64,000 nucleotides of DNA, from the NCBI RefSeq assembly GCF_044324875.1, contig NZ_CP172185.1; one strand, 5' to 3'. Numbering within the stretch: the first letter of the stretch is position 1; the number at the start of each line of letters is the position of its first letter. The translations under genes and the position numbers were made by a program. The stretch is from Escherichia coli. Lineage in GTDB: Bacteria > Pseudomonadota > Gammaproteobacteria > Enterobacterales > Enterobacteriaceae. This document shows, in pieces, positions 1 to 64,000 of the stretch. The notes under the pieces are model-generated. The model saw only the letters and a list, made by a program, of their open reading frames with translations. It had not been told where the DNA came from and did not search any database.

Positions 1-678
1 ACACTTAATGAGTGTACAAAATCGCAGCAATCCGCACTGGTCGTGCTCTGGGAAATCGATCTGACAGAGGTCGGTGGAGAACGTTATTTTTTCTGTAATG
101 AGCAGAACGAAAAAGGTGAGGCGGTCACCTGGCAGGAGCGGCAGTATCAGCCGTATCCCATTCAGGGGAGCGGATTTGAGATGAACGGCAAAGGAGCCAG
201 TGCCAGACCAACACTGAAAGTCTCTAATCTGCACGGTATGGTCACCGGTATGGTGGAAGATATGCAGAGTCTGGTCGGCGGAACGGTGGTCAGGCGTAAG
301 GTTTACGCCCGTTTTCTGGATGCGGTGAACTTCGTCAACGGAAACAGCGACGCCGATCCGGAGCAGGAGGTGATCAGCCGCTGGCGCATCGAGCAGTGCA
401 GCGAACTGAGCGCGGTGAGTGCCTCCTTTGTACTGGCCACGCCGACGGAAACGGACGGCGCTGTTTTTCCGGGACGTATCATGCTGGCCAACACCTGCAC
501 CTGGACCTATCGCGGCGATGAGTGCGGTTATAGCGGTCCGGCGGTCGCGGATGAATATGATCAGCCGACGTCCGATATCACGAAGGATAAATGCAGCAAA
601 TGCCTGAGCGGCTGTAAGTTTCGCAATAACGTCGGCAACTTTGGCGGTTTTCTTTCCATTCACAAACTTTCGCAGTAA
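1..678 (+). CDS. Phage minor tail protein L (lambda gpL-like), 5' end outside the window
   Basis: Frame-1 translation from base 1 (TLNECTKSQQSALVVLWEIDLTEVGGERYFFCNEQNEKGE...) is near-identical to lambda L as I recall it; stop at 676-678. Confidence 0.85.
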   Translation, partial: TLNECTKSQQSALVVLWEIDLTEVGGERYFFCNEQNEKGEAVTWQERQYQPYPIQGSGFEMNGKGASARPTLKVSNLHGMVTGMVEDMQSLVGGTVVRRKVYARFLDAVNFVNGNSDADPEQEVISRWRIEQCSELSAVSASFVLATPTETDGAVFPGRIMLANTCTWTYRGDECGYSGPAVADEYDQPTSDITKDKCSKCLSGCKFRNNVGNFGGFLSIHKLSQ

Positions 679-682
679 TTCC

Positions 683-1426
683 ATGACAGAGACAGAATCA
701 GCGATTCTGGCGCACGCCCGGCGATGTGCGCCAGCGGAGTCGTGCGGCTTCGTGGTGAGAACGCCGGAGGGGGAAAGATATTTTCCCTGCGTGAATATCT
801 CCGGTGAGCCGGAGGATTATTTCCGGATGGCTCCGGAGGACTGGCTGCGGGCAGAAATGCAGGGTGAGATTGTGGCGCTGGTCCACAGCCACCCCGGTGG
901 TCTGCCCTGGCTGAGTGAGGCCGACCGGCGGCTGCAGGTGCAGAGTGATTTGCCGTGGTGGCTGGTTTGCCGGGGGACGATTCATAAGTTCCGCTGTGTG
1001 CCGCATCTCACCGGGCGGCGTTTTGAGCACGGGGTGACGGACTGTTACACGCTGTTCCGCGATGCCTATCATCTTGCAGGTATCGATTTGCCGGATTTTT
1101 ACCGACATGATGACTGGTGGAAATCAGGTCAGAATCTCTATCTTGACAATATGGAGGCGACTGGTTTTTACCGTGTCGCACTGACAGAGGCGCAGCCCGG
1201 CGACGTGCTGCTGTGCTGTTTTGGTTCATCGGTGCCGAATCATGCCGCCATTTACTGCGGCGACGGCGGGCTGCTGCACCATATTCCTGAACAACTGAGC
1301 AAACGAGAGAGGTATACCGACAAATGGCAGCGACGCACACACTCCCTCTGGCGTCACCGGGCATGGCACGCATCTGCCTTTACGGGGATTTGCAACGATT
1401 TGGCCGCCGCATCGACCTTCGTGTGA
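683..1426 (+). CDS. Phage tail assembly protein K (NlpC/P60 plus JAB/MPN metalloprotease-like)
   Basis: MTETESAILAHARRCAPAESCGFVV...; HSHP JAMM-like motif (EIVALVHSHPGGLPWLSEADRRL); position between L and I. Confidence 0.85.
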   Translation: MTETESAILAHARRCAPAESCGFVVRTPEGERYFPCVNISGEPEDYFRMAPEDWLRAEMQGEIVALVHSHPGGLPWLSEADRRLQVQSDLPWWLVCRGTIHKFRCVPHLTGRRFEHGVTDCYTLFRDAYHLAGIDLPDFYRHDDWWKSGQNLYLDNMEATGFYRVALTEAQPGDVLLCCFGSSVPNHAAIYCGDGGLLHHIPEQLSKRERYTDKWQRRTHSLWRHRAWHASAFTGICNDLAAASTFV

Positions 1427-1971
1427 AAACGGGAGCCGAAGCCATCCGGGCGCTGGCCACGCAGCTCCCTGCGTTTCGTCAGAAACTGAGCGACGGCTGG
1501 TATCAGGTGCGTATTGCCGGGCGTGATACAGGCGAAAACGAATTATCAGCCCGTCTTAATGAACCGCTGGCAAATGGTGCCGTGATCCACATCGTGCCGC
1601 GTCTGGCGGGAGCCAAACGTGGTGGTGTGTTTCAGGCAGTGCTGGGCGCGGCGCTGATTGCGGTGGCATGGTGGAACCCTGCAGGCTGGCTGGGGGCTGC
1701 GGCTTTATCGGGCATGTATGCGGCAGGGGCCAGTATGGTGCTCGGTGGTGTGGCGCAGATGCTGGCACCGAAAGCCAGAATGCCCGGAGTATCAGCCACG
1801 GATAACGGCAAACAGAACACCTATTTCTCCTCACTGGATAACATGGTTGCCCAGGGGAATGCTCTGCCCGTTCTGTACGGTGAAATGCGCGTGGGGTCAC
1901 GGGTAATTTCGCAGGAGATCAGCACAGCGGATGAGGGGGATGGCGTCCGGGTTGTGGTGATTGGTCGCTGA
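1324..1971 (+). CDS. Phage tail assembly protein I (lambda gpI-like)
   Basis: MAATHTLPLASPGMARICLYGDLQRFGRRIDLRVKTGAEAIRALATQLPAFRQKLSDGWYQVRIAGRD... matches lambda I; overlaps the K 3' end as in lambda. Confidence 0.85.
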   Translation: MAATHTLPLASPGMARICLYGDLQRFGRRIDLRVKTGAEAIRALATQLPAFRQKLSDGWYQVRIAGRDTGENELSARLNEPLANGAVIHIVPRLAGAKRGGVFQAVLGAALIAVAWWNPAGWLGAAALSGMYAAGASMVLGGVAQMLAPKARMPGVSATDNGKQNTYFSSLDNMVAQGNALPVLYGEMRVGSRVISQEISTADEGDGVRVVVIGR

Positions 1972-3659
1972 TGAAAAACGTTTTATGTGAAACCGCCTCC
2001 GGGCGGTTTTGTCGTTTATGGAGCGTGAGGAATGGGTAAAGGCAGCAGTAAGGGGCATACCCCGCGCGAAGCGAAGGACAACCTGAAGTCCACGCAGTTG
2101 CTGAGTGTGATCGATGTCATCAGCGAAGGGCCGATACAAGGACCGGTGGATGGATTAAAAAGCGTGCTGCTGAACGGTACGCCGGTGCTGGACAGTGAGG
2201 GGAATACCAATATATCCGGCGTCACGGTGGTATTCCGGGCCGGTGAGCAGGAGCAGACGCCGCCGGAGGGATTTGAATCCTCCGGCTCCGAGACGGTGCT
2301 GGGTACGGAAGTGAAGTACGACACGCCGATTACCCGGACCATCACGTCGGCAAACATCGACCGTCTGCGCCTGACCTTCGGTGTGCAGGCACTGGTGGAA
2401 ACCACCTCAAAGGGGGACCGGAATCCGTCGGAAGTCCGCCTGCTGGTTCAGATACAGCGTAACGGTCGCTGGTTAACGGAAAAAGACATCACCATTAAGG
2501 GCAAAACCACCTCGCAGTATCTGGCCTCGGTGGTGGTGGGTAACCTGCCGCCGCGCCCGTTCAGTATCCGGATGCGCAGGATGACGCCGGACAGCACCAC
2601 AGACCAGCTGCAGAACAAAACGCTCTGGTCGTCATACACCGAAATCATCGATGTGAAACAGTGCTACCCGAACACGGCACTGGTCGGTGTGCAGGTGGAT
2701 TCGGAGCAGTTCGGCAGCCAGCAGGTGAGCCGTAATTATCATCTTCGCGGGCGCATTCTGCAGGTGCCGTCGAACTATAACCCGCAGACGCGGCAATACA
2801 GCGGTATCTGGGACGGAACGTTTAAACCGGCATACAGCAACAACCCGGCCTGGTGTCTGTGGGATATGCTGACCCATCCGCGCTACGGCATGGGGAAACG
2901 TGTTGGCGCAGCGGATGTGGATAAATGGGCGCTGTATGTCATCGGCCAGTACTGCGACCAGTCAGTGCCGGACGGCTCTGGTGGCACGGAGCCGCGCATC
3001 ACCTGTAATGCCTGGCTGACCACACAGCGTAAGGCGTGGGATGTGCTCAGTGATTTCTGCTCGGCGATGCGCTGTATGCCGGTATGGAACGGGCAGACGC
3101 TGACGTTCGTGCAGGACCGACCGTCGGATAAGGTGTGGACCTATAACCGCAGTAATGTGGTGATGCCGGATGATGGCGCGCCGTTCCGCTACAGCTTCAG
3201 CGCCCTGAAGGACCGCCATAATGCCGTTGAGGTGAACTGGAGTGACCCGGATAACGGCCAGGAGACGGCGACAGAGCTTGTGGAGGACACGCAGGCCATT
3301 GCCCGTTACGGTCGTAACGTCACGAAGATGGATGCCTTTGGCTGTACCAGCCGGGGGCAGGCACACCGCGCCGGGCTGTGGCTGATTAAAACAGAACTGC
3401 TGGAGACGCAGACCGTGGATTTCAGCGTGGGTGCTGAAGGGCTTCGCCATGTACCGGTGCAAAATGGCATCTGAATCGATCGCAGTTTGGCATTCGAATC
3501 GATCATGATTTGGCATCCATCTCCGATCACAGTTTGGCATCACAATCGATCACGATTTGGCATGCTTCCGATCATTGATTGGCATCCTGCCAGTCACTCC
3601 GGGAATTAACTCTTTTCACCACAGTCTCCATTGCCGTGTTTAAACCAGTGGAGACGTCA

Positions 3660-5225
3660 ATGTCCAGAAAGAGAAAATCCAGGAGCACTATGGAAACCTG
3701 TTTTAAGATCCTTCAGCTCAAGTTCGACAAGAAGCTGACTAACCGTTGTATCGGACTGACGTTACACATCAGCGCCTCAACCGTTTTTGAGGTTCTTGCC
3801 CGCTTCAAAGCCTCTTCTCTGTCATGGCCATTACCTGCTGATATATCCCATGACACGCTGGAGAAACTCATTTTTCCGCCCAAAGACACCTTTGCATCAG
3901 AGCTTGTAATGCCTGACATGTTGTACTTCGATACGGAAATGAGAAAACCAGGTGTGACGCGGCAACTGTTGTGGATGGAATACAAGGCACAGGCGGGTAA
4001 CAAAGCGATGGGATACTCGCACTTCTGCCGTTGCTACCGGGAGTGGAAAAAAACGCGACGTCTCTCCATGCGCCAGGAGCATCGTGCCGGCGAAAAGCTT
4101 TTTATCGACTTCTGTGGTCCTACGGTTCCTGTTATTAATCCGGACACCGGTGAGATACGCCGCGTGGCAATCTTCGTGGCCGTAATGGGGGCGTCCAACT
4201 ATACCTACGTTGAAGCGTGCGAAGGTCAGGACATGATGTCATGGTTAAATGCCCACAGCCGTTGCCTGACCTTCCTGGGCGGCGTACCGAAGCTGCTCAT
4301 CCCCGATAACCTCAGAAGCGCAGTGAAAAAGGCCGATCGATATGAGCCTGTCATCAACGACAGTTATCAGGCACTGGCTGAGCACTATGGCACGGTTATC
4401 ATCCCGGCCCGACCACGCAAACCTAAAGATAAACCAAAAGCAGAAAACGGCGTCCTCATCGTTGAACGATGGCTTCTTGCCCGCATCCGTAATGAAACCT
4501 TCCACACGCTCAGGGCGCTGAATGCGCGCCTTAGGGAGTTACTGACAGACATGAATAACCGGCCAATGAAGGGGTACGGCAATCAAACCCGTGCAGAACG
4601 CTTCCGCATACTGGATGCGCCAGCACTCTCTCCGCTGCCTCTGGCACCTTATGAATACACGGAATACAAAGCTGTGAAGGTTGGCCCTGACTACCACGTT
4701 GAATATGCCCGTCACTGGTACTCCGTTCCACACGAACTGGTCGGTCAGCGTCTGTCACTGAAGGCGGGGCAGTCGGTGGTACAGCTCTGGCACAAGGGGC
4801 AGTGTGTGGCGCAACATCCGCGCAGCACACATGAATATAAACACACAACCAATCCGCTTCACATGCCAGAGCGCCACCGGCAGCACGGGACATGGACACC
4901 GGAACGCCTGATCGAGCAGGGAAAACGTACGGGCCCGTCCACAGGCCGGGTGGTTGAATCCATGCTGAAGGCAAAACCCCATCCGGAACTGGCTTATCGT
5001 GCAGTTCTGGGGCTGCTGGCACTTCAGAAAAAATACGGCCCGGAACGGCTGGAAAAGGCCTGTTACGTTGCCCTGCACTATAACGCCCCTGACAGACGCT
5101 TTATCGACAATCTGCTGCGTCACCATCGGGAGAACCTGGAGCTTCCATTATCCCGCCAGGGCGAACAACATCCGGCATATGCTTCAGAGCATGAAAACCT
5201 GCGTGGTCCGGGCTACTACCACTGA
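3660..5225 (+). CDS. istA: IS21-family transposase IstA
   Basis: About 520 aa with N-terminal HTH region (...LSWPLPADISHDTLEKL...) and an IstA-like central/C-terminal region; start chosen at ATG 3660, upstream alternative start possible. Confidence 0.75.
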   Translation: MSRKRKSRSTMETCFKILQLKFDKKLTNRCIGLTLHISASTVFEVLARFKASSLSWPLPADISHDTLEKLIFPPKDTFASELVMPDMLYFDTEMRKPGVTRQLLWMEYKAQAGNKAMGYSHFCRCYREWKKTRRLSMRQEHRAGEKLFIDFCGPTVPVINPDTGEIRRVAIFVAVMGASNYTYVEACEGQDMMSWLNAHSRCLTFLGGVPKLLIPDNLRSAVKKADRYEPVINDSYQALAEHYGTVIIPARPRKPKDKPKAENGVLIVERWLLARIRNETFHTLRALNARLRELLTDMNNRPMKGYGNQTRAERFRILDAPALSPLPLAPYEYTEYKAVKVGPDYHVEYARHWYSVPHELVGQRLSLKAGQSVVQLWHKGQCVAQHPRSTHEYKHTTNPLHMPERHRQHGTWTPERLIEQGKRTGPSTGRVVESMLKAKPHPELAYRAVLGLLALQKKYGPERLEKACYVALHYNAPDRRFIDNLLRHHRENLELPLSRQGEQHPAYASEHENLRGPGYYH

Positions 5226-5241
5226 CAGAAGGAACAACAGT

Positions 5242-5997
5242 ATGAGTGATAACCTGTTAAACAAACTGACCCAACTGAAACTCCCGGCGATGGCCGGGAG
5301 CCTGATACGGCAGCGGGAAACGCCTCAGACCTACGACGAACTGTCGTTCGAGGAAAGGCTGACGCTGCTGGTTGATGACGAGCTTCTGAGCAGGGAAAAC
5401 AGCCGTGTGGCACGGTTGAGAAAAAATGCCGGCCTGAAATACCAGGCAACACCGGAAGGGCTGCGCTATCCGGCCTCAAGAGGTCTGCGGGCTGAACAGA
5501 TGAGAGAACTGCTGAACGGCCACTACATAACCCACAGGAAAAACCTGCTGATAACCGGTCCGACAGGATGTGGCAAGAGCTGGATAGCCAATGCGCTGGG
5601 CGAACAGGCATGTCGACAGAAACACAGCGTCCGGTACTGTAGAACCGGGCGATTACTGGAACAACTGGCTCAGGGACGTGTTGATGGCAGCTGGCTGAAA
5701 TATCTGAAACAGTTGCAAAAAATACAGGTTCTAATCCTGGACGATCTGGGGCTGGAACAGTTAAGTAACGCCCAGTGTAATGACCTTCTGGAGCTCATAG
5801 AGGATCGTTACGGACAAAGCAGCACGATAGTGGTAAGCCAGTTCCCGGTAGATAAATGGCATGGTCTGATGGAGAACCCAACAACAGCAGATGCCATCCT
5901 GGACAGACTGGTACATAACTCACACCGAGTGGTCCTTCAGGGAGAGTCACTGAGGAAAAATCCCCCGGTAGTGGAAAGCAGCGAAAAAACGCGTTAA
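5242..5997 (+). CDS. istB: IS21-family helper ATPase IstB
   Basis: 251 aa; Walker A GPTGCGKSWIANALG; Walker B LILDDLG; typical IstB size and position after istA. Confidence 0.85.
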   Translation: MSDNLLNKLTQLKLPAMAGSLIRQRETPQTYDELSFEERLTLLVDDELLSRENSRVARLRKNAGLKYQATPEGLRYPASRGLRAEQMRELLNGHYITHRKNLLITGPTGCGKSWIANALGEQACRQKHSVRYCRTGRLLEQLAQGRVDGSWLKYLKQLQKIQVLILDDLGLEQLSNAQCNDLLELIEDRYGQSSTIVVSQFPVDKWHGLMENPTTADAILDRLVHNSHRVVLQGESLRKNPPVVESSEKTR

Positions 5998-8218
5998 AAA
6001 GCGGTAGAAAAAGTTAAGTTCCCGGTTGATCGAATGGATGCGAATCGCTGATCGGACTTCGATGCCAATCCGTGATCGAATAGAGCGGAATACGCATACC
6101 GGGCGATGTCATTGAAATCTGTGATGATGACTATGCCGGTATCAGCACCGGTGGTCGTGTGCTGGCGGTGAACAGCCAGACCCGGACGCTGACGCTCGAC
6201 CGTGAAATCACGCTGCCATCCTCCGGTACCACGCTGATAAGCCTGGTTGACGGAAGTGGCAATCCGGTCAGCGTGGAGGTTCAGTCCGTCACCGACGGCG
6301 TGAAGGTAAAAGTGAGCCGGGTTCCTGACGGCGTTGCCGAGTACAGCGTGTGGGGGCTGAAGCTGCCGACGCTGCGCCAGCGCCTGTTCCGCTGCGTGAG
6401 TATCCGTGAGAACGACGACGGCACGTATGCCATCACTGCCGTGCAGCATGTACCGGAAAAAGAGGGCATCGTGGATAACGGGGCACACTTTGACGGTGAC
6501 CAGAGCGGCACGGTGAATGGTGTCACGCCGCCAGCAGTGCAGCACCTGACTGTCGAAGTCACCGCAGACAGCGGGGAGTATCAGGTACTGGCCCGCTGGG
6601 ACACGCCGAAGGTGGTGAAAGGCGTGAGTTTCATGCTTCGCCTGACCGTGGCAGCGGATGACGGCAGTGAGCGGCTGGTCAGCACGGCCCGGACGACGGA
6701 AACCACATACCGCTTCAGGCAGCTGGCGCCGGGGAACTACAGGCTGACAGTCCGGGCAGTAAATGCCCGGGGGCAGCAGGGAGACCCGGCGTCGGTATCG
6801 TTCCGGATTGCCGCACCGGCAGCGCCGTCGCGGATTGAGCTGACGCCGGGCTATTTTCAGATAACCGCCACGCCGCATCTTGCCGTTTATGATCCGACGG
6901 TGCAGTTTGAGTTCTGGTTCTCGGAAAAGCGGATTACCGATATCAGGCAGGTTGAAACCACAGCCCGTTATCTTGGTACCGGAAGTCAGTGGCTTGTCTC
7001 CGGCCAGAATATTAAACCTGGCCATGATTATTACTTTTATATCCGCAGTGTTAACACTGTCGGTAAATCGGCATTCGTGGAGGCAGTCGGTCGGGCGAGT
7101 AATGATCCTGCCGGTTACCTTAATTTTTTCAGGGGGGCGATAAATAAAACGCATCTGGGACGGGAGATCAATGAACGCATTGATGCCTCTGCACGGCGCA
7201 CTGAAGTTGAGCAACTGGAGAATGCGATTAACCGCGAAATGACGCAGCTGGAGAATGCGATTAACCGCGAAATGACGCAGCTGGAGAAAGATGTGAGGCA
7301 GCGTGCGGAGCGTGATATCGCAGAGGTGACGAAAAAAATCACGGCGTCTGAAAACAGCATAACGGAACTGGTGGCGAAAAAGAGCGGTGAACAGTCGCTG
7401 GCCATTGCGAAAGTCGACAGGAAAGTTGACAGCGTGAGCAGTGAAATCCGGCAGACAGTAAGCAGGAGCACGGAGGAGAACAGCCGACAGATAGCGCAGG
7501 TCAGGCAGTATGTTGATGATAAAAGTGCGCAAATAAGTACTGTTGTGGCGAAAAAGAGCGGTGAACAGTCAATGGCCATTGCGGAAGTTGACAGAAAAGT
7601 TGACAGGATGGGCAGCGAAATCCGGCAGACAGTAAGCAGGAGCACGGAGGAGAACAGCCGACAGATAGCGCAGATCAGACAGTATGTTGATGATAAGGGA
7701 AGTCAGATCAAACAGAGCACGGATAAAAAACTGGGATCCTGGAATGCCAGCATTGAGCAGATACAGAAAGTTCAGGAGGACACGCGCCGGAACCTGAACA
7801 GCATGTGGGCTGTGAAGCTGCAGCAGACACGGGATGGACGTCTCTATATTGCAGGTATTGGTGCCGGAATCGAAAATACGTCTGACGGAATTCAGAGTCA
7901 GATCCTGATGCAGGCAGATCGTATTGCGATGATTAACCCGGAAAATGGCAATACAACACCTTTGTTTGTGGCTCAGGGTGATCAGCTGTTCATGAATGAT
8001 GTTTTCATGAAAAAACTGACCGTGGATTTTGCCAGAGTGACGGGAGATATCCGGTCAGATAATTTTCATTCCGGTAGTCCGGGGTGGCGTTTATCAAGAA
8101 ACGGCAGCCTTGAAATTAACTCAGGAAGGCCCGGCGCAGGCCGCCTGTTTTTCAATGGCGAGCGAATCGACGTATATGACGATAACAATGTGTTAAGAGT
8201 ACGACTGGGGAGACTGTA

Positions 8219-8479
8219 ATGTTCGGAGTCCGGGTATGGCGCAAAGGGCGCCTTGTGACACATGAAATAAACCCAACAGGGGTGCTGGATGTGATCACTG
8301 AAGGGACGGGGCAGCGTTCTTATACTCCTTTGCAGGGCTGGCGTCTGGAAGTCTGTTCACCGGCCATTCTGATTAACGGTCAGGGAAGTCATACCAGTGC
8401 CAGTGTATCCGGCTGGACAGTGCACTATGCCAACACAAGCTGGCTAAGACCCGTGCTGGTCATGATAAGGGGGATCTGA
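8219..8479 (+). CDS. Hypothetical phage protein, translationally coupled to J (TAATG overlap)
   Basis: 86-aa ORF starting on the J stop codon; no motif I can recognise. Confidence 0.4.
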   Translation: MFGVRVWRKGRLVTHEINPTGVLDVITEGTGQRSYTPLQGWRLEVCSPAILINGQGSHTSASVSGWTVHYANTSWLRPVLVMIRGI

Positions 8480-9141
8480 TGTTTGCACTTAAATTAACTG
8501 ATGAGCGGGGGAGAGAATGGATATCACCTGTTGCGCCGCCACTGAACCTTGTGCGCCGTTTTCATTTCACACTGAGTGCGCGTGATGCGGTGATGCAGTT
8601 TATCGACACCGGGGTGCCGACGAATTATCGTTGCGTGATTTTTATTAAACAGATAAGCGGTAATCAGTCCTTCCATGGTGAAATGGTTCAGCTTAACGGT
8701 ACCTGGCAGTATGACATTTTCAGCGCTGGTACAGGGCAGGAGCCGGGCATGGAACAGGACAGCACATATGTTGTTTATGTTTTTGCCAACATGGTGAATG
8801 TATGGCCGCAATGGGGAATACAGTTGTGCGACAGTCATGGCAGGGTGGTCTGGAACACGGAAATGCTGCCACTGGAAGTAAAAATGACGCGAATATGGGA
8901 AAAGGATGTACCGATCAGTGTGGGACATGATGTGGCCGTAATGCCGGGGTGTACCCAGTGGACGACAGTTCAGGAAGGGGAGAGTTATTACTGGTATACC
9001 GCCAGTTTTAATGCCAGAAACTCACAGTTATGGCGTCAGTCAACTTTTGCTGAAGATAACGTAGCGGCGCCCAATGATAATTCAGGTGTTGTTAATAACC
9101 TCTGTTATTACATAAATGCAGAAATTTATGATGCGTACTGA
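8479..9141 (+). CDS. Hypothetical phage protein (tail-associated or moron), coupled by TGATG overlap
   Basis: 220-aa ORF, Trp/Tyr-rich, no recognisable catalytic motif; sits between J and the side tail fiber. Confidence 0.45.
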   Translation: MFALKLTDERGREWISPVAPPLNLVRRFHFTLSARDAVMQFIDTGVPTNYRCVIFIKQISGNQSFHGEMVQLNGTWQYDIFSAGTGQEPGMEQDSTYVVYVFANMVNVWPQWGIQLCDSHGRVVWNTEMLPLEVKMTRIWEKDVPISVGHDVAVMPGCTQWTTVQEGESYYWYTASFNARNSQLWRQSTFAEDNVAAPNDNSGVVNNLCYYINAEIYDAY

Positions 9142-9162
9142 TAGTTATGTTGAGGGCATGTA

Positions 9163-9408
9163 ATGAAAATAATCGTCTGCACTTTTTTGCTGTTTCTTGT
9201 ATCAGGTTGCGCGGGGTACCGTTCCGTTACGGAGAGAGTCCGGTGCACCGGTGTGCTGAGTCCCGGGGTTTTACAGCGAGCTTATACGGTAGATCTTACA
9301 GGGAAAATAGAAACGAAAAGCGGCACTGTGTATAAAGTATCAGCTCCGAGATTTTATGGTCAGTGGGTGAGTGAAGATATGTTTACGAAAGTTTCGTGCG
9401 TGAAGTAA
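9163..9408 (+). CDS. Small phage lipoprotein, candidate Cor-like superinfection-exclusion protein
   Basis: 81 aa; signal peptide with lipobox MKIIVCTFLLFLVSGC; lies where lom/cor-type genes sit in lambdoid phages. Function is inferred. Confidence 0.5.
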   Translation: MKIIVCTFLLFLVSGCAGYRSVTERVRCTGVLSPGVLQRAYTVDLTGKIETKSGTVYKVSAPRFYGQWVSEDMFTKVSCVK

Positions 9409-9483
9409 TCATAAAAACACCCGATTGTAAATGAATGACGACGCCCGCAATTTTGCGGGATTATTTTTATTTGTGGAGCGAGT

Positions 9484-10812
9484 ATGGCGGCTGTAAAAAT
9501 TTCAGGCGTGCTCAGGGACGGAACCGGAAAACCGGTACCGGGATGCATTATTGAGCTGAAAGCGAAGAGAACCAGCGAGACAGTCATCGCCACGACAGTG
9601 GCTTATGGCATGCCGGAAGAGACGGGGAGTTACAGTATGGATGTGGAGCCAGGAATATACAGGGTGACACTCAATACAGAAGGTTACCGTCCTTCGTATG
9701 TGGGAGATATCGTGGTCAGGGAGGATTCTTCACCGGGAACACTGAATAAATTTCTGATGGAGATGGAAGATGCTCCTTATTATCCGAAGGCGTTGTCAGA
9801 GCTGGAGGCTGTGGTGCAGTCCATACTGCACAGAGCAGAGTCCGCGGCATCTGAGGCGGAGGAAGCCCGGAAGCGAGCAGCATCTGCCCGGGGACCACGA
9901 GGAGAGAAAGGGGATACCGGCGCTCGTGGTGAAAGAGGCATTACCGGGCCACAGGGGCCAAAAGGTGAAACAGGAGCACGTGGCCCGGCAGGACCACAGG
10001 GACCAAAAGGTGAAACAGGTGAACGCGGTCCGGCAGGTCCACAGGGACCAAAGGGCGATACAGGTGAACGCGGCCCGGCAGGTCCACAGGGACCAAAAGG
10101 TGAAACAGGTGCACGTGGTCCGGAAGGTCCACAGGGAGCAAAAGGTGAAACAGGTGAACGCGGCCCGGCAGGTCCACAGGGAGCAAAGGGCGAAACAGGT
10201 GCACGTGGTCCGGAAGGCCCTCAGGGTCTGAAGGGAGAAAAGGGTGAGCGAGGAGAAAAAGGCCCTAAGGGGGATAAAGGAGATCCGGGAGGTCCACAGG
10301 GACCAAAAGGTGAAACAGGTGAACGTGGCCCGGCAGGTCCACAGGGACCAAAAGGTGAAACAGGTGAACGTGGCCCGGCAGGTCCACAGGGACCAAAGGG
10401 CGATACAGGTGAACGCGGTCCGGCAGGTCCACAGGGGCCAAGAGGGTATACAGGTGAACGCGGGCCGACAGGTCTACAGGGGCCAAGAGGGTATACAGGT
10501 GAACGCGGGCCGGCAGGTCCACAGGGGCCAAGAGGAGAAGCGGGGCGGCCAGCGAGCGTCGGAAGTGTTTATTCCGTGGGGTCTTATGTTCTGGGGATCA
10601 TAGAACGAAATCATGAGATAACAAATACCCGTCAAATACCCGGGTATCGTATCAGACAGGCCGTTATTGTGTCGTCGTCATCGGATAAACTTACAGATAT
10701 CCGCTTTTTATTTGGCAATCCTATGCTTGGTACATGGATGTTATGCACAACTAACATGGCGGTGAATAATATCAGTGGGACGATTTGGGGCCTGTTTCAG
10801 AGAATACTGTGA
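9484..10812 (+). CDS. Prophage side tail fiber protein with collagen-like Gly-X-Y repeat region
   Basis: N-terminus [29 protein letters not shown]... resembles the Stf N-terminal domain of E. coli prophages; about 220 aa of GxY triplets ([19 protein letters not shown]...). Confidence 0.8.
9886..10548 (+). repeat. Tandem, roughly 45-bp coding repeats (collagen-like Gly-X-Y) inside the tail fiber gene
   Basis: Repeated [15 protein letters not shown] units at nucleotide level; the ORFs in other frames and on the opposite strand over this stretch are repeat artefacts. Confidence 0.8.
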
Positions 10813-11002
10813 CAGGGGGAGAAATGAATGAAGGTCGATAAAATCACGTCACCAGTGTGGGCTGACAGGGGTCATACGACCATAAACTGTATAGTGAAGT
10901 TTTCAGACGCGGAAACAGAATGTGTATTTACAGCAAGTGCGGATGATCCGTAACCGGCTCATTTAAACCGTCTGGTCTGTTTCCTCCGGCTCTACAAAAA
11001 TA

Positions 11003-11680
11003 ATGTCCATCATTTTTAATGGACACTATCGTATGAAACACCGGACCTGGATCACTGAAGCTTTACGTCTTCACTTTGAAGAACATTTACCCCGGGTTGT
11101 GGCCGGGCGTCGCCTGGGTGTACCAAAATCAACAGTTTGTAGTATGTTCGTGCGCTTTCGGAGAGCTGGCCTTTCGTGGCCTTTGCCCGCAGGCATGTCG
11201 GAGCAGGAACTTGATGCCTGCCTTTACGGACAATTTTCCACGGTACCAGTCGTACGTCCTGAAAGCACCGTTATATCCGAAGCCCCCGTGGTAAAAAAAC
11301 GTCCCCGGCGGCCCAACTTCCCTTATGAGTTTAAAATCGCCTTAGTGGAGCAGTCACTGCAGCCCGGAGCCTGTGTGGCGCAGATCGCCCGGGAAAACGG
11401 AATCAACGATAACCTGCTCTTCAACTGGCGCCATCAATACCGGAAAGGTGGCCTGCTGCCTTCCGGAAAAAATATGCCGGCACTGCTTCCCGTGACGTTA
11501 ACGCCGGAGCCGGATAATAAAATCCCGGCCCCCGCACAGGAACCAGAGCAGATAAATACACCGTCCGACAGTCTGTGTTGTGAGCTGGTTCTGCCGGCCG
11601 GAACTCTCAGGCTTAAAGGTAAACTGACGCCGGCGTTATTACAGACACTTATCCGCGAAATAAAAGGGAGCAGCCACTGA
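11003..11680 (+). CDS. tnpA: IS66-family accessory protein (orfA/TnpA) with N-terminal HTH extension
   Basis: C-terminal part ...PNFPYEFKIALVEQSLQPGACVAQIARENGINDNLLFNWRHQYRKG is IS66 orfA-like; N-terminal part carries an LSWPLPA HTH-like motif. Start codon uncertain. Confidence 0.7.
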   Translation: MSIIFNGHYRMKHRTWITEALRLHFEEHLPRVVAGRRLGVPKSTVCSMFVRFRRAGLSWPLPAGMSEQELDACLYGQFSTVPVVRPESTVISEAPVVKKRPRRPNFPYEFKIALVEQSLQPGACVAQIARENGINDNLLFNWRHQYRKGGLLPSGKNMPALLPVTLTPEPDNKIPAPAQEPEQINTPSDSLCCELVLPAGTLRLKGKLTPALLQTLIREIKGSSH

Positions 11681-12027
11681 TGATATCTCTCCCTGCAGGT
11701 TCGCGTATCTGGCTGGTTGCAGGTATCACCGATATGCGAAATGGCTTTAACGGCCTGGCATCAAAAGTTCAGAACGTCCTGAAGGATGACCCGTTCTCCG
11801 GACACCTGTTCATCTTCCGCGGACGCCGGGGTGACCAGATAAAAGTGTTGTGGGCTGACAGTGACGGACTGTGCCTCTTCACCAAACGCCTGGAGCGGGG
11901 CCGCTTCGTCTGGCCAGTCACCCGTGACGGCAAGGTGCACCTTACTCCGGCTCAGTTATCCATGCTTCTTGAAGGTATCAACTGGAAGCACCCGAAACGA
12001 ACGGAACGCGCTGGAATCCGCATATAA
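11680..12027 (+). CDS. tnpB: IS66-family TnpB (Orf2)
   Basis: 115 aa MISLPAGSRIWLVAGITDMRNGFNGLASKVQNVL...; overlapping start with orfA stop. Confidence 0.85.
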   Translation: MISLPAGSRIWLVAGITDMRNGFNGLASKVQNVLKDDPFSGHLFIFRGRRGDQIKVLWADSDGLCLFTKRLERGRFVWPVTRDGKVHLTPAQLSMLLEGINWKHPKRTERAGIRI

Positions 12028-12046
12028 CCCGTTGTAAAGTGAGGAT

Positions 12047-13618
12047 ATGGACACCTCACTTGCTCATGAGAACGCCCGCCTGCGGGCACTGTTGCAGACG
12101 CAACAGGACACCATCCGCCAGATGGCTGAATACAACCGCCTGCTCTCACAGCGGGTGGCGGCTTATGCTTCCGAAATCAACCGGCTGAAGGCGCTGGTTG
12201 CGAAACTGCAACGTATGCAGTTCGGTAAAAGCTCAGAAAAACTTCGTGCAAAAACCGAACGGCAGATACAGGAAGCACAGGAGCGAATCAGCGCACTTCA
12301 GGAAGAAATGGCGGAAACGCTGGGTGAGCAATATGACCCGGTACTGCCATCCGCCCTGCGCCAGTCTTCAGCCCGTAAACCGTTACCGGCCTCACTTCCC
12401 CGTGAAACCCGGGTTATCCGGCCGGAAGAGGAATGCTGTCCTGCCTGTGGTGGTGAACTCAGTTCTCTGGGATGTGATGTGTCAGAGCAACTGGAGCTTA
12501 TCAGCAGCGCCTTTAAGGTTATCGAAACACAACGTCCGAAACAGGCCTGTTGCCGGTGCGACCATATCGTGCAGGCACCAGTACCTTCAAAACCCATTGC
12601 ACGCAGTTATGCCGGAGCGGGGCTTCTGGCCCATGTTGTCACCGGGAAATATGCAGACCATCTGCCGTTATACCGCCAGTCAGAAATATACCGTCGTCAG
12701 GGAGTGGAGCTGAGCCGTGCCACACTGGGGCGCTGGACAGGTGCTGTTGCTGAACTGCTGGAGCCGCTGTATGACGTCCTGCGCCAGTATGTGCTGATGC
12801 CCGGTAAAGTCCATGCTGATGATATCCCCGTCCCGGTCCAGGAGCCGGGCAGCGGTAAAACCCGGACAGCCCGGCTGTGGGTCTACGTCCGTGATGACCG
12901 TAACGCCGGTTCACAGATGCCCCCGGCGGTCTGGTTCGCGTACAGTCCGGACCGGAAAGGTATCCATCCACAAAATCACCTGGCCGGTTACAGCGGTGTG
13001 CTTCAGGCCGATGCTTACGGTGGTTACCGGGCGTTATACGAATCCGGCAGAATAACGGAAGCCGCGTGTATGGCTCATGCCCGGAGAAAAATCCACGATG
13101 TGCATGCAAGAGCGCCCACCTACATCACCACGGAAGCCCTGCAGCGTATCGGTGAACTGTATGCCATCGAGGCAGAGGTCCGGGGCTGTTCAGCAGAACA
13201 GCGTCTGGCGGCAAGAAAAGCCAGAGCCGCGCCACTGATGCAGTCACTGTATGACTGGATACAGCAACAGATGAAAACACTGTCGCGTCACTCAGATACG
13301 GCAAAAGCGTTCGCATACCTGCTGAAACAGTGGGATGCACTGAACGTGTACTGCAGTAATGGCTGGGTGGAAATCGACAACAACATCGCAGAGAACGCCT
13401 TACGGGGAGTGGCCGTAGGCCGGAAAAACTGGATGTTCGCGGGTTCCGACAGCGGTGGTGAACATGCGGCGGTGTTGTACTCGCTGATCGGCACATGCCG
13501 TCTGAACAATGTGGAGCCAGAAAAGTGGCTGCGTTACGTCATTGAACATATCCAGGACTGGCCGGCAAACCGGGTACGCGATCTGTTGCCCTGGAAAGTT
13601 GATCTGAGCTCTCAGTAA
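12047..13618 (+). CDS. tnpC: IS66-family transposase TnpC
   Basis: 523 aa; N-terminal coiled coil, Cys cluster CCPACGGEL...CCRCDH, DDE-type catalytic region. Confidence 0.85.
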
Positions 13619-14475
13619 ATATCAATACGGTTCTGACGAGTCGCTTACGATGATCCTGAGTCTTACGGTCGTGAAATATTTGAAGCCTGCATAAGAGGTG
13701 ATGCAGGGCCGGTAGGTGAGTACCGGGCAAATGATGATATGGCTGTGGAAGAAGCACGCAGGATGAAAAACGCGGAGATAAATGCCTGGCGTGATGCGAT
13801 GGAGGCGTCAGGGTATGTTTTTGAGCACAGAGGACGGAAATGGGATTATGGAAAGGAAACCATGACACGTCTTGGAATGTCGGCATCAGCGGCCAGAGGC
13901 GGTGTGTTGCCGGAAGGATTTTTCTGGACGGACGCAGAGAATAATGATGTACCGATGACGGCAGATGAACTGATATCCCTGAGTGATGCTGCTGGTAAAG
14001 CGATGTTCAGGAAAGGCCTTGAAATACATATAAGGCAAAGGGAGATGAAAAAGGCAATAGCAGAACTGAGTGACAGTGAAACCATTCTGGCGTACAGGGT
14101 TGGATGGTGAAACTGATAAAAAAACCCCTCTGAAAATTCTGTCAGAGGGGGGCAAGGATCTATATTTATTATGCGGTAATGCTTTCACTCCGGTAATTAA
14201 TTTCAGTGATTAACTGCTTTCGATCAATAAAGGAATTGCAAAAAGGTGATCTTGTTCACGACATTGTGGATGATAATATGCCTGATGTCTGAATCCGGAA
14301 ACAGTGATCTGGCGGGTTTCATGTGAAGTTGACGGATAAAAAATCCGCACGACCAGACAGACGTGCGGTTTACGAAATTCGTAACAAGAGGCTTTTCTAG
14401 GGATCACGTGGTGCGTGCCACGTGAAATTTTTGTAGCGCAAAATGTGTAATGTGTAAATACAAGGAAGGAAAAAG

Positions 14476-14805
14476 TTAAATCGGTGGAAGTCCATACCGG
14501 GAACGTGCACGGTTACATGCTTCGTTTTCAATACCATTTTCACCAGACATGGCAAATTCCCGGCACGTTGATGAACGGTTTTCGTAGATGGTACAGCTCG
14601 CTTCTTTACCTGGTGTTCCTGCAAGGGCAATACATCTGGGGTTTTTCTGGTTTGTACCGATCATGCATCGGTGCAAAGGCGATACTTGTTCAGTAAGTCT
14701 GGCTGGAATGGTGCCGCCAGCATCGTCGGCTTCGGCCCAGTAAAAAGAGACGCGGAAAAATGCACAACAGGCACCACACGTTATGCATGGATTTGGATTG
14801 CTCAT
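14476..14805 (-). CDS. Small Cys-cluster protein (CxxCxxCC, YkgJ/UPF0153-like putative zinc or iron chelating domain) at the prophage edge
   Basis: 109 aa [28 protein letters not shown]...; motif C-x2-C-x2-C-C plus further conserved Cys. Confidence 0.5.
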
Positions 14806-15166
14806 AATTCACCACAGCTATAAATTATAAAGAAAACCGCAGCATGTCGTATGCAAGAACGTGCTGCAGCTGGCTGGTTAACTTTCGATAGTGCGAGTAT
14901 TGAATGATTTCCAGCCGTTACCGATTTTATATAACTGCAGTGGAATTATTCAACACAGGCAAAACGGAATAAGCTGAGAAAAAAGCGTACTTTCCCAATC
15001 TGGGGCAAATCACGTCTGAATGACACCTGACAACAGATGGTGGCCTCAAGAAGGCTTGGAATATTCTTCTTTAATGTTATGTAAATTATTGATTTTTCGT
15101 GTACGATTTTAAGACATTTATTCCAAGAAAAATTTTTAACTCTTTGATTTTTCGACTCTGTATCAT

Positions 15167-15228
15167 CGGTCTCGAAAACCGGAGTAGGGGCAACTCTACC
15201 GGGGGTTCAAATCCCCCTCTCTCCGCCA
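15167..15228 (+). other. Prophage attachment site (attR): 62-nt 3' fragment of the tRNA-Ser (CGA, serU-type) gene without the 5' half
   Basis: CGGTCTCGAAAACCGGAGTAGGGGCAACTCTACCGGGGGTTCAAATCCCCCTCTCTCCGCCA matches the 3' part of tRNA-Ser from the anticodon stem onward; no complementary GGAGAGA acceptor strand upstream. Confidence 0.75.
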
Positions 15229-15895
15229 CTTTATCAATGACTTATCTCCCGACTTCCCGCCTTGCTTTTCCTAAACAGAACAATCGTAGAATATTCTTGA
15301 AGGGTTAGATCGTCACTGTTTTCTGTTCGATACTGTGACATTCAGCACTTGATTCGCTATGGATCTGACAGGAAGGTTTCGAGCGAAAATCTGCAATTAT
15401 TCAGTCGTTTTCTTATCGGTCACCATTATTCTTTTAGACATTGATCCTACAAAGCTGCCGCAAAGTTGGTGGTGGGAACTGAAGTTGCGTAGAGAAGTGG
15501 TCAATAATTGAGCAAAAAAAGGAACGCGGCCGTCAGATTAAAGCCGCGGGACAAAGTCCATAATTTCCAAGAGTTGTTGAATTTCCCAGCTTTTTTGAAA
15601 GCCTTCGTATCATACTAACAAGTAAAAAAGGTTTAAATACCAAAATTAACCTATATTTCTGGTTAGCTTTACCATGACAGATGACTTGCTCCTGGAGACA
15701 TTGGCGCAGCCAGTCTGTATTGGTGAGTTGTGTATTTATTGTTCGCCGTTTTCTCAGTTTTTTCTACAGACATAATAAAAAAGACACGTCTCAAGCATGA
15801 GCGTGTCTGAGTTTGTCTTATTTATTTGTCTTGGTAAATTATTGTCGTTACTACCAGGCACTGTTCTGTTAAATAATTGAATCAGCGAAAAAAAA

Positions 15896-16546
15896 TCAAT
15901 GAGACATCATTTCCTCGACCACTTCTTCGCTACTCAACTGATAGGGATAATACGTTGGCCAGTTTTCCATTTCATTTAATAAAGATTGCTGTGAATCATT
16001 ACCCATAAAAATGTGAAAATGAGATGATTTTCGTGGTGCAATTATATGATCGCTAAATTGAATATATTTAGGGGCTTTGCTTTCAGGATCTTTACATTCG
16101 AATAAATAACGAACGCCTTTCTTACCTGATTTATAGGTGAGTATTTTGTATCCATCGTAATCATATTTACAGGATGTTGTTTCATTATTTCTATGGAATT
16201 CAACAATGCCGTCCTCAATGCCAATCATCTCGATATCTGTCACATAACCTTTGCGATAATAATCTTTAATTTCAGCAAATGTTTTGGTTTTATCTGCATC
16301 CGCTTTCTTCTGAAAGACGGGGTCAAGTTTGCCACTTTGCAGTAAAGGATAAACGGATTGCCATACTCCATCCCAGTCACTTAGCGTTCGGTTTTGTACA
16401 TTGGCATCATCAAAAACACCATTAGCAGCTTTTTGTTCGACCTCTGTTAAGGGTTTGCCGTGTGAGTGATGACCATGCGAAAAGGCAGGAGCGCTAACAA
16501 TAAAGACACCTAAAGCAACAGCCAGTTTATGAAGACGAATCGCCAA
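15896..16546 (-). CDS. zinT: Zinc/cadmium-binding periplasmic protein ZinT
   Basis: 216 aa; signal peptide then His-rich HGHHSHG; matches ZinT (YodA). Confidence 0.95.
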
Positions 16547-16582
16547 AACAGTTTCCTCCAGAGTTAATGTATATAATGTGTA

Positions 16583-16605
16583 ATGTTATATTGTAACATA
16601 TAACA
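16583..16605 (-). promoter_or_regulatory. Putative Zur box in the zinT promoter
   Basis: AT-rich palindrome-like ATGTTATATTGTAACATAT just upstream of zinT; zinT is known to be Zur-regulated. Confidence 0.4.
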
Positions 16606-16734
16606 AAATGCAACAACTCTTAGGAAACGAGTGCAAAGTTACCTCAGGTATATTTTCCTATCTTATTGAAATGACATAAATTATGTCGATGATTTGAGGT
16701 TGATGACAAACGAAACATAACCTGATGTGATCTG

Positions 16735-16775
16735 CGTAGGCCGGATAGGGCGCTCGCGCCGCATCCGGCAGGGAT
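16735..16775. repeat. REP-type palindromic element between zinT and msrQ
   Basis: GTAGGCCGGATAGGGCGCTCGCGCCGCATCCGGCA, a typical GCCGGATG...CATCCGGC REP palindrome. Confidence 0.5.
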
Positions 16776-16802
16776 AACGCGTACTTTGTCGGTAATATGA
16801 AG

Positions 16803-17438
16803 TTATAGAGATAATTTGTTGTGAACCTGCTTGCGTAACCGGTTGAAAAGGGAAAGCAACTTCTTATACCGTAAGGCTAAAAGCAGTACCGCCAGCCCAG
16901 CGTAGATGAGTGGCTGCGGTGAAATAATCTTCACTGACCACAGATAATGTATTGGGGCCAGGATCGCGACAAGATAGACGAAATTATGCAACTGTTGCCA
17001 GTGCTTGCCGAGTTTTCGCTGCATCGCCTGGGTTGAAGTAAACGCTAAAGCAAGCAAAATAACCCAGCTGATAATTCCTAACGTTAAATAAGGCCGGGTA
17101 ATTAACTCCTTACCTAATAACGCCAGATTATTCACGCCCAGCTCCAGTAATGCGTAACTGGTTAAATGCAGTGTCGCCCAGGCAAAGCACCATAAGCCTA
17201 ACAGGCGGCGAGTGCGTATCAATAACGGCTGTTTTGCGTAGCGTGCCAGAGGTGTGATTAACAAGGTCGCCAGCAAAAATTTCAGTGCAGTGCGACCAGT
17301 AAAATGCTGAATATCTTTCACTGGATCGGCACCCAGTCCACCGTGATTGATCGCCCAGACCAGCCAGAGAAACGGCAACAATCCGGCAAGATGCAGGCAA
17401 ACTTTCATCCATGTCACCTGTTTTGCTGTCAGACGCAT
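16803..17438 (-). CDS. msrQ: Methionine sulfoxide reductase haem-binding subunit MsrQ (YedZ)
   Basis: 211 aa multi-pass membrane protein; position downstream of msrP. Confidence 0.95.
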
Positions 17439-18449
<1,011 letters not shown>

Positions 18450-18551
18450 TCACACTTTTTTGTCGTTAGCCAGCAAGAGCCGTTTACTGTTAATCTGTCA
18501 GGGAGTGTCCTCCCTAACAGTAGCAGAGATCTGCTTTTACATATTTATGCA

Positions 18552-18965
18552 TTAACTGCCACGATAGGTTGAATACCCATATTGGCTAAGTAATAAAGGC
18601 ACATGATAATGCTCGTTCACTTTATTAATATGAAATTCAACGGGGATCTCAGGGAAGAAACTTTCAAGATTTTGTTTCTTGAAATAGTCCCCGGTTTTAA
18701 ATACGACACGGTAATCGCCCGTAGTTGCAGTTTGCTCGGGCCACAGTGCCTTAATTCGTCCATCCTTATCTGTTTTGGCGGTATTAAGTTGTAACCAGCC
18801 GTTGTCCGCTTTCTTTTCAAGAGTGACTGTCACGTCGGCAGCGGGTTTTCCTGTTTGCTGGTTCAAAATGTGCACGCTAAGAATGTTTTGTTGTGCAGCA
18901 TAGACCAAAGAAGGTAATGAAAATGCAGCCGTTACTACGGAGAGTACTAAATAACGCTTTAACAT
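18552..18965 (-). CDS. hiuH: 5-hydroxyisourate hydrolase (transthyretin-like) HiuH (YedX)
   Basis: 137 aa with signal peptide; C-terminal YRGS typical of the HIU hydrolase family. Confidence 0.9.
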
Positions 18966-19097
18966 GTTTATATCCTTGTCATGTGAATGAGTTTTGAGGA
19001 TAGCGAAAAAGCGTCCAGGGTAACCTTACAGCAGCATTACAATTTTGTAATGAACCAGGCTGTTTCTATAACATATGATTTATGGCATATTATTTTC

Positions 19098-19769
19098 ATG
19101 AAGATTTTACTTATTGAAGATAATCAAAGGACCCAGGAGTGGGTAACGCAGGGGCTTTCCGAAGCGGGTTATGTCATTGATGCCGTTTCTGATGGCAGAG
19201 ATGGGCTTTATCTTGCGCTGAAGGATGATTATGCATTGATCATTCTGGATATTATGCTTCCGGGTATGGATGGCTGGCAGATCTTACAAACGTTAAGAAC
19301 AGCAAAGCAAACCCCTGTTATTTGCCTTACTGCAAGGGATTCTGTCGATGACAGAGTCAGAGGGCTGGACAGTGGAGCAAATGATTATCTGGTAAAACCT
19401 TTTTCATTTTCTGAGTTGCTGGCAAGGGTTCGGGCACAATTAAGGCAACATCATGCTTTGAATTCAACATTAGAAATCAGTGGCTTAAGAATGGACTCTG
19501 TTAGTCAAAGTGTGAGCAGGGACAATATCAGTATTACACTGACGCGCAAGGAGTTTCAGTTACTTTGGCTACTGGCCTCCAGAGCTGGCGAAATTATACC
19601 CAGAACGGTTATTGCGAGTGAAATTTGGGGAATCAACTTTGATAGTGATACCAATACGGTGGACGTCGCCATTCGCAGGCTCCGCGCAAAAGTTGATGAT
19701 CCTTTTCCTGAAAAGCTAATCGCCACAATCCGGGGGATGGGCTATTCATTCGTAGCGGTAAAAAAATAA
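19098..19769 (+). CDS. hprR: OmpR-family response regulator HprR (YedW)
   Basis: 223 aa MKILLIEDNQRT...; receiver domain plus winged-helix; start set at MKILLIED rather than the upstream alternative start of the ORF track. Confidence 0.9.
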   Translation: MKILLIEDNQRTQEWVTQGLSEAGYVIDAVSDGRDGLYLALKDDYALIILDIMLPGMDGWQILQTLRTAKQTPVICLTARDSVDDRVRGLDSGANDYLVKPFSFSELLARVRAQLRQHHALNSTLEISGLRMDSVSQSVSRDNISITLTRKEFQLLWLLASRAGEIIPRTVIASEIWGINFDSDTNTVDVAIRRLRAKVDDPFPEKLIATIRGMGYSFVAVKK

Positions 19770-21127
19770 TGAAAAGATTATCTATAACCGTCCGTTTAAC
19801 CTTGCTTTTTATATTGGTGCTGTCTGTTGCTGGCGCTGGAATTGTCTGGACTCTCTATAATGGCCTGGCAAGTGAGTTGAAATGGCGCGATGATACAACA
19901 CTCATTAACCGGACAGCGCAGATCAAGCAGTTGTTAATTGATGGGGTAAATCCAGATACGTTACCTGTGTACTTTAACCGGATGATGGATGTTAGTCAGG
20001 ATATCTTGATCATTCATGGTGATAGCATCAACAAAATTGTTAACCGGACGAATGTCAGTGATGACATGTTAAATAACATACCTGCTACTGAGACAATCAG
20101 CGCAGCTGGCATTTACAGAAGCATTATTAATGATACAGAGATAGATGCTTTACGAATTAATATTGATGAAGTTTCGCCATCATTAACGGTTACTGTGGCT
20201 AAATTGGCTTCAGCCAGACATAACATGCTTGAACAGTATAAAATTAATAGCATTATAATTTGCATTGTCGCCATTATACTTTGTTCAGTATTAAGTCCGC
20301 TGTTAATCAGAACGGGGTTACGAGAGATCAAAAAGTTGAGTGGTGTAACGGAAGCGCTGAATTATAACGATAACCGGGAGCCTGTTGAGGTTAGCGCATT
20401 ACCGAGAGAACTAAAACCTCTTGGGCAGGCGTTGAATAAAATGCACCAAGCCTTAGTCAAAGATTTTGAACGCCTAAGTCAATTTGCTGACGATCTCGCT
20501 CATGAACTTAGAACGCCAATTAATGCATTACTGGGTCAGAATCAGGTTACGCTCAGTCAAACCAGAAGTATCGCTGAATATCAAAAAACAATTGCCGGAA
20601 ACATTGAAGAGCTGGAAAATATTTCGCGGTTAACAGAGAACATACTGTTTCTTGCCAGGGCAGATAAAAATAATGTTTTGGTGAAACTGGACTCGCTTTC
20701 TCTCAATAAGGAAGTCGAAAATTTGTTGGACTATCTTGAATACCTTTCAGACGAGAAAGAGATTTGCTTTAAGGTCGAGTGCAATCAGCAAATCTTTGCG
20801 GATAAAATTTTACTACAACGAATGTTATCGAATCTTATTGTTAACGCTATTCGATATTCGCCAGAAAAATCGCGCATTCTTATAACCAGTTTTCTTGATA
20901 CCAACGGCTCTCTTAATATTGATATCGCCAGCCCTGGTACGAAAATTAATGAGCATGAAAAACTCTTCCGTAGATTTTGGCGCGGAGATAATTCGCGTCA
21001 TTCCGTAGGTCAGGGACTTGGTCTTTCTTTAGTCAAAGCGATTGCCGAATTGCATGGGGGAAGTGCTACGTATCACTATCTCAATAAGCTTAATGTGTTC
21101 CGGATTACGTTACCGCAAAGAAATTAA
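19769..21127 (+). CDS. hprS: Sensor histidine kinase HprS (YedV)
   Basis: 452 aa; two transmembrane segments, H-box LAHELRTPINAL, ATPase domain; coupled to hprR. Confidence 0.9.
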   Translation: MKRLSITVRLTLLFILVLSVAGAGIVWTLYNGLASELKWRDDTTLINRTAQIKQLLIDGVNPDTLPVYFNRMMDVSQDILIIHGDSINKIVNRTNVSDDMLNNIPATETISAAGIYRSIINDTEIDALRINIDEVSPSLTVTVAKLASARHNMLEQYKINSIIICIVAIILCSVLSPLLIRTGLREIKKLSGVTEALNYNDNREPVEVSALPRELKPLGQALNKMHQALVKDFERLSQFADDLAHELRTPINALLGQNQVTLSQTRSIAEYQKTIAGNIEELENISRLTENILFLARADKNNVLVKLDSLSLNKEVENLLDYLEYLSDEKEICFKVECNQQIFADKILLQRMLSNLIVNAIRYSPEKSRILITSFLDTNGSLNIDIASPGTKINEHEKLFRRFWRGDNSRHSVGQGLGLSLVKAIAELHGGSATYHYLNKLNVFRITLPQRN

Positions 21128-21233
21128 CATAGGGCTTCAGTACGCCATAAATTAACCGTGAAAAACGCAGCCACGTCGTGAGTATTAACGTGGCTGCGAT
21201 TGATTATGCGCTTACATTACAATGTAACAGGGA

Positions 21234-22085
21234 TTAACTCGAGTAAGCGGCCAGCATTTCCTGCGCCGCCAGTTTACCCAACGCATTCGCTGCGAAAGGA
21301 CTGTCGCCGGTGAGAACTTTACGGTCCTTATGTACTCGCCCGGTGATGTCGTCATTAATAATGTTCATGCCCATTTTCTTCAGCTCTTCGCCGAAGTACC
21401 AGGTGAGATGACCCGGCATATAGCCTATCTCTGGCGTTTGTTTGTCTGCGGCGTCTGGGAATGCGCAAATGGAATAACCATTCAGTGGGTTATCGCCGTG
21501 GCGAAGTGCCAGAAAAGCCGCCGGACCGTGGCAAAGGGATATAACAAAACGGTCATTTTTGATTGCCCACTGTAAAGCGGCAGCCACGTCCTGGCTTTCT
21601 GGTAAACCAATAAGTGCGCCATGACCACCAGGAACAAAGATTGCTGCATATTCGCTGTCAGCGTTGAGGCTGGCGACAACATCCGCGAGTTTATTCGGAT
21701 TGCGGAACAACGATTTATGCTGCTCAAAGAATGGCATTACTTTTTCATCTTTGTGTGGCATAGCCCAGTATTCAAACTTGGTCATCAGACCGGAAATGGT
21801 CGCCACTTCGAATTCGAAACCTGCAGCATGGAGATGATACAACGGCAGCAACGTTTCAATCGGATGGTTACCGGTCGAAAACAGTTTGCCGTTATCGGTC
21901 GGCAAATAACGTTCGTCCGCGGCGATCACCAGAATTTTATGTTTACCACGATAAGGTTTTGGGTAGTCCACGCCATCAAGATCAGAGACAGGACTAGTAT
22001 ATTGGCTAAGCGAATATTCTGAAGGGAAGAATGCATTATCTTCAGCAATATCGACCTGCGGATTTTTACTTGTTTGAACAGTCAT
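21234..22085 (-). CDS. hchA: Glyoxalase III / protein deglycase HchA (Hsp31)
   Basis: 283 aa, DJ-1/PfpI fold; matches HchA. Confidence 0.95.
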   Translation of the reverse strand: MTVQTSKNPQVDIAEDNAFFPSEYSLSQYTSPVSDLDGVDYPKPYRGKHKILVIAADERYLPTDNGKLFSTGNHPIETLLPLYHLHAAGFEFEVATISGLMTKFEYWAMPHKDEKVMPFFEQHKSLFRNPNKLADVVASLNADSEYAAIFVPGGHGALIGLPESQDVAAALQWAIKNDRFVISLCHGPAAFLALRHGDNPLNGYSICAFPDAADKQTPEIGYMPGHLTWYFGEELKKMGMNIINDDITGRVHKDRKVLTGDSPFAANALGKLAAQEMLAAYSS

Positions 22086-22676
22086 AGTGTATTCCTTATT
22101 GTTGCTTAGTTAGGGTAGTCACTATATTTGCGACTGAGCTGGTCGCTATTTTTAACCAGGCTGGAAAATTGAGTCAATATATCGAAAGCGGTAGTCGGCG
22201 GGTGTAAGTATGTAATGATGATGCTGCACTGGTGTTGAATATTATTCACGCCAAATTTTCCTTATTGAGCAACGTCGTCGCAAGTGGCCTCAATGATTTT
22301 AGACCATTATCAGAGGTCCGGGGCGGCAGGGAGAGATTTAGTGCTGTGGAATATTGTGGTGCTGATGAATATTTATATCCCGGATTGGTAGAGAAAAAGC
22401 TTTTTCCATGCACTTTTTTTGCAAATATTTCTGTATGGGAGGCGGTTTTGTTGCAGATTAATTCATAAAGAAATGCATTTGGGTGTTGGCTGGAAGAGTC
22501 GCGGGTAGATGTTATTGTGCCAGCAGGGGCAGGGTAAGGTACTGTATCGATATGCTTTGGCAATTGCATGTGCCGCAGAGGGAGATGAAATGCCAATAAA
22601 AAAGCCTGAGTTCGATGAGGGACGAACTCAGGCTAGTGTTAACTTTTACAGTAACACGCCGCGGCGCGTTGGCTGA

Positions 22677-23870
22677 TTAGAACTGGTAGACTAAGCCCAC
22701 AGCAACGATATCATCGGTAGCGATGCCGTTTGCTTTGTAGAAGTCGTCGTCGTTGTCCAGCAGGTTGATTTTGTAATCAACGTAGGTGGACATGTTTTTG
22801 TTGAAGTAGTAAGTCGCACCAATATCAACGTATTTAACCAGATCTTTATTGGTGTAACGTGGGTCGCCGTTGCCGTCATGAGCCCAACCACCTAAATCCT
22901 TACCTTTAGATTGCAGGTAAGCGATGGACGGGCGTAGGCCGAAGTCGAACTGATACTGAGCAACAACTTCAAAGTTTTGGGTTTTGTTCGCAATACCACC
23001 TCTGTCAATGTCGTTATTGTCTTTTCCGCTGCCATATGCAGTCATATTACGTGTTTCTGCATACATTGCCGCTAAATAGACATTATTCGCATCATATTTA
23101 GCACCGACTGTCCATGCTTCAGCTGTTTCACCACCAGCATATTTATTCGAGCGTTGCTCACCTAAACCAGTAGCACGTTGGTTATCAGTACGGTCAGAGT
23201 TTGAATATGCAGCCCCGAGGCTTAACCCGAAGTCAAAGTCATAGGAAGTGGACATACCGAAACCGTCACCATTTTCTTTAGACAGTTTACGATTATTACC
23301 ATTACCAGAACCTTCTTGATCCCAAAGCCCACCCGATCCTTCATTATTACCCTGATATTGCAGAGCAAAGTTCAGGCCATCGACCTGACCAAAGAAGCCA
23401 TTGTTACGGTAGGTTGCAACACCATTAGCACGACCGTTCAGGAAGTTGTCGGCACCAGCATAGGTATCGCCACCAAATTCTGGCAGCATATCGGTCCATG
23501 CTTCGATGTCATATACGACACCGTAGTTACGACCATAGTCGAAAGTACCATTCTGACCAAAGCCTAAACCTGCAAATGCCAGACGCGTTGCGGTATTACC
23601 TTTGTCGCTTTCAGGACCGTTTGCGCCAATGTTAAATTCCCACTGACCATAACCAGTGAATTGGTCAGCGATCTGAGTTTCACCTTTGAAACCGATACGG
23701 GCATATGACATGTCGCCATCGCTGCCAGCATCATCAGAGAAGTAGTGCAGGCCCGCTACTTTTCCGTACAAATCCAGTTTATTACCATCTTTATTATAGA
23801 CTTCAGCCGCATTTGCTGCGCCAGCAACTAATAACGCCGGGACCAGCATTGCCAGAACTTTTCTTTTCAT
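22677..23870 (-). CDS. yedS: OmpC/OmpF-family general porin YedS, apparently intact
   Basis: Signal peptide [37 protein letters not shown] porin N-terminus, C-terminal ...VGLVYQF; uninterrupted frame. Confidence 0.85.
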
Positions 23871-24498
23871 TATGTATTCCCTTGTGATTATAATCTTCAT
23901 GAATATATCAATAAGTGCCGTTATCCAAAAAAAAGCACATTTGGATACTATTCTATGAAGTTCATTTTATTTTAAAGATTACATGTAACAAATATATTTA
24001 AAAGATTTCAAAATGTTTCTAATCTATTTAATATAATTCAGAATTATGAATTCTAAATATAAATATTCATGAAAATTATAAATGTATATCAATATGTTAT
24101 GAGTTGAGCGGAAACATAGGGGGTATCAATGATTGTTGCGCCAAACGGCTGGTGTGATCACGCGCACATTAATGAAGGCATAAAAAAAGCCGGCATCATG
24201 CCGGCCCAAAAAAAATAAACAAGACGATAAAAGGCTAATAACGGAAGCATCATGACACAGAATAATAAAAAGGTATAATTGTAATCAGTGCTAATATATT
24301 GATTGAATGAATTAATAAAGCCGATATCAAAGATAAATAAAATCGCTCAAAACGATTTTTCCTGTATTCACTGCCGTTGCGCAAAAATTATCTATTTGTT
24401 CAAAAAATGATTGAGTCTTGACTGGCTCATCCAATGTGGAAAAATGTGACTTTTATCACATAATAGTACTAAGTCTGAATTTTCCGGGTTATCTCAAA

Positions 24499-24801
24499 AT
24501 GGAATACGGTTCGACAAAGATGGAAGAGAGACTCTCTCGCAGCCCTGGCGGCAAATTGGCTTTGTGGGCTTTCTATACATGGTGTGGCTATTTCGTCTGG
24601 GCAATGGCGCGTTACATCTGGGTGATGAGCCGGATCCCTGATGCCCCGGTGTCGGGATTTGAAAGCGATTTAGGCTCTACCGCGGGAAAGTGGTTAGGGG
24701 CACTGGTTGGCTTTTTATTTATGGCTCTGGTCGGGGCATTGTTAGGCAGCATTGCCTGGTACACCCGACCTCGTCCCGCACGTAGCAGACGCTATGAATA
24801 A
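24499..24801 (+). CDS. yedR: Inner membrane protein YedR
   Basis: MEYGSTKMEERLSRSPGGKLALWAFYTWCGYFVW...; two predicted transmembrane helices; start uncertain. Confidence 0.7.
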   Translation: MEYGSTKMEERLSRSPGGKLALWAFYTWCGYFVWAMARYIWVMSRIPDAPVSGFESDLGSTAGKWLGALVGFLFMALVGALLGSIAWYTRPRPARSRRYE

Positions 24802-24840
24802 AAACTGCTAAGGTTGCGATTCTTTGGCAACGGAGCGCGT

Positions 24841-25535
24841 ATGGACTTACAACACTGGCAGGCACAGTTCGAAAACTGGTTGAAAAACCATCATCAGCAC
24901 CAGGACGCGGCCCATGACGTATGTCATTTTCGCCGCGTCTGGGCTACGGCACAGAAGCTGGCGGCAGATGACGATGTCGATTGCTGGTGATTTTAACCGC
25001 CTGTTATTTTCACGATATTGTGAGCCTGGCGAAAAATCATCCGCAACGGCAGCGTTCTTCAATCCTGGCGGCAGAAGAGACGCGTCGCCTGCTCCGTGAA
25101 GAGTTCGTGCAATTTCCGGCGGAGAAAATTGAGGCCGTTTGTCATGCCATTGCCGCGCACAGTTTCAGCGCGCAAATCGCCCCCTTAACAACGGAAGCTA
25201 AAATCGTCCAGGATGCGGATCGGCTGGAAGCCCTGGGGGCGATTGGCCTGGCGCGCGTGTTTGCCGTTTCAGGGGCATTGGGCGTGGCGCTGTTTGATGG
25301 TGAAGATCCGTTCGCACAGCATCGCCCGCTTGATGATAAACGCTACGCGCTGGATCATTTCCAGACTAAGTTGCTGAAGCTACCGCAAACCATGCAAACC
25401 GCAAGAGGCAAGCAGCTGGCGCAGCACAACGCGCAATTTTTAGTCGAGTTTATGGCGAAGCTCAGTGCCGAACTGGCGGGGGAGAATGAAGGTGTCGATC
25501 ACAAGGTGATAGATGCGTTTTCACCCGCGGGCTGA
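24841..25535 (+). pseudogene. yedJ: HD-domain phosphohydrolase yedJ, reading frame broken by an apparent 1-nt deletion near 24980
   Basis: ATG 24841 gives [49 protein letters not shown] then stop; the rest ([18 protein letters not shown]...) continues in another frame from 24981; the H...HD motif spans both parts. Confidence 0.7.
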
Positions 25536-25601
25536 GCGCGTGGCCCTAAATGGCTGTAATTATGTTAACCTGTCGGCCATCTCAGATGGCCGGTTAAATC
25601 T

Positions 25602-27020
25602 ATGCAGGAAAATATATCAGTAACCGATTCATACAGCACCGGGAATGCCGCACAGGCAATGCTGGAGAAACTGCTGCAAATTTATGATGTTAAAACGCTG
25701 GTGGCGCAGCTTAATGGTGTGGGTGAGAATCACTGGAGCGCGGCAATTTTAAAACGTGCACTGGCGAATGACTCGGCATGGCACCGTTTAAGTGAGAAAG
25801 AGTTCGCCCATCTGCAAACGTTGTTACCCAAACCACCGGCACATCATCCGCATTATGCGTTTCGCTTTATCGATCTATTCGCCGGAATTGGCGGCATTCG
25901 TCGCGGTTTTGAATCGATTGGCGGACAGTGCGTCTTTACCAGCGAATGGAACAAACATGCGGTTCGCACTTATAAAGCCAACCATTATTGCGATCCGGCG
26001 ACGCATCATTTTAATGAAGATATCCGCGACATCACCCTCAGCCATAAAGAAGGCGTGAGTGATGAGGCGGCGGCGGAACATATTCGTCAACACATTCCTG
26101 AACACGATGTATTACTGGCGGGTTTTCCTTGTCAGCCATTTTCGCTGGCTGGCGTATCGAAAAAGAACTCGCTCGGGCGGGCGCACGGTTTTGCCTGCGA
26201 TACCCAGGGCACGCTGTTCTTTGATGTGGTGCGCATTATCGACGCGCGTCGTCCGGCGATGTTTGTGCTCGAAAACGTCAAAAACCTGAAAAGTCACGAT
26301 AAAGGAAAAACGTTCCGCATCATCATGCAGACGCTGGAGGAACTGGGCTATGACGTGGCTGATGCAGAAGATAACGGGCCGGACGATCCGAAAATCATCG
26401 ATGGTAAACATTTCCTGCCGCAGCACCGTGAACGCATCGTGCTGGTGGGGTTTCGTCGCGATCTGAATCTGAAAGCCGATTTTACTCTGCGTGATATCAG
26501 CAAATGTTTCCCTGCACAGCGAGTGACGCTGGCGCAGCTGCTGGACCCGATGGTCGAGGCGAAATATATCCTGACGCCGGTGCTGTGGAAGTACCTCTAT
26601 CGTTATGCGAAAAAACATCAGGCACGCGGTAACGGCTTCGGTTATGGAATGGTTTATCCGAACAATCCGCAAAGCGTCACGCGTACGCTGTCTGCTCGTT
26701 ATTACAAAGATGGCGCGGAAATTTTAATCGATCGCGGTTGGGATATGGCCACGGGTGAGAAAGACTTTGACGATCCGCTGAATCAGCAACATCGTCCACG
26801 TCGGTTAACGCCTCGGGAATGCGCGCGCTTAATGGGTTTTGAAGCGCCGGGAGAAGCGAAATTCCGCATTCCGGTTTCGGACACTCAGGCCTATCGCCAG
26901 TTCGGTAACTCGGTGGTCGTACCGGTCTTTGCCGCGGTGGCAAAACTGCTTGAGCCAAAAATCAAACAGGCGGTGGCGTTGCGTCAGCAAGAGGCACAAC
27001 ATGGCCGACGTTCACGATAA
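25602..27020 (+). CDS. dcm: DNA-cytosine methyltransferase Dcm
   Basis: 472 aa; motif [13 protein letters not shown] motif [11 protein letters not shown] motif. Confidence 0.95.
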
Positions 27021-27471
27021 GGCCACTCGCAGCAAAAATATGCGCGCGATTGCCACGCGTGATACGGCGATTGAGAAGCGCCTCGCCAGTCTGTTAACCG
27101 GGCTGGGCCTGGCGTTTCGCGTTCAGGACGCCAGTCTGCCCGGACGCCCGGATTTTGTCGTTGATGAATATCGCTGCGTGATATTTACCCACGGCTGCTT
27201 CTGGCACCATCATCACTGCTATTTGTTTAAAGTGCCTGCGACTCGAACCGAGTTCTGGCTGGAGAAGATAGGTAAAAATGTTGAACGCGATCGCCGCGAT
27301 ATCAGTCGCTTGCAGGAACTCGGCTGGCGCGTATTGATTGTCTGGGAGTGTGCGTTACGTGGGCGCGAGAAGCTGACGGATGAAGCGCTTAGCGAGCGTC
27401 TGGAAGAGTGGATCTGCGGCGAAGGTGCCAGCGCGCAGATCGACACGCAGGGGATTCATTTACTCGCTTGA
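27001..27471 (+). CDS. vsr: Very-short-patch repair endonuclease Vsr
   Basis: 156 aa [32 protein letters not shown]...; 20-nt overlap with the dcm 3' end, as known for dcm-vsr. Confidence 0.95.
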
Positions 27472-28380
27472 TGCGTCCTGAATAACGGGCGCAACTACGG
27501 GTTTTGCCGGGAAGAGATATTTTCCCAACGTGACCAGTAACACCGCGAAGACAATCACGCCGAGCGCCAGCCATTCAATCTTCGACAGCGTCTCTCCGCC
27601 CAGTCCCGTACCCAGCAAGACCGCGACCACCGGGTTAACGTAGGCGTAGCTGGTGGCGAGAGCCGGACTGACGTTGCGGATTAAATACATATAAGCGTTA
27701 ATGGCGATAATTGAACCAAACAGCGCCAGATAGCCGACCGCAAGGAAGCCTGAAAGGGAAGGGAGCGCCGTCAGTTTTTCACCCGCAATCATCGACGCGA
27801 TCATTAACACCACGCCTGCTGCCAGCATCTCAATCGCACCCGCCATCATCCCTACAGGTAAGGTAATGCGCGAGCCATAAACCGAGCCAAACGCCCAGCT
27901 AATCGAGCCGATTAAAATCAGAATCGCGCCCCACGGATTGCCGCTTAAATTTCCACCGCTATAGAGCATGATGATTCCGGCAAGCCCAATGGCGATACCC
28001 ACCCATTCCAGTTTGCGCGTTTTAATGCCAAACAGGCGGCTGAAGCACAGGGTAAAGAGGGGCACGGTTGCAACCACTACGGCGGCGATGCCGGAAGGAA
28101 CATTTTGATGTTCGGCAACCGTCACCATGCCATTACCGACAGCCAGCAATAACAGGCCAATCAGCGCGGCATTGAGCAGCGGACGTAGCGGGGGGAGTTT
28201 GTGTCCGCGCAGTAGCAAAAATGCCAGCAATAAAATACCGGCTGCCAGGAATCGAACGCCCGCCATCATTAACGGCGGCCAGCTTTCCACGCCAATCCGA
28301 ATGACAAAATAGGTTGAGCCCCAAATGATATACAACGCAAACAACGCGCCAAAAAGCGGTAACAACTGGCGGAAACGCAT
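27460..28380 (-). CDS. yedA: EamA/DMT-family inner membrane transporter YedA
   Basis: 306 aa, ten predicted transmembrane helices. Confidence 0.9.
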   Translation of the reverse strand: MRFRQLLPLFGALFALYIIWGSTYFVIRIGVESWPPLMMAGVRFLAAGILLLAFLLLRGHKLPPLRPLLNAALIGLLLLAVGNGMVTVAEHQNVPSGIAAVVVATVPLFTLCFSRLFGIKTRKLEWVGIAIGLAGIIMLYSGGNLSGNPWGAILILIGSISWAFGSVYGSRITLPVGMMAGAIEMLAAGVVLMIASMIAGEKLTALPSLSGFLAVGYLALFGSIIAINAYMYLIRNVSPALATSYAYVNPVVAVLLGTGLGGETLSKIEWLALGVIVFAVLLVTLGKYLFPAKPVVAPVIQDASSE

Positions 28381-28552
28381 AATCCCTCACGGTGGAAATA
28401 AAAAGGTGGTTCATAGTAAACGTGAAAATCATTCTGCTGGCGAGAGATATAATTGCACTTGATTGTTAAAAAAATGTTGACCTGTGAAGCAAGTATCAGA
28501 GCTACCGTTTTTGCTTCATACTTACACCCTTCAACAATAAAAATGAGAGGGA

Positions 28553-29470
28553 ATGCTTTTGGCCGGGAGTAGTTTACTGACGTTGCTCGATGATATCGCC
28601 ACACTGCTGGACGATATCTCCGTGATGGGCAAACTGGCGGCGAAGAAAACCGCCGGTGTATTAGGGGATGACTTATCGCTCAATGCGCAACAAGTTTCAG
28701 GCGTGCGGGCCAACCGGGAACTTCCCGTGGTCTGGGGCGTGGCGAAAGGATCGCTGATCAATAAAGTGATTCTGGTGCCGCTGGCGCTGATCATCAGTGC
28801 GTTTATCCCGTGGGCGATTACGCCACTGTTGATGATTGGCGGCGCGTTTCTCTGCTTTGAAGGGGTAGAGAAAGTGCTGCATATGCTGGAGGCGCGTAAA
28901 CATAAAGAAGATCCGGCGCAGAGTCAGCAGCGTCTGGAGAAGCTGGCGGCGCAGGATCCGCTGAAGTTTGAAAAAGACAAAATAAAAGGGGCGATTCGTA
29001 CCGATTTTATATTGTCTGCGGAAATCGTCGCCATCACGCTGGGGATTGTGGCAGAAGCGCCGTTGCTTAATCAGGTGCTGGTGCTTTCAGGCATCGCGCT
29101 GGTAGTGACCGTGGGCGTCTATGGTCTGGTAGGGGTTATCGTTAAGATTGATGACCTGGGGTATTGGCTGGCGGAAAAATCCAGCGCGCTGATGCAGGCA
29201 TTAGGTAAAGGGTTATTGATCATTGCGCCCTGGTTGATGAAGGCGTTATCGATTGTCGGCACGCTGGCGATGTTCCTCGTCGGCGGCGGGATTGTGGTAC
29301 ATGGTATTGCGCCGCTGCATCACGCCATTGAACATTTCGCCGGGCAGCAAAGTGCAGTGGTGGCGATGATATTACCGACTGTTTTAAATCTGATTCTTGG
29401 TTTTATCATCGGCGGCATCGTGGTGCTGGGAGTGAAAGCCGTAGCGAAAATGCGCGGTCAGGCACATTAA
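28553..29470 (+). CDS. yedI: Inner membrane protein YedI (DUF808)
   Basis: 305 aa membrane protein; conserved position. Confidence 0.9.
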
Positions 29471-29548
29471 TACTCGCACTGGCTATTATGCAAAATTCGC
29501 CATCTTAAACTAAGGTGAACAAGTTTCACTCGAAAAAAGGAGGCGAGT

Positions 29549-29731
29549 ATGAGCTTTATGGTTAGTGAGGAAGTTACGGTTAAAGAGGGCGGCCCGCGGA
29601 TGATTGTCACCGGATACTCCAGCGGTATGGTTGAGTGTCGTTGGTATGACGGTTACGGGGTCAAGCGGGAAGCTTTTCATGAAACCGAGCTTGTTCCAGG
29701 GGAGGGGAGTCGTCCTGCGGAAGAAGTTTGA
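29549..29731 (+). CDS. yodC: Small protein YodC
   Basis: 60 aa MSFMVSEEVTVKEGGPRMIVTGYSSGMVECRWYDGYGVKREAFHETELV... Confidence 0.8.
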   Translation: MSFMVSEEVTVKEGGPRMIVTGYSSGMVECRWYDGYGVKREAFHETELVPGEGSRPAEEV

Positions 29732-29901
29732 AAGGGTATCATTAACACCAGGCCGGATCACATCCGGCCTGGTGTGCCAATGCCTGCAATGAATGATAGT
29801 CGCGTCTTATCATGCCACCATTATAAAATTATCGCTGTTTTGCGGTACGTTATCGCCGGGTTATGCCAGAATCATAAAAAAGCAGGTTGGGAGTCGTCAG
29901 G

Positions 29902-32426
<2,525 letters not shown>

Positions 32427-32605
32427 TTACCAGGATGATTCTCAAAACAGCACAAATTATCAAAGATGTTTTTTTCGGGAGCGATCCCGTTGACGCCAGA
32501 GCCACCAAGGGGTGACGCGCGTCACATTTCTATTCATAAGTAGCGTTAATCATTCATATCACGAATATTTTCTTGTCAGCGAAAAAAATTGCGGATAAGG
32601 TGATG

Positions 32606-32693
32606 AACACATCAGATTTCCTGGTGTAACGAATTTTTTAAGTGCTTCTTGCTTAAGCAAGTTTCATCCCGACCCCCTCAGGGTCGGGATTTT
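32606..32693 (+). ncRNA. dsrA: Small regulatory RNA DsrA
   Basis: AACACATCAGATTTCCTGGTGTAACGAATTTTTTAAGTGCTTCTTGCTTAAGCAAGTTTCATCCCGACCCCCTCAGGGTCGGGATTT; matches DsrA, with the terminal stem-loop and U tract. Confidence 0.9.
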
Positions 32694-32705
32694 TTTATTG
32701 TGCAT

Positions 32706-32933
32706 TCAACGATTCACTTCAGAGACGCTGAAGTCATGAATATCCAGTTCGAAGGCATCCGCCAATTCACGCCATGTATGATATTCACGTCCATCGACGC
32801 TAACGTGTTCAGAATCGTTCTGGCTGCGATGAACTTCGCTTTCGCTAATTTCATTGATCGCCGCCAGCAGGGCATCGACATCGACGCTGACCTCACGTTT
32901 TGCGGTATCGCTGTACTCTTTTGCGGTTTTCAT
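32706..32933 (-). CDS. yodD: Stress-induced protein YodD
   Basis: 75 aa MKTAKEYSDTAKREVSVDVDALLAAINEISESEV... Confidence 0.85.
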   Translation of the reverse strand: MKTAKEYSDTAKREVSVDVDALLAAINEISESEVHRSQNDSEHVSVDGREYHTWRELADAFELDIHDFSVSEVNR

Positions 32934-33005
32934 CATCTTTCCTCGCAACCGTTACTCTGGTGTTGCCGCCAGTCGTTAAGTCCGCCTGGCATCTCTTAAG
33001 TATAG

Positions 33006-33284
<279 letters not shown>

Positions 33285-33327
33285 TCTAATTCAGCCTGAC
33301 TGGTGGGAAACCACCAGTCAGAATGTG

Positions 33328-33951
33328 TTAGCGCATGTTGACAAAAATACCATTAGTCACATTATCCGTCAGTCGGACGACATGGTAGATAACCTGTTTA
33401 TTATGCGTTTTGATCTTACGTTTAATATTACCTTTATGCGATGAAACGGTCTTGGCTTTGATATTCATTTGGTCAGAGATTTGAATGGTTCCCTGACCTG
33501 CCATCCACATTCGCAACATACTCGATTCGGTTCGGCTCAATGATAACGTCGGCATATTTAAAAACGAGGTTATCGTTGTCTCTTTTTTCAGAATATCGCC
33601 AAGGATATCGTCGAGAGATTCCGGTTTAATCGATTTAGAACTGATCAATAAATTTTTTCTGACCAATAGATATTCATCAAAATGAACATTGGCAATTGCC
33701 ATAAAAACGATAAATAACGTATTGGGATGTTGATTAATGATGAGCTTGATACGCTGACTGTTAGAAGCATCGTGGATGAAACAGTCCTCATTAATAAACA
33801 CCACTGAAGGGCGCTGTGAATCACAAGCTATGGCAAGGTCATCAACGGTTTCAATGTCGTTGATTTCTCTTTTTTTAACCCCTCTACTCAACAGATACCC
33901 GGTTAAACCTAGTCGGGTGTAACTACATAAATCCATAATAATCGTTGACAT
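33328..33951 (-). CDS. rcsA: Capsule synthesis regulator RcsA (LuxR-type)
   Basis: 207 aa; C-terminal LuxR HTH; convergent with dsrA as in K-12. Confidence 0.95.
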
Positions 33952-34240
33952 GGCATACCCTCACTCAATGCGTAACGATAATTCCCCTTACCTGAATATT
34001 TCATCATGACTAAACGGAACAACATGGGTCACCTAATGCGCCACTCTCGCGATTTTTCAGGCGGACTTACTATCCCGTAAAGTGTTGTATAATTTGCCTG
34101 GAATTGTCTTAAAGTAAAGTAAATGTTGCGATATGTGAGTGAGCTTAAAACAAATATTTCGCCGCAGGAGTATCCTGGAAGATGTTCGTAGGTATTATTT
34201 TTCGGATAATCCTTAGGATAACATGATAAACGTTACGGAA

Positions 34241-50420: not shown

Positions 50421-51089
50421 TCAGATAGGTTGAATTAACTCCGCGCCCTGGTTTTTAACATTACCCACCGCGCGCGATACCGGGTGCCAGGTGAACTGGT
50501 TTGCTGGCACACAGCCACTGGTAGCGATTTCTGAGGCTTCTTTACCGCCAATATCTTGCCGCATCCATTCCCGCGCAGCTTCTGGCGACAGTACCAGTGG
50601 GCGGCGGTCATGAATATCTACCAGACCCTGGTCTGCTGCTGCAGTGACAATCAAAAATCCTTCGGCTTCGTCACCGCGCTCGAACGGTGTGCTACCTATC
50701 GCGGCCATAAAAACAGGTTGTCCATCAGCACGATAGATAAAATAAGGCTGCTTTTTGTCGCCTTCTTTTTTCCACTCAAACCAGCCATCGGCAAAACAGA
50801 TTGCCCGACCATGTTGCCAGAGCGGTTTAAACATGCGACTGGTTGCGGCAGTTTCTACACGGGCGTTAATCAGCGGCGGTTTATCCCACCATCCGGGAGC
50901 ATATCCCCAGAAAACCGGATCCAAATGAAGGTGTTCATCACGTTCACTGAGCAGAAGGACTTTGGTTCCCGGCGCGACGTTGTATCTGCCAATGGGTTCT
51001 GTATCGTAGGGAATATCGCGTTCAATATCTTCCGCGAGAAGCGCAAGGTAATCTTCACGCGTTTGGGATTGGGCAAAGCGTCCACACAT
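50421..51089 (-). CDS. yedK: SOS-response-associated peptidase YedK (abasic-site processing protein)
   Basis: 222 aa beginning MCGRFAQ with catalytic Cys2; SRAP family. Confidence 0.9.
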   Translation of the reverse strand: MCGRFAQSQTREDYLALLAEDIERDIPYDTEPIGRYNVAPGTKVLLLSERDEHLHLDPVFWGYAPGWWDKPPLINARVETAATSRMFKPLWQHGRAICFADGWFEWKKEGDKKQPYFIYRADGQPVFMAAIGSTPFERGDEAEGFLIVTAAADQGLVDIHDRRPLVLSPEAAREWMRQDIGGKEASEIATSGCVPANQFTWHPVSRAVGNVKNQGAELIQPI

Positions 51090-51195
51090 AGCAACCTCCT
51101 GAGATCATACTGAAAAGAATAGGAGAGGGGGCGGGTAAAATCTATGTGTCAGAGGCAACGATGTTCCCGCTGTGGGCCACAGCGGGAATGAGGGA

Positions 51196-51426
51196 TTATT
51201 TCTGAATTAAATAACGAATGGTCGGCCCGTCTTGCTGAATATCCAGCACCGTATAGCCGTGATTACGCGCATCTAGTGGAATATTATTCGACTGCGGACA
51301 GTCGCTCACCACTTCCAGGATCTCACCTTTTTTTAATTGCGGCATCGCCTCAAGGGTTGCGACTGCCGGATAAGGGCAGGGTTCACCCACCATATCAAGG
51401 CGGTAATCAGGAACGATATTTTTCAT
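51196..51426 (-). CDS. yedF: TusA-like sulfurtransferase YedF
   Basis: 76 aa with conserved CPYP motif (GEPCPYPAVATLEAM). Confidence 0.9.
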   Translation of the reverse strand: MKNIVPDYRLDMVGEPCPYPAVATLEAMPQLKKGEILEVVSDCPQSNNIPLDARNHGYTVLDIQQDGPTIRYLIQK

Positions 51427-52628
51427 GCGATCTCCTTAGCAGTCTGCGGTGCCGCACGGCGGAAGAAGCGTTTTTCCCAGCCGATAATCAACATCAGCGC
51501 AGCAAACAGCAGCAAATATGTCACCAGCAGGCCACCCATCGGACCAAAGGTTTTCAGTAGGTTGATTTTGTCCCAGTCGGTGGCCAGCGCCGGAGCGAAA
51601 TCATCCCAGTAGTACGCCAGAATCGTCGAGCCGATCACGTTGCCCAGACCGACCCACCAGTAGTGCACCTGGCCTTCTACCGCGCGGTACATCCAGCCGG
51701 TTTCGCAGCCGCCAGCCAGCACGATGCCAAAACCAAACAGTAAACCACCAATTACCGCGTTTGGTCCCGCCCACATGATTTTGGGTTCAACGCCTAACTG
51801 TACGTAACTGAAGATCCCGATGGCACTCACCGCCATACCAATAATGATTGCTTTCGCCATATGGGTACGTCCGGTGATCCACATATCGCGGAACGCCGAA
51901 GTAAAGCAGATTTGCGCACGTTCAATCAGTAAACCAAAGCCGACGCCAAACAGCATTGCCAGCCCCAGTTTGGGTTGGTTCATCGCTGTGAGCAGCGCCC
52001 AGCCCAGCATGCCGAAAAAGACCAGCATCCCGAGACGAAAACGACGCCGCGCCTGATCCGGTTTTTGCGTCAGCGGTGAGGCGGCAGAAACTTTCTGCAT
52101 TTTCACGGGAATACGGAAGATGGGCAGCAGGGTAAAGCGCGCGCCAAACCATGAGCCAATGGCAGTGGCGATGGCAAAGAACCAGGCATGCAGCGAGAAC
52201 TGAGGAATGCCGGTAAAGAACGCCGCCAGGTTACAGCCCATTGCCAGACGCGCGCCAAAACCAGCGATAATGCCGCCAATAATGGCTTGCATAATGCGGA
52301 TACGGCTGCGTGGCATGCGTAGTTTGACATTGTTGGCCCACAGCGCTGCAGCAAAGCAGCCGCCAAACATACCGAGGATCATCATCCCGTCGATGCGGGT
52401 TAATGGCGATCCTTCCAGATGGATAATTTTAAAATAACCCCACTCTTCAGCATGGACGCCGAACAGCTGCAGGAGCTGACCGCCCCAACGGGTAAATTCA
52501 CCCGTGACAGCCCAAAAGGTGCCAGTGATGCCAAAATAGTAAGTGGAGAGAATACCCGCCGCGATGACCGCAGGGATGGGCGCCCAGAATTTAATCAACC
52601 AGGCGTGTTTGAATTGCTGCCATGACAT
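51423..52628 (-). CDS. yedE: YeeE/YedE-family membrane transporter (selenium/sulfur-related) YedE
   Basis: 401 aa polytopic membrane protein; overlaps the yedF start by 4 nt. Confidence 0.9.
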   Translation of the reverse strand: MSWQQFKHAWLIKFWAPIPAVIAAGILSTYYFGITGTFWAVTGEFTRWGGQLLQLFGVHAEEWGYFKIIHLEGSPLTRIDGMMILGMFGGCFAAALWANNVKLRMPRSRIRIMQAIIGGIIAGFGARLAMGCNLAAFFTGIPQFSLHAWFFAIATAIGSWFGARFTLLPIFRIPVKMQKVSAASPLTQKPDQARRRFRLGMLVFFGMLGWALLTAMNQPKLGLAMLFGVGFGLLIERAQICFTSAFRDMWITGRTHMAKAIIIGMAVSAIGIFSYVQLGVEPKIMWAGPNAVIGGLLFGFGIVLAGGCETGWMYRAVEGQVHYWWVGLGNVIGSTILAYYWDDFAPALATDWDKINLLKTFGPMGGLLVTYLLLFAALMLIIGWEKRFFRRAAPQTAKEIA

Positions 52629-52811
52629 GAATGTAGCCTCTGAACTCAGAAGGTTTGAAACAGGAGTCGCGAATCATACATCAAGCAAATTTATTTTCAG
52701 GGTAATAATTCACAAAAATAATAGTTAGATCAAATTTCTCTCTGAACCTGGAAAGGCTGGCGACATCAGGGCTTTAATGCCACAATCCTCTTTTCTTCTC
52801 ATGCAGGACGA

Positions 52812-53228
52812 ATGATGAAAAAACTCGCAATTGCAGGCGCGCTCATGTTGCTGGCGGGCTGTGCCGAAGTCGAAAACTATAACAATGTCGTGAAAACCCC
52901 CGCGCCGGACTGGCTGGCGGGCTACTGGCAGACCAAAGGGCCGCAACGTGCGCTGGTCAGTCCGGAAGCGATAGGCAGCCTGATTGTCACTAAAGAGGGC
53001 GATACCCTGGATTGCCGTCAGTGGCAGCGGGTGATTGCCGTGCCGGGTAAGTTGACATTGATGTCTGATGATCTCACTAACGTTACCGTAAAACGTGAGC
53101 TGTACGAGGTTGAGCGTGACGGTAACACCATTGAGTACGATGGTATGACGATGGAGCGTGTGGATCGCCCGACGGCAGAGTGTGCCGCCGCGCTGGATAA
53201 AGCGCCGTTACCGACGCCACTGCCGTAA
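52812..53228 (+). CDS. yedD: Lipoprotein YedD
   Basis: 138 aa; lipobox LAGCAE. Confidence 0.9.
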   Translation: MMKKLAIAGALMLLAGCAEVENYNNVVKTPAPDWLAGYWQTKGPQRALVSPEAIGSLIVTKEGDTLDCRQWQRVIAVPGKLTLMSDDLTNVTVKRELYEVERDGNTIEYDGMTMERVDRPTAECAAALDKAPLPTPLP

Positions 53229-53261
53229 TGAAATCTCCCCGGCTTGCCGCCGGGGATGAAT

Positions 53262-54749
53262 TTAAATCACCTCTTCGATAACCCACACGCTGACGCTGCC
53301 GCCGTTGCAAAAGAAGGTTGCTTCGCCGTTTTCGTCGGTCACTACGCTCTCTTGCCGGTTCCCCAGAAAATCACGCCAGGTTTTATTGCCGTAATTCTCT
53401 CCCAGATGAATGGTTTTTTCGCCATCATCCCCGTTCGACATGACCACCACGCAACCGGGATATTCGTCAGTGCCACTGCGGCTAAAGGCAATGCAGTTCG
53501 GATGGTCGAAAAATAACGTCTGTACACCGTGGGCGAAACGCTGACGGGCGAGAATTAACTCATCAAGCTGTTCGATTATTGGCATATCTATCGGATAGGT
53601 TTGCCCGTCACCGCCAACATCTTCGTAATGCGCGCCATAGAGGTCAGGATAGAACACCGAAGGAACGCCATTTTCCCGCAACAAAATTAGAGCATACGCC
53701 AGCGGTTTAAACCACGGTTCGACGGGGGCTTCGAGGGCTTGCAACGGTTGGGTGTCGTGGTTGGCAACGAGGGTTACGGCGTGAAAAGGATCGGCTTCCA
53801 CTAATGTACCCGTGAAAATCTGCGTCATGTCGTAGTCGCGCCCCATGCGCGATGCTTCATGGAATTTCATCTGCAGCGGTGCATCGAACAGCATGGTTTT
53901 GCCTTCCACCTGATCAATATACGTTTGCAGTTTATCGACTTCATGCGACCAGTACTCTGCCACAATAAACAGCGGCTTTGGCGCAACTTCCTGTACGTGT
54001 TCGATCCACTCTTTATAAAACCACGCCGGAATATGTTTGACCGCATCAAGACGAAAACCGTCGCACTGCGTTTGTTCCATCACCCAGCGCGCCCAGTATT
54101 TAATCTCTTCCGTCACGGCATGATTGCGGAAATCGATATTCTCGCCCATCAGATAATCGAAATTACCTAATTCATCATCAACCTGATCGTTCCAGCCTTC
54201 GCCGGTGTAGTCGTTAACAATTTTAAATATGCCATCTTCATCAGGGTTTTCGATATGGTCGATACCGCTAAAACATTTGAAATCCCAGATAAACTGTGAG
54301 TATTGCCCGGCACGGGCGGGGAAGGTGTAACGCGTCCAGCCTTCGCACTCAATGATTTCTTCATCAATTTGCGTACGGTCGTCAGCATTTACACGCTGCA
54401 CGCGAATAGCTTCTTTTTCATCCGCGCCCATTTTGTGGTTGACTACCACGTCCAACAGCACCGCAATGTCATTACGTTTCAGGGCGTCAATGGCGGCCAG
54501 CAGTTGTACTTTATCGCCATATTTAGTAGGGATGCTGCCTTTCTGATCAAACTCACCTAAATCAAATAAATCATAGGAGTCGTAGCCGACCGAATACCCG
54601 CCCGATGCGCCTTTATAGGCGGGCGGCAACCAGACCATATTGATACCAATATCATTAAAACCGTCGGCGCGCTCGGCCAGTTCAGGCCAGAGCTTACCGC
54701 CTTCCGGGTAATACCAGTGAAAACATTGTAACAGCGTGGGATTACGCAT
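53262..54749 (-). CDS. amyA: Cytoplasmic alpha-amylase AmyA
   Basis: 495 aa GH13 protein, no signal peptide. Confidence 0.95.
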
Positions 54750-54826
54750 TCTTCGACTCCATTCAAGGGGAACATTAGAAGCGTAGCCGTAATCGGATTA
54801 TTCGCGAGCCATCGACTCGTTCAGAT

Positions 54827-55192
54827 TCAAAAGAGGTTATCCTGCGGAGCCAGCACAAAGCCGCCCTGATCACCATAGGCACTTAACACCGATTTTTGCA
54901 CCGATGACTGACCGACCAGTTTCGCCAGTTCATCCATCCGAATCTGTAATAACTGCTTTACCTTGCTTTCGTTGTCGAGAATCAGGCGCAGCATCGGGCG
55001 GAGCTGCTCCTGCATCATGGTGGACGGGTCAACCTCTTCAGTCAGATGTGCAATCTCCTGCACCGCATTCACATACGCCATTTCGCTGGCGATGAGTTCG
55101 TCCCATTGTTCTTCCGTTGCCAGGCGTAACATGAGCTGGCTTTTTTCGACGAGTTGTTGCCAGGCGAAATACAAATGCGGTGCGTGGTTCAT
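54827..55192 (-). CDS. fliT: Flagellar chaperone / FlhDC antagonist FliT
   Basis: 121 aa; last gene of fliDST. Confidence 0.95.
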
Positions 55193-55602
55193 CAGACTGG
55201 GTCCTGAATCAAAGAAGGGGAGAGTAACGACTCTTTCCAGGCATCGGCAATATTACGCATTAATGCTTCCACTTCTTCGACTGCGGAGACATCGTTGCGT
55301 AAATTGGCTTGCAGCAAGCGCCTGACCATATAGCTATAAAGAGCAATCAAGTTTTGGGTTAATTCGTCTTTGCTCTCTTCATCAAGACTCACCCGCAGTC
55401 CGTTCTCAATGATGTTGATCGCTTTTGACAATGAGACGCCTTTGCCTTGCTGATTGTTGTCCTGCATAAACAGGCGCGCTCTAACCAGTGCGCTCAGCAC
55501 TCCATCAAATAGCATGGTGACCAGCTGCTGTTGACTGGCGCTCATTACGGCGCTTTCGACGCCAATTTGTGCATAGGCCTGGGTGCCTTTTGCCGCGTAC
55601 AT
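55192..55602 (-). CDS. fliS: Flagellin-specific chaperone FliS
   Basis: 136 aa. Confidence 0.95.
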
Positions 55603-55626
55603 GACCTGTCTCCCGATGAATAATGA

Positions 55627-57042
55627 TTACTTGGAATTACTGTTGTTTTCGAACTGCTGCGTTAAGTAGCTGCTGGTGCTGTTTAACGAGGTCATTAAAA
55701 CGTCCAGTTGGGTAAATTGTTCTTTGTAGCGCGCGACCTGCGCATCAATGCGATCGCTGGCGGCGTTGTAGTCTTTAGTTAACTTATTCAGGGTCTTACT
55801 AACGCCATCGGTAGCGGCTTTAATAATGCCCGTTGTCGAAAGCCAACTAGTCAGGTTGCTGCCGATGGTGGTCGTGATACCGGTTTTTTTACCATCGCCA
55901 ACAATCAATGCACCTACGCCGCTGGCATCTTTTTTCAGTGCAGCGGTGAGTTTGTCGGCATCCAGCTCCAGTTTGCCATCGCTGGGATCGGTCGTGATAC
56001 CAATCTGCGCCAACGTTTTATAGTTGGAAGAACTGACGGTATTACTCAGCATCGACTTCAACTGCGTCTGAATCGTCCGCAACGTGGAGTCGCCGAGCAG
56101 TGCGCCATTGCTAGAACTCTGGCTATCAGCCCCCGCATCTACGGCGGTGTATTTGGTCAGGCTGCTGAAGGTATCTATTAGCGAGTTATAGGCATTCACC
56201 CAGTCTTTAATCGCCGTTTGCGCTTTGGAGGTGTCCTGAGTGATGGTTAGCGTCTGGTTGCCCGTGGTGACATCGTTCAGGTTCAGGGTGATGTTTTCCA
56301 GCGCGTCGCTGATGGTGTTGCTGCTGTTCTCAATGGCGACGTTGTTGACCGTCAGTTGCGCATTCTGAGCGGCGACCGAGACCTCCATGCCGTTGCTGCT
56401 GGCACTGGCGTCATAGCCCATAAAACTTTGTAGCGCATCATCACCGCTAACCGAGAGCGTCATCGCATTGTCAAGGCCGGTGTCATTTGATGTGACTGAC
56501 AGACGATATTCACCGTTACCCACGTTAATGATGCTCGCGCTAACACCCGCTTTTGCGTTGTTGATGGCATCACGGATCCCGCTTAACGATGAGTTAGCCG
56601 CGCTGATATCAATGGTAATCGGCTCTTTGTCGCCGCCTTGTTGAAGGGTGAGTTTGCTGTCGCTGGTGGCGATCGCCGTTTTCGTATCATCTCTGGTGGT
56701 GCGCGTGGTCAGGGTTTGCGCCTGCGCCAGATGGGTGACGCTGATGGTGTATTTCCCGGCGATGGCGTTACCCGCGGTGGTGGCACTGAACGCGGTGGTG
56801 CTGCTGGTGGTGCTGGTGGTGCTGGTGGCGGAAAAAAGATCGGCTTTAGACAATGCAGTATTGGCGGTCTGGAAAGTCGTCAGCGCGCTTTTCAGCGTAC
56901 CGTAGGCGCTAAGTTTAGCGGTAAACGACGATTGCTGATTTGAAATAGGGGTTAGCGTCGCTTTTTGCGCGGCGGTGAGGCTATCAAGGATTGAACTTAA
57001 ATCCAGGCCTGACCCGACTCCCAGCGATGAAATACTTGCCAT
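55627..57042 (-). CDS. fliD: Flagellar filament cap protein FliD
   Basis: 471 aa, Thr/Ser-rich cap protein; divergent from fliC. Confidence 0.95.
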   Translation of the reverse strand: MASISSLGVGSGLDLSSILDSLTAAQKATLTPISNQQSSFTAKLSAYGTLKSALTTFQTANTALSKADLFSATSTTSTTSSTTAFSATTAGNAIAGKYTISVTHLAQAQTLTTRTTRDDTKTAIATSDSKLTLQQGGDKEPITIDISAANSSLSGIRDAINNAKAGVSASIINVGNGEYRLSVTSNDTGLDNAMTLSVSGDDALQSFMGYDASASSNGMEVSVAAQNAQLTVNNVAIENSSNTISDALENITLNLNDVTTGNQTLTITQDTSKAQTAIKDWVNAYNSLIDTFSSLTKYTAVDAGADSQSSSNGALLGDSTLRTIQTQLKSMLSNTVSSSNYKTLAQIGITTDPSDGKLELDADKLTAALKKDASGVGALIVGDGKKTGITTTIGSNLTSWLSTTGIIKAATDGVSKTLNKLTKDYNAASDRIDAQVARYKEQFTQLDVLMTSLNSTSSYLTQQFENNSNSK

Positions 57043-57204
57043 GCGATTTCCTTTTATCTTTCGACACGTAAAACGAATACCGGGGTTATCGGCCTGAATT
57101 GCGCAAAGTTTACGTTTAATTGTTTTTTTTAATAGCGGGAATAAGGGGTAGAGAAAAGAGTATTTCGGCGACTAACAAAAAATGGCTGTTTGTGAAAAAA
57201 ATTC

Positions 57205-57231
57205 TAAAGGTTGTTTTACGACAGACGATAA
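57205..57231 (+). promoter_or_regulatory. Sigma-28 (FliA) class 3 promoter of fliC
   Basis: TAAA at 57205-57208, 15-nt spacer, GACGATAA at 57224-57231, close to the TAAA-N15-GCCGATAA consensus; about 75 nt upstream of the fliC ATG. Confidence 0.7.
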
Positions 57232-57307
57232 CAGGGTTGACGGCGATTGAGCCGACGGGTGGAAACCCAATACGTAATCAACGACTTGCAATATAGGATA
57301 ACGAATC

Positions 57308-59014
57308 ATGGCACAAGTCATTAATACCAACAGCCTCTCGCTGATCACTCAAAATAATATCAACAAGAACCAGTCTGCGCTGTCGAGTTCTATCGAGCGT
57401 CTGTCTTCTGGCTTGCGTATTAACAGCGCGAAGGATGACGCCGCGGGTCAGGCGATTGCTAACCGTTTTACTTCTAACATTAAAGGCCTGACTCAGGCTG
57501 CACGTAACGCCAACGACGGTATTTCTGTTGCACAGACCACCGAAGGCGCGCTGTCCGAAATCAACAACAACTTACAGCGTATTCGTGAACTGACGGTTCA
57601 GGCCACTACCGGTACTAACTCTGATTCGGATCTGGACTCCATCCAGGACGAAATCAAATCTCGTCTGGACGAAATTGACCGCGTATCCGGTCAGACCCAG
57701 TTCAACGGTGTGAACGTACTGGCGAAAGACGGTTCGATGAAAATTCAGGTTGGTGCGAACGACGGCCAGACTATCACGATTGATCTGAAGAAAATTGACT
57801 CAGATACGCTGGGTTTGAATGGTTTTAACGTTAATGGCAAAGGTACTATTGCGAACAAAGCTGCTACAGTCAGCGATCTGACCGCTGCTGGTGCAACGGG
57901 AACAGGTCCTTATGCTGTGACCACAAACAATACAGCTCTCAGCGCTAGCGATGCACTGTCTCGCCTGAAAACCGGAGATACAGTTACTACTACTGGCTCG
58001 AGTGCTGCGACCTATACTTATGATGCGGCTAAAGGGAACTTCACCACTCAAGCAACAGTTGCAGATGGCGATGTTGTTAACTTTGCAAATACTCTGAAAC
58101 CAGCGGCTGGCACTACTGCATCAGGTGTTTATACTCGTAGTACTGGTGATGTGAAGTTTGATGTAGATGCTAATGGCGATGTGACCATCGGTGGTAAAGC
58201 CGCGTACCTGGACGCCACTGGTAACCTATCTACAAACAACGCCGGCATTGCATCTTCAGCAAAATTGTCCGATCTGTTTGCTAGCGGTAGTTCTTTAGCG
58301 ACAACTGGTTCTATCCAGCTGTCTGGCACAACTTATAACTTTGGTGCAGCGGCAACTTCTGGCGTAACCTACACCAAAACGGTAAGCGCTGATACTGTAC
58401 TGAGCACAGTACAGAGTGCTGCAACGGCTAACACAGCAGTTACTGGTGCGACAATTAAGTATAATACAGGTATTCAGTCTGCAACTGCGTCCTTCGGTGG
58501 TGCTAATACTAATGGTGCTGGTAATTCGAATGACACCTATACTGATGCAGACAAAGAGCTTACCACAACCGCATCTTACACTATCAACTACAACGTCGAT
58601 AAGGATACCGGTACAGTAACTGTAGCTTCAAATGGCGCAGGTGCAACTGGTAAATTTGCAGCTACTGTTGGCGCACAGGCTTATGTTAACTCTACAGGCA
58701 AACTGACCACTGAAACCACCAGTGCAGGCACTGCAACCAAAGATCCTCTGTCTGCCCTGGATGAAGCAATCAGCTCCATCGACAAATTCCGTTCATCCTT
58801 GGGTGCTATCCAGAACCGTCTGGATTCCGCGGTCACCAACCTGAACAACACCACTACCAACCTGTCCGAAGCGCAGTCCCGTATTCAGGACGCCGACTAT
58901 GCGACCGAAGTGTCCAACATGTCGAAAGCGCAGATCATCCAGCAGGCCGGTAACTCCGTGCTGGCAAAAGCTAACCAGGTACCGCAGCAGGTTCTGTCTC
59001 TGCTGCAGGGTTAA
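57308..59014 (+). CDS. fliC: Flagellin FliC (H antigen), 568 aa
   Basis: Conserved N-terminus MAQVINTNSLSLITQNNINKNQSALSSSIERLSSGLRINSAKDDAAGQAIANRF and C-terminus ...VPQQVLSLLQG with a long Thr/Ala/Gly-rich variable centre. Confidence 0.97.
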   Translation: MAQVINTNSLSLITQNNINKNQSALSSSIERLSSGLRINSAKDDAAGQAIANRFTSNIKGLTQAARNANDGISVAQTTEGALSEINNNLQRIRELTVQATTGTNSDSDLDSIQDEIKSRLDEIDRVSGQTQFNGVNVLAKDGSMKIQVGANDGQTITIDLKKIDSDTLGLNGFNVNGKGTIANKAATVSDLTAAGATGTGPYAVTTNNTALSASDALSRLKTGDTVTTTGSSAATYTYDAAKGNFTTQATVADGDVVNFANTLKPAAGTTASGVYTRSTGDVKFDVDANGDVTIGGKAAYLDATGNLSTNNAGIASSAKLSDLFASGSSLATTGSIQLSGTTYNFGAAATSGVTYTKTVSADTVLSTVQSAATANTAVTGATIKYNTGIQSATASFGGANTNGAGNSNDTYTDADKELTTTASYTINYNVDKDTGTVTVASNGAGATGKFAATVGAQAYVNSTGKLTTETTSAGTATKDPLSALDEAISSIDKFRSSLGAIQNRLDSAVTNLNNTTTNLSEAQSRIQDADYATEVSNMSKAQIIQQAGNSVLAKANQVPQQVLSLLQG

Positions 59015-59020
59015 TCGCCT

Positions 59021-59047
59021 GAATGCCTCTCAAACCCCGCTCCGGCG
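59021..59047 (+). terminator. Rho-independent terminator of fliC
   Basis: Hairpin CCCCGCTCCGGCGGGG followed by TTTTTT. Confidence 0.75.
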
Positions 59048-59177
59048 GGGTTTTTTACAATTGGCTTTTTGCGTAACCCCCAAATAACCCCTCATTTCAC
59101 CCACTAATCGTCCGATTAAAAACCCTGCAGAAACGGATAATCATGCCGATAACTCATATAACGCAGGGCTGTTTATC

Positions 59178-59897
59178 GTGAATTCACTCTATACCGCTGA
59201 AGGTGTAATGGATAAACACTCGCTGTGGCAGCGTTATGTCCCGCTGGTGCGTCACGAAGCATTGCGCCTGCAGGTTCGACTGCCCGCGAGCGTGGAACTT
59301 GACGATCTGCTACAGGCGGGCGGCATTGGGTTACTCAATGCCGTCGAACGCTATGACGCCCTACAAGGAACGGCATTTACAACTTACGCAGTGCAGCGTA
59401 TCCGTGGCGCTATGCTGGATGAACTTCGCAGCCGTGACTGGGTGCCGCGCAGCGTGCGACGCAACGCGCGTGAAGTGGCACAGGCAATAGGGCAACTGGA
59501 GCAGGAACTTGGCCGCAACGCCACGGAAACTGAGGTTGCGGAACGTTTAGGGATCGATATTGCCGATTATCGTCAAATGCTGCTCGACACCAATAACAGC
59601 CAGCTCTTCTCCTACGATGAGTGGCGCGAAGAGCACGGCGATAGCATCGAACTGGTTACTGATGATCATCAGCGAGAAAACCCGCTACAACAACTGCTGG
59701 ACAGTAATCTGCGCCAGCGGGTGATGGAAGCTATCGAAACGTTGCCGGAGCGCGAAAAACTGGTATTAACCCTCTATTACCAGGAAGAGCTGAATCTCAA
59801 AGAGATTGGCGCGGTGCTGGAGGTCGGGGAATCGCGGGTCAGTCAGTTACACAGCCAGGCCATTAAACGGTTACGCACTAAACTGGGTAAGTTATAA
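59178..59897 (+). CDS. fliA: Flagellar sigma factor sigma-28 FliA
   Basis: 239 aa; sigma-70 regions 2 and 4. Confidence 0.97.
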   Translation: MNSLYTAEGVMDKHSLWQRYVPLVRHEALRLQVRLPASVELDDLLQAGGIGLLNAVERYDALQGTAFTTYAVQRIRGAMLDELRSRDWVPRSVRRNAREVAQAIGQLEQELGRNATETEVAERLGIDIADYRQMLLDTNNSQLFSYDEWREEHGDSIELVTDDHQRENPLQQLLDSNLRQRVMEAIETLPEREKLVLTLYYQEELNLKEIGAVLEVGESRVSQLHSQAIKRLRTKLGKL

Positions 59898-59942
59898 CGT
59901 CAGTAAATGCCGCACTTTAATTTTGACTACCAGGAGTTCTTA

Positions 59943-60494
59943 ATGATGGTGCAGCACCTGAAAAGACGGCCATTAAGCCGCTATCTTAAAGACTTTAAAC
60001 ACAGCCAGACCCATTGCGCGCATTGCCGTAAATTACTCGATCGCATTACCCTCGTTCGCGACGGCAAAATAGTGAATAAAATCGAGATTTCCCGCCTGGA
60101 CATGCTGCTTGATGAAAATGGCTGGCAAGTGGAACAAAAATCATGGGCGGCATTGTGCCGATTTTGCGGTGATTTACATTGCAAAACGCAGAGTGATTTT
60201 TTCGATATTATCGGCTTTAAGCAATTTCTTTTTGAGCAAACTGAAATGAGCCCAGGTACGGTGCGTGAATATGTCGTTCGTCTGCGCCGTTTGGGTAATC
60301 ATCTACACGAGCAAAATATTTCCCTCGATCAGCTGCAGGACGGTTTCCTTGATGAAATCCTCGCCCCGTGGCTGCCCACCACCAGCACCAACAATTACCG
60401 CATTGCGTTACGGAAGTATCAACACTATCAGCGTCAAACGTGTACCGGACTTGTGCAGAAATCCTCCAGCCTGCCTGCTTCTGATATATATTAA
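59943..60494 (+). CDS. fliZ: Regulator FliZ
   Basis: 183 aa starting MMVQHLKRRPLSRYLKDF... Confidence 0.9.
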   Translation: MMVQHLKRRPLSRYLKDFKHSQTHCAHCRKLLDRITLVRDGKIVNKIEISRLDMLLDENGWQVEQKSWAALCRFCGDLHCKTQSDFFDIIGFKQFLFEQTEMSPGTVREYVVRLRRLGNHLHEQNISLDQLQDGFLDEILAPWLPTTSTNNYRIALRKYQHYQRQTCTGLVQKSSSLPASDIY

Positions 60495-60581
60495 ATAAGA
60501 ATAAGATGTAGCGGAGTTGTTTTTGTGTTTACAAACAATGGCTCTACACTGCAAACAGACATAACAACATTCGGGGTGAAT

Positions 60582-62473
<1,892 letters not shown>

Positions 62474-62487
62474 CTCCGGAAACGCTC

Positions 62488-63156
62488 ATGCAAGAAAGTA
62501 TACAACTGGTTATTGATTCCTTGCCGTTCCTGCTGAAAGGGGCTGGGTATACGCTGCAACTCAGTATCGGCGGCATGTTTTTTGGCTTACTGCTAGGGTT
62601 TATTCTCGCGCTGATGCGCCTTTCGCCAATCTGGCCCGTGCGCTGGCTGGCGCGTTTTTATATCTCTATTTTTCGTGGTACGCCACTCATCGCACAACTG
62701 TTTATGATCTATTACGGCCTGCCGCAGTTTGGCATCGAACTAGATCCCATTCCGTCAGCAATGATTGGTCTGTCGCTAAACACTGCCGCCTATGCTGCCG
62801 AAACGCTGCGCGCCGCCATTTCTTCTATTGATAAAGGTCAGTGGGAAGCTGCTGCCAGTATTGGTATGACGCCGTGGCAGACCATGCGTCGCGCGATTTT
62901 GCCACAGGCGGCGCGGGTGGCGTTGCCGCCGCTGTCGAACAGCTTTATCAGCCTGGTAAAAGATACGTCGCTGGCCGCGACAATCCAGGTGCCGGAGCTG
63001 TTCCGTCAGGCGCAGTTGATTACCTCACGCACGCTGGAAGTGTTCACCATGTACCTGGCGGCTTCGCTCATCTACTGGATCATGGCGACAGTGTTATCGA
63101 CGTTGCAGAACCATTTTGAGAATCAACTTAATCGCCAGGAGAGAGAACCAAAATGA
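62488..63156 (+). CDS. tcyL: Cystine ABC transporter permease TcyL (YecS)
   Basis: 222 aa polar-amino-acid ABC permease. Confidence 0.9.
   Translation: MQESIQLVIDSLPFLLKGAGYTLQLSIGGMFFGLLLGFILALMRLSPIWPVRWLARFYISIFRGTPLIAQLFMIYYGLPQFGIELDPIPSAMIGLSLNTAAYAAETLRAAISSIDKGQWEAAASIGMTPWQTMRRAILPQAARVALPPLSNSFISLVKDTSLAATIQVPELFRQAQLITSRTLEVFTMYLAASLIYWIMATVLSTLQNHFENQLNRQEREPK

Positions 63157-64000: not shown

Follow-up and report, generated by a model that had tools for sequence, protein, structure and literature searches.

The DNA that we have analyzed is a window of 64,000 nucleotides from Escherichia coli (contig NZ_CP172185.1 of assembly GCF_044324875.1), and all positions given below without further indication refer to it. 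Its left end, positions 1–15166 on the + strand, is the right (tail) part of a lambdoid prophage, according to PHROG matches and to the gene calls in related genomes. Four lambdoid tail genes come first: L (to 678), K, which codes for a C40 peptidase (683–1426), I (1324–1971) and the gene for the central fibre J (2032–8219), which is interrupted. They are followed by two small ORFs (8219–9141), a tail fibre gene with collagen-like repeats (9484–10812), an interrupted DUF4376 gene (10828–14110) and a gene of the YkgJ family (CxxCxxCC) on the minus strand (14476–14805). The last part of the prophage, 14972–15166 (+ strand), is an AT-rich non-coding region, which is conserved at the same place in related genomes. 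It is joined to a 62 nt fragment of a tRNA-Ser gene (15167–15228), and its GC content is only 34%, against 61% in the fragment. From this point on, the DNA is chromosomal.

Apart from two IS elements, window positions 1–15235 are collinear with the serU prophage of strain TUM1886, with 98.5–99.4% identity. The first of these elements (3458–6096, + strand) belongs to the IS21 family and splits gpJ. It contains an IstA-like ORF (3579–5225) and an IstB-like ORF (4999–5997), it matches the IS21 transposase model NF033546 with 284 bits, and it also gives PHROG matches to a transposase and to a DnaC-like protein. The element is missing at that point in TUM1886, in strain AR_0085 and in a related locus (L005). 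The second one (10950–13648, + strand) is an ISCro1-like element of the IS66 family, with tnpA (11003–11680), tnpB (11680–12027) and tnpC (12047–13618), a 478 bit match to NF033517 and a 98.6% match to the ISCro1 of AR_0085. It splits the DUF4376 gene, which is uninterrupted in L005: The two flanks overlap by 8 bp, the target duplication. With one IS element inside gpJ and another inside the DUF4376 gene, the prophage is probably defective for tail assembly. None of the complete E. coli genomes matches window positions 1–15300 with a coverage of 80% or more. Among indexed proteins, exact copies are absent for gpK and for the truncated N-terminal fragment of J, the tail fibre is found only in short contigs from other strains, and the YkgJ-family protein in a single contig of 556 bp.

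Two other details of this region may be mentioned. The tail fibre gene contains a long array of collagen-like repeats of about 45 nt (9946–10539), whose copy number varies between the window and its relatives. In addition, PGAP annotates a "capsid protein" pseudogene near the junction. We considered whether it might be a misannotated tRNA fragment, but it maps at about 14861–14929, upstream of the non-coding region.

The 62 nt fragment reads CGGTCTCGAAAACCGGAGTAGGGGCAACTCTACCGGGGGTTCAAATCCCCCTCTCTCCGCCA on the + strand. It is identical in all 62 positions to nucleotides 29–90 of serU, the 90 nt tRNA-Ser(CGA) gene, of K-12 MG1655, and likewise to the same nucleotides in the serU gene of strain JNE25-001. 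A preliminary description, made from the letters alone, had given exactly these limits, this length and this identification. The fragment starts with the second base of the anticodon stem and includes everything up to the CCA end. To the right, identity with the serU locus of K-12 and JNE25-001 extends past the 3' end of the gene into the native chromosomal flank. To the left, homology with serU ends between 15166 and 15167, so that only the first base in the 5' strand of the anticodon stem is left out.

The same description held that the 5' acceptor strand is missing and that no complete tRNA would be predicted here, and both statements are correct. The 28 nt at the 5' end of serU, which include the 5' strand of the acceptor stem and the D arm, are absent throughout the 64 kb window, even when up to three mismatches are allowed. 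ARAGORN finds no tRNA genes in the window, and a search of the whole window with Rfam at the gathering threshold detects no tRNA either, only DsrA and RseX. When the region 14900–15500 is searched with Rfam at E ≤ 1, again no tRNA appears: The T arm alone scores, as a fragment of the tRNA/tmRNA clan. All matches at this low threshold are due to chance or partial: Apart from the T arm of tmRNA, they are sX4 and, in the opposite strand, a plastid 3'UTR model. The 25 nt at the 3' end of the fragment occur only once in the window, and no chance matches are expected. A functional tRNA-Ser(CGA) gene should code for a complete cloverleaf. Since the 5' acceptor strand and the D arm are missing and the anticodon stem is incomplete, lacking its first base, the fragment is not a tRNA gene. 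A scan for promoters and terminators around it gives no signal above the expectation from shuffled sequences, so its presence as an expressed RNA or as a terminator is unsupported.

The DNA to the right of the fragment is the native 3' flank of serU (15229–15675, + strand), collinear with the region downstream of serU in K-12, TUM1886 and JNE25-001. It is followed by 220 bp (15676–15895) which take the place of 995 bp in K-12 containing yodB, the gene for a cytochrome b561. Next comes zinT on the minus strand (15896–16546), an ORF which matches annotated zinT genes in all relatives. The fragment had been described as lying next to zinT. This is true here, but only because the lineage lacks yodB: The same structure is found in JNE25-001, which has no prophage at this site, and in many other strains. 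Since a prophage-free strain shares it, the loss of yodB is a lineage polymorphism unrelated to the prophage.

JNE25-001 also provides the comparison with an empty site which the preliminary description had proposed. It has an intact serU where the fragment stands, with mtfA and asnT upstream. Window positions 15167–43998 form a single collinear alignment with this genome (99.1% identity), and the native gene order is kept without interruption for 28.8 kb to the right, from zinT through msrQP and hprRS to the fli genes. The homology with the empty site thus breaks at 15167, the 5' edge of the fragment, where phage DNA gives way to native chromosome.

Further to the right, the window contains a few features of other kinds. 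The small RNA genes rseX (24182–24271, minus strand) and dsrA (32606–32692, + strand) are full length according to Rfam and lie in their native chromosomal context. In comparison with JNE25-001, an insertion of about 3.0 kb (45288–48293) adjoins fliE and an intG-like pseudogene. It codes for a transposase of the IS1380 family, ISEcp1-like (45477–46739), for a 291 amino acid extended-spectrum beta-lactamase of the CTX-M family which scores above the NCBIfam cutoff (47027–47902), and for an ORF of 106 amino acids: It is a chromosomal ISEcp1-blaCTX-M unit. Residues V77, D114, S140, D240 and N288 of the enzyme would fit CTX-M-1. The central part of fliC (57845–58757) does not align with JNE25-001 and represents a different H-antigen allele; its flanks are 98–99% identical.

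A partial 3' copy of a tRNA gene, without its 5' part, placed between a prophage and the chromosome, is the structure of an attR site. It is very probable, in our opinion, that a lambdoid prophage has integrated in the tRNA-Ser(CGA) gene serU, that 15167–15228 is the core of its right junction, attR, and that the 62 nt on the + strand (serU nt 29–90) are its identity block. The AT-rich region 14972–15166 would be the phage arm of this site (P arm), and the native flank its B' side. According to this model, the attP site of the phage would carry its own copy of the last 62 nt of serU, between the P arm and a P' arm running into the integrase gene. The tyrosine integrase would exchange strands inside the anticodon stem-loop. 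At the integrase-proximal end (attL), the 5' part of the bacterial gene and the 3' part brought by the phage would together form a complete serU again. At the end with the tail genes (attR), the displaced bacterial 62 nt would remain joined to the phage P arm. The only role of the fragment would then be to serve as one of two directly repeated sites for excision by integrase and excisionase.

In order to see how frequent this junction is, we searched 5426 complete E. coli genomes with a 240 bp probe (15047–15286). At least 80% of the probe, with P arm and core joined, is covered in 838 of them. In most other genomes, homology starts at position 121 of the probe, which corresponds to window position 15167, inside an annotated tRNA-Ser. 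Among the matches listed, the genomes with the junction generally have a second place homologous to serU: The six with full coverage have two places each. A reciprocal probe, formed by the intact serU and the following integrase end of TUM1886, is covered in 1146 of the 5426 genomes, and each of these places is annotated as tRNA-Ser next to a tyrosine-type recombinase/integrase.

These results bear on a different origin of the fragment: serU might have been truncated by a spontaneous or IS-mediated deletion, in a strain which simply has no serU. The window does contain elements of the IS21, IS66 and IS1380 families, the far end of the prophage lies outside it, and serU is dispensable in Salmonella (bioRxiv 10.1101/2024.04.04.588050). 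Nevertheless, the DNA which abuts 15167 is not the end of an IS, and a conserved phage arm is joined to the same base in 838 genomes. The second serU-homologous place in the junction-bearing genomes among the matches listed also speaks against a deletion, as does a matching attL in the two junction genomes whose far end we have examined, TUM1886 and AR_0085. Finally, the break falls at the anticodon stem, as an integrase predicts. A simple deletion is therefore very improbable.

The two genomes just mentioned (TUM1886, NZ_CP128970.1; AR_0085, NZ_CP029741.1) have the same attR junction, and their tail regions are 98–99% identical to that of the window. They differ from it in that gpJ is intact and yodB is present. 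AR_0085, which shares with the window all 240 bp of the junction (100% identity), also has its ISCro1 at another position in the serU prophage and an extra IS5. In TUM1886, an intact serU is found at the other end of the prophage, 40.3 kb from the 62 nt fragment. The gene for a tyrosine integrase lies 27 nt downstream of this serU; a DUF4224 gene and one for an exonuclease come next. AR_0085 has the same arrangement of intact serU, tyrosine integrase and DUF4224 gene, with extra IS elements and a span of 49.3 kb. In TUM1886, the distance between serU and the point equivalent to window position 1 is 30.4 kb. If the prophage is collinear with that of TUM1886, an intact serU and the integrase should lie about 30 kb to the left of the window, and the total size of the prophage would be about 45.6 kb, including 5.3 kb of IS elements. 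The head modules of the two relatives are different, HK97-type in one and lambda-type in the other, so the left part of the prophage in our strain cannot be deduced from them in detail. An intact copy of serU in this strain is likely but not guaranteed, given that the gene is dispensable, at least in Salmonella (bioRxiv 10.1101/2024.04.04.588050).

It might also be that the attR is genuine but belongs to a remnant, and that the integrase-proximal part, possibly with attL, is lost or now lies elsewhere. Signs of decay are evident in the prophage: Two IS elements have entered its tail genes, and the window as a whole contains three. Replacements and deletions are frequent in serU prophages (PMC7067040), and in three relatives the integrase gene bears the PGAP label "frameshifted". 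On the other hand, the 15 kb of the window are otherwise collinear and 98–99% identical with complete prophages of 40–49 kb, and the junction genomes among the matches listed, including the six with full coverage, have a second serU-homologous place. We regard a remnant as unlikely. As to the frameshifted integrases (L004, 9596–10646; L013, 1099–2149; L017, 1710–2760), the supposed frameshift is at the extreme 3' end of the gene, where it overlaps the P' arm and its CTTGGAAT repeats. In TUM1886, a frame of about 340 amino acids is open, including the C-terminal His/Tyr motif.

The position of the crossover may be narrowed down by comparing both ends of the prophage. In TUM1886 and AR_0085, the variable arm of the serU gene at attL shows two compensatory substitutions with respect to the native gene, A48G and T59C. 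The attR of both genomes has the native A48 and T59, as does the window (15186 and 15197). Judging from this comparison, G48 and C59 are of phage origin. As they appear at attL while attR is native, the 3' part of the rebuilt tRNA would come from the phage, and the strands would be exchanged between 15167 and 15185. We infer the same interval for the prophage in the window: 15167–15185 (+ strand) contains the anticodon loop CTCGAAA between inverted stem arms. The anticodon loop is a classic sublocation for tyrosine integrases. The preliminary description had placed the prophage boundary at 15167. The homology does break there, but the recombination point lies somewhere within these positions, with no sharp edge: The right boundary of the defective prophage is thus fixed to within 19 bases.

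A configuration corresponding to attP is found in genome UID2309220036, at a junction of tandem prophages. The order is P arm, core (with G48 and C59), P' arm and integrase. This confirms that the arm to the left of 15167 and the arm on the integrase side belong to one attP. In this genome, which has four serU-homologous places, the junction is preceded by cdtB-cdtC cargo (L017, 1–2963). Our search for an attP with this integrase in free phages gave only prophage-derived "partial genome" records, which include bacterial flank.

The P arm is kept beside the core in the 838 genomes, among them TUM1886 and AR_0085, and in the phage records ev099, mEp332 and PhiR70_1. It contains several repeated motifs. 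The sequence CTTGGAATATTCT (15055–15067, + strand) is a candidate arm-type site for the integrase, as suggested by its conservation and by the recurrence of the motif CTTGGAAT. A second, inverted candidate site is found at 15116–15127 on the minus strand (TTTATTCCAAG on the + strand; inverted repeat I1). The motif CTTGGAAT is thus present twice in the P arm, at 15055 and 15120, in inverted orientation, and three tandem copies are found in the P' arm of TUM1886, beside the integrase. There is also a direct repeat with a spacing of 55 nt (family D1): The two copies of TTGATTTTTCG, at 15089–15099 and 15144–15154, both on the + strand, are a candidate site for an accessory protein. Its core is TGATTTTT. 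Strain 118 has an espJ prophage with a much diverged P arm, in which the CTTGGAAT motifs and the repeated TGATTTTT persist as conserved islands.

The layout may be compared with that of lambda, whose attR has the structure P-O-B', with arm sites P1 and P2 on one side and P'1 to P'3 on the other, and whose recombination depends on Int, Xis and IHF. Both systems have a tyrosine integrase, the integrase gene is beside P', and attR is at the end of the tail genes and b region. The repeated motifs, two on P and three on P', may be the counterpart of P1/P2 and P'1–3. There are also differences. The attB site of lambda is intergenic, with a common core of 15 bp. In the serU prophage, the common block is formed by 62 nt of a tRNA gene, or about 79 nt if mismatches are included, and the target is the anticodon stem-loop. 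The serU prophage agrees in this respect with the anticodon-loop class of integration sites in tRNA genes, which was reportedly described by Williams in 2002 (Nucleic Acids Res; cited in PMC9897764). The identity block goes from the anticodon stem to the 3' end of the gene, the arms of the stem flank the 7 nt loop, in which the exchange should occur, and the 3' fragment is at the distal end. The fragment is a textbook instance of this class.

Several related prophages have been described. The serU gene harbors prophage Sp14 of O157:H7, which lies between yodB and tRNA-Ser(cga) and has 43.7 kb (PMC8190617). Sp14, or CP-933U, shares the integration site, the lambdoid character and the approximate size (about 43.7 kb; PMC8190617). 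The locus is also a published hotspot for prophages and islands in O121:H19 (PMC8767318) and O145:H28 (PMC7067040). The espJ prophage of strain 118, which is Sp14-like, has the same core and the conserved motif islands in its P arm, which is about 90% identical and only partly alignable, and it carries type III effector cargo (espJ). A closer case is prophage SerU-LTIIb of E. coli strain 41, whose GenBank record (KU052038.1) annotates a 62 nt tRNA-Ser pseudogene identical to 15167–15228. This prophage is also lambdoid and located at serU, its pseudogene follows the side-tail-fibre genes and precedes yodB, and its P arm is related. It differs in the last 30 nt or so of the P arm, in the genes for the LT-IIb enterotoxin, in the presence of yodB downstream and in the absence of IS21 and IS66 insertions. 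As serU is a published hotspot and the exact pseudogene has been annotated in KU052038.1, the feature is already known and ordinary: The window contains one more instance of it. That integrating elements leave partial tRNA genes behind is a recognized problem of annotation (PMC9897764). The tRNA-like sequence is explained and should not be annotated as a gene; beyond a clean annotation, nothing changes.

A different kind of element is found at serU in strain STLIN_13 (L018, 1116–2572). It has a pilV shufflon and its own tyrosine integrase, and its duplication of the tRNA is limited to the last 14 nt. The integrase gene is found at a distance of 165 bp from this partial copy, towards zinT, an arrangement opposite to that of the lambdoid prophages. 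It had been assumed that such a fragment marks the end distal to the integrase. This holds in the family of phages considered here, but it is not universal, as STLIN_13 has its integrase beside the partial copy.

The junction is also found away from serU. Phages ev099, mEp332 and PhiR70_1, which have the lambda integrase, carry a block formed by the P arm, the 62 nt and 278 bp of the chromosomal flank of serU. It is located in their b region, with tfa on one side and an appY-like gene of the AraC type on the other, and the lambda attP core and the lambda int gene lie downstream of it (L008, phage ev099, 3501–4040; also L009, L010 and L014, 5001–7802), and IS2 remnants adjoin it. At least 152 complete E. 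coli genomes contain the block in lambda-site prophages; in NCTC9041, for instance, it is found at the bio-proximal end of such a prophage. Since lambda-like phages carry this flank, we considered whether the DNA to the right of the fragment in the window could be the P' arm of the phage. We have rejected this possibility: The flank directly follows an intact serU in prophage-free strains, the true P' arm on the integrase side has a different sequence, and the phages which carry the flank have the lambda Int and the lambda attP core, as seen in the 7 kb of those phages that we inspected.

Such blocks could likewise suggest that the fragment in the window is a fossil attR which a phage or prophage integrated elsewhere would carry as cargo in its b region, so that 15167 would not be a prophage boundary. 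The three phages and the 152 genomes are a precedent, but in the window the chromosomal homology runs for 28.8 kb and does not end after 278 bp. This refutes the proposal, to which we assign a practically negligible probability. An attR junction can arise only by integration, so the block in the lambda-integrase phages looks like a captured serU attR junction, the fixed scar of an old event of aberrant excision similar to specialized transduction. We would give even chances to this origin. If it is correct, the block could provide the lambda-integrase phages with homology to the serU locus.

Follow-up and report, generated by a model that had tools for sequence, protein, structure and literature searches.

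The zinT-serU interval

The window, the whole 64-kb stretch of Escherichia coli DNA that was analysed, carries the distal part of a prophage at its left end and, to the right of this, the chromosomal locus around zinT. Between the two lies a short interval at the place where E. coli K-12 has yodB. The features of the locus are as follows.

1-15166, plus strand: distal (tail) end of a lambdoid prophage in serU, assigned by blastn against the TUM1886 locus, PGAP annotation and Pfam
3458-6098: IS21-family element, 2641 bp, with an IstA-like 548-aa ORF (rve, Mu-transpos_C_2) and an IstB ATPase
10950-13648: IS66-family element, 2699 bp, with an HTH_Tnp_1 ORF, TnpB_IS66 and DDE_Tnp_IS66
15167-15228, plus strand: 62-nt 3' fragment of serU, tRNA-Ser(CGA), identical to K-12 serU at 2043468-2043529
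15229-15895: interval from the serU fragment to the zinT stop codon, 667 bp, 39% G+C, longest ORF 50 aa
15229-15675: non-coding spacer 3' of serU, 447 bp, about 96% identical to K-12 2043021-2043467
15510-15548, minus strand: G+C-rich hairpin with a 7-bp stem (CGCGGCC/GGCCGCG) followed by UUCCUUUUUUU, which contains a U7 run; found by strand folding
15676-15895: haplotype-specific segment, 220 bp, delimited by blastn against K-12 and by genome matches that cover either the full 667 bp or positions 1-447 only
15772-15808, minus strand: predicted zinT intrinsic terminator, hairpin AGACACGCUC...GAGACGUGUCU followed by UUUUUAUUAU, starting 88 nt past the zinT stop codon
15896-16546, minus strand: zinT (yodA), 216 aa, periplasmic metal-binding protein, identified from the ORF list, the K-12 annotation and sliding identity

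The zinT region is 96% identical to that of K-12, and the orthologue in strain EFF60 is annotated as zinT. In the ORF list msrQ, msrP and hiuH come next on the same (minus) strand, with hprR beyond them on the plus strand. In flanking genes, gene order and orientation (hprRS, hiuH, msrPQ, zinT ... serU) the locus agrees with the K-12 zinT-yodB-serU locus (b1973-b1975), the window presenting the K-12 order in reverse, with 97.5% identity across 6 kb on the zinT side. A palindrome, ATGTTATATTGTAACAT, is found at 16575-16600, shortly before the zinT start. Its similarity to the Zur-box operator that we would expect for a zinc-regulated zinT makes it a candidate for such a site.

On the opposite side of the interval, the alignment of the serU fragment with the intact serU of EFF60 diverges upstream of 15167, and ARAGORN found no intact tRNA in the entire window. 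The fragment is an exact copy of the 3' end of the tRNA gene, with phage DNA to its left and the native downstream flank to its right. On these sequence features it is a displaced copy of the attachment core, of the attR type, at the junction of prophage and chromosome. The prophage continues past the left edge of the window, and the intact serU must be located further out on that side.

The lack of a 60-aa ORF in the interval is unremarkable by itself, because 58% of shuffles of this 667-bp sequence, with its 39% G+C, likewise contain none; only the comparison with K-12 is informative. The 447-bp spacer has a match in 5420 of 5426 complete E. coli genomes, in both of the haplotypes described below, and neither in K-12 nor in the genomes listed does the matching stretch carry an annotation.

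Comparison with K-12

The first-pass annotation had noted that 15229-15895 contains no ORF of 60 aa or more, which the 50-aa maximum bears out. It had also placed yodB between zinT and serU in K-12, while allowing that this placement might be wrong. The placement is correct: the K-12 annotation gives the order zinT-yodB-serU (b1973, b1974, b1975), which disposes of the suggestion of a faulty map. The synteny comparison that it had proposed yields a K-12 interval of 1442 bp, containing yodB (b1974, 176 aa), against 667 bp here. The K-12 YodB protein matches PF01292 (prokaryotic cytochrome b561) in Pfam, and we take yodB to be a cytochrome b561 homologue and one of three paralogues.

The TBLASTN search that had likewise been suggested, with K-12 YodB against all 64 kb of the window, gave a best E-value of 0.36, and the protein is absent from this stretch. 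The interval contains no ORF of about 176 aa matching YodB or PF01292, and none longer than 50 aa. When the K-12 995-bp segment was compared with the window by blastn at a word size of 7, no remnant of a yodB pseudogene appeared; the sole match was a 30-bp hairpin next to zinT, at 83% identity. As both searches came back empty for yodB, the gene has not been relocated within these 64 kb.

The boundaries between shared and differing DNA are sharp. Homology to K-12 in blastn ends exactly at the zinT stop codon (15896) and restarts at window position 15675, corresponding to K-12 2043021, from where it runs into serU; the two breaks thus lie at the zinT stop codon and, towards serU, after TTACCAT. 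The 220 bp at 15676-15895 occupy the place of 995 bp in K-12 that carry yodB and are not homologous to them, the only similarity being the hairpin of about 30 bp situated about 90 bp from the zinT stop codon. A simple deletion of yodB was considered and is ruled out, since an unrelated 220 bp stands here in place of the 995 bp. Nor does a gradient of divergence into zinT mark an import by homologous recombination: by sliding identity, the last 200 bp of the gene (15896-16095) agree with K-12 at 99% of positions all the way to the haplotype break at the stop codon.

Distribution of the two forms in E. coli

The first-pass annotation had listed a strain difference among its possible explanations, and this is the one that holds. 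The yodB-less form, counted as a match to the full 667 bp, is present in 2281 of the 5426 complete E. coli genomes (42%). The K-12 995-bp yodB segment is found in 3114 of the same genomes, in 3073 of them at nearly full length. The two classes are complementary, summing to 5395 of 5426. APEC O1, the O104:H4 strain FDAARGOS_349 and EFF60 are examples of the yodB-less class; K-12, ATCC 8739, O157:H7 and O121:H19 are examples of the yodB-bearing class. In the three yodB-less strains named, the interval measures 667-670 bp, is 95-99.7% identical to that of the window and bears no annotated gene.

The absence of yodB here is an ordinary and common strain polymorphism that is already known. Presence or absence of the gene separates two clones of E. 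coli ST410, B4/H24RxC, which carries it, and B5/H24RxC, which does not (PMC10786849).

The prophage at serU

The prophage in the window is collinear with that of TUM1886 from minor tail protein L through gpJ, the tail fibre gene and DUF4376 to YkgJ. Pfam matches in the region comprise IstB_IS21, rve/Mu-transpos_C_2, TnpB_IS66, DDE_Tnp_IS66, DUF4376 and CxxCxxCC. The IS21-family element (3458-6098) is inserted in the tail-tip gene gpJ and flanked by a 4-bp target duplication, as judged against the uninterrupted TUM1886 prophage; the IS66-family element (10950-13648) lies at the boundary between the tail fibre gene and DUF4376, with an 8-bp target duplication by the same comparison. Given the two insertions together, the prophage is probably defective. 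At its end is a YkgJ-family gene on the minus strand (14476-14805), just upstream of which, at 14803-14868 on the plus strand, there is a partial, sub-threshold Rfam match to the Shigella small RNA CssrB (30 bits against a gathering score of 76, E = 0.001); this lies outside the interval.

Other lambdoid prophages are known at this site. The Stx1d prophage of O121:H7 is flanked by serU and yodB (PMC9729726), and yodB stands at the end of the GenBank record of phage SerU-LTIIb. These two (the former from strain RM8082) and the TUM1886 prophage resemble that of the window in both site and orientation: each lies in the 3' part of serU and turns its tail-fibre end towards yodB or zinT. They differ from it in keeping yodB beside the junction, while the window prophage is also broken by the IS21- and IS66-family elements.

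Occupancy of serU among yodB-less genomes was assessed with a query consisting of the end of mtfA, an intact serU and the yodB-less interval, a match being at least 80% of the query length. By this measure, 1471 of the 2281 yodB-less genomes (about two thirds) have an intact, unoccupied serU directly beside mtfA, whereas the window has the prophage. K-12 likewise has an intact and unoccupied serU in contrast to the fragment seen here. In EFF60, mtfA is followed by serU, a 668-bp interval 99.7% identical to that of the window, and zinT, with no prophage. Conversely, in TUM1886 and AR_0085 an intact yodB lies next to this prophage end, which there too comprises the tail fibre gene, DUF4376, YkgJ and the serU fragment (98.4% identity). 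In an evenly spaced sample of the matches, presence and absence of yodB each occur with both an occupied and an unoccupied serU, and occupancy is roughly similar in the two classes.

Some genomes match the occupancy query only from position 288, about 14 nt before the 3' end of serU, which points to a different junction within the tRNA gene. In the yodB-less E. coli strain 82.0312 (positions 1-400 of the retrieved locus) the element side of the serU remnant bears a tyrosine integrase gene rather than tail genes, about 180 bp from the interval and with no tRNA annotated; a different mobile element thus uses the same serU site in that strain.

Explanations for the absence of yodB

As the prophage adjoins the interval, with the serU fragment at 15167-15228 and phage tail genes to its left, it is natural to ask whether prophage integration, or imprecise excision at serU, cost this strain its yodB; the first-pass annotation had raised a deletion linked to integration. 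A deletion of that kind would be expected to start at the attachment junction, yet the 447 bp beside the serU core are intact at about 96% identity to K-12, and the event would have had to skip them. It would also have to co-occur with the prophage across strains, but the same yodB-less allele is found in the 1471 genomes with an unoccupied serU, and the same prophage end stands beside an intact yodB in TUM1886, so that the absence of the gene is not tied to the prophage. Moreover, the 220 bp next to zinT are not a subset of the K-12 sequence. The yodB-less haplotype is independent of the serU prophage, and a prophage-linked deletion is extremely improbable.

It is scarcely more probable that the interval encodes an unannotated small protein, or a small RNA, in place of yodB. 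The candidates for the former are the 50-aa ORF at 15359-15511, which is intact in both the window and K-12, and a 33-aa ORF at 15674-15775; two hairpins in the interval also fold better than shuffles. Between the window and K-12, however, the 50-aa ORF has eight non-synonymous codon changes and one synonymous change, spread evenly over the three codon positions, and this excess without a third-position bias argues that it is not under coding constraint. The alignment with E. albertii lacks an ATG at the start of either ORF, and neither has a Pfam match. A search against Rfam at a permissive threshold returned only sub-threshold matches to the tRNA fragment, besides the weak CssrB match outside the interval, a promoter and terminator scan found no more sites than in shuffles, and PGAP annotates nothing in the interval among the genomes listed. 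The interval is non-coding.

Hairpins in the interval

The hairpin at 15772-15808 has a folding energy of -18.6 kcal/mol (z = -3.9), and none of 200 shuffles was as stable when the strand was folded. It lies 3' of the zinT stop codon, on the zinT strand, and is followed by U5AUUAU, the arrangement of a Rho-independent terminator as far as sequence features go. It is therefore the predicted terminator of zinT. In E. albertii this hairpin is kept, with an A to G and a T to C difference on opposite arms (AGACACG/CGTGTCT against AGGCACG/TGTGCCT). In K-12 it is also kept, and its distance from zinT is much the same, but it has no U run: at positions 6110-6150 of the retrieved K-12 locus, UAUAUUAAUAAG follows the hairpin instead.

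The second hairpin, at 15510-15548, is less striking (-16.4 kcal/mol, with a weak z of -1.9). It is common to both E. coli haplotypes and falls within a gap of about 93 bp in E. albertii (window positions of about 15512-15604) in a MAFFT alignment. It may act, or may once have acted, as an intrinsic terminator of transcription arriving from the zinT/yodB side. A simple promoter and terminator scanner missed both hairpins.

Origin of the two forms

In E. albertii NBRC 107761, serU is followed by a 567-bp interval and then by zinT, and yodB was not found within the 5 kb searched on either side of zinT. This interval is collinear with that of the window over the first 136 bp or so after serU (84% identity), in the junction region and at the zinT terminator hairpin. 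It differs in its length, in the gap that covers the 15510-15548 hairpin, and in having only about 60% identity in the zinT-proximal part. Nonetheless, homology between the 220 bp of the window and the E. albertii interval extends to either side of the zinT hairpin, with a score that none of 500 shuffles reached; the flanks of the K-12 hairpin show no significant similarity to either the window or E. albertii.

Escherichia sp. MOD1-EC7003 also has no yodB at the zinT locus. There (positions 5649-5802 of the retrieved locus) only about 154 bp separate zinT from a short 3' remnant of serU, and no intact serU lies within 5 kb, so the locus has been rearranged independently in that strain. These two are the only non-coli Escherichia loci in a thin outgroup sample, the ZinT scan of genome contigs having returned no representative of E. 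fergusonii, E. marmotae, E. ruysiae or E. coli. Among the 80 Enterobacterales loci retrieved, none has yodB beside zinT except two contigs from metagenome-assembled genomes (MAGs), whose zinT and yodB are 98-100% identical to those of E. coli and which we presume to come from E. coli.

The yodB-less class is also the more diverse, by a factor of 2.4 to 6, in a small sample of seven yodB-less and six yodB-bearing sequences in which phylogroup sampling could account for the contrast instead. The respective values for these seven and six sequences are 1.83% and 0.67% in the shared 447 bp, 4.23% and 1.74% in the non-coding DNA specific to each class, and 1.93% and 0.30% in the adjacent 400 bp at the 3' end of zinT.

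Among relatives of YodB, amino-acid identity drops from 99% within E. coli directly to 77% or less. A homologue with 76% identity is found in a prophage of Citrobacter portucalensis (GCA_013345705.1, positions 4001-4540 of the retrieved locus), where it sits in a moron position, with the lysis genes (Rz, lysozyme, holin) on one side and the HNH and terminase genes on the other. The context recurs in two further contigs from metagenome runs. The Salmonella homologue (65% identity) is chromosomal and in a different context. Between K-12 yodB and the Citrobacter prophage copy only the coding sequence matches, at 71.6% nucleotide identity; similarity of the K-12 flanks to this prophage was looked for and none was found. 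As the likeness is confined to the coding sequence, phage delivery of the E. coli cassette has no direct support.

The E. albertii arrangement, including its zinT hairpin, the higher diversity of the yodB-less class and the pattern of YodB relatives favour the yodB-less form as the older one. The converse would be that yodB is ancestral to E. coli, and that the yodB-less form is derived, through an old deletion-plus-replacement or through recombinational import of a yodB-less spacer from another Escherichia lineage. This would fit the putative minus-strand terminator at 15510-15548, which lies downstream of the place of yodB in both E. coli haplotypes and is absent from E. albertii, and it would also accord with a diversity of up to 1.8% in the yodB segment across phylogroups A and E, from which it follows that the cassette is not recent. 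It has to contend, however, with the alignment to E. albertii of the window's 220 bp but not of the K-12 995 bp, with the greater diversity of the yodB-less class in the linked flanks, and with the want of yodB beside zinT in the Enterobacterales loci other than the two presumed E. coli contigs. We consider an ancestral yodB unlikely.

The existence of the polymorphism, the frequency of each form and the lack of a link to the prophage are direct observations. As to its direction, it is reasonably probable that the yodB-less form is the older Escherichia arrangement and yodB a gain. A fuller account, which we favour by a modest degree, is that the K-12 state is derived: a yodB cassette of about 1 kb, from a gene family that travels as a moron in Citrobacter prophages, would have been acquired horizontally, would have replaced about 220 bp 3' of zinT in one E. 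coli lineage, and would then have spread by recombination to 57% of sequenced genomes, leaving the window and E. albertii with the ancestral form. Part of the K-12 995 bp may nevertheless be a very diverged homologue rather than foreign DNA, given the recognisable zinT hairpin within it.

Overall, we hold with considerable confidence that the interval is an ordinary, widespread yodB-less haplotype, independent of the prophage, and that this form most likely preceded the gain of yodB. The interval consists of the conserved 447 bp downstream of serU and 220 zinT-proximal bp that include the predicted intrinsic terminator of zinT. K-12-type strains have an unrelated 995-bp yodB cassette in place of these 220 bp, and yodB, once gained, would since have moved between lineages by recombination. 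The prophage explains only why a 62-nt fragment of serU, and not the whole tRNA gene, borders the interval.

Implications

For annotation, the interval should remain gene-free, with the 62-nt serU piece marking the prophage boundary, and there is no remaining suspicion that the serU prophage damaged the neighbouring chromosome. The lack of a U run after the K-12 hairpin raises the possibility of read-through from zinT into yodB in strains that carry the latter. Whether one of three cytochrome b561 paralogues was gained or lost here is a minor evolutionary footnote. yodB is an accessory rather than a core gene in E. coli, and K-12 synteny is not to be assumed at this locus.

Follow-up and report, generated by a model that had tools for sequence, protein, structure and literature searches.

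Escherichia coli K-12 carries yedS as a pseudogene (b4496), which raises the question of whether the corresponding gene of another E. coli strain is intact and, if it is, whether that strain might gain from it an additional general porin. We examined this question in a stretch of 64,000 nucleotides from contig NZ_CP172185.1 (assembly GCF_044324875.1), referred to here as the window. The genes around the locus lie in the order hprS-hchA-yedS-rseX-drpB-yedJ-dcm-vsr, and the same arrangement surrounds the K-12 pseudogene. The landmarks in the window are as follows.

19769-21127: hprS
21234-22085: hchA
22246-22596, minus strand: candidate ORF of 116 aa between hchA and yedS, called 'hypothetical protein' in some RefSeq genomes
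24182-24271, minus strand: rseX small RNA, directly upstream of yedS and in the same orientation (Rfam RF01401, 95.1 bits, E=1e-11)
24520-24801: drpB

The small RNA gene rseX, for which the terminator scan placed a terminator at 24207-24187, marks the yedS locus, and K-12 is arranged alike. The 116-aa ORF at 22246-22596 had no Pfam match and is probably spurious rather than a gene.

The reading frame between hchA and rseX opens at the ATG at 23870 and continues unbroken on the minus strand through 397 codons to the TAA at 22677-22679, as found both in the ORF list and in the raw sequence. The elements that accompany it are the following.

22677-23870, minus strand: yedS coding sequence, a class A, OmpC/OmpK37-like general-diffusion porin (ORF and sequence, Pfam, NCBIfam)
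23808-23870, minus strand: signal peptide, codons 1-21, with cleavage before AEVYNKDG (sequence reading)
23877-23883, minus strand: Shine-Dalgarno sequence AAGGGAA, 6 nt 5' of the ATG (sequence reading)
about 22595-22634, minus strand: intrinsic terminator, a 12-bp stem AGCCTGAGTTCG...CGAACTCAGGCT followed by a T-run (terminator scan)

The signal peptide, read from the sequence and aligned with the OmpC and OmpF precursors, ends in A-N-A and leaves AEVYNKDG as the mature N-terminus; it is close to the signal peptide of K-12 OmpC and is identical in all 14 of the intact alleles sampled. The leader that contains the Shine-Dalgarno sequence is unchanged across the allele classes described below, and the C-terminus, VGLVYQF, ends in the Phe that acts as a β-barrel assembly signal and is kept in every sampled allele. 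An alternative start at the ATG at 23900, which would give an ORF of 407 aa, was rejected: it has no Shine-Dalgarno sequence, and the translated homologues (14 of 14) begin MKRKVLAM.

The product of this frame matched the Pfam family Porin_1 (PF00267) at E=5.5e-143 over residues 27-397, covering model positions 1-337 of 337, and scored 546.8 bits with the NCBIfam 'porin OmpC' subfamily model NF007841, the cut-off of which is 484. The closest solved structure by sequence was that of Klebsiella OmpK37 (6v78; E=6.8e-147 over the full mature length), followed by OmpK36 and OmpC and then by OmpF and PhoE. Because the Porin_1, NCBIfam and OmpK37 matches are so strong, a chance ORF is ruled out. The first-pass annotation had described a complete OmpC/OmpF-family porin with a signal peptide and a C-terminal Phe; this description is borne out by the ORF, the sequence, Pfam and NCBIfam, the coordinates 22677-23870 proved exact, and the strand, which had been left unstated, is the minus strand.

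For comparison with K-12 we used yedS b4496 (formerly b1964-b1966; 1193 nt, from NC_000913.3) in a global alignment, which gave an overall nucleotide identity of 91.8%. Two lesions were found in the K-12 gene. The first is a CAG to TAG change that creates an amber codon at position 162 (nt 484), and the second is a deletion of 1 nt at about nt 665; both are absent from the window. The statement in the first-pass annotation that K-12 yedS is non-functional was therefore sound, on the strength of these two lesions, and the alignment that it had proposed as a check showed the window gene to be without an internal stop or frameshift. The identity is unevenly distributed, being 97.5% in nt 1-525 and 97.7% in nt 891-1194, with a divergent segment between them.

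22981-23345, minus strand: hypervariable middle third, nt 526-890, codons ~176-297, corresponding to putative loops L4, L5 and L6 (K-12 alignment; loops placed with the low-confidence AlphaFold2 model)

In this segment, the two genes are 78% identical with 17 gap positions, and the same middle third contains most of the extra length of YedS relative to OmpC.

Homopolymer errors can either make or erase a frameshift, and one might ask whether the apparent integrity of the gene is an assembly or sequencing artefact that masks a true lesion. Nothing specific to this sequence points in that direction, and at least 54 independent complete genomes carry the 1,194-nt gene ungapped with one mismatch, which is a synonymous substitution where it was checked. 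We regard an artefact as extremely improbable. The matching complete E. coli genomes, in which the yedS DNA is 99.9% identical and ungapped, come from pigs, poultry, people and water; the gene of strain CFSAN018748, for example, has a single difference from that of the window, a synonymous CTA/CTG change at L312. The predicted protein is identical to RefSeq WP_000824405.1 ('porin OmpC'). We are highly confident that 22677-23870 is an intact allele of yedS, a chromosomal minor-porin gene located between hchA and rseX-drpB.

Several features elsewhere in the window were recorded as well. The tail end of a degraded lambdoid prophage adjoins zinT (window 1-14800); the gene for its tail tip, gpJ, is broken up into several ORFs, a gene for a tail fibre containing collagen repeats occupies 9484-10812, and an IS66-family element is present at ~11003-13618. 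The genome closest to the window in the yedS region has cdtABC at the place of the prophage, and the cdtABC stretch had no match in the window. Just after fliE, the window has a segment of ~3 kb (45287-48294) that CFSAN018748 lacks and that includes ORFs of 420 and 291 aa. The DsrA small RNA gene (32606-32692, plus strand; Rfam, 102.5 bits) lies at its normal place near yedP and rcsA.

By setting the intact gene against its K-12 counterpart, the first-pass annotation had implied that an intact yedS is unusual. We inspected 25 loci taken from an evenly spaced listing of 5,431 matching records, and an intact porin gene was found in 18 of them. Rows 1-12 of the listing, which represent the K-12-type allele class, were evenly divided between intact (6) and disrupted (6) copies; the disrupted copies were those of 2 K-12 derivatives, 2 with another frameshift, 1 with an IS3 insertion and 1 with an IS5 insertion. 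The odd-numbered rows from 13 to 35 were intact throughout (12/12), row 36 was disrupted by IS2, and rows 37-40 gave matches to paralogues only, the locus being missing or unrecognisable. Weighting by row leads to an estimate that an intact porin gene occupies the yedS locus in ~72% of complete genomes. The protein database likewise holds hundreds of full-length E. coli/Shigella entries of 395-405 aa, one of which is found on at least 1000 contigs.

The distribution of the amber mutation was determined with a 41-mer centred on the K-12 amber codon, a length that forces any megablast seed across the mutation. This 41-mer matched 358 of 5,426 complete genomes, and nearly all of the amber-allele genomes among the matches listed are named K-12 laboratory strains (DH5alpha, DH10B, JM109, TG1, J53 and EC600 are examples) or K-12-sized genomes; the corresponding CAG 41-mer from the window matched 419 genomes. 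These results contradict the implied unusualness, and intact yedS is the majority state in natural E. coli. Because the amber allele is, among the matches listed, nearly limited to K-12 types and the lesions of other strains differ from it, the K-12 pseudogene reflects a loss specific to its lineage, and several such losses have occurred independently. The repeated independent inactivation of the gene, by IS3, by IS5, by IS2 and by two kinds of frameshift, shows that yedS is dispensable. The call of an intact yedS in this strain is correct, but both the gene and its intact state are already known, and the intact state is annotated and common.

The disrupted copies themselves deserve a brief description. 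In strain SCU-105, an IS3 insertion interrupts a yedS allele that is 99.9% identical to that of the window; other independent inactivations involve IS5/ISKpn26 and IS2, and the cattle strain 109 carries a frameshift at a position different from that of K-12. All of the disrupted copies for which the class was determined belong to class A, the K-12-type class, the IS2 copy (L020) having been left unclassed.

A second issue raised by the genome records is the identity of the gene, which RefSeq/PGAP names 'ompC: porin OmpC' in every close genome. (The K-12-type yedS pseudogene of K-12 derivatives receives the same name.) Homologues in the protein database are called 'porin OmpC', 'outer membrane protein yedS', 'outer membrane protein S1' or 'outer membrane protein N'. 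Taken at face value, the RefSeq label, together with a score above the NCBIfam 'porin OmpC' cut-off, would make the window gene a second copy of ompC and not a separate porin. The NCBIfam model, however, is a subfamily model, with which the true K-12 OmpC scores 751.7 bits, and the 66% identity between YedS and K-12 OmpC is about the distance that separates OmpC from OmpF (65%); YedS and OmpF are 62% identical. Moreover, the nearest solved structure is OmpK37 and not OmpC. An OmpC orthologue is expected to lie beside micF and rcsDB and to be nearly identical to OmpC, whereas the window gene is the divergent protein just described and resides at the hchA/rseX locus, not at micF/rcsD, the very locus that is called yedS in K-12. 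We consider it very improbable that the gene is a copy of ompC. A consequence of the RefSeq label is that many genomes seem to have two ompC genes, and this double naming could mislead automated porin-loss checks in resistance surveillance.

Having assigned the gene to yedS, we examined whether its product retains the residues that line the pore of the classical porins. The key element is the constriction loop.

23460-23501, minus strand: core of constriction loop L3, codons 124-137, with the motif PEFGGD (alignment with K-12 OmpF/OmpC)

In the alignment, the acidic pair D127 and E131 of YedS corresponds to D113 and E117 of OmpF, and the basic ladder K37, R58, R96 and R147 corresponds to K16, R42, R82 and R132 of OmpF. 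All six eyelet residues and the PEFGGD motif are thus conserved. YedS is 30 residues longer than OmpC, the difference being made up by insertions at 237-243, 282-290 and 328-336 (L7) and by a few single residues. An AlphaFold2 model built from a 15-sequence alignment contained 16 main strands at low confidence (mean pLDDT 59), and its low-confidence stretches coincide with the expected loops L1-L8. Strand and loop boundaries were taken from this low-confidence model with DSSP and are for approximate use only; they would place the insertions, together with the variable middle third, in the surface loops L4-L7. Because of the full-length homology to the crystal structures of OmpK37, OmpK36 and OmpC, a 16-stranded β-barrel fold is very likely.

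The best-supported mechanism, judged from the sequence, is that YedS would act as a trimeric, non-specific diffusion channel, trimerisation and conductance being inferred. The precursor would be exported by Sec and would adopt the 16-stranded, trimeric architecture of the OmpC/OmpF general-diffusion porins, with a channel narrowed by L3 (PEFGGD) opposite the basic ladder (K16, R37, R75 and R126 in mature numbering). The predicted channel would therefore combine an unchanged constriction zone with an outer face that is enlarged and variable owing to the long loops L4-L7.

The variability of the outer face extends to the population of genes found at this locus. The intact genes sampled there encode at least four deeply divergent classes of mature porin.

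class A: 392-404 aa; the window gene and K-12 yedS before its decay
class B: 387 aa; 73% identical to the window protein
class C: 357-371 aa; ~60% identical to the window protein
class D: 352 aa; ~60% identical to the window protein

For classes A and B, the highest scores were with the OmpC subfamily model and with OmpK37; for classes C and D, they were with OmpF, OmpK35 and PhoE. We compared window positions 22690-23800 with loci L008, L010, L012, L015 and L017. The 420 nt upstream of the gene and the 21 codons of the signal peptide are 95-100% identical in all of the classes; in steps of 100 nt, identity falls from 95-100% to 40-75% exactly across the part that encodes the mature protein, and it recovers in the last ~20 nt of the gene. 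This pattern looks like cassette-type replacement or a long-term balancing polymorphism of a surface-exposed protein. One could envision that the locus holds a long-maintained 'porin cassette' polymorphism under strong diversifying or balancing selection and hence that the porin is expressed in nature; phages, colicins and antibody might be the selecting agents. We put this forward tentatively, as a possibility that we would not yet favour. If it is true, the window allele is one variant of a porin-cassette system. We found no description of the cassette pattern in those E. coli papers mentioning yedS that we consulted, and pan-genome studies may describe it under other names.

Whether an intact reading frame contributes a porin to the cell depends on its expression, and we therefore turned to the upstream region.

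23900-24100, no strand assigned: extremely AT-rich promoter/regulatory region, 18.5% GC (composition profile)
24153-24168, no strand assigned: CRP-like, near-consensus palindrome TGTGAtcacgcGCACA, between the rseX terminator and yedS (sequence reading)

The AT-rich region holds two weak pairs of σ70-like hexamers on the minus strand (9/12 matches), and in the promoter scan upstream of yedS these hexamers were not above the shuffled background. Very AT-rich DNA is the kind bound by H-NS. In Salmonella, OmpS1 is activated by LeuO/OmpR. The Salmonella ompS1 gene is described in PMC4264507 as quiescent, repressed by H-NS and StpA and derepressed by LeuO, and PMC8313858 refers to rseX, the neighbour of yedS, as H-NS-repressed in E. 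coli. The CRP-like palindrome is located ~285 nt upstream of the yedS ATG; for its K-12 equivalent (2033766), an in vitro CRP footprint assigned to yedS is given in PMC12871828. In a K-12 array study (PMC2731931), 'yedS (ompS1)' is named among the porin transcripts that were down 2.5-fold on σE induction. We also noted a conserved AT-rich inverted repeat, TATCCAAA-TGTGC-T(7-9)GGATA, at window positions 23920-23947 on the minus strand (~-77 to -50 relative to the ATG); it is situated in the presumed 5' leader of yedS, and the length of its T-run differs among strains.

Post-transcriptional control was considered with RNAduplex. YedS is said, in the work of Warner et al. of 2013, to be regulated by MicF in a MarA-dependent manner. 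K-12 MicF formed no ompF-like duplex with the yedS leader between -100 and +30 (-8.7 kcal/mol, z +1.2), whereas the positive control, K-12 MicF with the ompF leader, gave -27.4 kcal/mol (z -5.4); RseX showed no significant duplex with the yedS leader. Because an ompF-like site was not found in the leader, no obvious duplex accounts for the MicF control that has been published. Any action of MicF on yedS would, as far as duplex prediction can tell, take a route other than an ompF-like site in the -100 to +30 region.

The extreme AT-richness of the promoter region and its resemblance to those of H-NS-silenced porin genes such as Salmonella ompS1 lead us to infer that yedS is probably poorly expressed under standard conditions, and we would expect a functional gene with weak expression in the laboratory. 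Its contribution would then be seen mainly in cells that have lost OmpC and OmpF or in which silencing has been lifted. A more extreme proposal is that in this strain yedS, despite its intact ORF, is functionally dead or permanently silent and adds nothing to permeability. The locus has been lost repeatedly in other lineages, 6 of the 12 sampled copies of the K-12-type class are disrupted, the IS3 insertion of SCU-105 lies in the same allele as that of the window, and the upstream DNA is AT-rich and H-NS-target-like, all of which would agree with a silent gene. Such a gene, however, would not readily account for the conservation of all of the pore-lining and folding-signal residues or for the fact that the coding sequence departs from those of the most similar genomes by a synonymous change alone. 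In addition, alleles with mature proteins only 60% identical still agree at 95-99% in the regulatory region and leader, and conservation of the regulatory region across divergent alleles argues for continued selection on expression. A phenotype of functional YedS has also been published (Warner 2013, as related in citing papers). A permanently silent gene is in our view unlikely, and a functional gene of weak expression is the reading that we prefer.

There is a published precedent for a bearing of intact yedS on permeability to β-lactams. The clinical isolate of the 2013 study by Warner et al. (Antimicrob Agents Chemother 57:1935) reportedly had neither OmpC nor OmpF and expressed a functional yedS. 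Citing passages in PMC4048246 and PMC11267920 credit Warner et al. 2013 with linking an intact functional yedS to carbapenem susceptibility. By analogy with what was published for that other isolate, YedS would pass small hydrophilic solutes, carbapenems included, across the outer membrane, and it is plausible that the present strain expresses YedS as an additional porin. Where a cell has lost both OmpC and OmpF, carbapenems could plausibly still enter by way of an intact yedS, and loss or repression of that gene would be a plausible further step in resistance. Already on record are the yedS gene, its intactness outside K-12 and the possibility that it lets carbapenems in. As K-12 is the exception at yedS, gene lists based on K-12 under-count the porins of natural isolates.

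The place of the window gene among known systems can now be stated. It is closest to the gene encoding WP_000824405.1, which is borne by E. coli CFSAN018748 and by swine ETEC/O139:H1 genomes, for example; the protein is the same as that of the window, and the DNA of the locus shows one synonymous difference within the gene and two further differences in 1.4 kb of flanking sequence. It resembles K-12 yedS in its flanking genes, its signal peptide and its upstream region (98.8% identical) but is without the amber codon 162 and the -1 frameshift, and the third of the gene that encodes L4-L6 is only 78% identical. YedS shares with OmpC and OmpF the family, the type of signal peptide, the pore-lining residues and the C-terminal signal, and differs from them in sequence (66% and 62% identity) and in locus. 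With OmpK37 of Klebsiella pneumoniae, grouped here with the OmpN/OmpS-type minor porins, it shares the L3 motif and the barrel, whereas L5, L6 and L7 are longer in YedS by 8, 9 and 7 residues, and OmpK37 comes from another species and another locus. Finally, yedS is like Salmonella ompS1 in that it encodes a large minor porin and is preceded by very AT-rich DNA, which would fit H-NS silencing; some databases and papers give it the label 'ompS1' or 'outer membrane protein S1', and it is from these labels that a putative orthology with ompS1 is drawn.

Follow-up and report, generated by a model that had tools for sequence, protein, structure and literature searches.

The perfect palindrome GCCGGCATCATGCCGGC, located in the spacer between a yedS-type porin gene and drpB (yedR), is almost certainly the Rho-independent terminator of RseX, a known Hfq-dependent small RNA. 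The palindrome lies within a stretch of 64,000 nucleotides of Escherichia coli DNA (NZ_CP172185.1), which was analysed as a whole and is referred to here as the window. An earlier note on this DNA had suggested that the hairpin ends a small transcript, and this suggestion was borne out, as a full-length match to the Rfam family RF01401 has the hairpin at its 3' end. The same note had considered the transcript unannotated and stated that no annotated minus-strand gene ends at the hairpin; this part does not hold, since rseX is annotated in E. coli K-12 MG1655 (b4603) and is curated in Rfam as RF01401. The identity, position, structure and conservation of the element were established on the window and its relatives. 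The finding is real but ordinary, the element being already known.

The palindrome as the 3' end of RseX

The palindrome occupies positions 24189–24205 (17 nt) and is composed of the arms GCCGGCAT and ATGCCGGC, each of 8 nt and perfectly complementary, with a single central C between them. It is present in a single copy within the window of 64 kb, and no match arose in any of 100 dinucleotide-preserving shuffles. The perfect palindrome that the earlier note placed in this spacer is thus present as claimed, though not at the coordinates it was given, 24129–24218, which are those of a 29-codon plus-strand ORF. The description of its flanks as A and T runs also requires correction. On the plus strand, the palindrome is preceded by seven A residues (24182–24188) and followed by CCC and eight A residues (24206–24215, with the A run itself at 24208–24215), so that this strand has A runs on both sides and the minus strand has U/T runs on both sides. 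The minus-strand RNA across the palindrome reads U8-GGG-stem-U7.

A scan of positions 23000–25500 against all Rfam families identified RF01401 (rseX, "Hfq binding RNA") at 24271..24182 on the minus strand with 95.1 bits (gathering score 50; E=3.9e-13). The match spans positions 1–94 of the 94 in the model; the palindrome corresponds to the 3' hairpin of the model and the U run to its last seven positions. The only other Rfam match in 23000–25500 was to RyhB, which scored 20.9 bits against a gathering score of 55 and was limited to the terminator. This sub-threshold match reflects the generic terminator shape only, with no homology to RyhB outside of the terminator. In the K-12 MG1655 record, the ncRNA rseX (b4603) is located at 2033649..2033739 on the yedS strand, is 91 nt in length and is flanked by drpB and the yedS pseudogene. 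The window is 99% identical to K-12 over 190 nt, and its RF01401 match is likewise situated between drpB (yedR) and yedS in the orientation of yedS. The features of the RNA and its promoter are as follows, all on the minus strand:

24182..24271, minus strand: rseX small regulatory RNA, 90 nt here and 91 nt in K-12 (Rfam RF01401; alignment to K-12 b4603)
24234..24258, minus strand: 5' hairpin of RseX, GUGUCAUGAUGCUUCCGUUAUUAGC (Rfam consensus structure line)
24208..24222, minus strand: U-rich single-stranded linker GUUUAUUUUUUUU, directly upstream of the terminator (without pairs in either the Rfam consensus structure or the MFE fold)
24187..24207, minus strand: terminator stem-loop GGGCCGGCA-UGA-UGCCGGCUU (terminator scan, fold and alignment)
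24182..24188, minus strand: 3' U7 tail of the terminator, U8 in K-12 (sequence and alignment)
24278..24283, minus strand: probable -10 hexamer TACAAT of the rseX promoter (read from the sequence, -12..-7 from the annotated 5' end 24271)

The RNA encoded in the window shares with K-12 RseX its locus between drpB/yedR and yedS, its strand relative to yedS, the 5' hairpin, the terminator stem and loop, and nearly its length (90 versus 91 nt). It differs from K-12 RseX at two positions only, namely an A to U change in the U-rich linker and the U7 in place of U8 in the 3' tail. The pairs of the 5' hairpin form in 96–100% of alignment cells and are almost invariant, hence this hairpin has no covariation support. 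The fold of the whole RNA gave a weak thermodynamic signal (z=-1.35).

On the minus strand, the terminator scan identified GGGCCGGCA-TGA-TGCCGGCTT followed by TTTTTAT, a stem of nine pairs, six of which are G-C, with a loop of three nucleotides. The stem is made up of seven Watson-Crick pairs, which span the palindrome at 24189–24205, and two further G-U pairs; the loop is UGA. A context of 56 nt folds to the same hairpin with -14.6 kcal/mol (z=-2.5), and none of 200 shuffles was as stable. The transcribed strand therefore carries what defines an intrinsic terminator, a G+C-rich stem-loop directly before a U tract, and the assignment of an intrinsic terminator to the minus strand in the earlier note is upheld by the hairpin, its U tract and the fold. 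The U8 run located 5' of the hairpin on this strand is part of the U-rich linker of RseX.

The Hfq-binding 3' modules of small RNAs such as RyhB and SgrS consist of a terminator hairpin and a poly-U tail with a U-rich stretch before them. RseX has the same elements in its G+C-rich hairpin, 3' U7 tail and upstream U-rich linker, and this layout appears typical of the Hfq-binding 3' modules of enterobacterial small RNAs. By analogy, the U7 tail is the expected Hfq-binding 3' end.

The earlier note had also raised the possibility that the hairpin acts as a bidirectional terminator that stops plus-strand transcription as well. The plus strand can form the same stem with -13.0 kcal/mol, and single-base runs flank the palindrome on both sides. 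However, the plus strand reads A7-stem-CCCA8, and the stem on this strand is followed by CCCAAAAAAAA rather than by a U tract; without such a tract, a hairpin does not make a canonical intrinsic terminator. The terminator scan lists the site on the minus strand only. Furthermore, there is no upstream plus-strand gene converging on the hairpin, as yedS is a minus-strand gene whose transcription leads away from the spacer. A U tract follows the hairpin on one strand and not on both, for which reason the bidirectional reading was rejected as very improbable, leaving the terminator of RseX on the minus strand.

The rseX promoter and the yedS-drpB region

The region corresponds to hchA-yedS / drpB-yedJ-dcm of E. 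coli and is inverted relative to K-12. The minus strand encodes hchA (21234–22085) and an OmpC-like porin ORF of the yedS type (22677–23870), while the plus strand encodes drpB/yedR (24499–24801) followed by yedJ and dcm. The spacer between the divergent genes extends from 23871 to 24498 and is AT-rich.

The hexamer TACAAT at 24283..24278 is probably the -10 element of rseX, as judged from its sequence and its distance from the 5' end, and it fits the sigma-70 promoter described in published work. As a -35 element only a weak TTCAAT or TCAATC is present, and a simple promoter scan did not list the rseX promoter. The promoter scan did list a strong, near-consensus sigma-70-like site on the plus strand at 24252–24279 (ATGACA-16-TATAAT, 11 of 12 consensus positions), which overlaps the 5' end of rseX, the -35 of which falls within the RseX 5' hairpin and the -10 of which overlaps the rseX -10. 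This site was considered as the drpB promoter and was rejected, because the drpB promoter supported by experiment is located further downstream, between the old GTG-1 (24436) and ATG-22 (24499) (PMC7648144). The plus-strand site remains a consensus match in AT-rich DNA without explanation.

The porin gene itself differs from its K-12 counterpart. The yedS-type gene of the window is intact, with an uninterrupted ORF of 397 codons (22677–23870, minus strand), whereas yedS of K-12 is a pseudogene of 1193 nt. A strong terminator-like hairpin of 12 bp with a T run follows the yedS stop codon at 22634..22603 on the minus strand. The presumed 5' region of yedS contains, approximately 50–75 nt ahead of the start codon, an inverted repeat of TATCCAAA and TTTGGATA (23922–23947, plus strand), which is perfect over 8 nt with a spacer of 10 nt.

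Pairing of RseX with the start region of its neighbour yedS was evaluated with RNAduplex. In this crude test, RseX nt 1–64 and yedS -100..+41 gave -21.7 kcal/mol and no special complementarity; the duplex was not stronger than those of 82% of the 56 other start regions tested in the window, or than those of 64% of shuffled RseX sequences. Pairing between RseX and the yedS start region thus received no support from RNAduplex.

Conservation of the terminator and of the antisense reading frame

Conservation was assessed by searching complete E. coli genomes with a query of 241 nt centred on rseX and a query of 661 nt covering the spacer, and by aligning 12 copies. Of 5,426 complete E. coli genomes, about 4,900 carry the region; query coverage is 80% or more in 4,879 of them, with identities mostly of 90–99%. 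A megablast of the 56-nt terminator by itself gave no match in the E. coli genomes, probably an effect of low-complexity masking or of the 28-nt word requirement. A scan of a genome collection was anchored on the 5' part of RseX, with the terminator left free to vary, and returned copies from E. albertii, E. whittamii, two other Escherichia sp., one more E. coli and Citrobacter amalonaticus. All of these copies, as well as four divergent E. coli strains, matched RF01401 above the gathering score (70.9–97.8 bits).

In the alignment of 12 sequences, CCGGCA-N3-TGCCGG and seven T residues are invariant, and K-12 and O157 carry an eighth T. All 11 Escherichia copies examined agree in the hairpin core and the U tail. 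The Escherichia copies have a UGA loop and the Citrobacter copy a UUU loop, and the length of the U-rich linker (24208..24222) differs among the relatives. The seven pairs of the terminator form in 100% of alignment cells (11 distinct sequences). The outermost pair of the stem changes from G-C to A-U in Citrobacter amalonaticus, which is a compensatory double change; it is the single compensatory event in the stem, and 40 of 500 shuffles reach an equal score. Covariation support is thin because the stem hardly varies, and the evidence for the terminator is conservation rather than covariation.

Two side observations concern individual copies. RseX of Citrobacter amalonaticus has a longer linker. 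In the laboratory-derived strain E. coli EC0026B_R4 (locus L012, NZ_OX460316.1; 1547–2320), an IS1A element has taken the place of rseX, yedS and the 5' portion of hchA, and only 47 nt of the 241-nt query are left. Synteny is kept in Citrobacter amalonaticus (locus L004, 1409–3457), where yedJ and drpB are located on one strand and rseX and the porin gene on the other.

Being a perfect inverted repeat of 8+8 nt within a regulatory spacer, the palindrome could also be a site that acts at the level of DNA, either bound by a dimeric protein or belonging to a repeated extragenic palindrome, and not an RNA structure. The palindrome is single-copy in the window, which shows that it is not a repeated element, and its position, closing the full-length RF01401 match and directly before the U tract, is precisely that expected of a terminator. 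The sole variation seen is compensatory at the level of an RNA pair. In addition, the occupancy peaks of Fis, H-NS and Rob near rseX are located at -143 to +20 and not at the terminator (PMC8313858). With a single copy in the window and nothing in its support, the reading of the palindrome as a repeated element or DNA-binding site was rejected, and it is regarded as extremely improbable beside the RseX terminator.

The 29-codon ORF MIVAPNGWCDHAHINEGIKKAGIMPAQKK that the earlier note described as running through the hairpin does exist (24129–24218, plus strand) and passes antisense through the terminator. If it encoded a small protein, the palindrome would be a mere part of coding sequence. The ORF starts with an ATG that is preceded, 5 nt upstream, by a G-rich AGGGGG, and the ATG and first codons are present in most Escherichia copies. 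Its reading frame is not kept among the relatives, however. An in-frame stop occurs after seven codons in E. whittamii (locus L003) and E. coli EC476 (locus L009), and the A8 of K-12 and O157 in place of A7 shifts the frame and results in a different C-terminus. Further differences occur in the ORF of E. coli E69 and in that of E. albertii, and no counterpart exists in Citrobacter. The ORF is also antisense to and downstream of a known small RNA gene, within H-NS-silenced DNA. Since the frame is repeatedly broken while the antisense RseX sequence stays conserved, the ORF is not a conserved gene, and a small protein was rejected on account of the premature stops and frameshifts, its existence being highly unlikely.

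Published RseX biology and the role of the hairpin

The expression, H-NS control, targets and loop function of RseX are taken from published work on K-12. RseX was predicted from a sigma-70 promoter and a Rho-independent terminator by Chen et al. 2002 (as cited in PMC8313858 and PMC7648144) and was described by Douchin, Bohn and Bouloc (2006, J Biol Chem 281:12253). According to the accounts of Douchin et al. 2006 in PMC8313858 and PMC7648144, RseX is a multicopy suppressor of RseP essentiality, and its overproduction represses ompA and ompC in K-12 in an Hfq-dependent manner. The sigma-70 promoter and 5' RACE of RseX in K-12 are likewise credited to Douchin et al. 2006 in PMC8313858. RseX is characterized as a 91-nt small RNA that downregulates OmpA and OmpC (PMC7648144).

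Native RseX is undetectable in wild-type cells and is silenced by H-NS; RNA-seq shows that it is strongly induced in hns/stpA mutants, and Northern analysis of delta-hns K-12 shows RseX of ~91 nt and a species of ~75 nt termed "RseX short" (PMC8313858). The band of ~91 nt in delta-hns K-12 is consistent with 3' ends at the U tract. A search of the available literature for RseX together with term-seq found no paper and no 3'-end mapping. The earlier note had held that a lack of transcript 3' ends at this site would speak against the terminator; since RseX is H-NS-silenced and undetectable in wild-type cells, missing 3' ends in such cells or in ordinary term-seq would not refute it. For the same reason, the terminator is seldom in use under laboratory conditions.

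Taken together with the published work, transcription would start at approximately 24271 on the minus strand, from a sigma-70 promoter normally silenced by H-NS with StpA as a backup, and would proceed toward the porin gene yedS. The nascent RNA is predicted to fold the GCCGGCA/UGCCGGC hairpin, and RNA polymerase, upon reaching the U7 tract at 24188–24182, would stop and release an RNA of ~90 nt. In the mature RseX, the hairpin, the 3' U tail and the upstream U-rich linker may then serve as the stabilising 3' module bound by Hfq. We infer that the copy in this strain, which is 2 nt off K-12, behaves like K-12 RseX.

The hairpin also has a published role beyond termination. RseX represses fepA, and RseX+52, which contains only the linker and terminator, represses it 23-fold (PMC11979758). 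Mutation of the terminator loop strongly impairs fepA repression and does not lower the RNA level, and no direct pairing between RseX and fepA was detected (PMC11979758). The loop is thus needed for fepA repression, apparently without base-pairing. The RseX loop has been likened to the regulatory terminator loops of SdsR, ArrS and OxyS; the OxyS loop differs in that it makes a kissing interaction with its target, whereas no direct RseX-fepA pairing was detected (PMC11979758).

A broader reading is that the conserved hairpin of the window does more than terminate, with the invariant UGA loop being a recognition element for a protein or RNA partner in pairing-independent repression, as with fepA, and that the intact yedS might belong to the same circuit. 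This reading is considered improbable, and the window adds no evidence for a loop partner or a yedS link. If true, its novelty would be confined to the loop partner and to a link with yedS, if any, as the role of the loop is already published for K-12.

As a discovery, the terminator carries little weight, given that RseX has been predicted since 2002, was named in 2006, and is present in Rfam and in the K-12 reference. Its value lies in annotation. In the PGAP annotation, the feature over the counterpart of rseX (24182–24271) is "none" in all 40 E. coli matches listed, and among the records inspected the ncRNA rseX is present only in the K-12 reference. The terminator can look like an orphan because most E. 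coli genomes have no rseX in their PGAP annotation, and scans that rely on annotated genes will keep meeting the rseX terminator as an "orphan".

Follow-up and report, generated by a model that had tools for sequence, protein, structure and literature searches.

The yedJ gene (24841..25535, + strand) in the 64,000-nucleotide stretch of E. coli chromosome analysed here (the window) has lost a single A, and its two parts lie in different reading frames. In all likelihood this is a real, vertically inherited one-base loss-of-function allele of one E. coli lineage. The allele is already in public records, where it is annotated as two short CDSs, and it is an ordinary lineage-specific pseudogene, at best a split remnant, in a dispensable accessory gene.

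The locus is orthologous to that of other E. coli strains: the part of the window at about 24.8-25.5 kb corresponds to the drpB(yedR)-yedJ-dcm-vsr region, with rseX and an OmpC-family porin gene upstream, and yedJ lies between drpB and dcm-vsr in near-identical DNA. The closest intact yedJ is that of E. coli WP8-S18-ESBL-07 (NZ_AP022261.1), in which the gene is annotated as intact. Alignment with yedJ of close relatives, which the sequence-only reading of this DNA had proposed as a check, showed a one-base gap against this allele: in the pairwise alignment (716 nt) all 716 of the 716 aligned bases are identical and the A missing between 24981 and 24982 of the window is the sole difference. Owing to the lost A, GAT-ATG-CTG-GTG-ATT of the intact frame becomes GAT-TGC-TGG-TGA, that is, the GATATGCTGG of intact yedJ is replaced by GAT-TGCTGG. 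The same gap (GAT|TGC against GAT-ATG-C) is found in two public contigs (L004 and L005, see below). The context of the deletion, CGATATGC, contains no homopolymer.

The N-terminal ORF starts with the ATG at 24841, preceded by a GGAG, and terminates at the TGA at 24988-24990. This remnant (24841..24990, + strand), delimited by translation, by the ORF list and by the public contigs, encodes a 49-aa product, in which 47 native codons (M1-D47, MDLQ...DDDVD, including H25 and H29) are followed by an out-of-frame Cys-Trp. The C-terminal part is in the -1 frame, which is open from 24972 to the stop at 25533-25535 and offers a TTG at 24981 and a GTG at 24987. Counted from 24981 to 25535 the remainder amounts to 184 codons; if the GTG at 24987 is the start, the C-terminal remnant (24987..25535, + strand; seen in the ORF list, in the Pfam HD match and in the public contigs) comprises residues 50-231 of the intact protein. 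The earlier reading, which described yedJ as frameshifted with a stop at 24988-24990 between its two parts, is thus borne out by the ORFs and the alignment, and its proposal of a single-base deletion at a site where an in-frame GAT-ATG-CTG would be expected proved exactly right. Its 184 codons for the C-terminal part stand, the 46 codons given for the N-terminal part have to be corrected to 47 native ones, and the GATTGCTGG that it placed at 24976-24984 is located at 24979-24987, i.e. 3 nt further on.

Intact YedJ is a protein of 231 aa with a Pfam HD domain (PF01966) at residues 29-131 (E = 2e-16), the match beginning at H29, and it matches the NCBIfam equivalog NF007515 “phosphohydrolase” (PRK10119) with 460.7 bits over residues 1-229. 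The window ORF ends after 49 codons, and neither an end-to-end NF007515 match in one chain of about 231 aa nor an H...HD...D metal-binding motif in a single chain was found for yedJ. As the frame breaks after D47, the first His of the H...HD...D motif, H29, stays with the 49-aa piece, while H58-D59 (YFHD), the later Asp and the rest of the HD domain are all in the 182-aa piece, which covers positions 27-115 of the HD profile and misses positions 1-26; the H...HD motif does extend across both parts, as had been claimed. Because H29 is parted from the HD dyad, no functional single-chain YedJ would be made, and the domain architecture suggests that the enzymatic activity of YedJ is lost in this allele. 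The loss of one A from codon 48 (ATG) shifts the frame, and translation from the native ATG (24841) ends at the TGA at 24988-24990 after 49 codons, parting the first metal-ligand His of the HD fold (H29) from H58-D59 and the remaining domain. Re-initiation at the GTG that overlaps this stop (GTGA) may yield a low level of the 182-aa C-terminal fragment; missing both the N-terminal helices and H29, this fragment is expected to have no activity.

YedJ is the protein of PDB entry 3GW7, deposited as “Uncharacterized protein yedJ”, and a whole-word literature search found no functional characterisation of it. The intact E. coli allele matches residues 1-231 of the K-12 protein (3GW7) with E = 1e-150. 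The window shares with K-12 the locus and the neighbours (rseX, drpB, yedJ, dcm, vsr), but its yedJ frame is broken after codon 47 and only the 49-aa and 182/184-aa remnants are left. YpgQ from Bacillus subtilis (PDB codes: 5DQV/5DQW), an HD-domain metal-dependent nucleotide pyrophosphohydrolase, is a homologue of intact YedJ (E = 6.9e-20, residues 9-214), whereas the window yedJ is truncated. YpgQ has been described as a nucleotide pyrophosphohydrolase and YedJ as its uncharacterised structural relative (PMC11592144); by analogy, the chemistry of YpgQ is the best available guess for YedJ. Elsewhere YedJ is mentioned only as a neighbour of drpB (PMC7648144), and a gain-of-function signal for phage resistance, obtained by Dub-seq with yedJ fragments, did not validate and was maybe due to the adjacent rseX (PMC7553319).

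The yedJ locus is present in 5,367 of the 5,426 complete RefSeq E. coli genomes (megablast with 1 kb around the gene), the best matches being 99.8% identical to the query and one base longer. For the deletion allele itself an 80-nt query centred on the deletion was searched in the same 5,426 genomes: among the 4,879 that hold the 80-nt site none matched exactly, and the best matches were 80/81 with a one-base gap. This lack of an exact match in complete genomes implies that the allele is restricted to a lineage. WP8-S18-ESBL-07 and a few further strains have the nearest yedJ background, and no complete genome exceeds 99.3% identity to the window over 24 kb. Absent from the complete RefSeq E. 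coli genomes, the deletion allele is present in draft and SRA-derived assemblies, and this pattern of presence and absence points to a single event inherited within one E. coli lineage.

An exact-sequence look-up found the 49-aa product (ending in ...VDCW) in 137 blocks of the public assembly index. Since the ...VDCW ending arises from this frame change only, the 49-aa product is diagnostic of the allele. Among public contigs (NCBI, ENA, Logan), 132 carry an exact match to the 49-aa product and 131 one to the 182-aa product; these approximately 130 contigs are an upper bound on the number of independent samples, as one isolate may be counted twice (NCBI and Logan assembly). The adjacent CDS pair SRB07811.1 and SRB07810.1 is annotated with the two products of the deletion allele. 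Hits obtained with the 184-aa product were not counted as support, since they came from contigs truncated at or close to M48, from a scaffold gap (L007) and from an unrelated nonsense allele (L006). Two contigs were inspected directly and have exactly the same gap in yedJ as the window: L004 (GCA_002467655.1) is 99.98% identical to the window, with one mismatch in 6,150 nt, and L005 (SRR31122216) is 99.96% identical, with one mismatch and one gap in 5,209 nt, while the closest genome with an intact yedJ is 99.86% identical. At 24820, in the spacer between drpB and yedJ and 21 nt before the yedJ ATG, a C-to-T difference separates the window from L004, L005 and the intact reference alike; as both contigs differ from the window by this SNP, they are related but distinct records.

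These data bear on the possibility that the genome really has an intact yedJ and that the missing A is a base-calling or polishing artefact. Long-read assemblies typically err by single-base deletions, and the allele occurs in no complete RefSeq E. coli genome, which would fit an error of the consensus. The deletion recurs, however, in independent assemblies (NCBI, ENA, Logan), where about 130 contigs encode identical truncated products. Direct inspection showed it in L004 and L005, which the SNP sets apart from the window record, and its context (CGATATGC) is not a homopolymer. Alignment of about 45 kb of the window to NZ_AP022261.1 revealed 15 indel events; those outside yedJ are intergenic, lie in gene remnants, are in-frame or affect yedL, and the yedJ indel is the only one that shifts the frame of an otherwise intact gene. 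With the deletion recurring in independent public assemblies and no general excess of frameshifting indels in the window, we rejected a consensus error, which is very unlikely as the source of the missing A and can be regarded as effectively excluded.

Further differences from NZ_AP022261.1 were noticed in the course of this comparison. Collinear chromosomal similarity begins at 14820; the first 14,820 nt of the window (1-14820) are tail-module DNA of a lambdoid prophage, of which only patches, at 92-94% identity, match the prophage in the same position of NZ_AP022261.1. The yedL gene (GNAT acetyltransferase; 49831-50310, - strand) is an intact ORF of 159 aa in the window and is annotated as frameshifted in NZ_AP022261.1, the difference being one A in an A-run at 49922. 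NZ_AP022261.1 carries a frameshifted yedL and a frameshifted DUF5503 gene in the same 64-kb region. Relative to that genome the window has a 3-bp in-frame deletion in yedF (at 51288) and a 9-bp in-frame insertion (GCTGCTGGT-type repeat) in fliD (at 56802). The centre of fliC (57845-59034) did not align, except for a 263-nt patch (58758-59020, 95.5% identity); a different H-antigen type would explain this mismatch.

Could a frame change at this site be compensated during expression? The two yedJ frames are jointly open over 19 nt only (24972-24990, CGATGTCGATTGCTGGTGA). A full-length, functional YedJ could be produced there by a programmed -1 ribosomal frameshift or by transcriptional slippage, and the shift to the downstream part is indeed of the -1 type, as at known -1 frameshift sites. 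The 19-nt overlap, however, contains neither an X XXY YYZ slippery heptamer nor a homopolymer run, none of the matched complete E. coli genomes shows the frame change, and it is not a conserved feature of the orthologues, the intact alleles being single-frame. In both respects, slippery heptamer and conservation, the window yedJ differs from programmed -1 frameshift sites of the dnaX or IS3 type; programmed recoding was rejected on these grounds, and we consider its probability to be practically nil. Translational coupling deserves slightly more attention, as the premature TGA overlaps an in-frame GTG (GTGA, 24987..24990, + strand), a geometry that is known to support coupling of termination and re-initiation. 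Public gene callers predict both products and start the 182-aa one at this GTG, with a 4-nt overlap with the 49-aa gene, and the two pieces between them lack only M48 and L49 of YedJ and add two residues; they might assemble into an active two-piece HD phosphohydrolase. Against such a split gene, no Shine-Dalgarno-like motif was found before the GTG at 24987 or within 24972-24990, the allele, confined to a single lineage, has not existed long enough to reveal selection on the two pieces, and the yedJ lesions of other lineages (see below) are beyond rescue by coupling, which argues for a gene that is simply dispensable. While re-initiation at the GTGA could provide a low level of the 182-aa fragment, an active two-piece enzyme is highly improbable, and the idea that the fragment is active, by itself or with the 49-aa peptide, is speculation without support, to which we attach a similarly slight probability.

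A consequence for the neighbouring genes is conceivable as well, since yedJ is not expressed alone. In K-12, yedR, yedJ, dcm and vsr are on one transcript according to SMRT-Cappable-seq (10.1101/262964). All the partners of yedJ in this unit are intact in the window: drpB (yedR) at 24499..24801 (+ strand; from syntenic annotation, the gene calls of L004 and the operon statement), dcm, encoding a DNA-cytosine methyltransferase of 472 aa, at 25602..27020 (+ strand; ORF list and annotation), 66 nt past yedJ, and vsr, the last gene of the unit, encoding the very-short-patch repair endonuclease, at 27001..27471 (+ strand; ORF list, annotation and gene calls). The rseX sRNA gene (24182-24271, - strand, 95 bits) occupies its usual position immediately before the yedJ unit, with the porin gene on one side and drpB on the other, and the gene of a second sRNA, DsrA, is likewise in its usual position (32606-32692, + strand, 102 bits). 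Given the shared K-12 transcript of yedJ, dcm and vsr, the premature stop, located 545 nt before the end of yedJ, could lower dcm-vsr expression through Rho-dependent polarity. One may go further and suppose that the stop was fixed for altered dcm-vsr expression, the loss of YedJ being incidental. The co-transcription of yedR(drpB), yedJ, dcm and vsr (10.1101/262964) and the approximately 545 nt of poorly translated yedJ upstream of dcm are in line with a selected regulatory change. No promoter-like site stood out inside yedJ in a promoter/terminator consensus scan either, but with counts at chance level that scan was uninformative as to an internal dcm promoter. On the other side, dcm and vsr are themselves intact, re-initiation at the GTGA would lessen the polarity, and a neutral pseudogene needs no such account; we therefore give this regulatory reading very little credence. 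Taken as a pair, a working two-piece YedJ, or a frameshift fixed for the tuning of dcm-vsr in a lineage that carries CTX-M-1, would be a most improbable origin of the allele. The ordinary pseudogene remains our reading.

Other yedJ lesions, known from the few places that were inspected, are consistent with this reading. The L006 contig has an independent nonsense change, CAG to TAG, at codon 38 of yedJ (at about position 2973). A truncated yedJ product of a further lineage, P0018, is found on 107 contigs (136 blocks), all of which begin inside yedJ near codon 84; at the very start of these contigs there are about 11 bases that do not belong to yedJ (L016-L018, positions 1-11), which suggests that a repeated insertion element in yedJ may lie behind the contig breaks. 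Both the L006 nonsense change and the P0018 breaks fit a dispensable gene. Compared to the lineage-specific frameshift pseudogenes of E. coli, such as yedL and the DUF5503 gene, the yedJ allele is of the same kind, that is, a small inherited indel in a non-essential accessory gene with intact neighbours, and it shows no substantive difference from the yedL and DUF5503 frameshifts of NZ_AP022261.1.

Downstream of yedJ, the window chromosome carries a 3,003-bp ISEcp1-blaCTX-M-1-wbuC(orf477) transposition unit (45291-48293), located just downstream of fliE and flanked by the 5-bp direct repeat TCTAT (45286-45290 and 48294-48298), a target duplication. The unit is 100% identical to plasmid-borne units, and its left junction was found in none of the 5,426 complete RefSeq E. 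coli genomes. Contigs encoding CTX-M-1 that were looked up for a link with the yedJ-deletion lineage had other insertion sites only. One further genome (GCA_030037615.1, CP124467.1; L020-L027) has at least eight chromosomal ISEcp1-blaCTX-M-1 copies at different sites and is unrelated to the window.

The significance of the yedJ deletion is small, and more attention is due to the ISEcp1-blaCTX-M-1 insertion in the chromosome, 20 kb downstream. It is of use to annotators that the CDSs SRB07811.1 and SRB07810.1, both recorded as “putative phosphohydrolase”, are the halves of one pseudogene, and the lineage can be recognised cleanly by its single missing base. With regard to the transcription unit, the yedJ allele might be used as a natural experiment on whether polarity affects cytosine methylation. 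Together with the nonsense allele, and possibly a third lineage, the deletion strengthens the case that natural E. coli can do without YedJ.

Follow-up and report, generated by a model that had tools for sequence, protein, structure and literature searches.

The window that we analysed, a 64,000-nt stretch of Escherichia coli chromosome, carries at 57308..59014 on the plus strand an ATG-started open reading frame (ORF) of 568 codons followed by a stop codon, which corresponds to an intact fliC gene of 1,707 bp. The gene sits in the normal fliC position, with fliD on one side and fliA on the other. To its left the minus strand encodes fliD, fliS, fliT and amyA, and to its right the plus strand encodes fliA, fliZ, tcyJ and dcyD. 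This order, with a divergent fliDST cluster, then fliC and then fliAZ, was common to the annotated loci of strains KE55, MIN10, IAI39 and K-12. The encoded protein, which contains no cysteine, tryptophan or histidine among its 568 residues, matched the Pfam models Flagellin_N (PF00669; residues 5-140, E = 1.6e-46, 158 bits) and Flagellin_C (PF00700; residues 482-566, E = 1.5e-31, 109 bits), and between them the enterobacterial FliC middle-domain model (residues 326-472). A helical Flagellin_N and a helical Flagellin_C domain, one at each end of a single polypeptide, are what places a protein in the FliC/FljB family, and the NCBIfam model for this family (PRK08026, 'FliC/FljB family flagellin') covered residues 1-568 and scored 813.6 bits, the cut-off being 619. 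Searching the 64-kb window with the FliC protein (tblastn) returned this single copy and no second flagellin gene. The ORF is a real, ordinary chromosomal E. coli flagellin gene and no chance pattern.

To delimit the parts of the protein, we aligned it to a further seven E. coli flagellins, 498-595 amino acids in length and of differing types. Across these eight flagellins, residues 1-175 and 477-568 were near invariant, while residues 176-476, roughly 300 positions, were variable and interrupted by many insertions and deletions (Table 1). Threonine, alanine and glycine together make up 49% of the variable block (60 Thr, 53 Ala and 35 Gly of 301 residues) compared with 23% of the ends. The earlier note had read the gene, from its letters, as a fliC with conserved termini, and the ORF, the Pfam and NCBIfam matches and the eight-flagellin alignment all bear this out; its Thr/Ala/Gly-rich variable domain was likewise right in composition, but not in size, which comes to about 300 rather than roughly 350 residues. 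By homology and textbook knowledge, the two ends would form the coiled-coil D0/D1 core that polymerises into the filament, and the central 300 or so residues would fold into outer domains exposed at the surface of the filament. H-antigen specificity would be expected to reside in this middle part because the outer domains sit on that surface. The D0/D1 core of flagellin also bears the site recognised by TLR5.

Table 1. Features of the fliC locus and of the resistance gene insertion in the window (window positions)
Feature	Position	Strand	Basis or remark
ISEcp1-blaCTX-M-1 transposition unit, 3,003 bp	45291-48293		left inverted repeat starts at 45291
Sigma-28 (FliA) class-3 promoter, predicted	57205..57231	+	match to the pattern TAAAGGTT-N11-GACGATAA
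Conserved N-terminal part of FliC, residues 1-175	57308..57832	+	eight-flagellin alignment; D0/D1 filament core by homology
Variable central part of FliC, residues 176-476	57833..58735	+	alignment with indels; predicted surface-exposed outer domains, H-antigen specificity
H45 amplicon, 139 bp	58039..58177	+	in-silico PCR
H45-F primer site	58039-58057		0 mismatches
H45 probe target	58108-58140		0 mismatches
H45-R primer site	58157-58177		0 mismatches
Conserved C-terminal part of FliC, residues 477-568	58736..59011	+	eight-flagellin alignment; D1/D0
Intrinsic terminator of fliC	59032..59056	+	terminator scan; 9-bp stem, 4-nt loop, U run

The closest solved structure was that of the O157:H7 flagellar filament (cryo-EM, PDB 7SN4), to which the full-length protein aligned with E = 2e-201. 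H7 flagellin is of a different H type and, at 585 amino acids, differs by several central insertions and deletions, yet its conserved parts were almost the same as those of the window protein, with 174 of 175 residues identical in the N-terminal part (99.4%) and 88 of 92 in the C-terminal part (95.7%). In the central part identity fell to 46.7% over the aligned positions; the two are nevertheless homologous there, and the same outer-domain architecture is therefore expected. An AlphaFold model of the window protein, built from the eight-sequence alignment, was poor (mean pLDDT 60.5, pTM 0.36), and a Foldseek search with this low-confidence model ranked 7SN4 first at a TM score of about 0.36-0.42, which added nothing beyond the sequence alignment.

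The spacer between fliD and fliC was near identical to that of K-12 MG1655, with few positions differing. It contains upstream of fliC the predicted sigma-28 promoter listed in Table 1, whose TAAAGGTT-N11-GACGATAA element is established as the fliC promoter in K-12, as well as a second sigma-28 element on the opposite strand, for fliD (57112-57086). A scan for sigma-70 sites found no more of them than in shuffled sequence. Downstream of the gene, the terminator hairpin folded at -17.1 kcal/mol (z = -3.2), and none of 200 shuffled sequences did as well; a search of the surroundings of fliC against Rfam gave nothing above noise, the only matches being sub-threshold ones on this hairpin. Transcription of fliC would, from what textbooks say of such promoters, start at the predicted FliA-dependent class-3 promoter, and the transcript would probably end at the intrinsic terminator, about 20 nt past the stop codon. 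Judging from homology and textbook knowledge, the strain would be expected to express H45 flagella, the H type being derived below.

The spacer that follows fliC (59015-59177) also differs from that of K-12. It measures 163 nt as compared to 320 nt and is devoid of a REP-containing stretch of about 156 nt, which in K-12 makes up most of the annotated small RNA FliX; only about 20 nt and the hairpin of the terminator remain, giving a fliC 3'UTR of roughly 45 nt. In K-12, FliX and its shorter form FliX-S lower the expression of flagellin and of flagellar genes. FliX-S, the active shorter form, contains one of the REP sequences of this stretch (PMC10578931). The short form of the spacer was shared by KE55, IAI39 and the assemblies L004-L006, and the long form was found in MIN10 (which is also H45), 042 and K-12; the exact 78-mer of the short form occurred in 200 of 5,426 complete genomes. 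It is conceivable, though we consider it improbable, that the lineage regulates flagellar synthesis in a manner unlike K-12 and represents a natural FliX-less variant comprising a few percent of E. coli.

To assign the H type, the comparison proposed by the earlier note, that of the central residues with E. coli fliC alleles, was carried out with residues 151-470 (961 nt, window positions 57758-58718) as the query and 5,426 complete E. coli genomes as the target. Full-length matches to the central region were found in 85 genomes, none of them below 95% identity (3 at 99% or above, 82 at 95-99%); among the matches listed, three were at 99.6% and the others at 97.9-98.4%. Outside this group, the listed matches, which were spread over the whole ranking, were confined to query positions 1-131 or less, that is, to the last stretch of the conserved N-terminal part. 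The ranking breaks sharply below these 85 genomes, which marks the central region as one of a discrete group of alleles, and strains labelled or serotyped as H45 are among the carriers. The RefSeq record 'Escherichia coli O126:H45 strain MIN10' is a member, its central region matching at 98.0% identity and 100% coverage, and so is TW11681 (97.9% in the central region), the serotype of which is O19:H45 (PMC6630672).

An independent set of sequences, 53 published pairs of H-type primers (PMC11529414 Table S8-5), was applied to the whole window by in-silico PCR. The H45 pair was the only one of the panel to match exactly, as did the target of the H45 probe, whereas the other 52 pairs, those for H1, H12 and H7 among them, gave no match in the window. 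The sole other pair within three mismatches per primer was that for H56, which falls in the conserved N-terminal part and has three and two mismatches. The same in-silico PCR outcome was obtained with KE55, MIN10 and IAI39. On the strength of these matches, the predicted H genotype of the window fliC is H45, a call based on strains with an H45 label or serotype and on the published H45 oligonucleotides. The default thresholds of SerotypeFinder are 85% identity and 60% length. The H45 type strain is 4106-54, with fliC accession AY250023.1 (PMC4753304).

How does the window allele relate to those already in public collections? Compared with the H45 alleles of MIN10, TW11681, IAI39 and CE10, it occupies the same locus, has the same length (1,707 bp, 568 amino acids) and carries the same primer and probe sites; whole-gene identity was 97.7-98.7%, with 2-5 amino acid differences, the nucleotide divergence of about 2% being mostly synonymous. 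Over the whole gene, it was separated from the MIN10 allele by 37 nt and 5 amino acids (97.8% identity; 3 amino acids in the variable part), from that of IAI39 by 39 nt and 4 amino acids (variable part 1, S329T) and from that of KE55 (L001) by 25 nt and 2 amino acids (variable part 0). The window protein has T100 and S482 in its conserved ends, and S329 in the variable part where both IAI39 and MIN10 have threonine. The closest non-H45 alleles that we aligned, the 595-residue flagellins of ATCC 43896 and JSWP006, were 75% identical overall and clearly homologous in the central part, but 27 residues longer and different by many central substitutions; 595 amino acids is the length of H1/H12 flagellins.

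The exact protein was found on 161 contigs of a public protein collection, with NCBI accessions, and the 90% cluster to which it belongs counts 297 members, some of them from Shigella boydii, S. dysenteriae and S. flexneri. The Shigella members are in line with the H45 genotype that has been reported for S. flexneri 6 (PMC11529414 supplement). At the nucleotide level, identical fliC genes were present in two public assemblies, L004 (GCA_044682625.1) and L006 (GCA_021148225.1), while none of the 5,426 complete RefSeq genomes carried the exact allele, the best reaching 98.7%. The allele and its H45 type are already known from public genomes, and the finding is correct and useful but not novel.

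The differences from KE55, which has the nearest allele among the complete genomes, were unevenly placed along the gene. All 25 of them fell in the conserved ends, at gene positions 135-501 and 1444-1665, and there were zero in the central 942 nt (gene positions 502-1443), an outcome with a chance of about 2e-9 if differences were evenly spread. This distribution points to putative recombination breakpoints within the two conserved ends of the gene. Mosaic fliC genes, the ends and the middle of which have separate recombination histories, are familiar.

Over a larger scale, no complete RefSeq genome was closer than about 98.7% to the 25 kb at window positions 39001-64000. The draft assembly L004, in contrast, represents almost the same clone as the window but is devoid of the bla insertion; over 15.7 kb the two differed only by one SNP (63204), a 3-bp indel at 51287 and a 9-bp repeat in fliD. 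The latter gene (55627-57042, minus strand) encodes 471 amino acids in the window as compared to the usual 468, because the 9-bp unit CCACCAGCA (coding strand; around 56802-56828) occurs in three copies rather than two. The extra copy adds Thr-Ser-Thr within a Ser/Thr-rich stretch, and fliD is otherwise the same as in L004.

The insertion that sets the window apart from L004 is an ISEcp1-blaCTX-M-1 unit. The start of blaCTX-M was located at 47027, its 291-residue product fits the model of the CTX-M family, and many plasmids carry ISEcp1-blaCTX-M-1 units that match the region from about 45291 to 48294 at 100% identity and whose gene is annotated as CTX-M-1. The unit is chromosomal, lies 66-70 bp downstream of fliE and is flanked by a 5-bp target duplication, TCTAT, which can be read directly at 45286-45290 and 48294-48298. 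L004 provides the corresponding empty site: its sequence, 99.9% identical on both sides, aligns to window positions 44294-45290 and 48294-64000, and the two alignments have 5 bases in common. A literature search linking chromosomal CTX-M-1, ISEcp1 and H45 gave no match that identifies the lineage. The two typing elements that the earlier note had paired, an H type to be read from the central region and a chromosomal CTX-M-1 marker, both hold up, the former as H45 through the genome matches together with the primers and probe, and the latter through the start site, the family model, the identity to plasmid units and the L004 empty site.

A genotype might not be displayed, and we therefore considered whether the strain could be H45 by genotype only, being either non-motile or in possession of another flagellin of the flkA, fllA, flmA or flnA type; serology would in that case give NM or another H type. 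The H45 allele is indeed interrupted by IS2 in three complete E. coli genomes (G1/2, G6/7 and G8), and must therefore be inactivated sometimes in nature, and the 64 kb do not extend to flhDC, to the motility and chemotaxis genes or to the remainder of the chromosome, where any alternative flagellin locus would lie. Within the window nothing points in this direction: fliC is intact and has its promoter and terminator, the ORFs of fliA, fliZ, fliD, fliS and fliT are full-length, those from fliF to fliR are of the expected length (the identity of fliF being supported by an NCBIfam match), the window holds a single flagellin, and the ISEcp1 unit, being downstream of fliE, interrupts no flagellar gene. 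We consider non-display unlikely. We consider it very improbable that the allele represents an H type of its own, or a subtype set apart by serology, with no more than a likeness to H45. In favour of this reading, the window allele and its three nearest relatives among complete genomes, KE55, AST215 and GMF065, form a sub-group whose central region is about 2% off that of the main H45 alleles, and H1 and H12 are separate types at a similar gap, being 97.5% identical (PMC4753304). Against it, these 2% are nearly all synonymous and leave the variable part 0 to 3 amino acids from KE55, IAI39 and MIN10, the published H45 primers and probe show no mismatch, and no other H type came near this central region among the 5,426 genomes. 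Taken jointly, the observations are, with high confidence, best explained by a chromosomal fliC that encodes the flagellin of the flagellar filament and is an allele of the H45 type.

For flagellin biology as such, this chromosomal H45 fliC adds nothing new. For the strain, the H45 genotype is a routine typing handle, and, in combination with the mapped chromosomal ISEcp1-blaCTX-M-1 insertion, the H45 fliC provides a clone-specific pair of markers.
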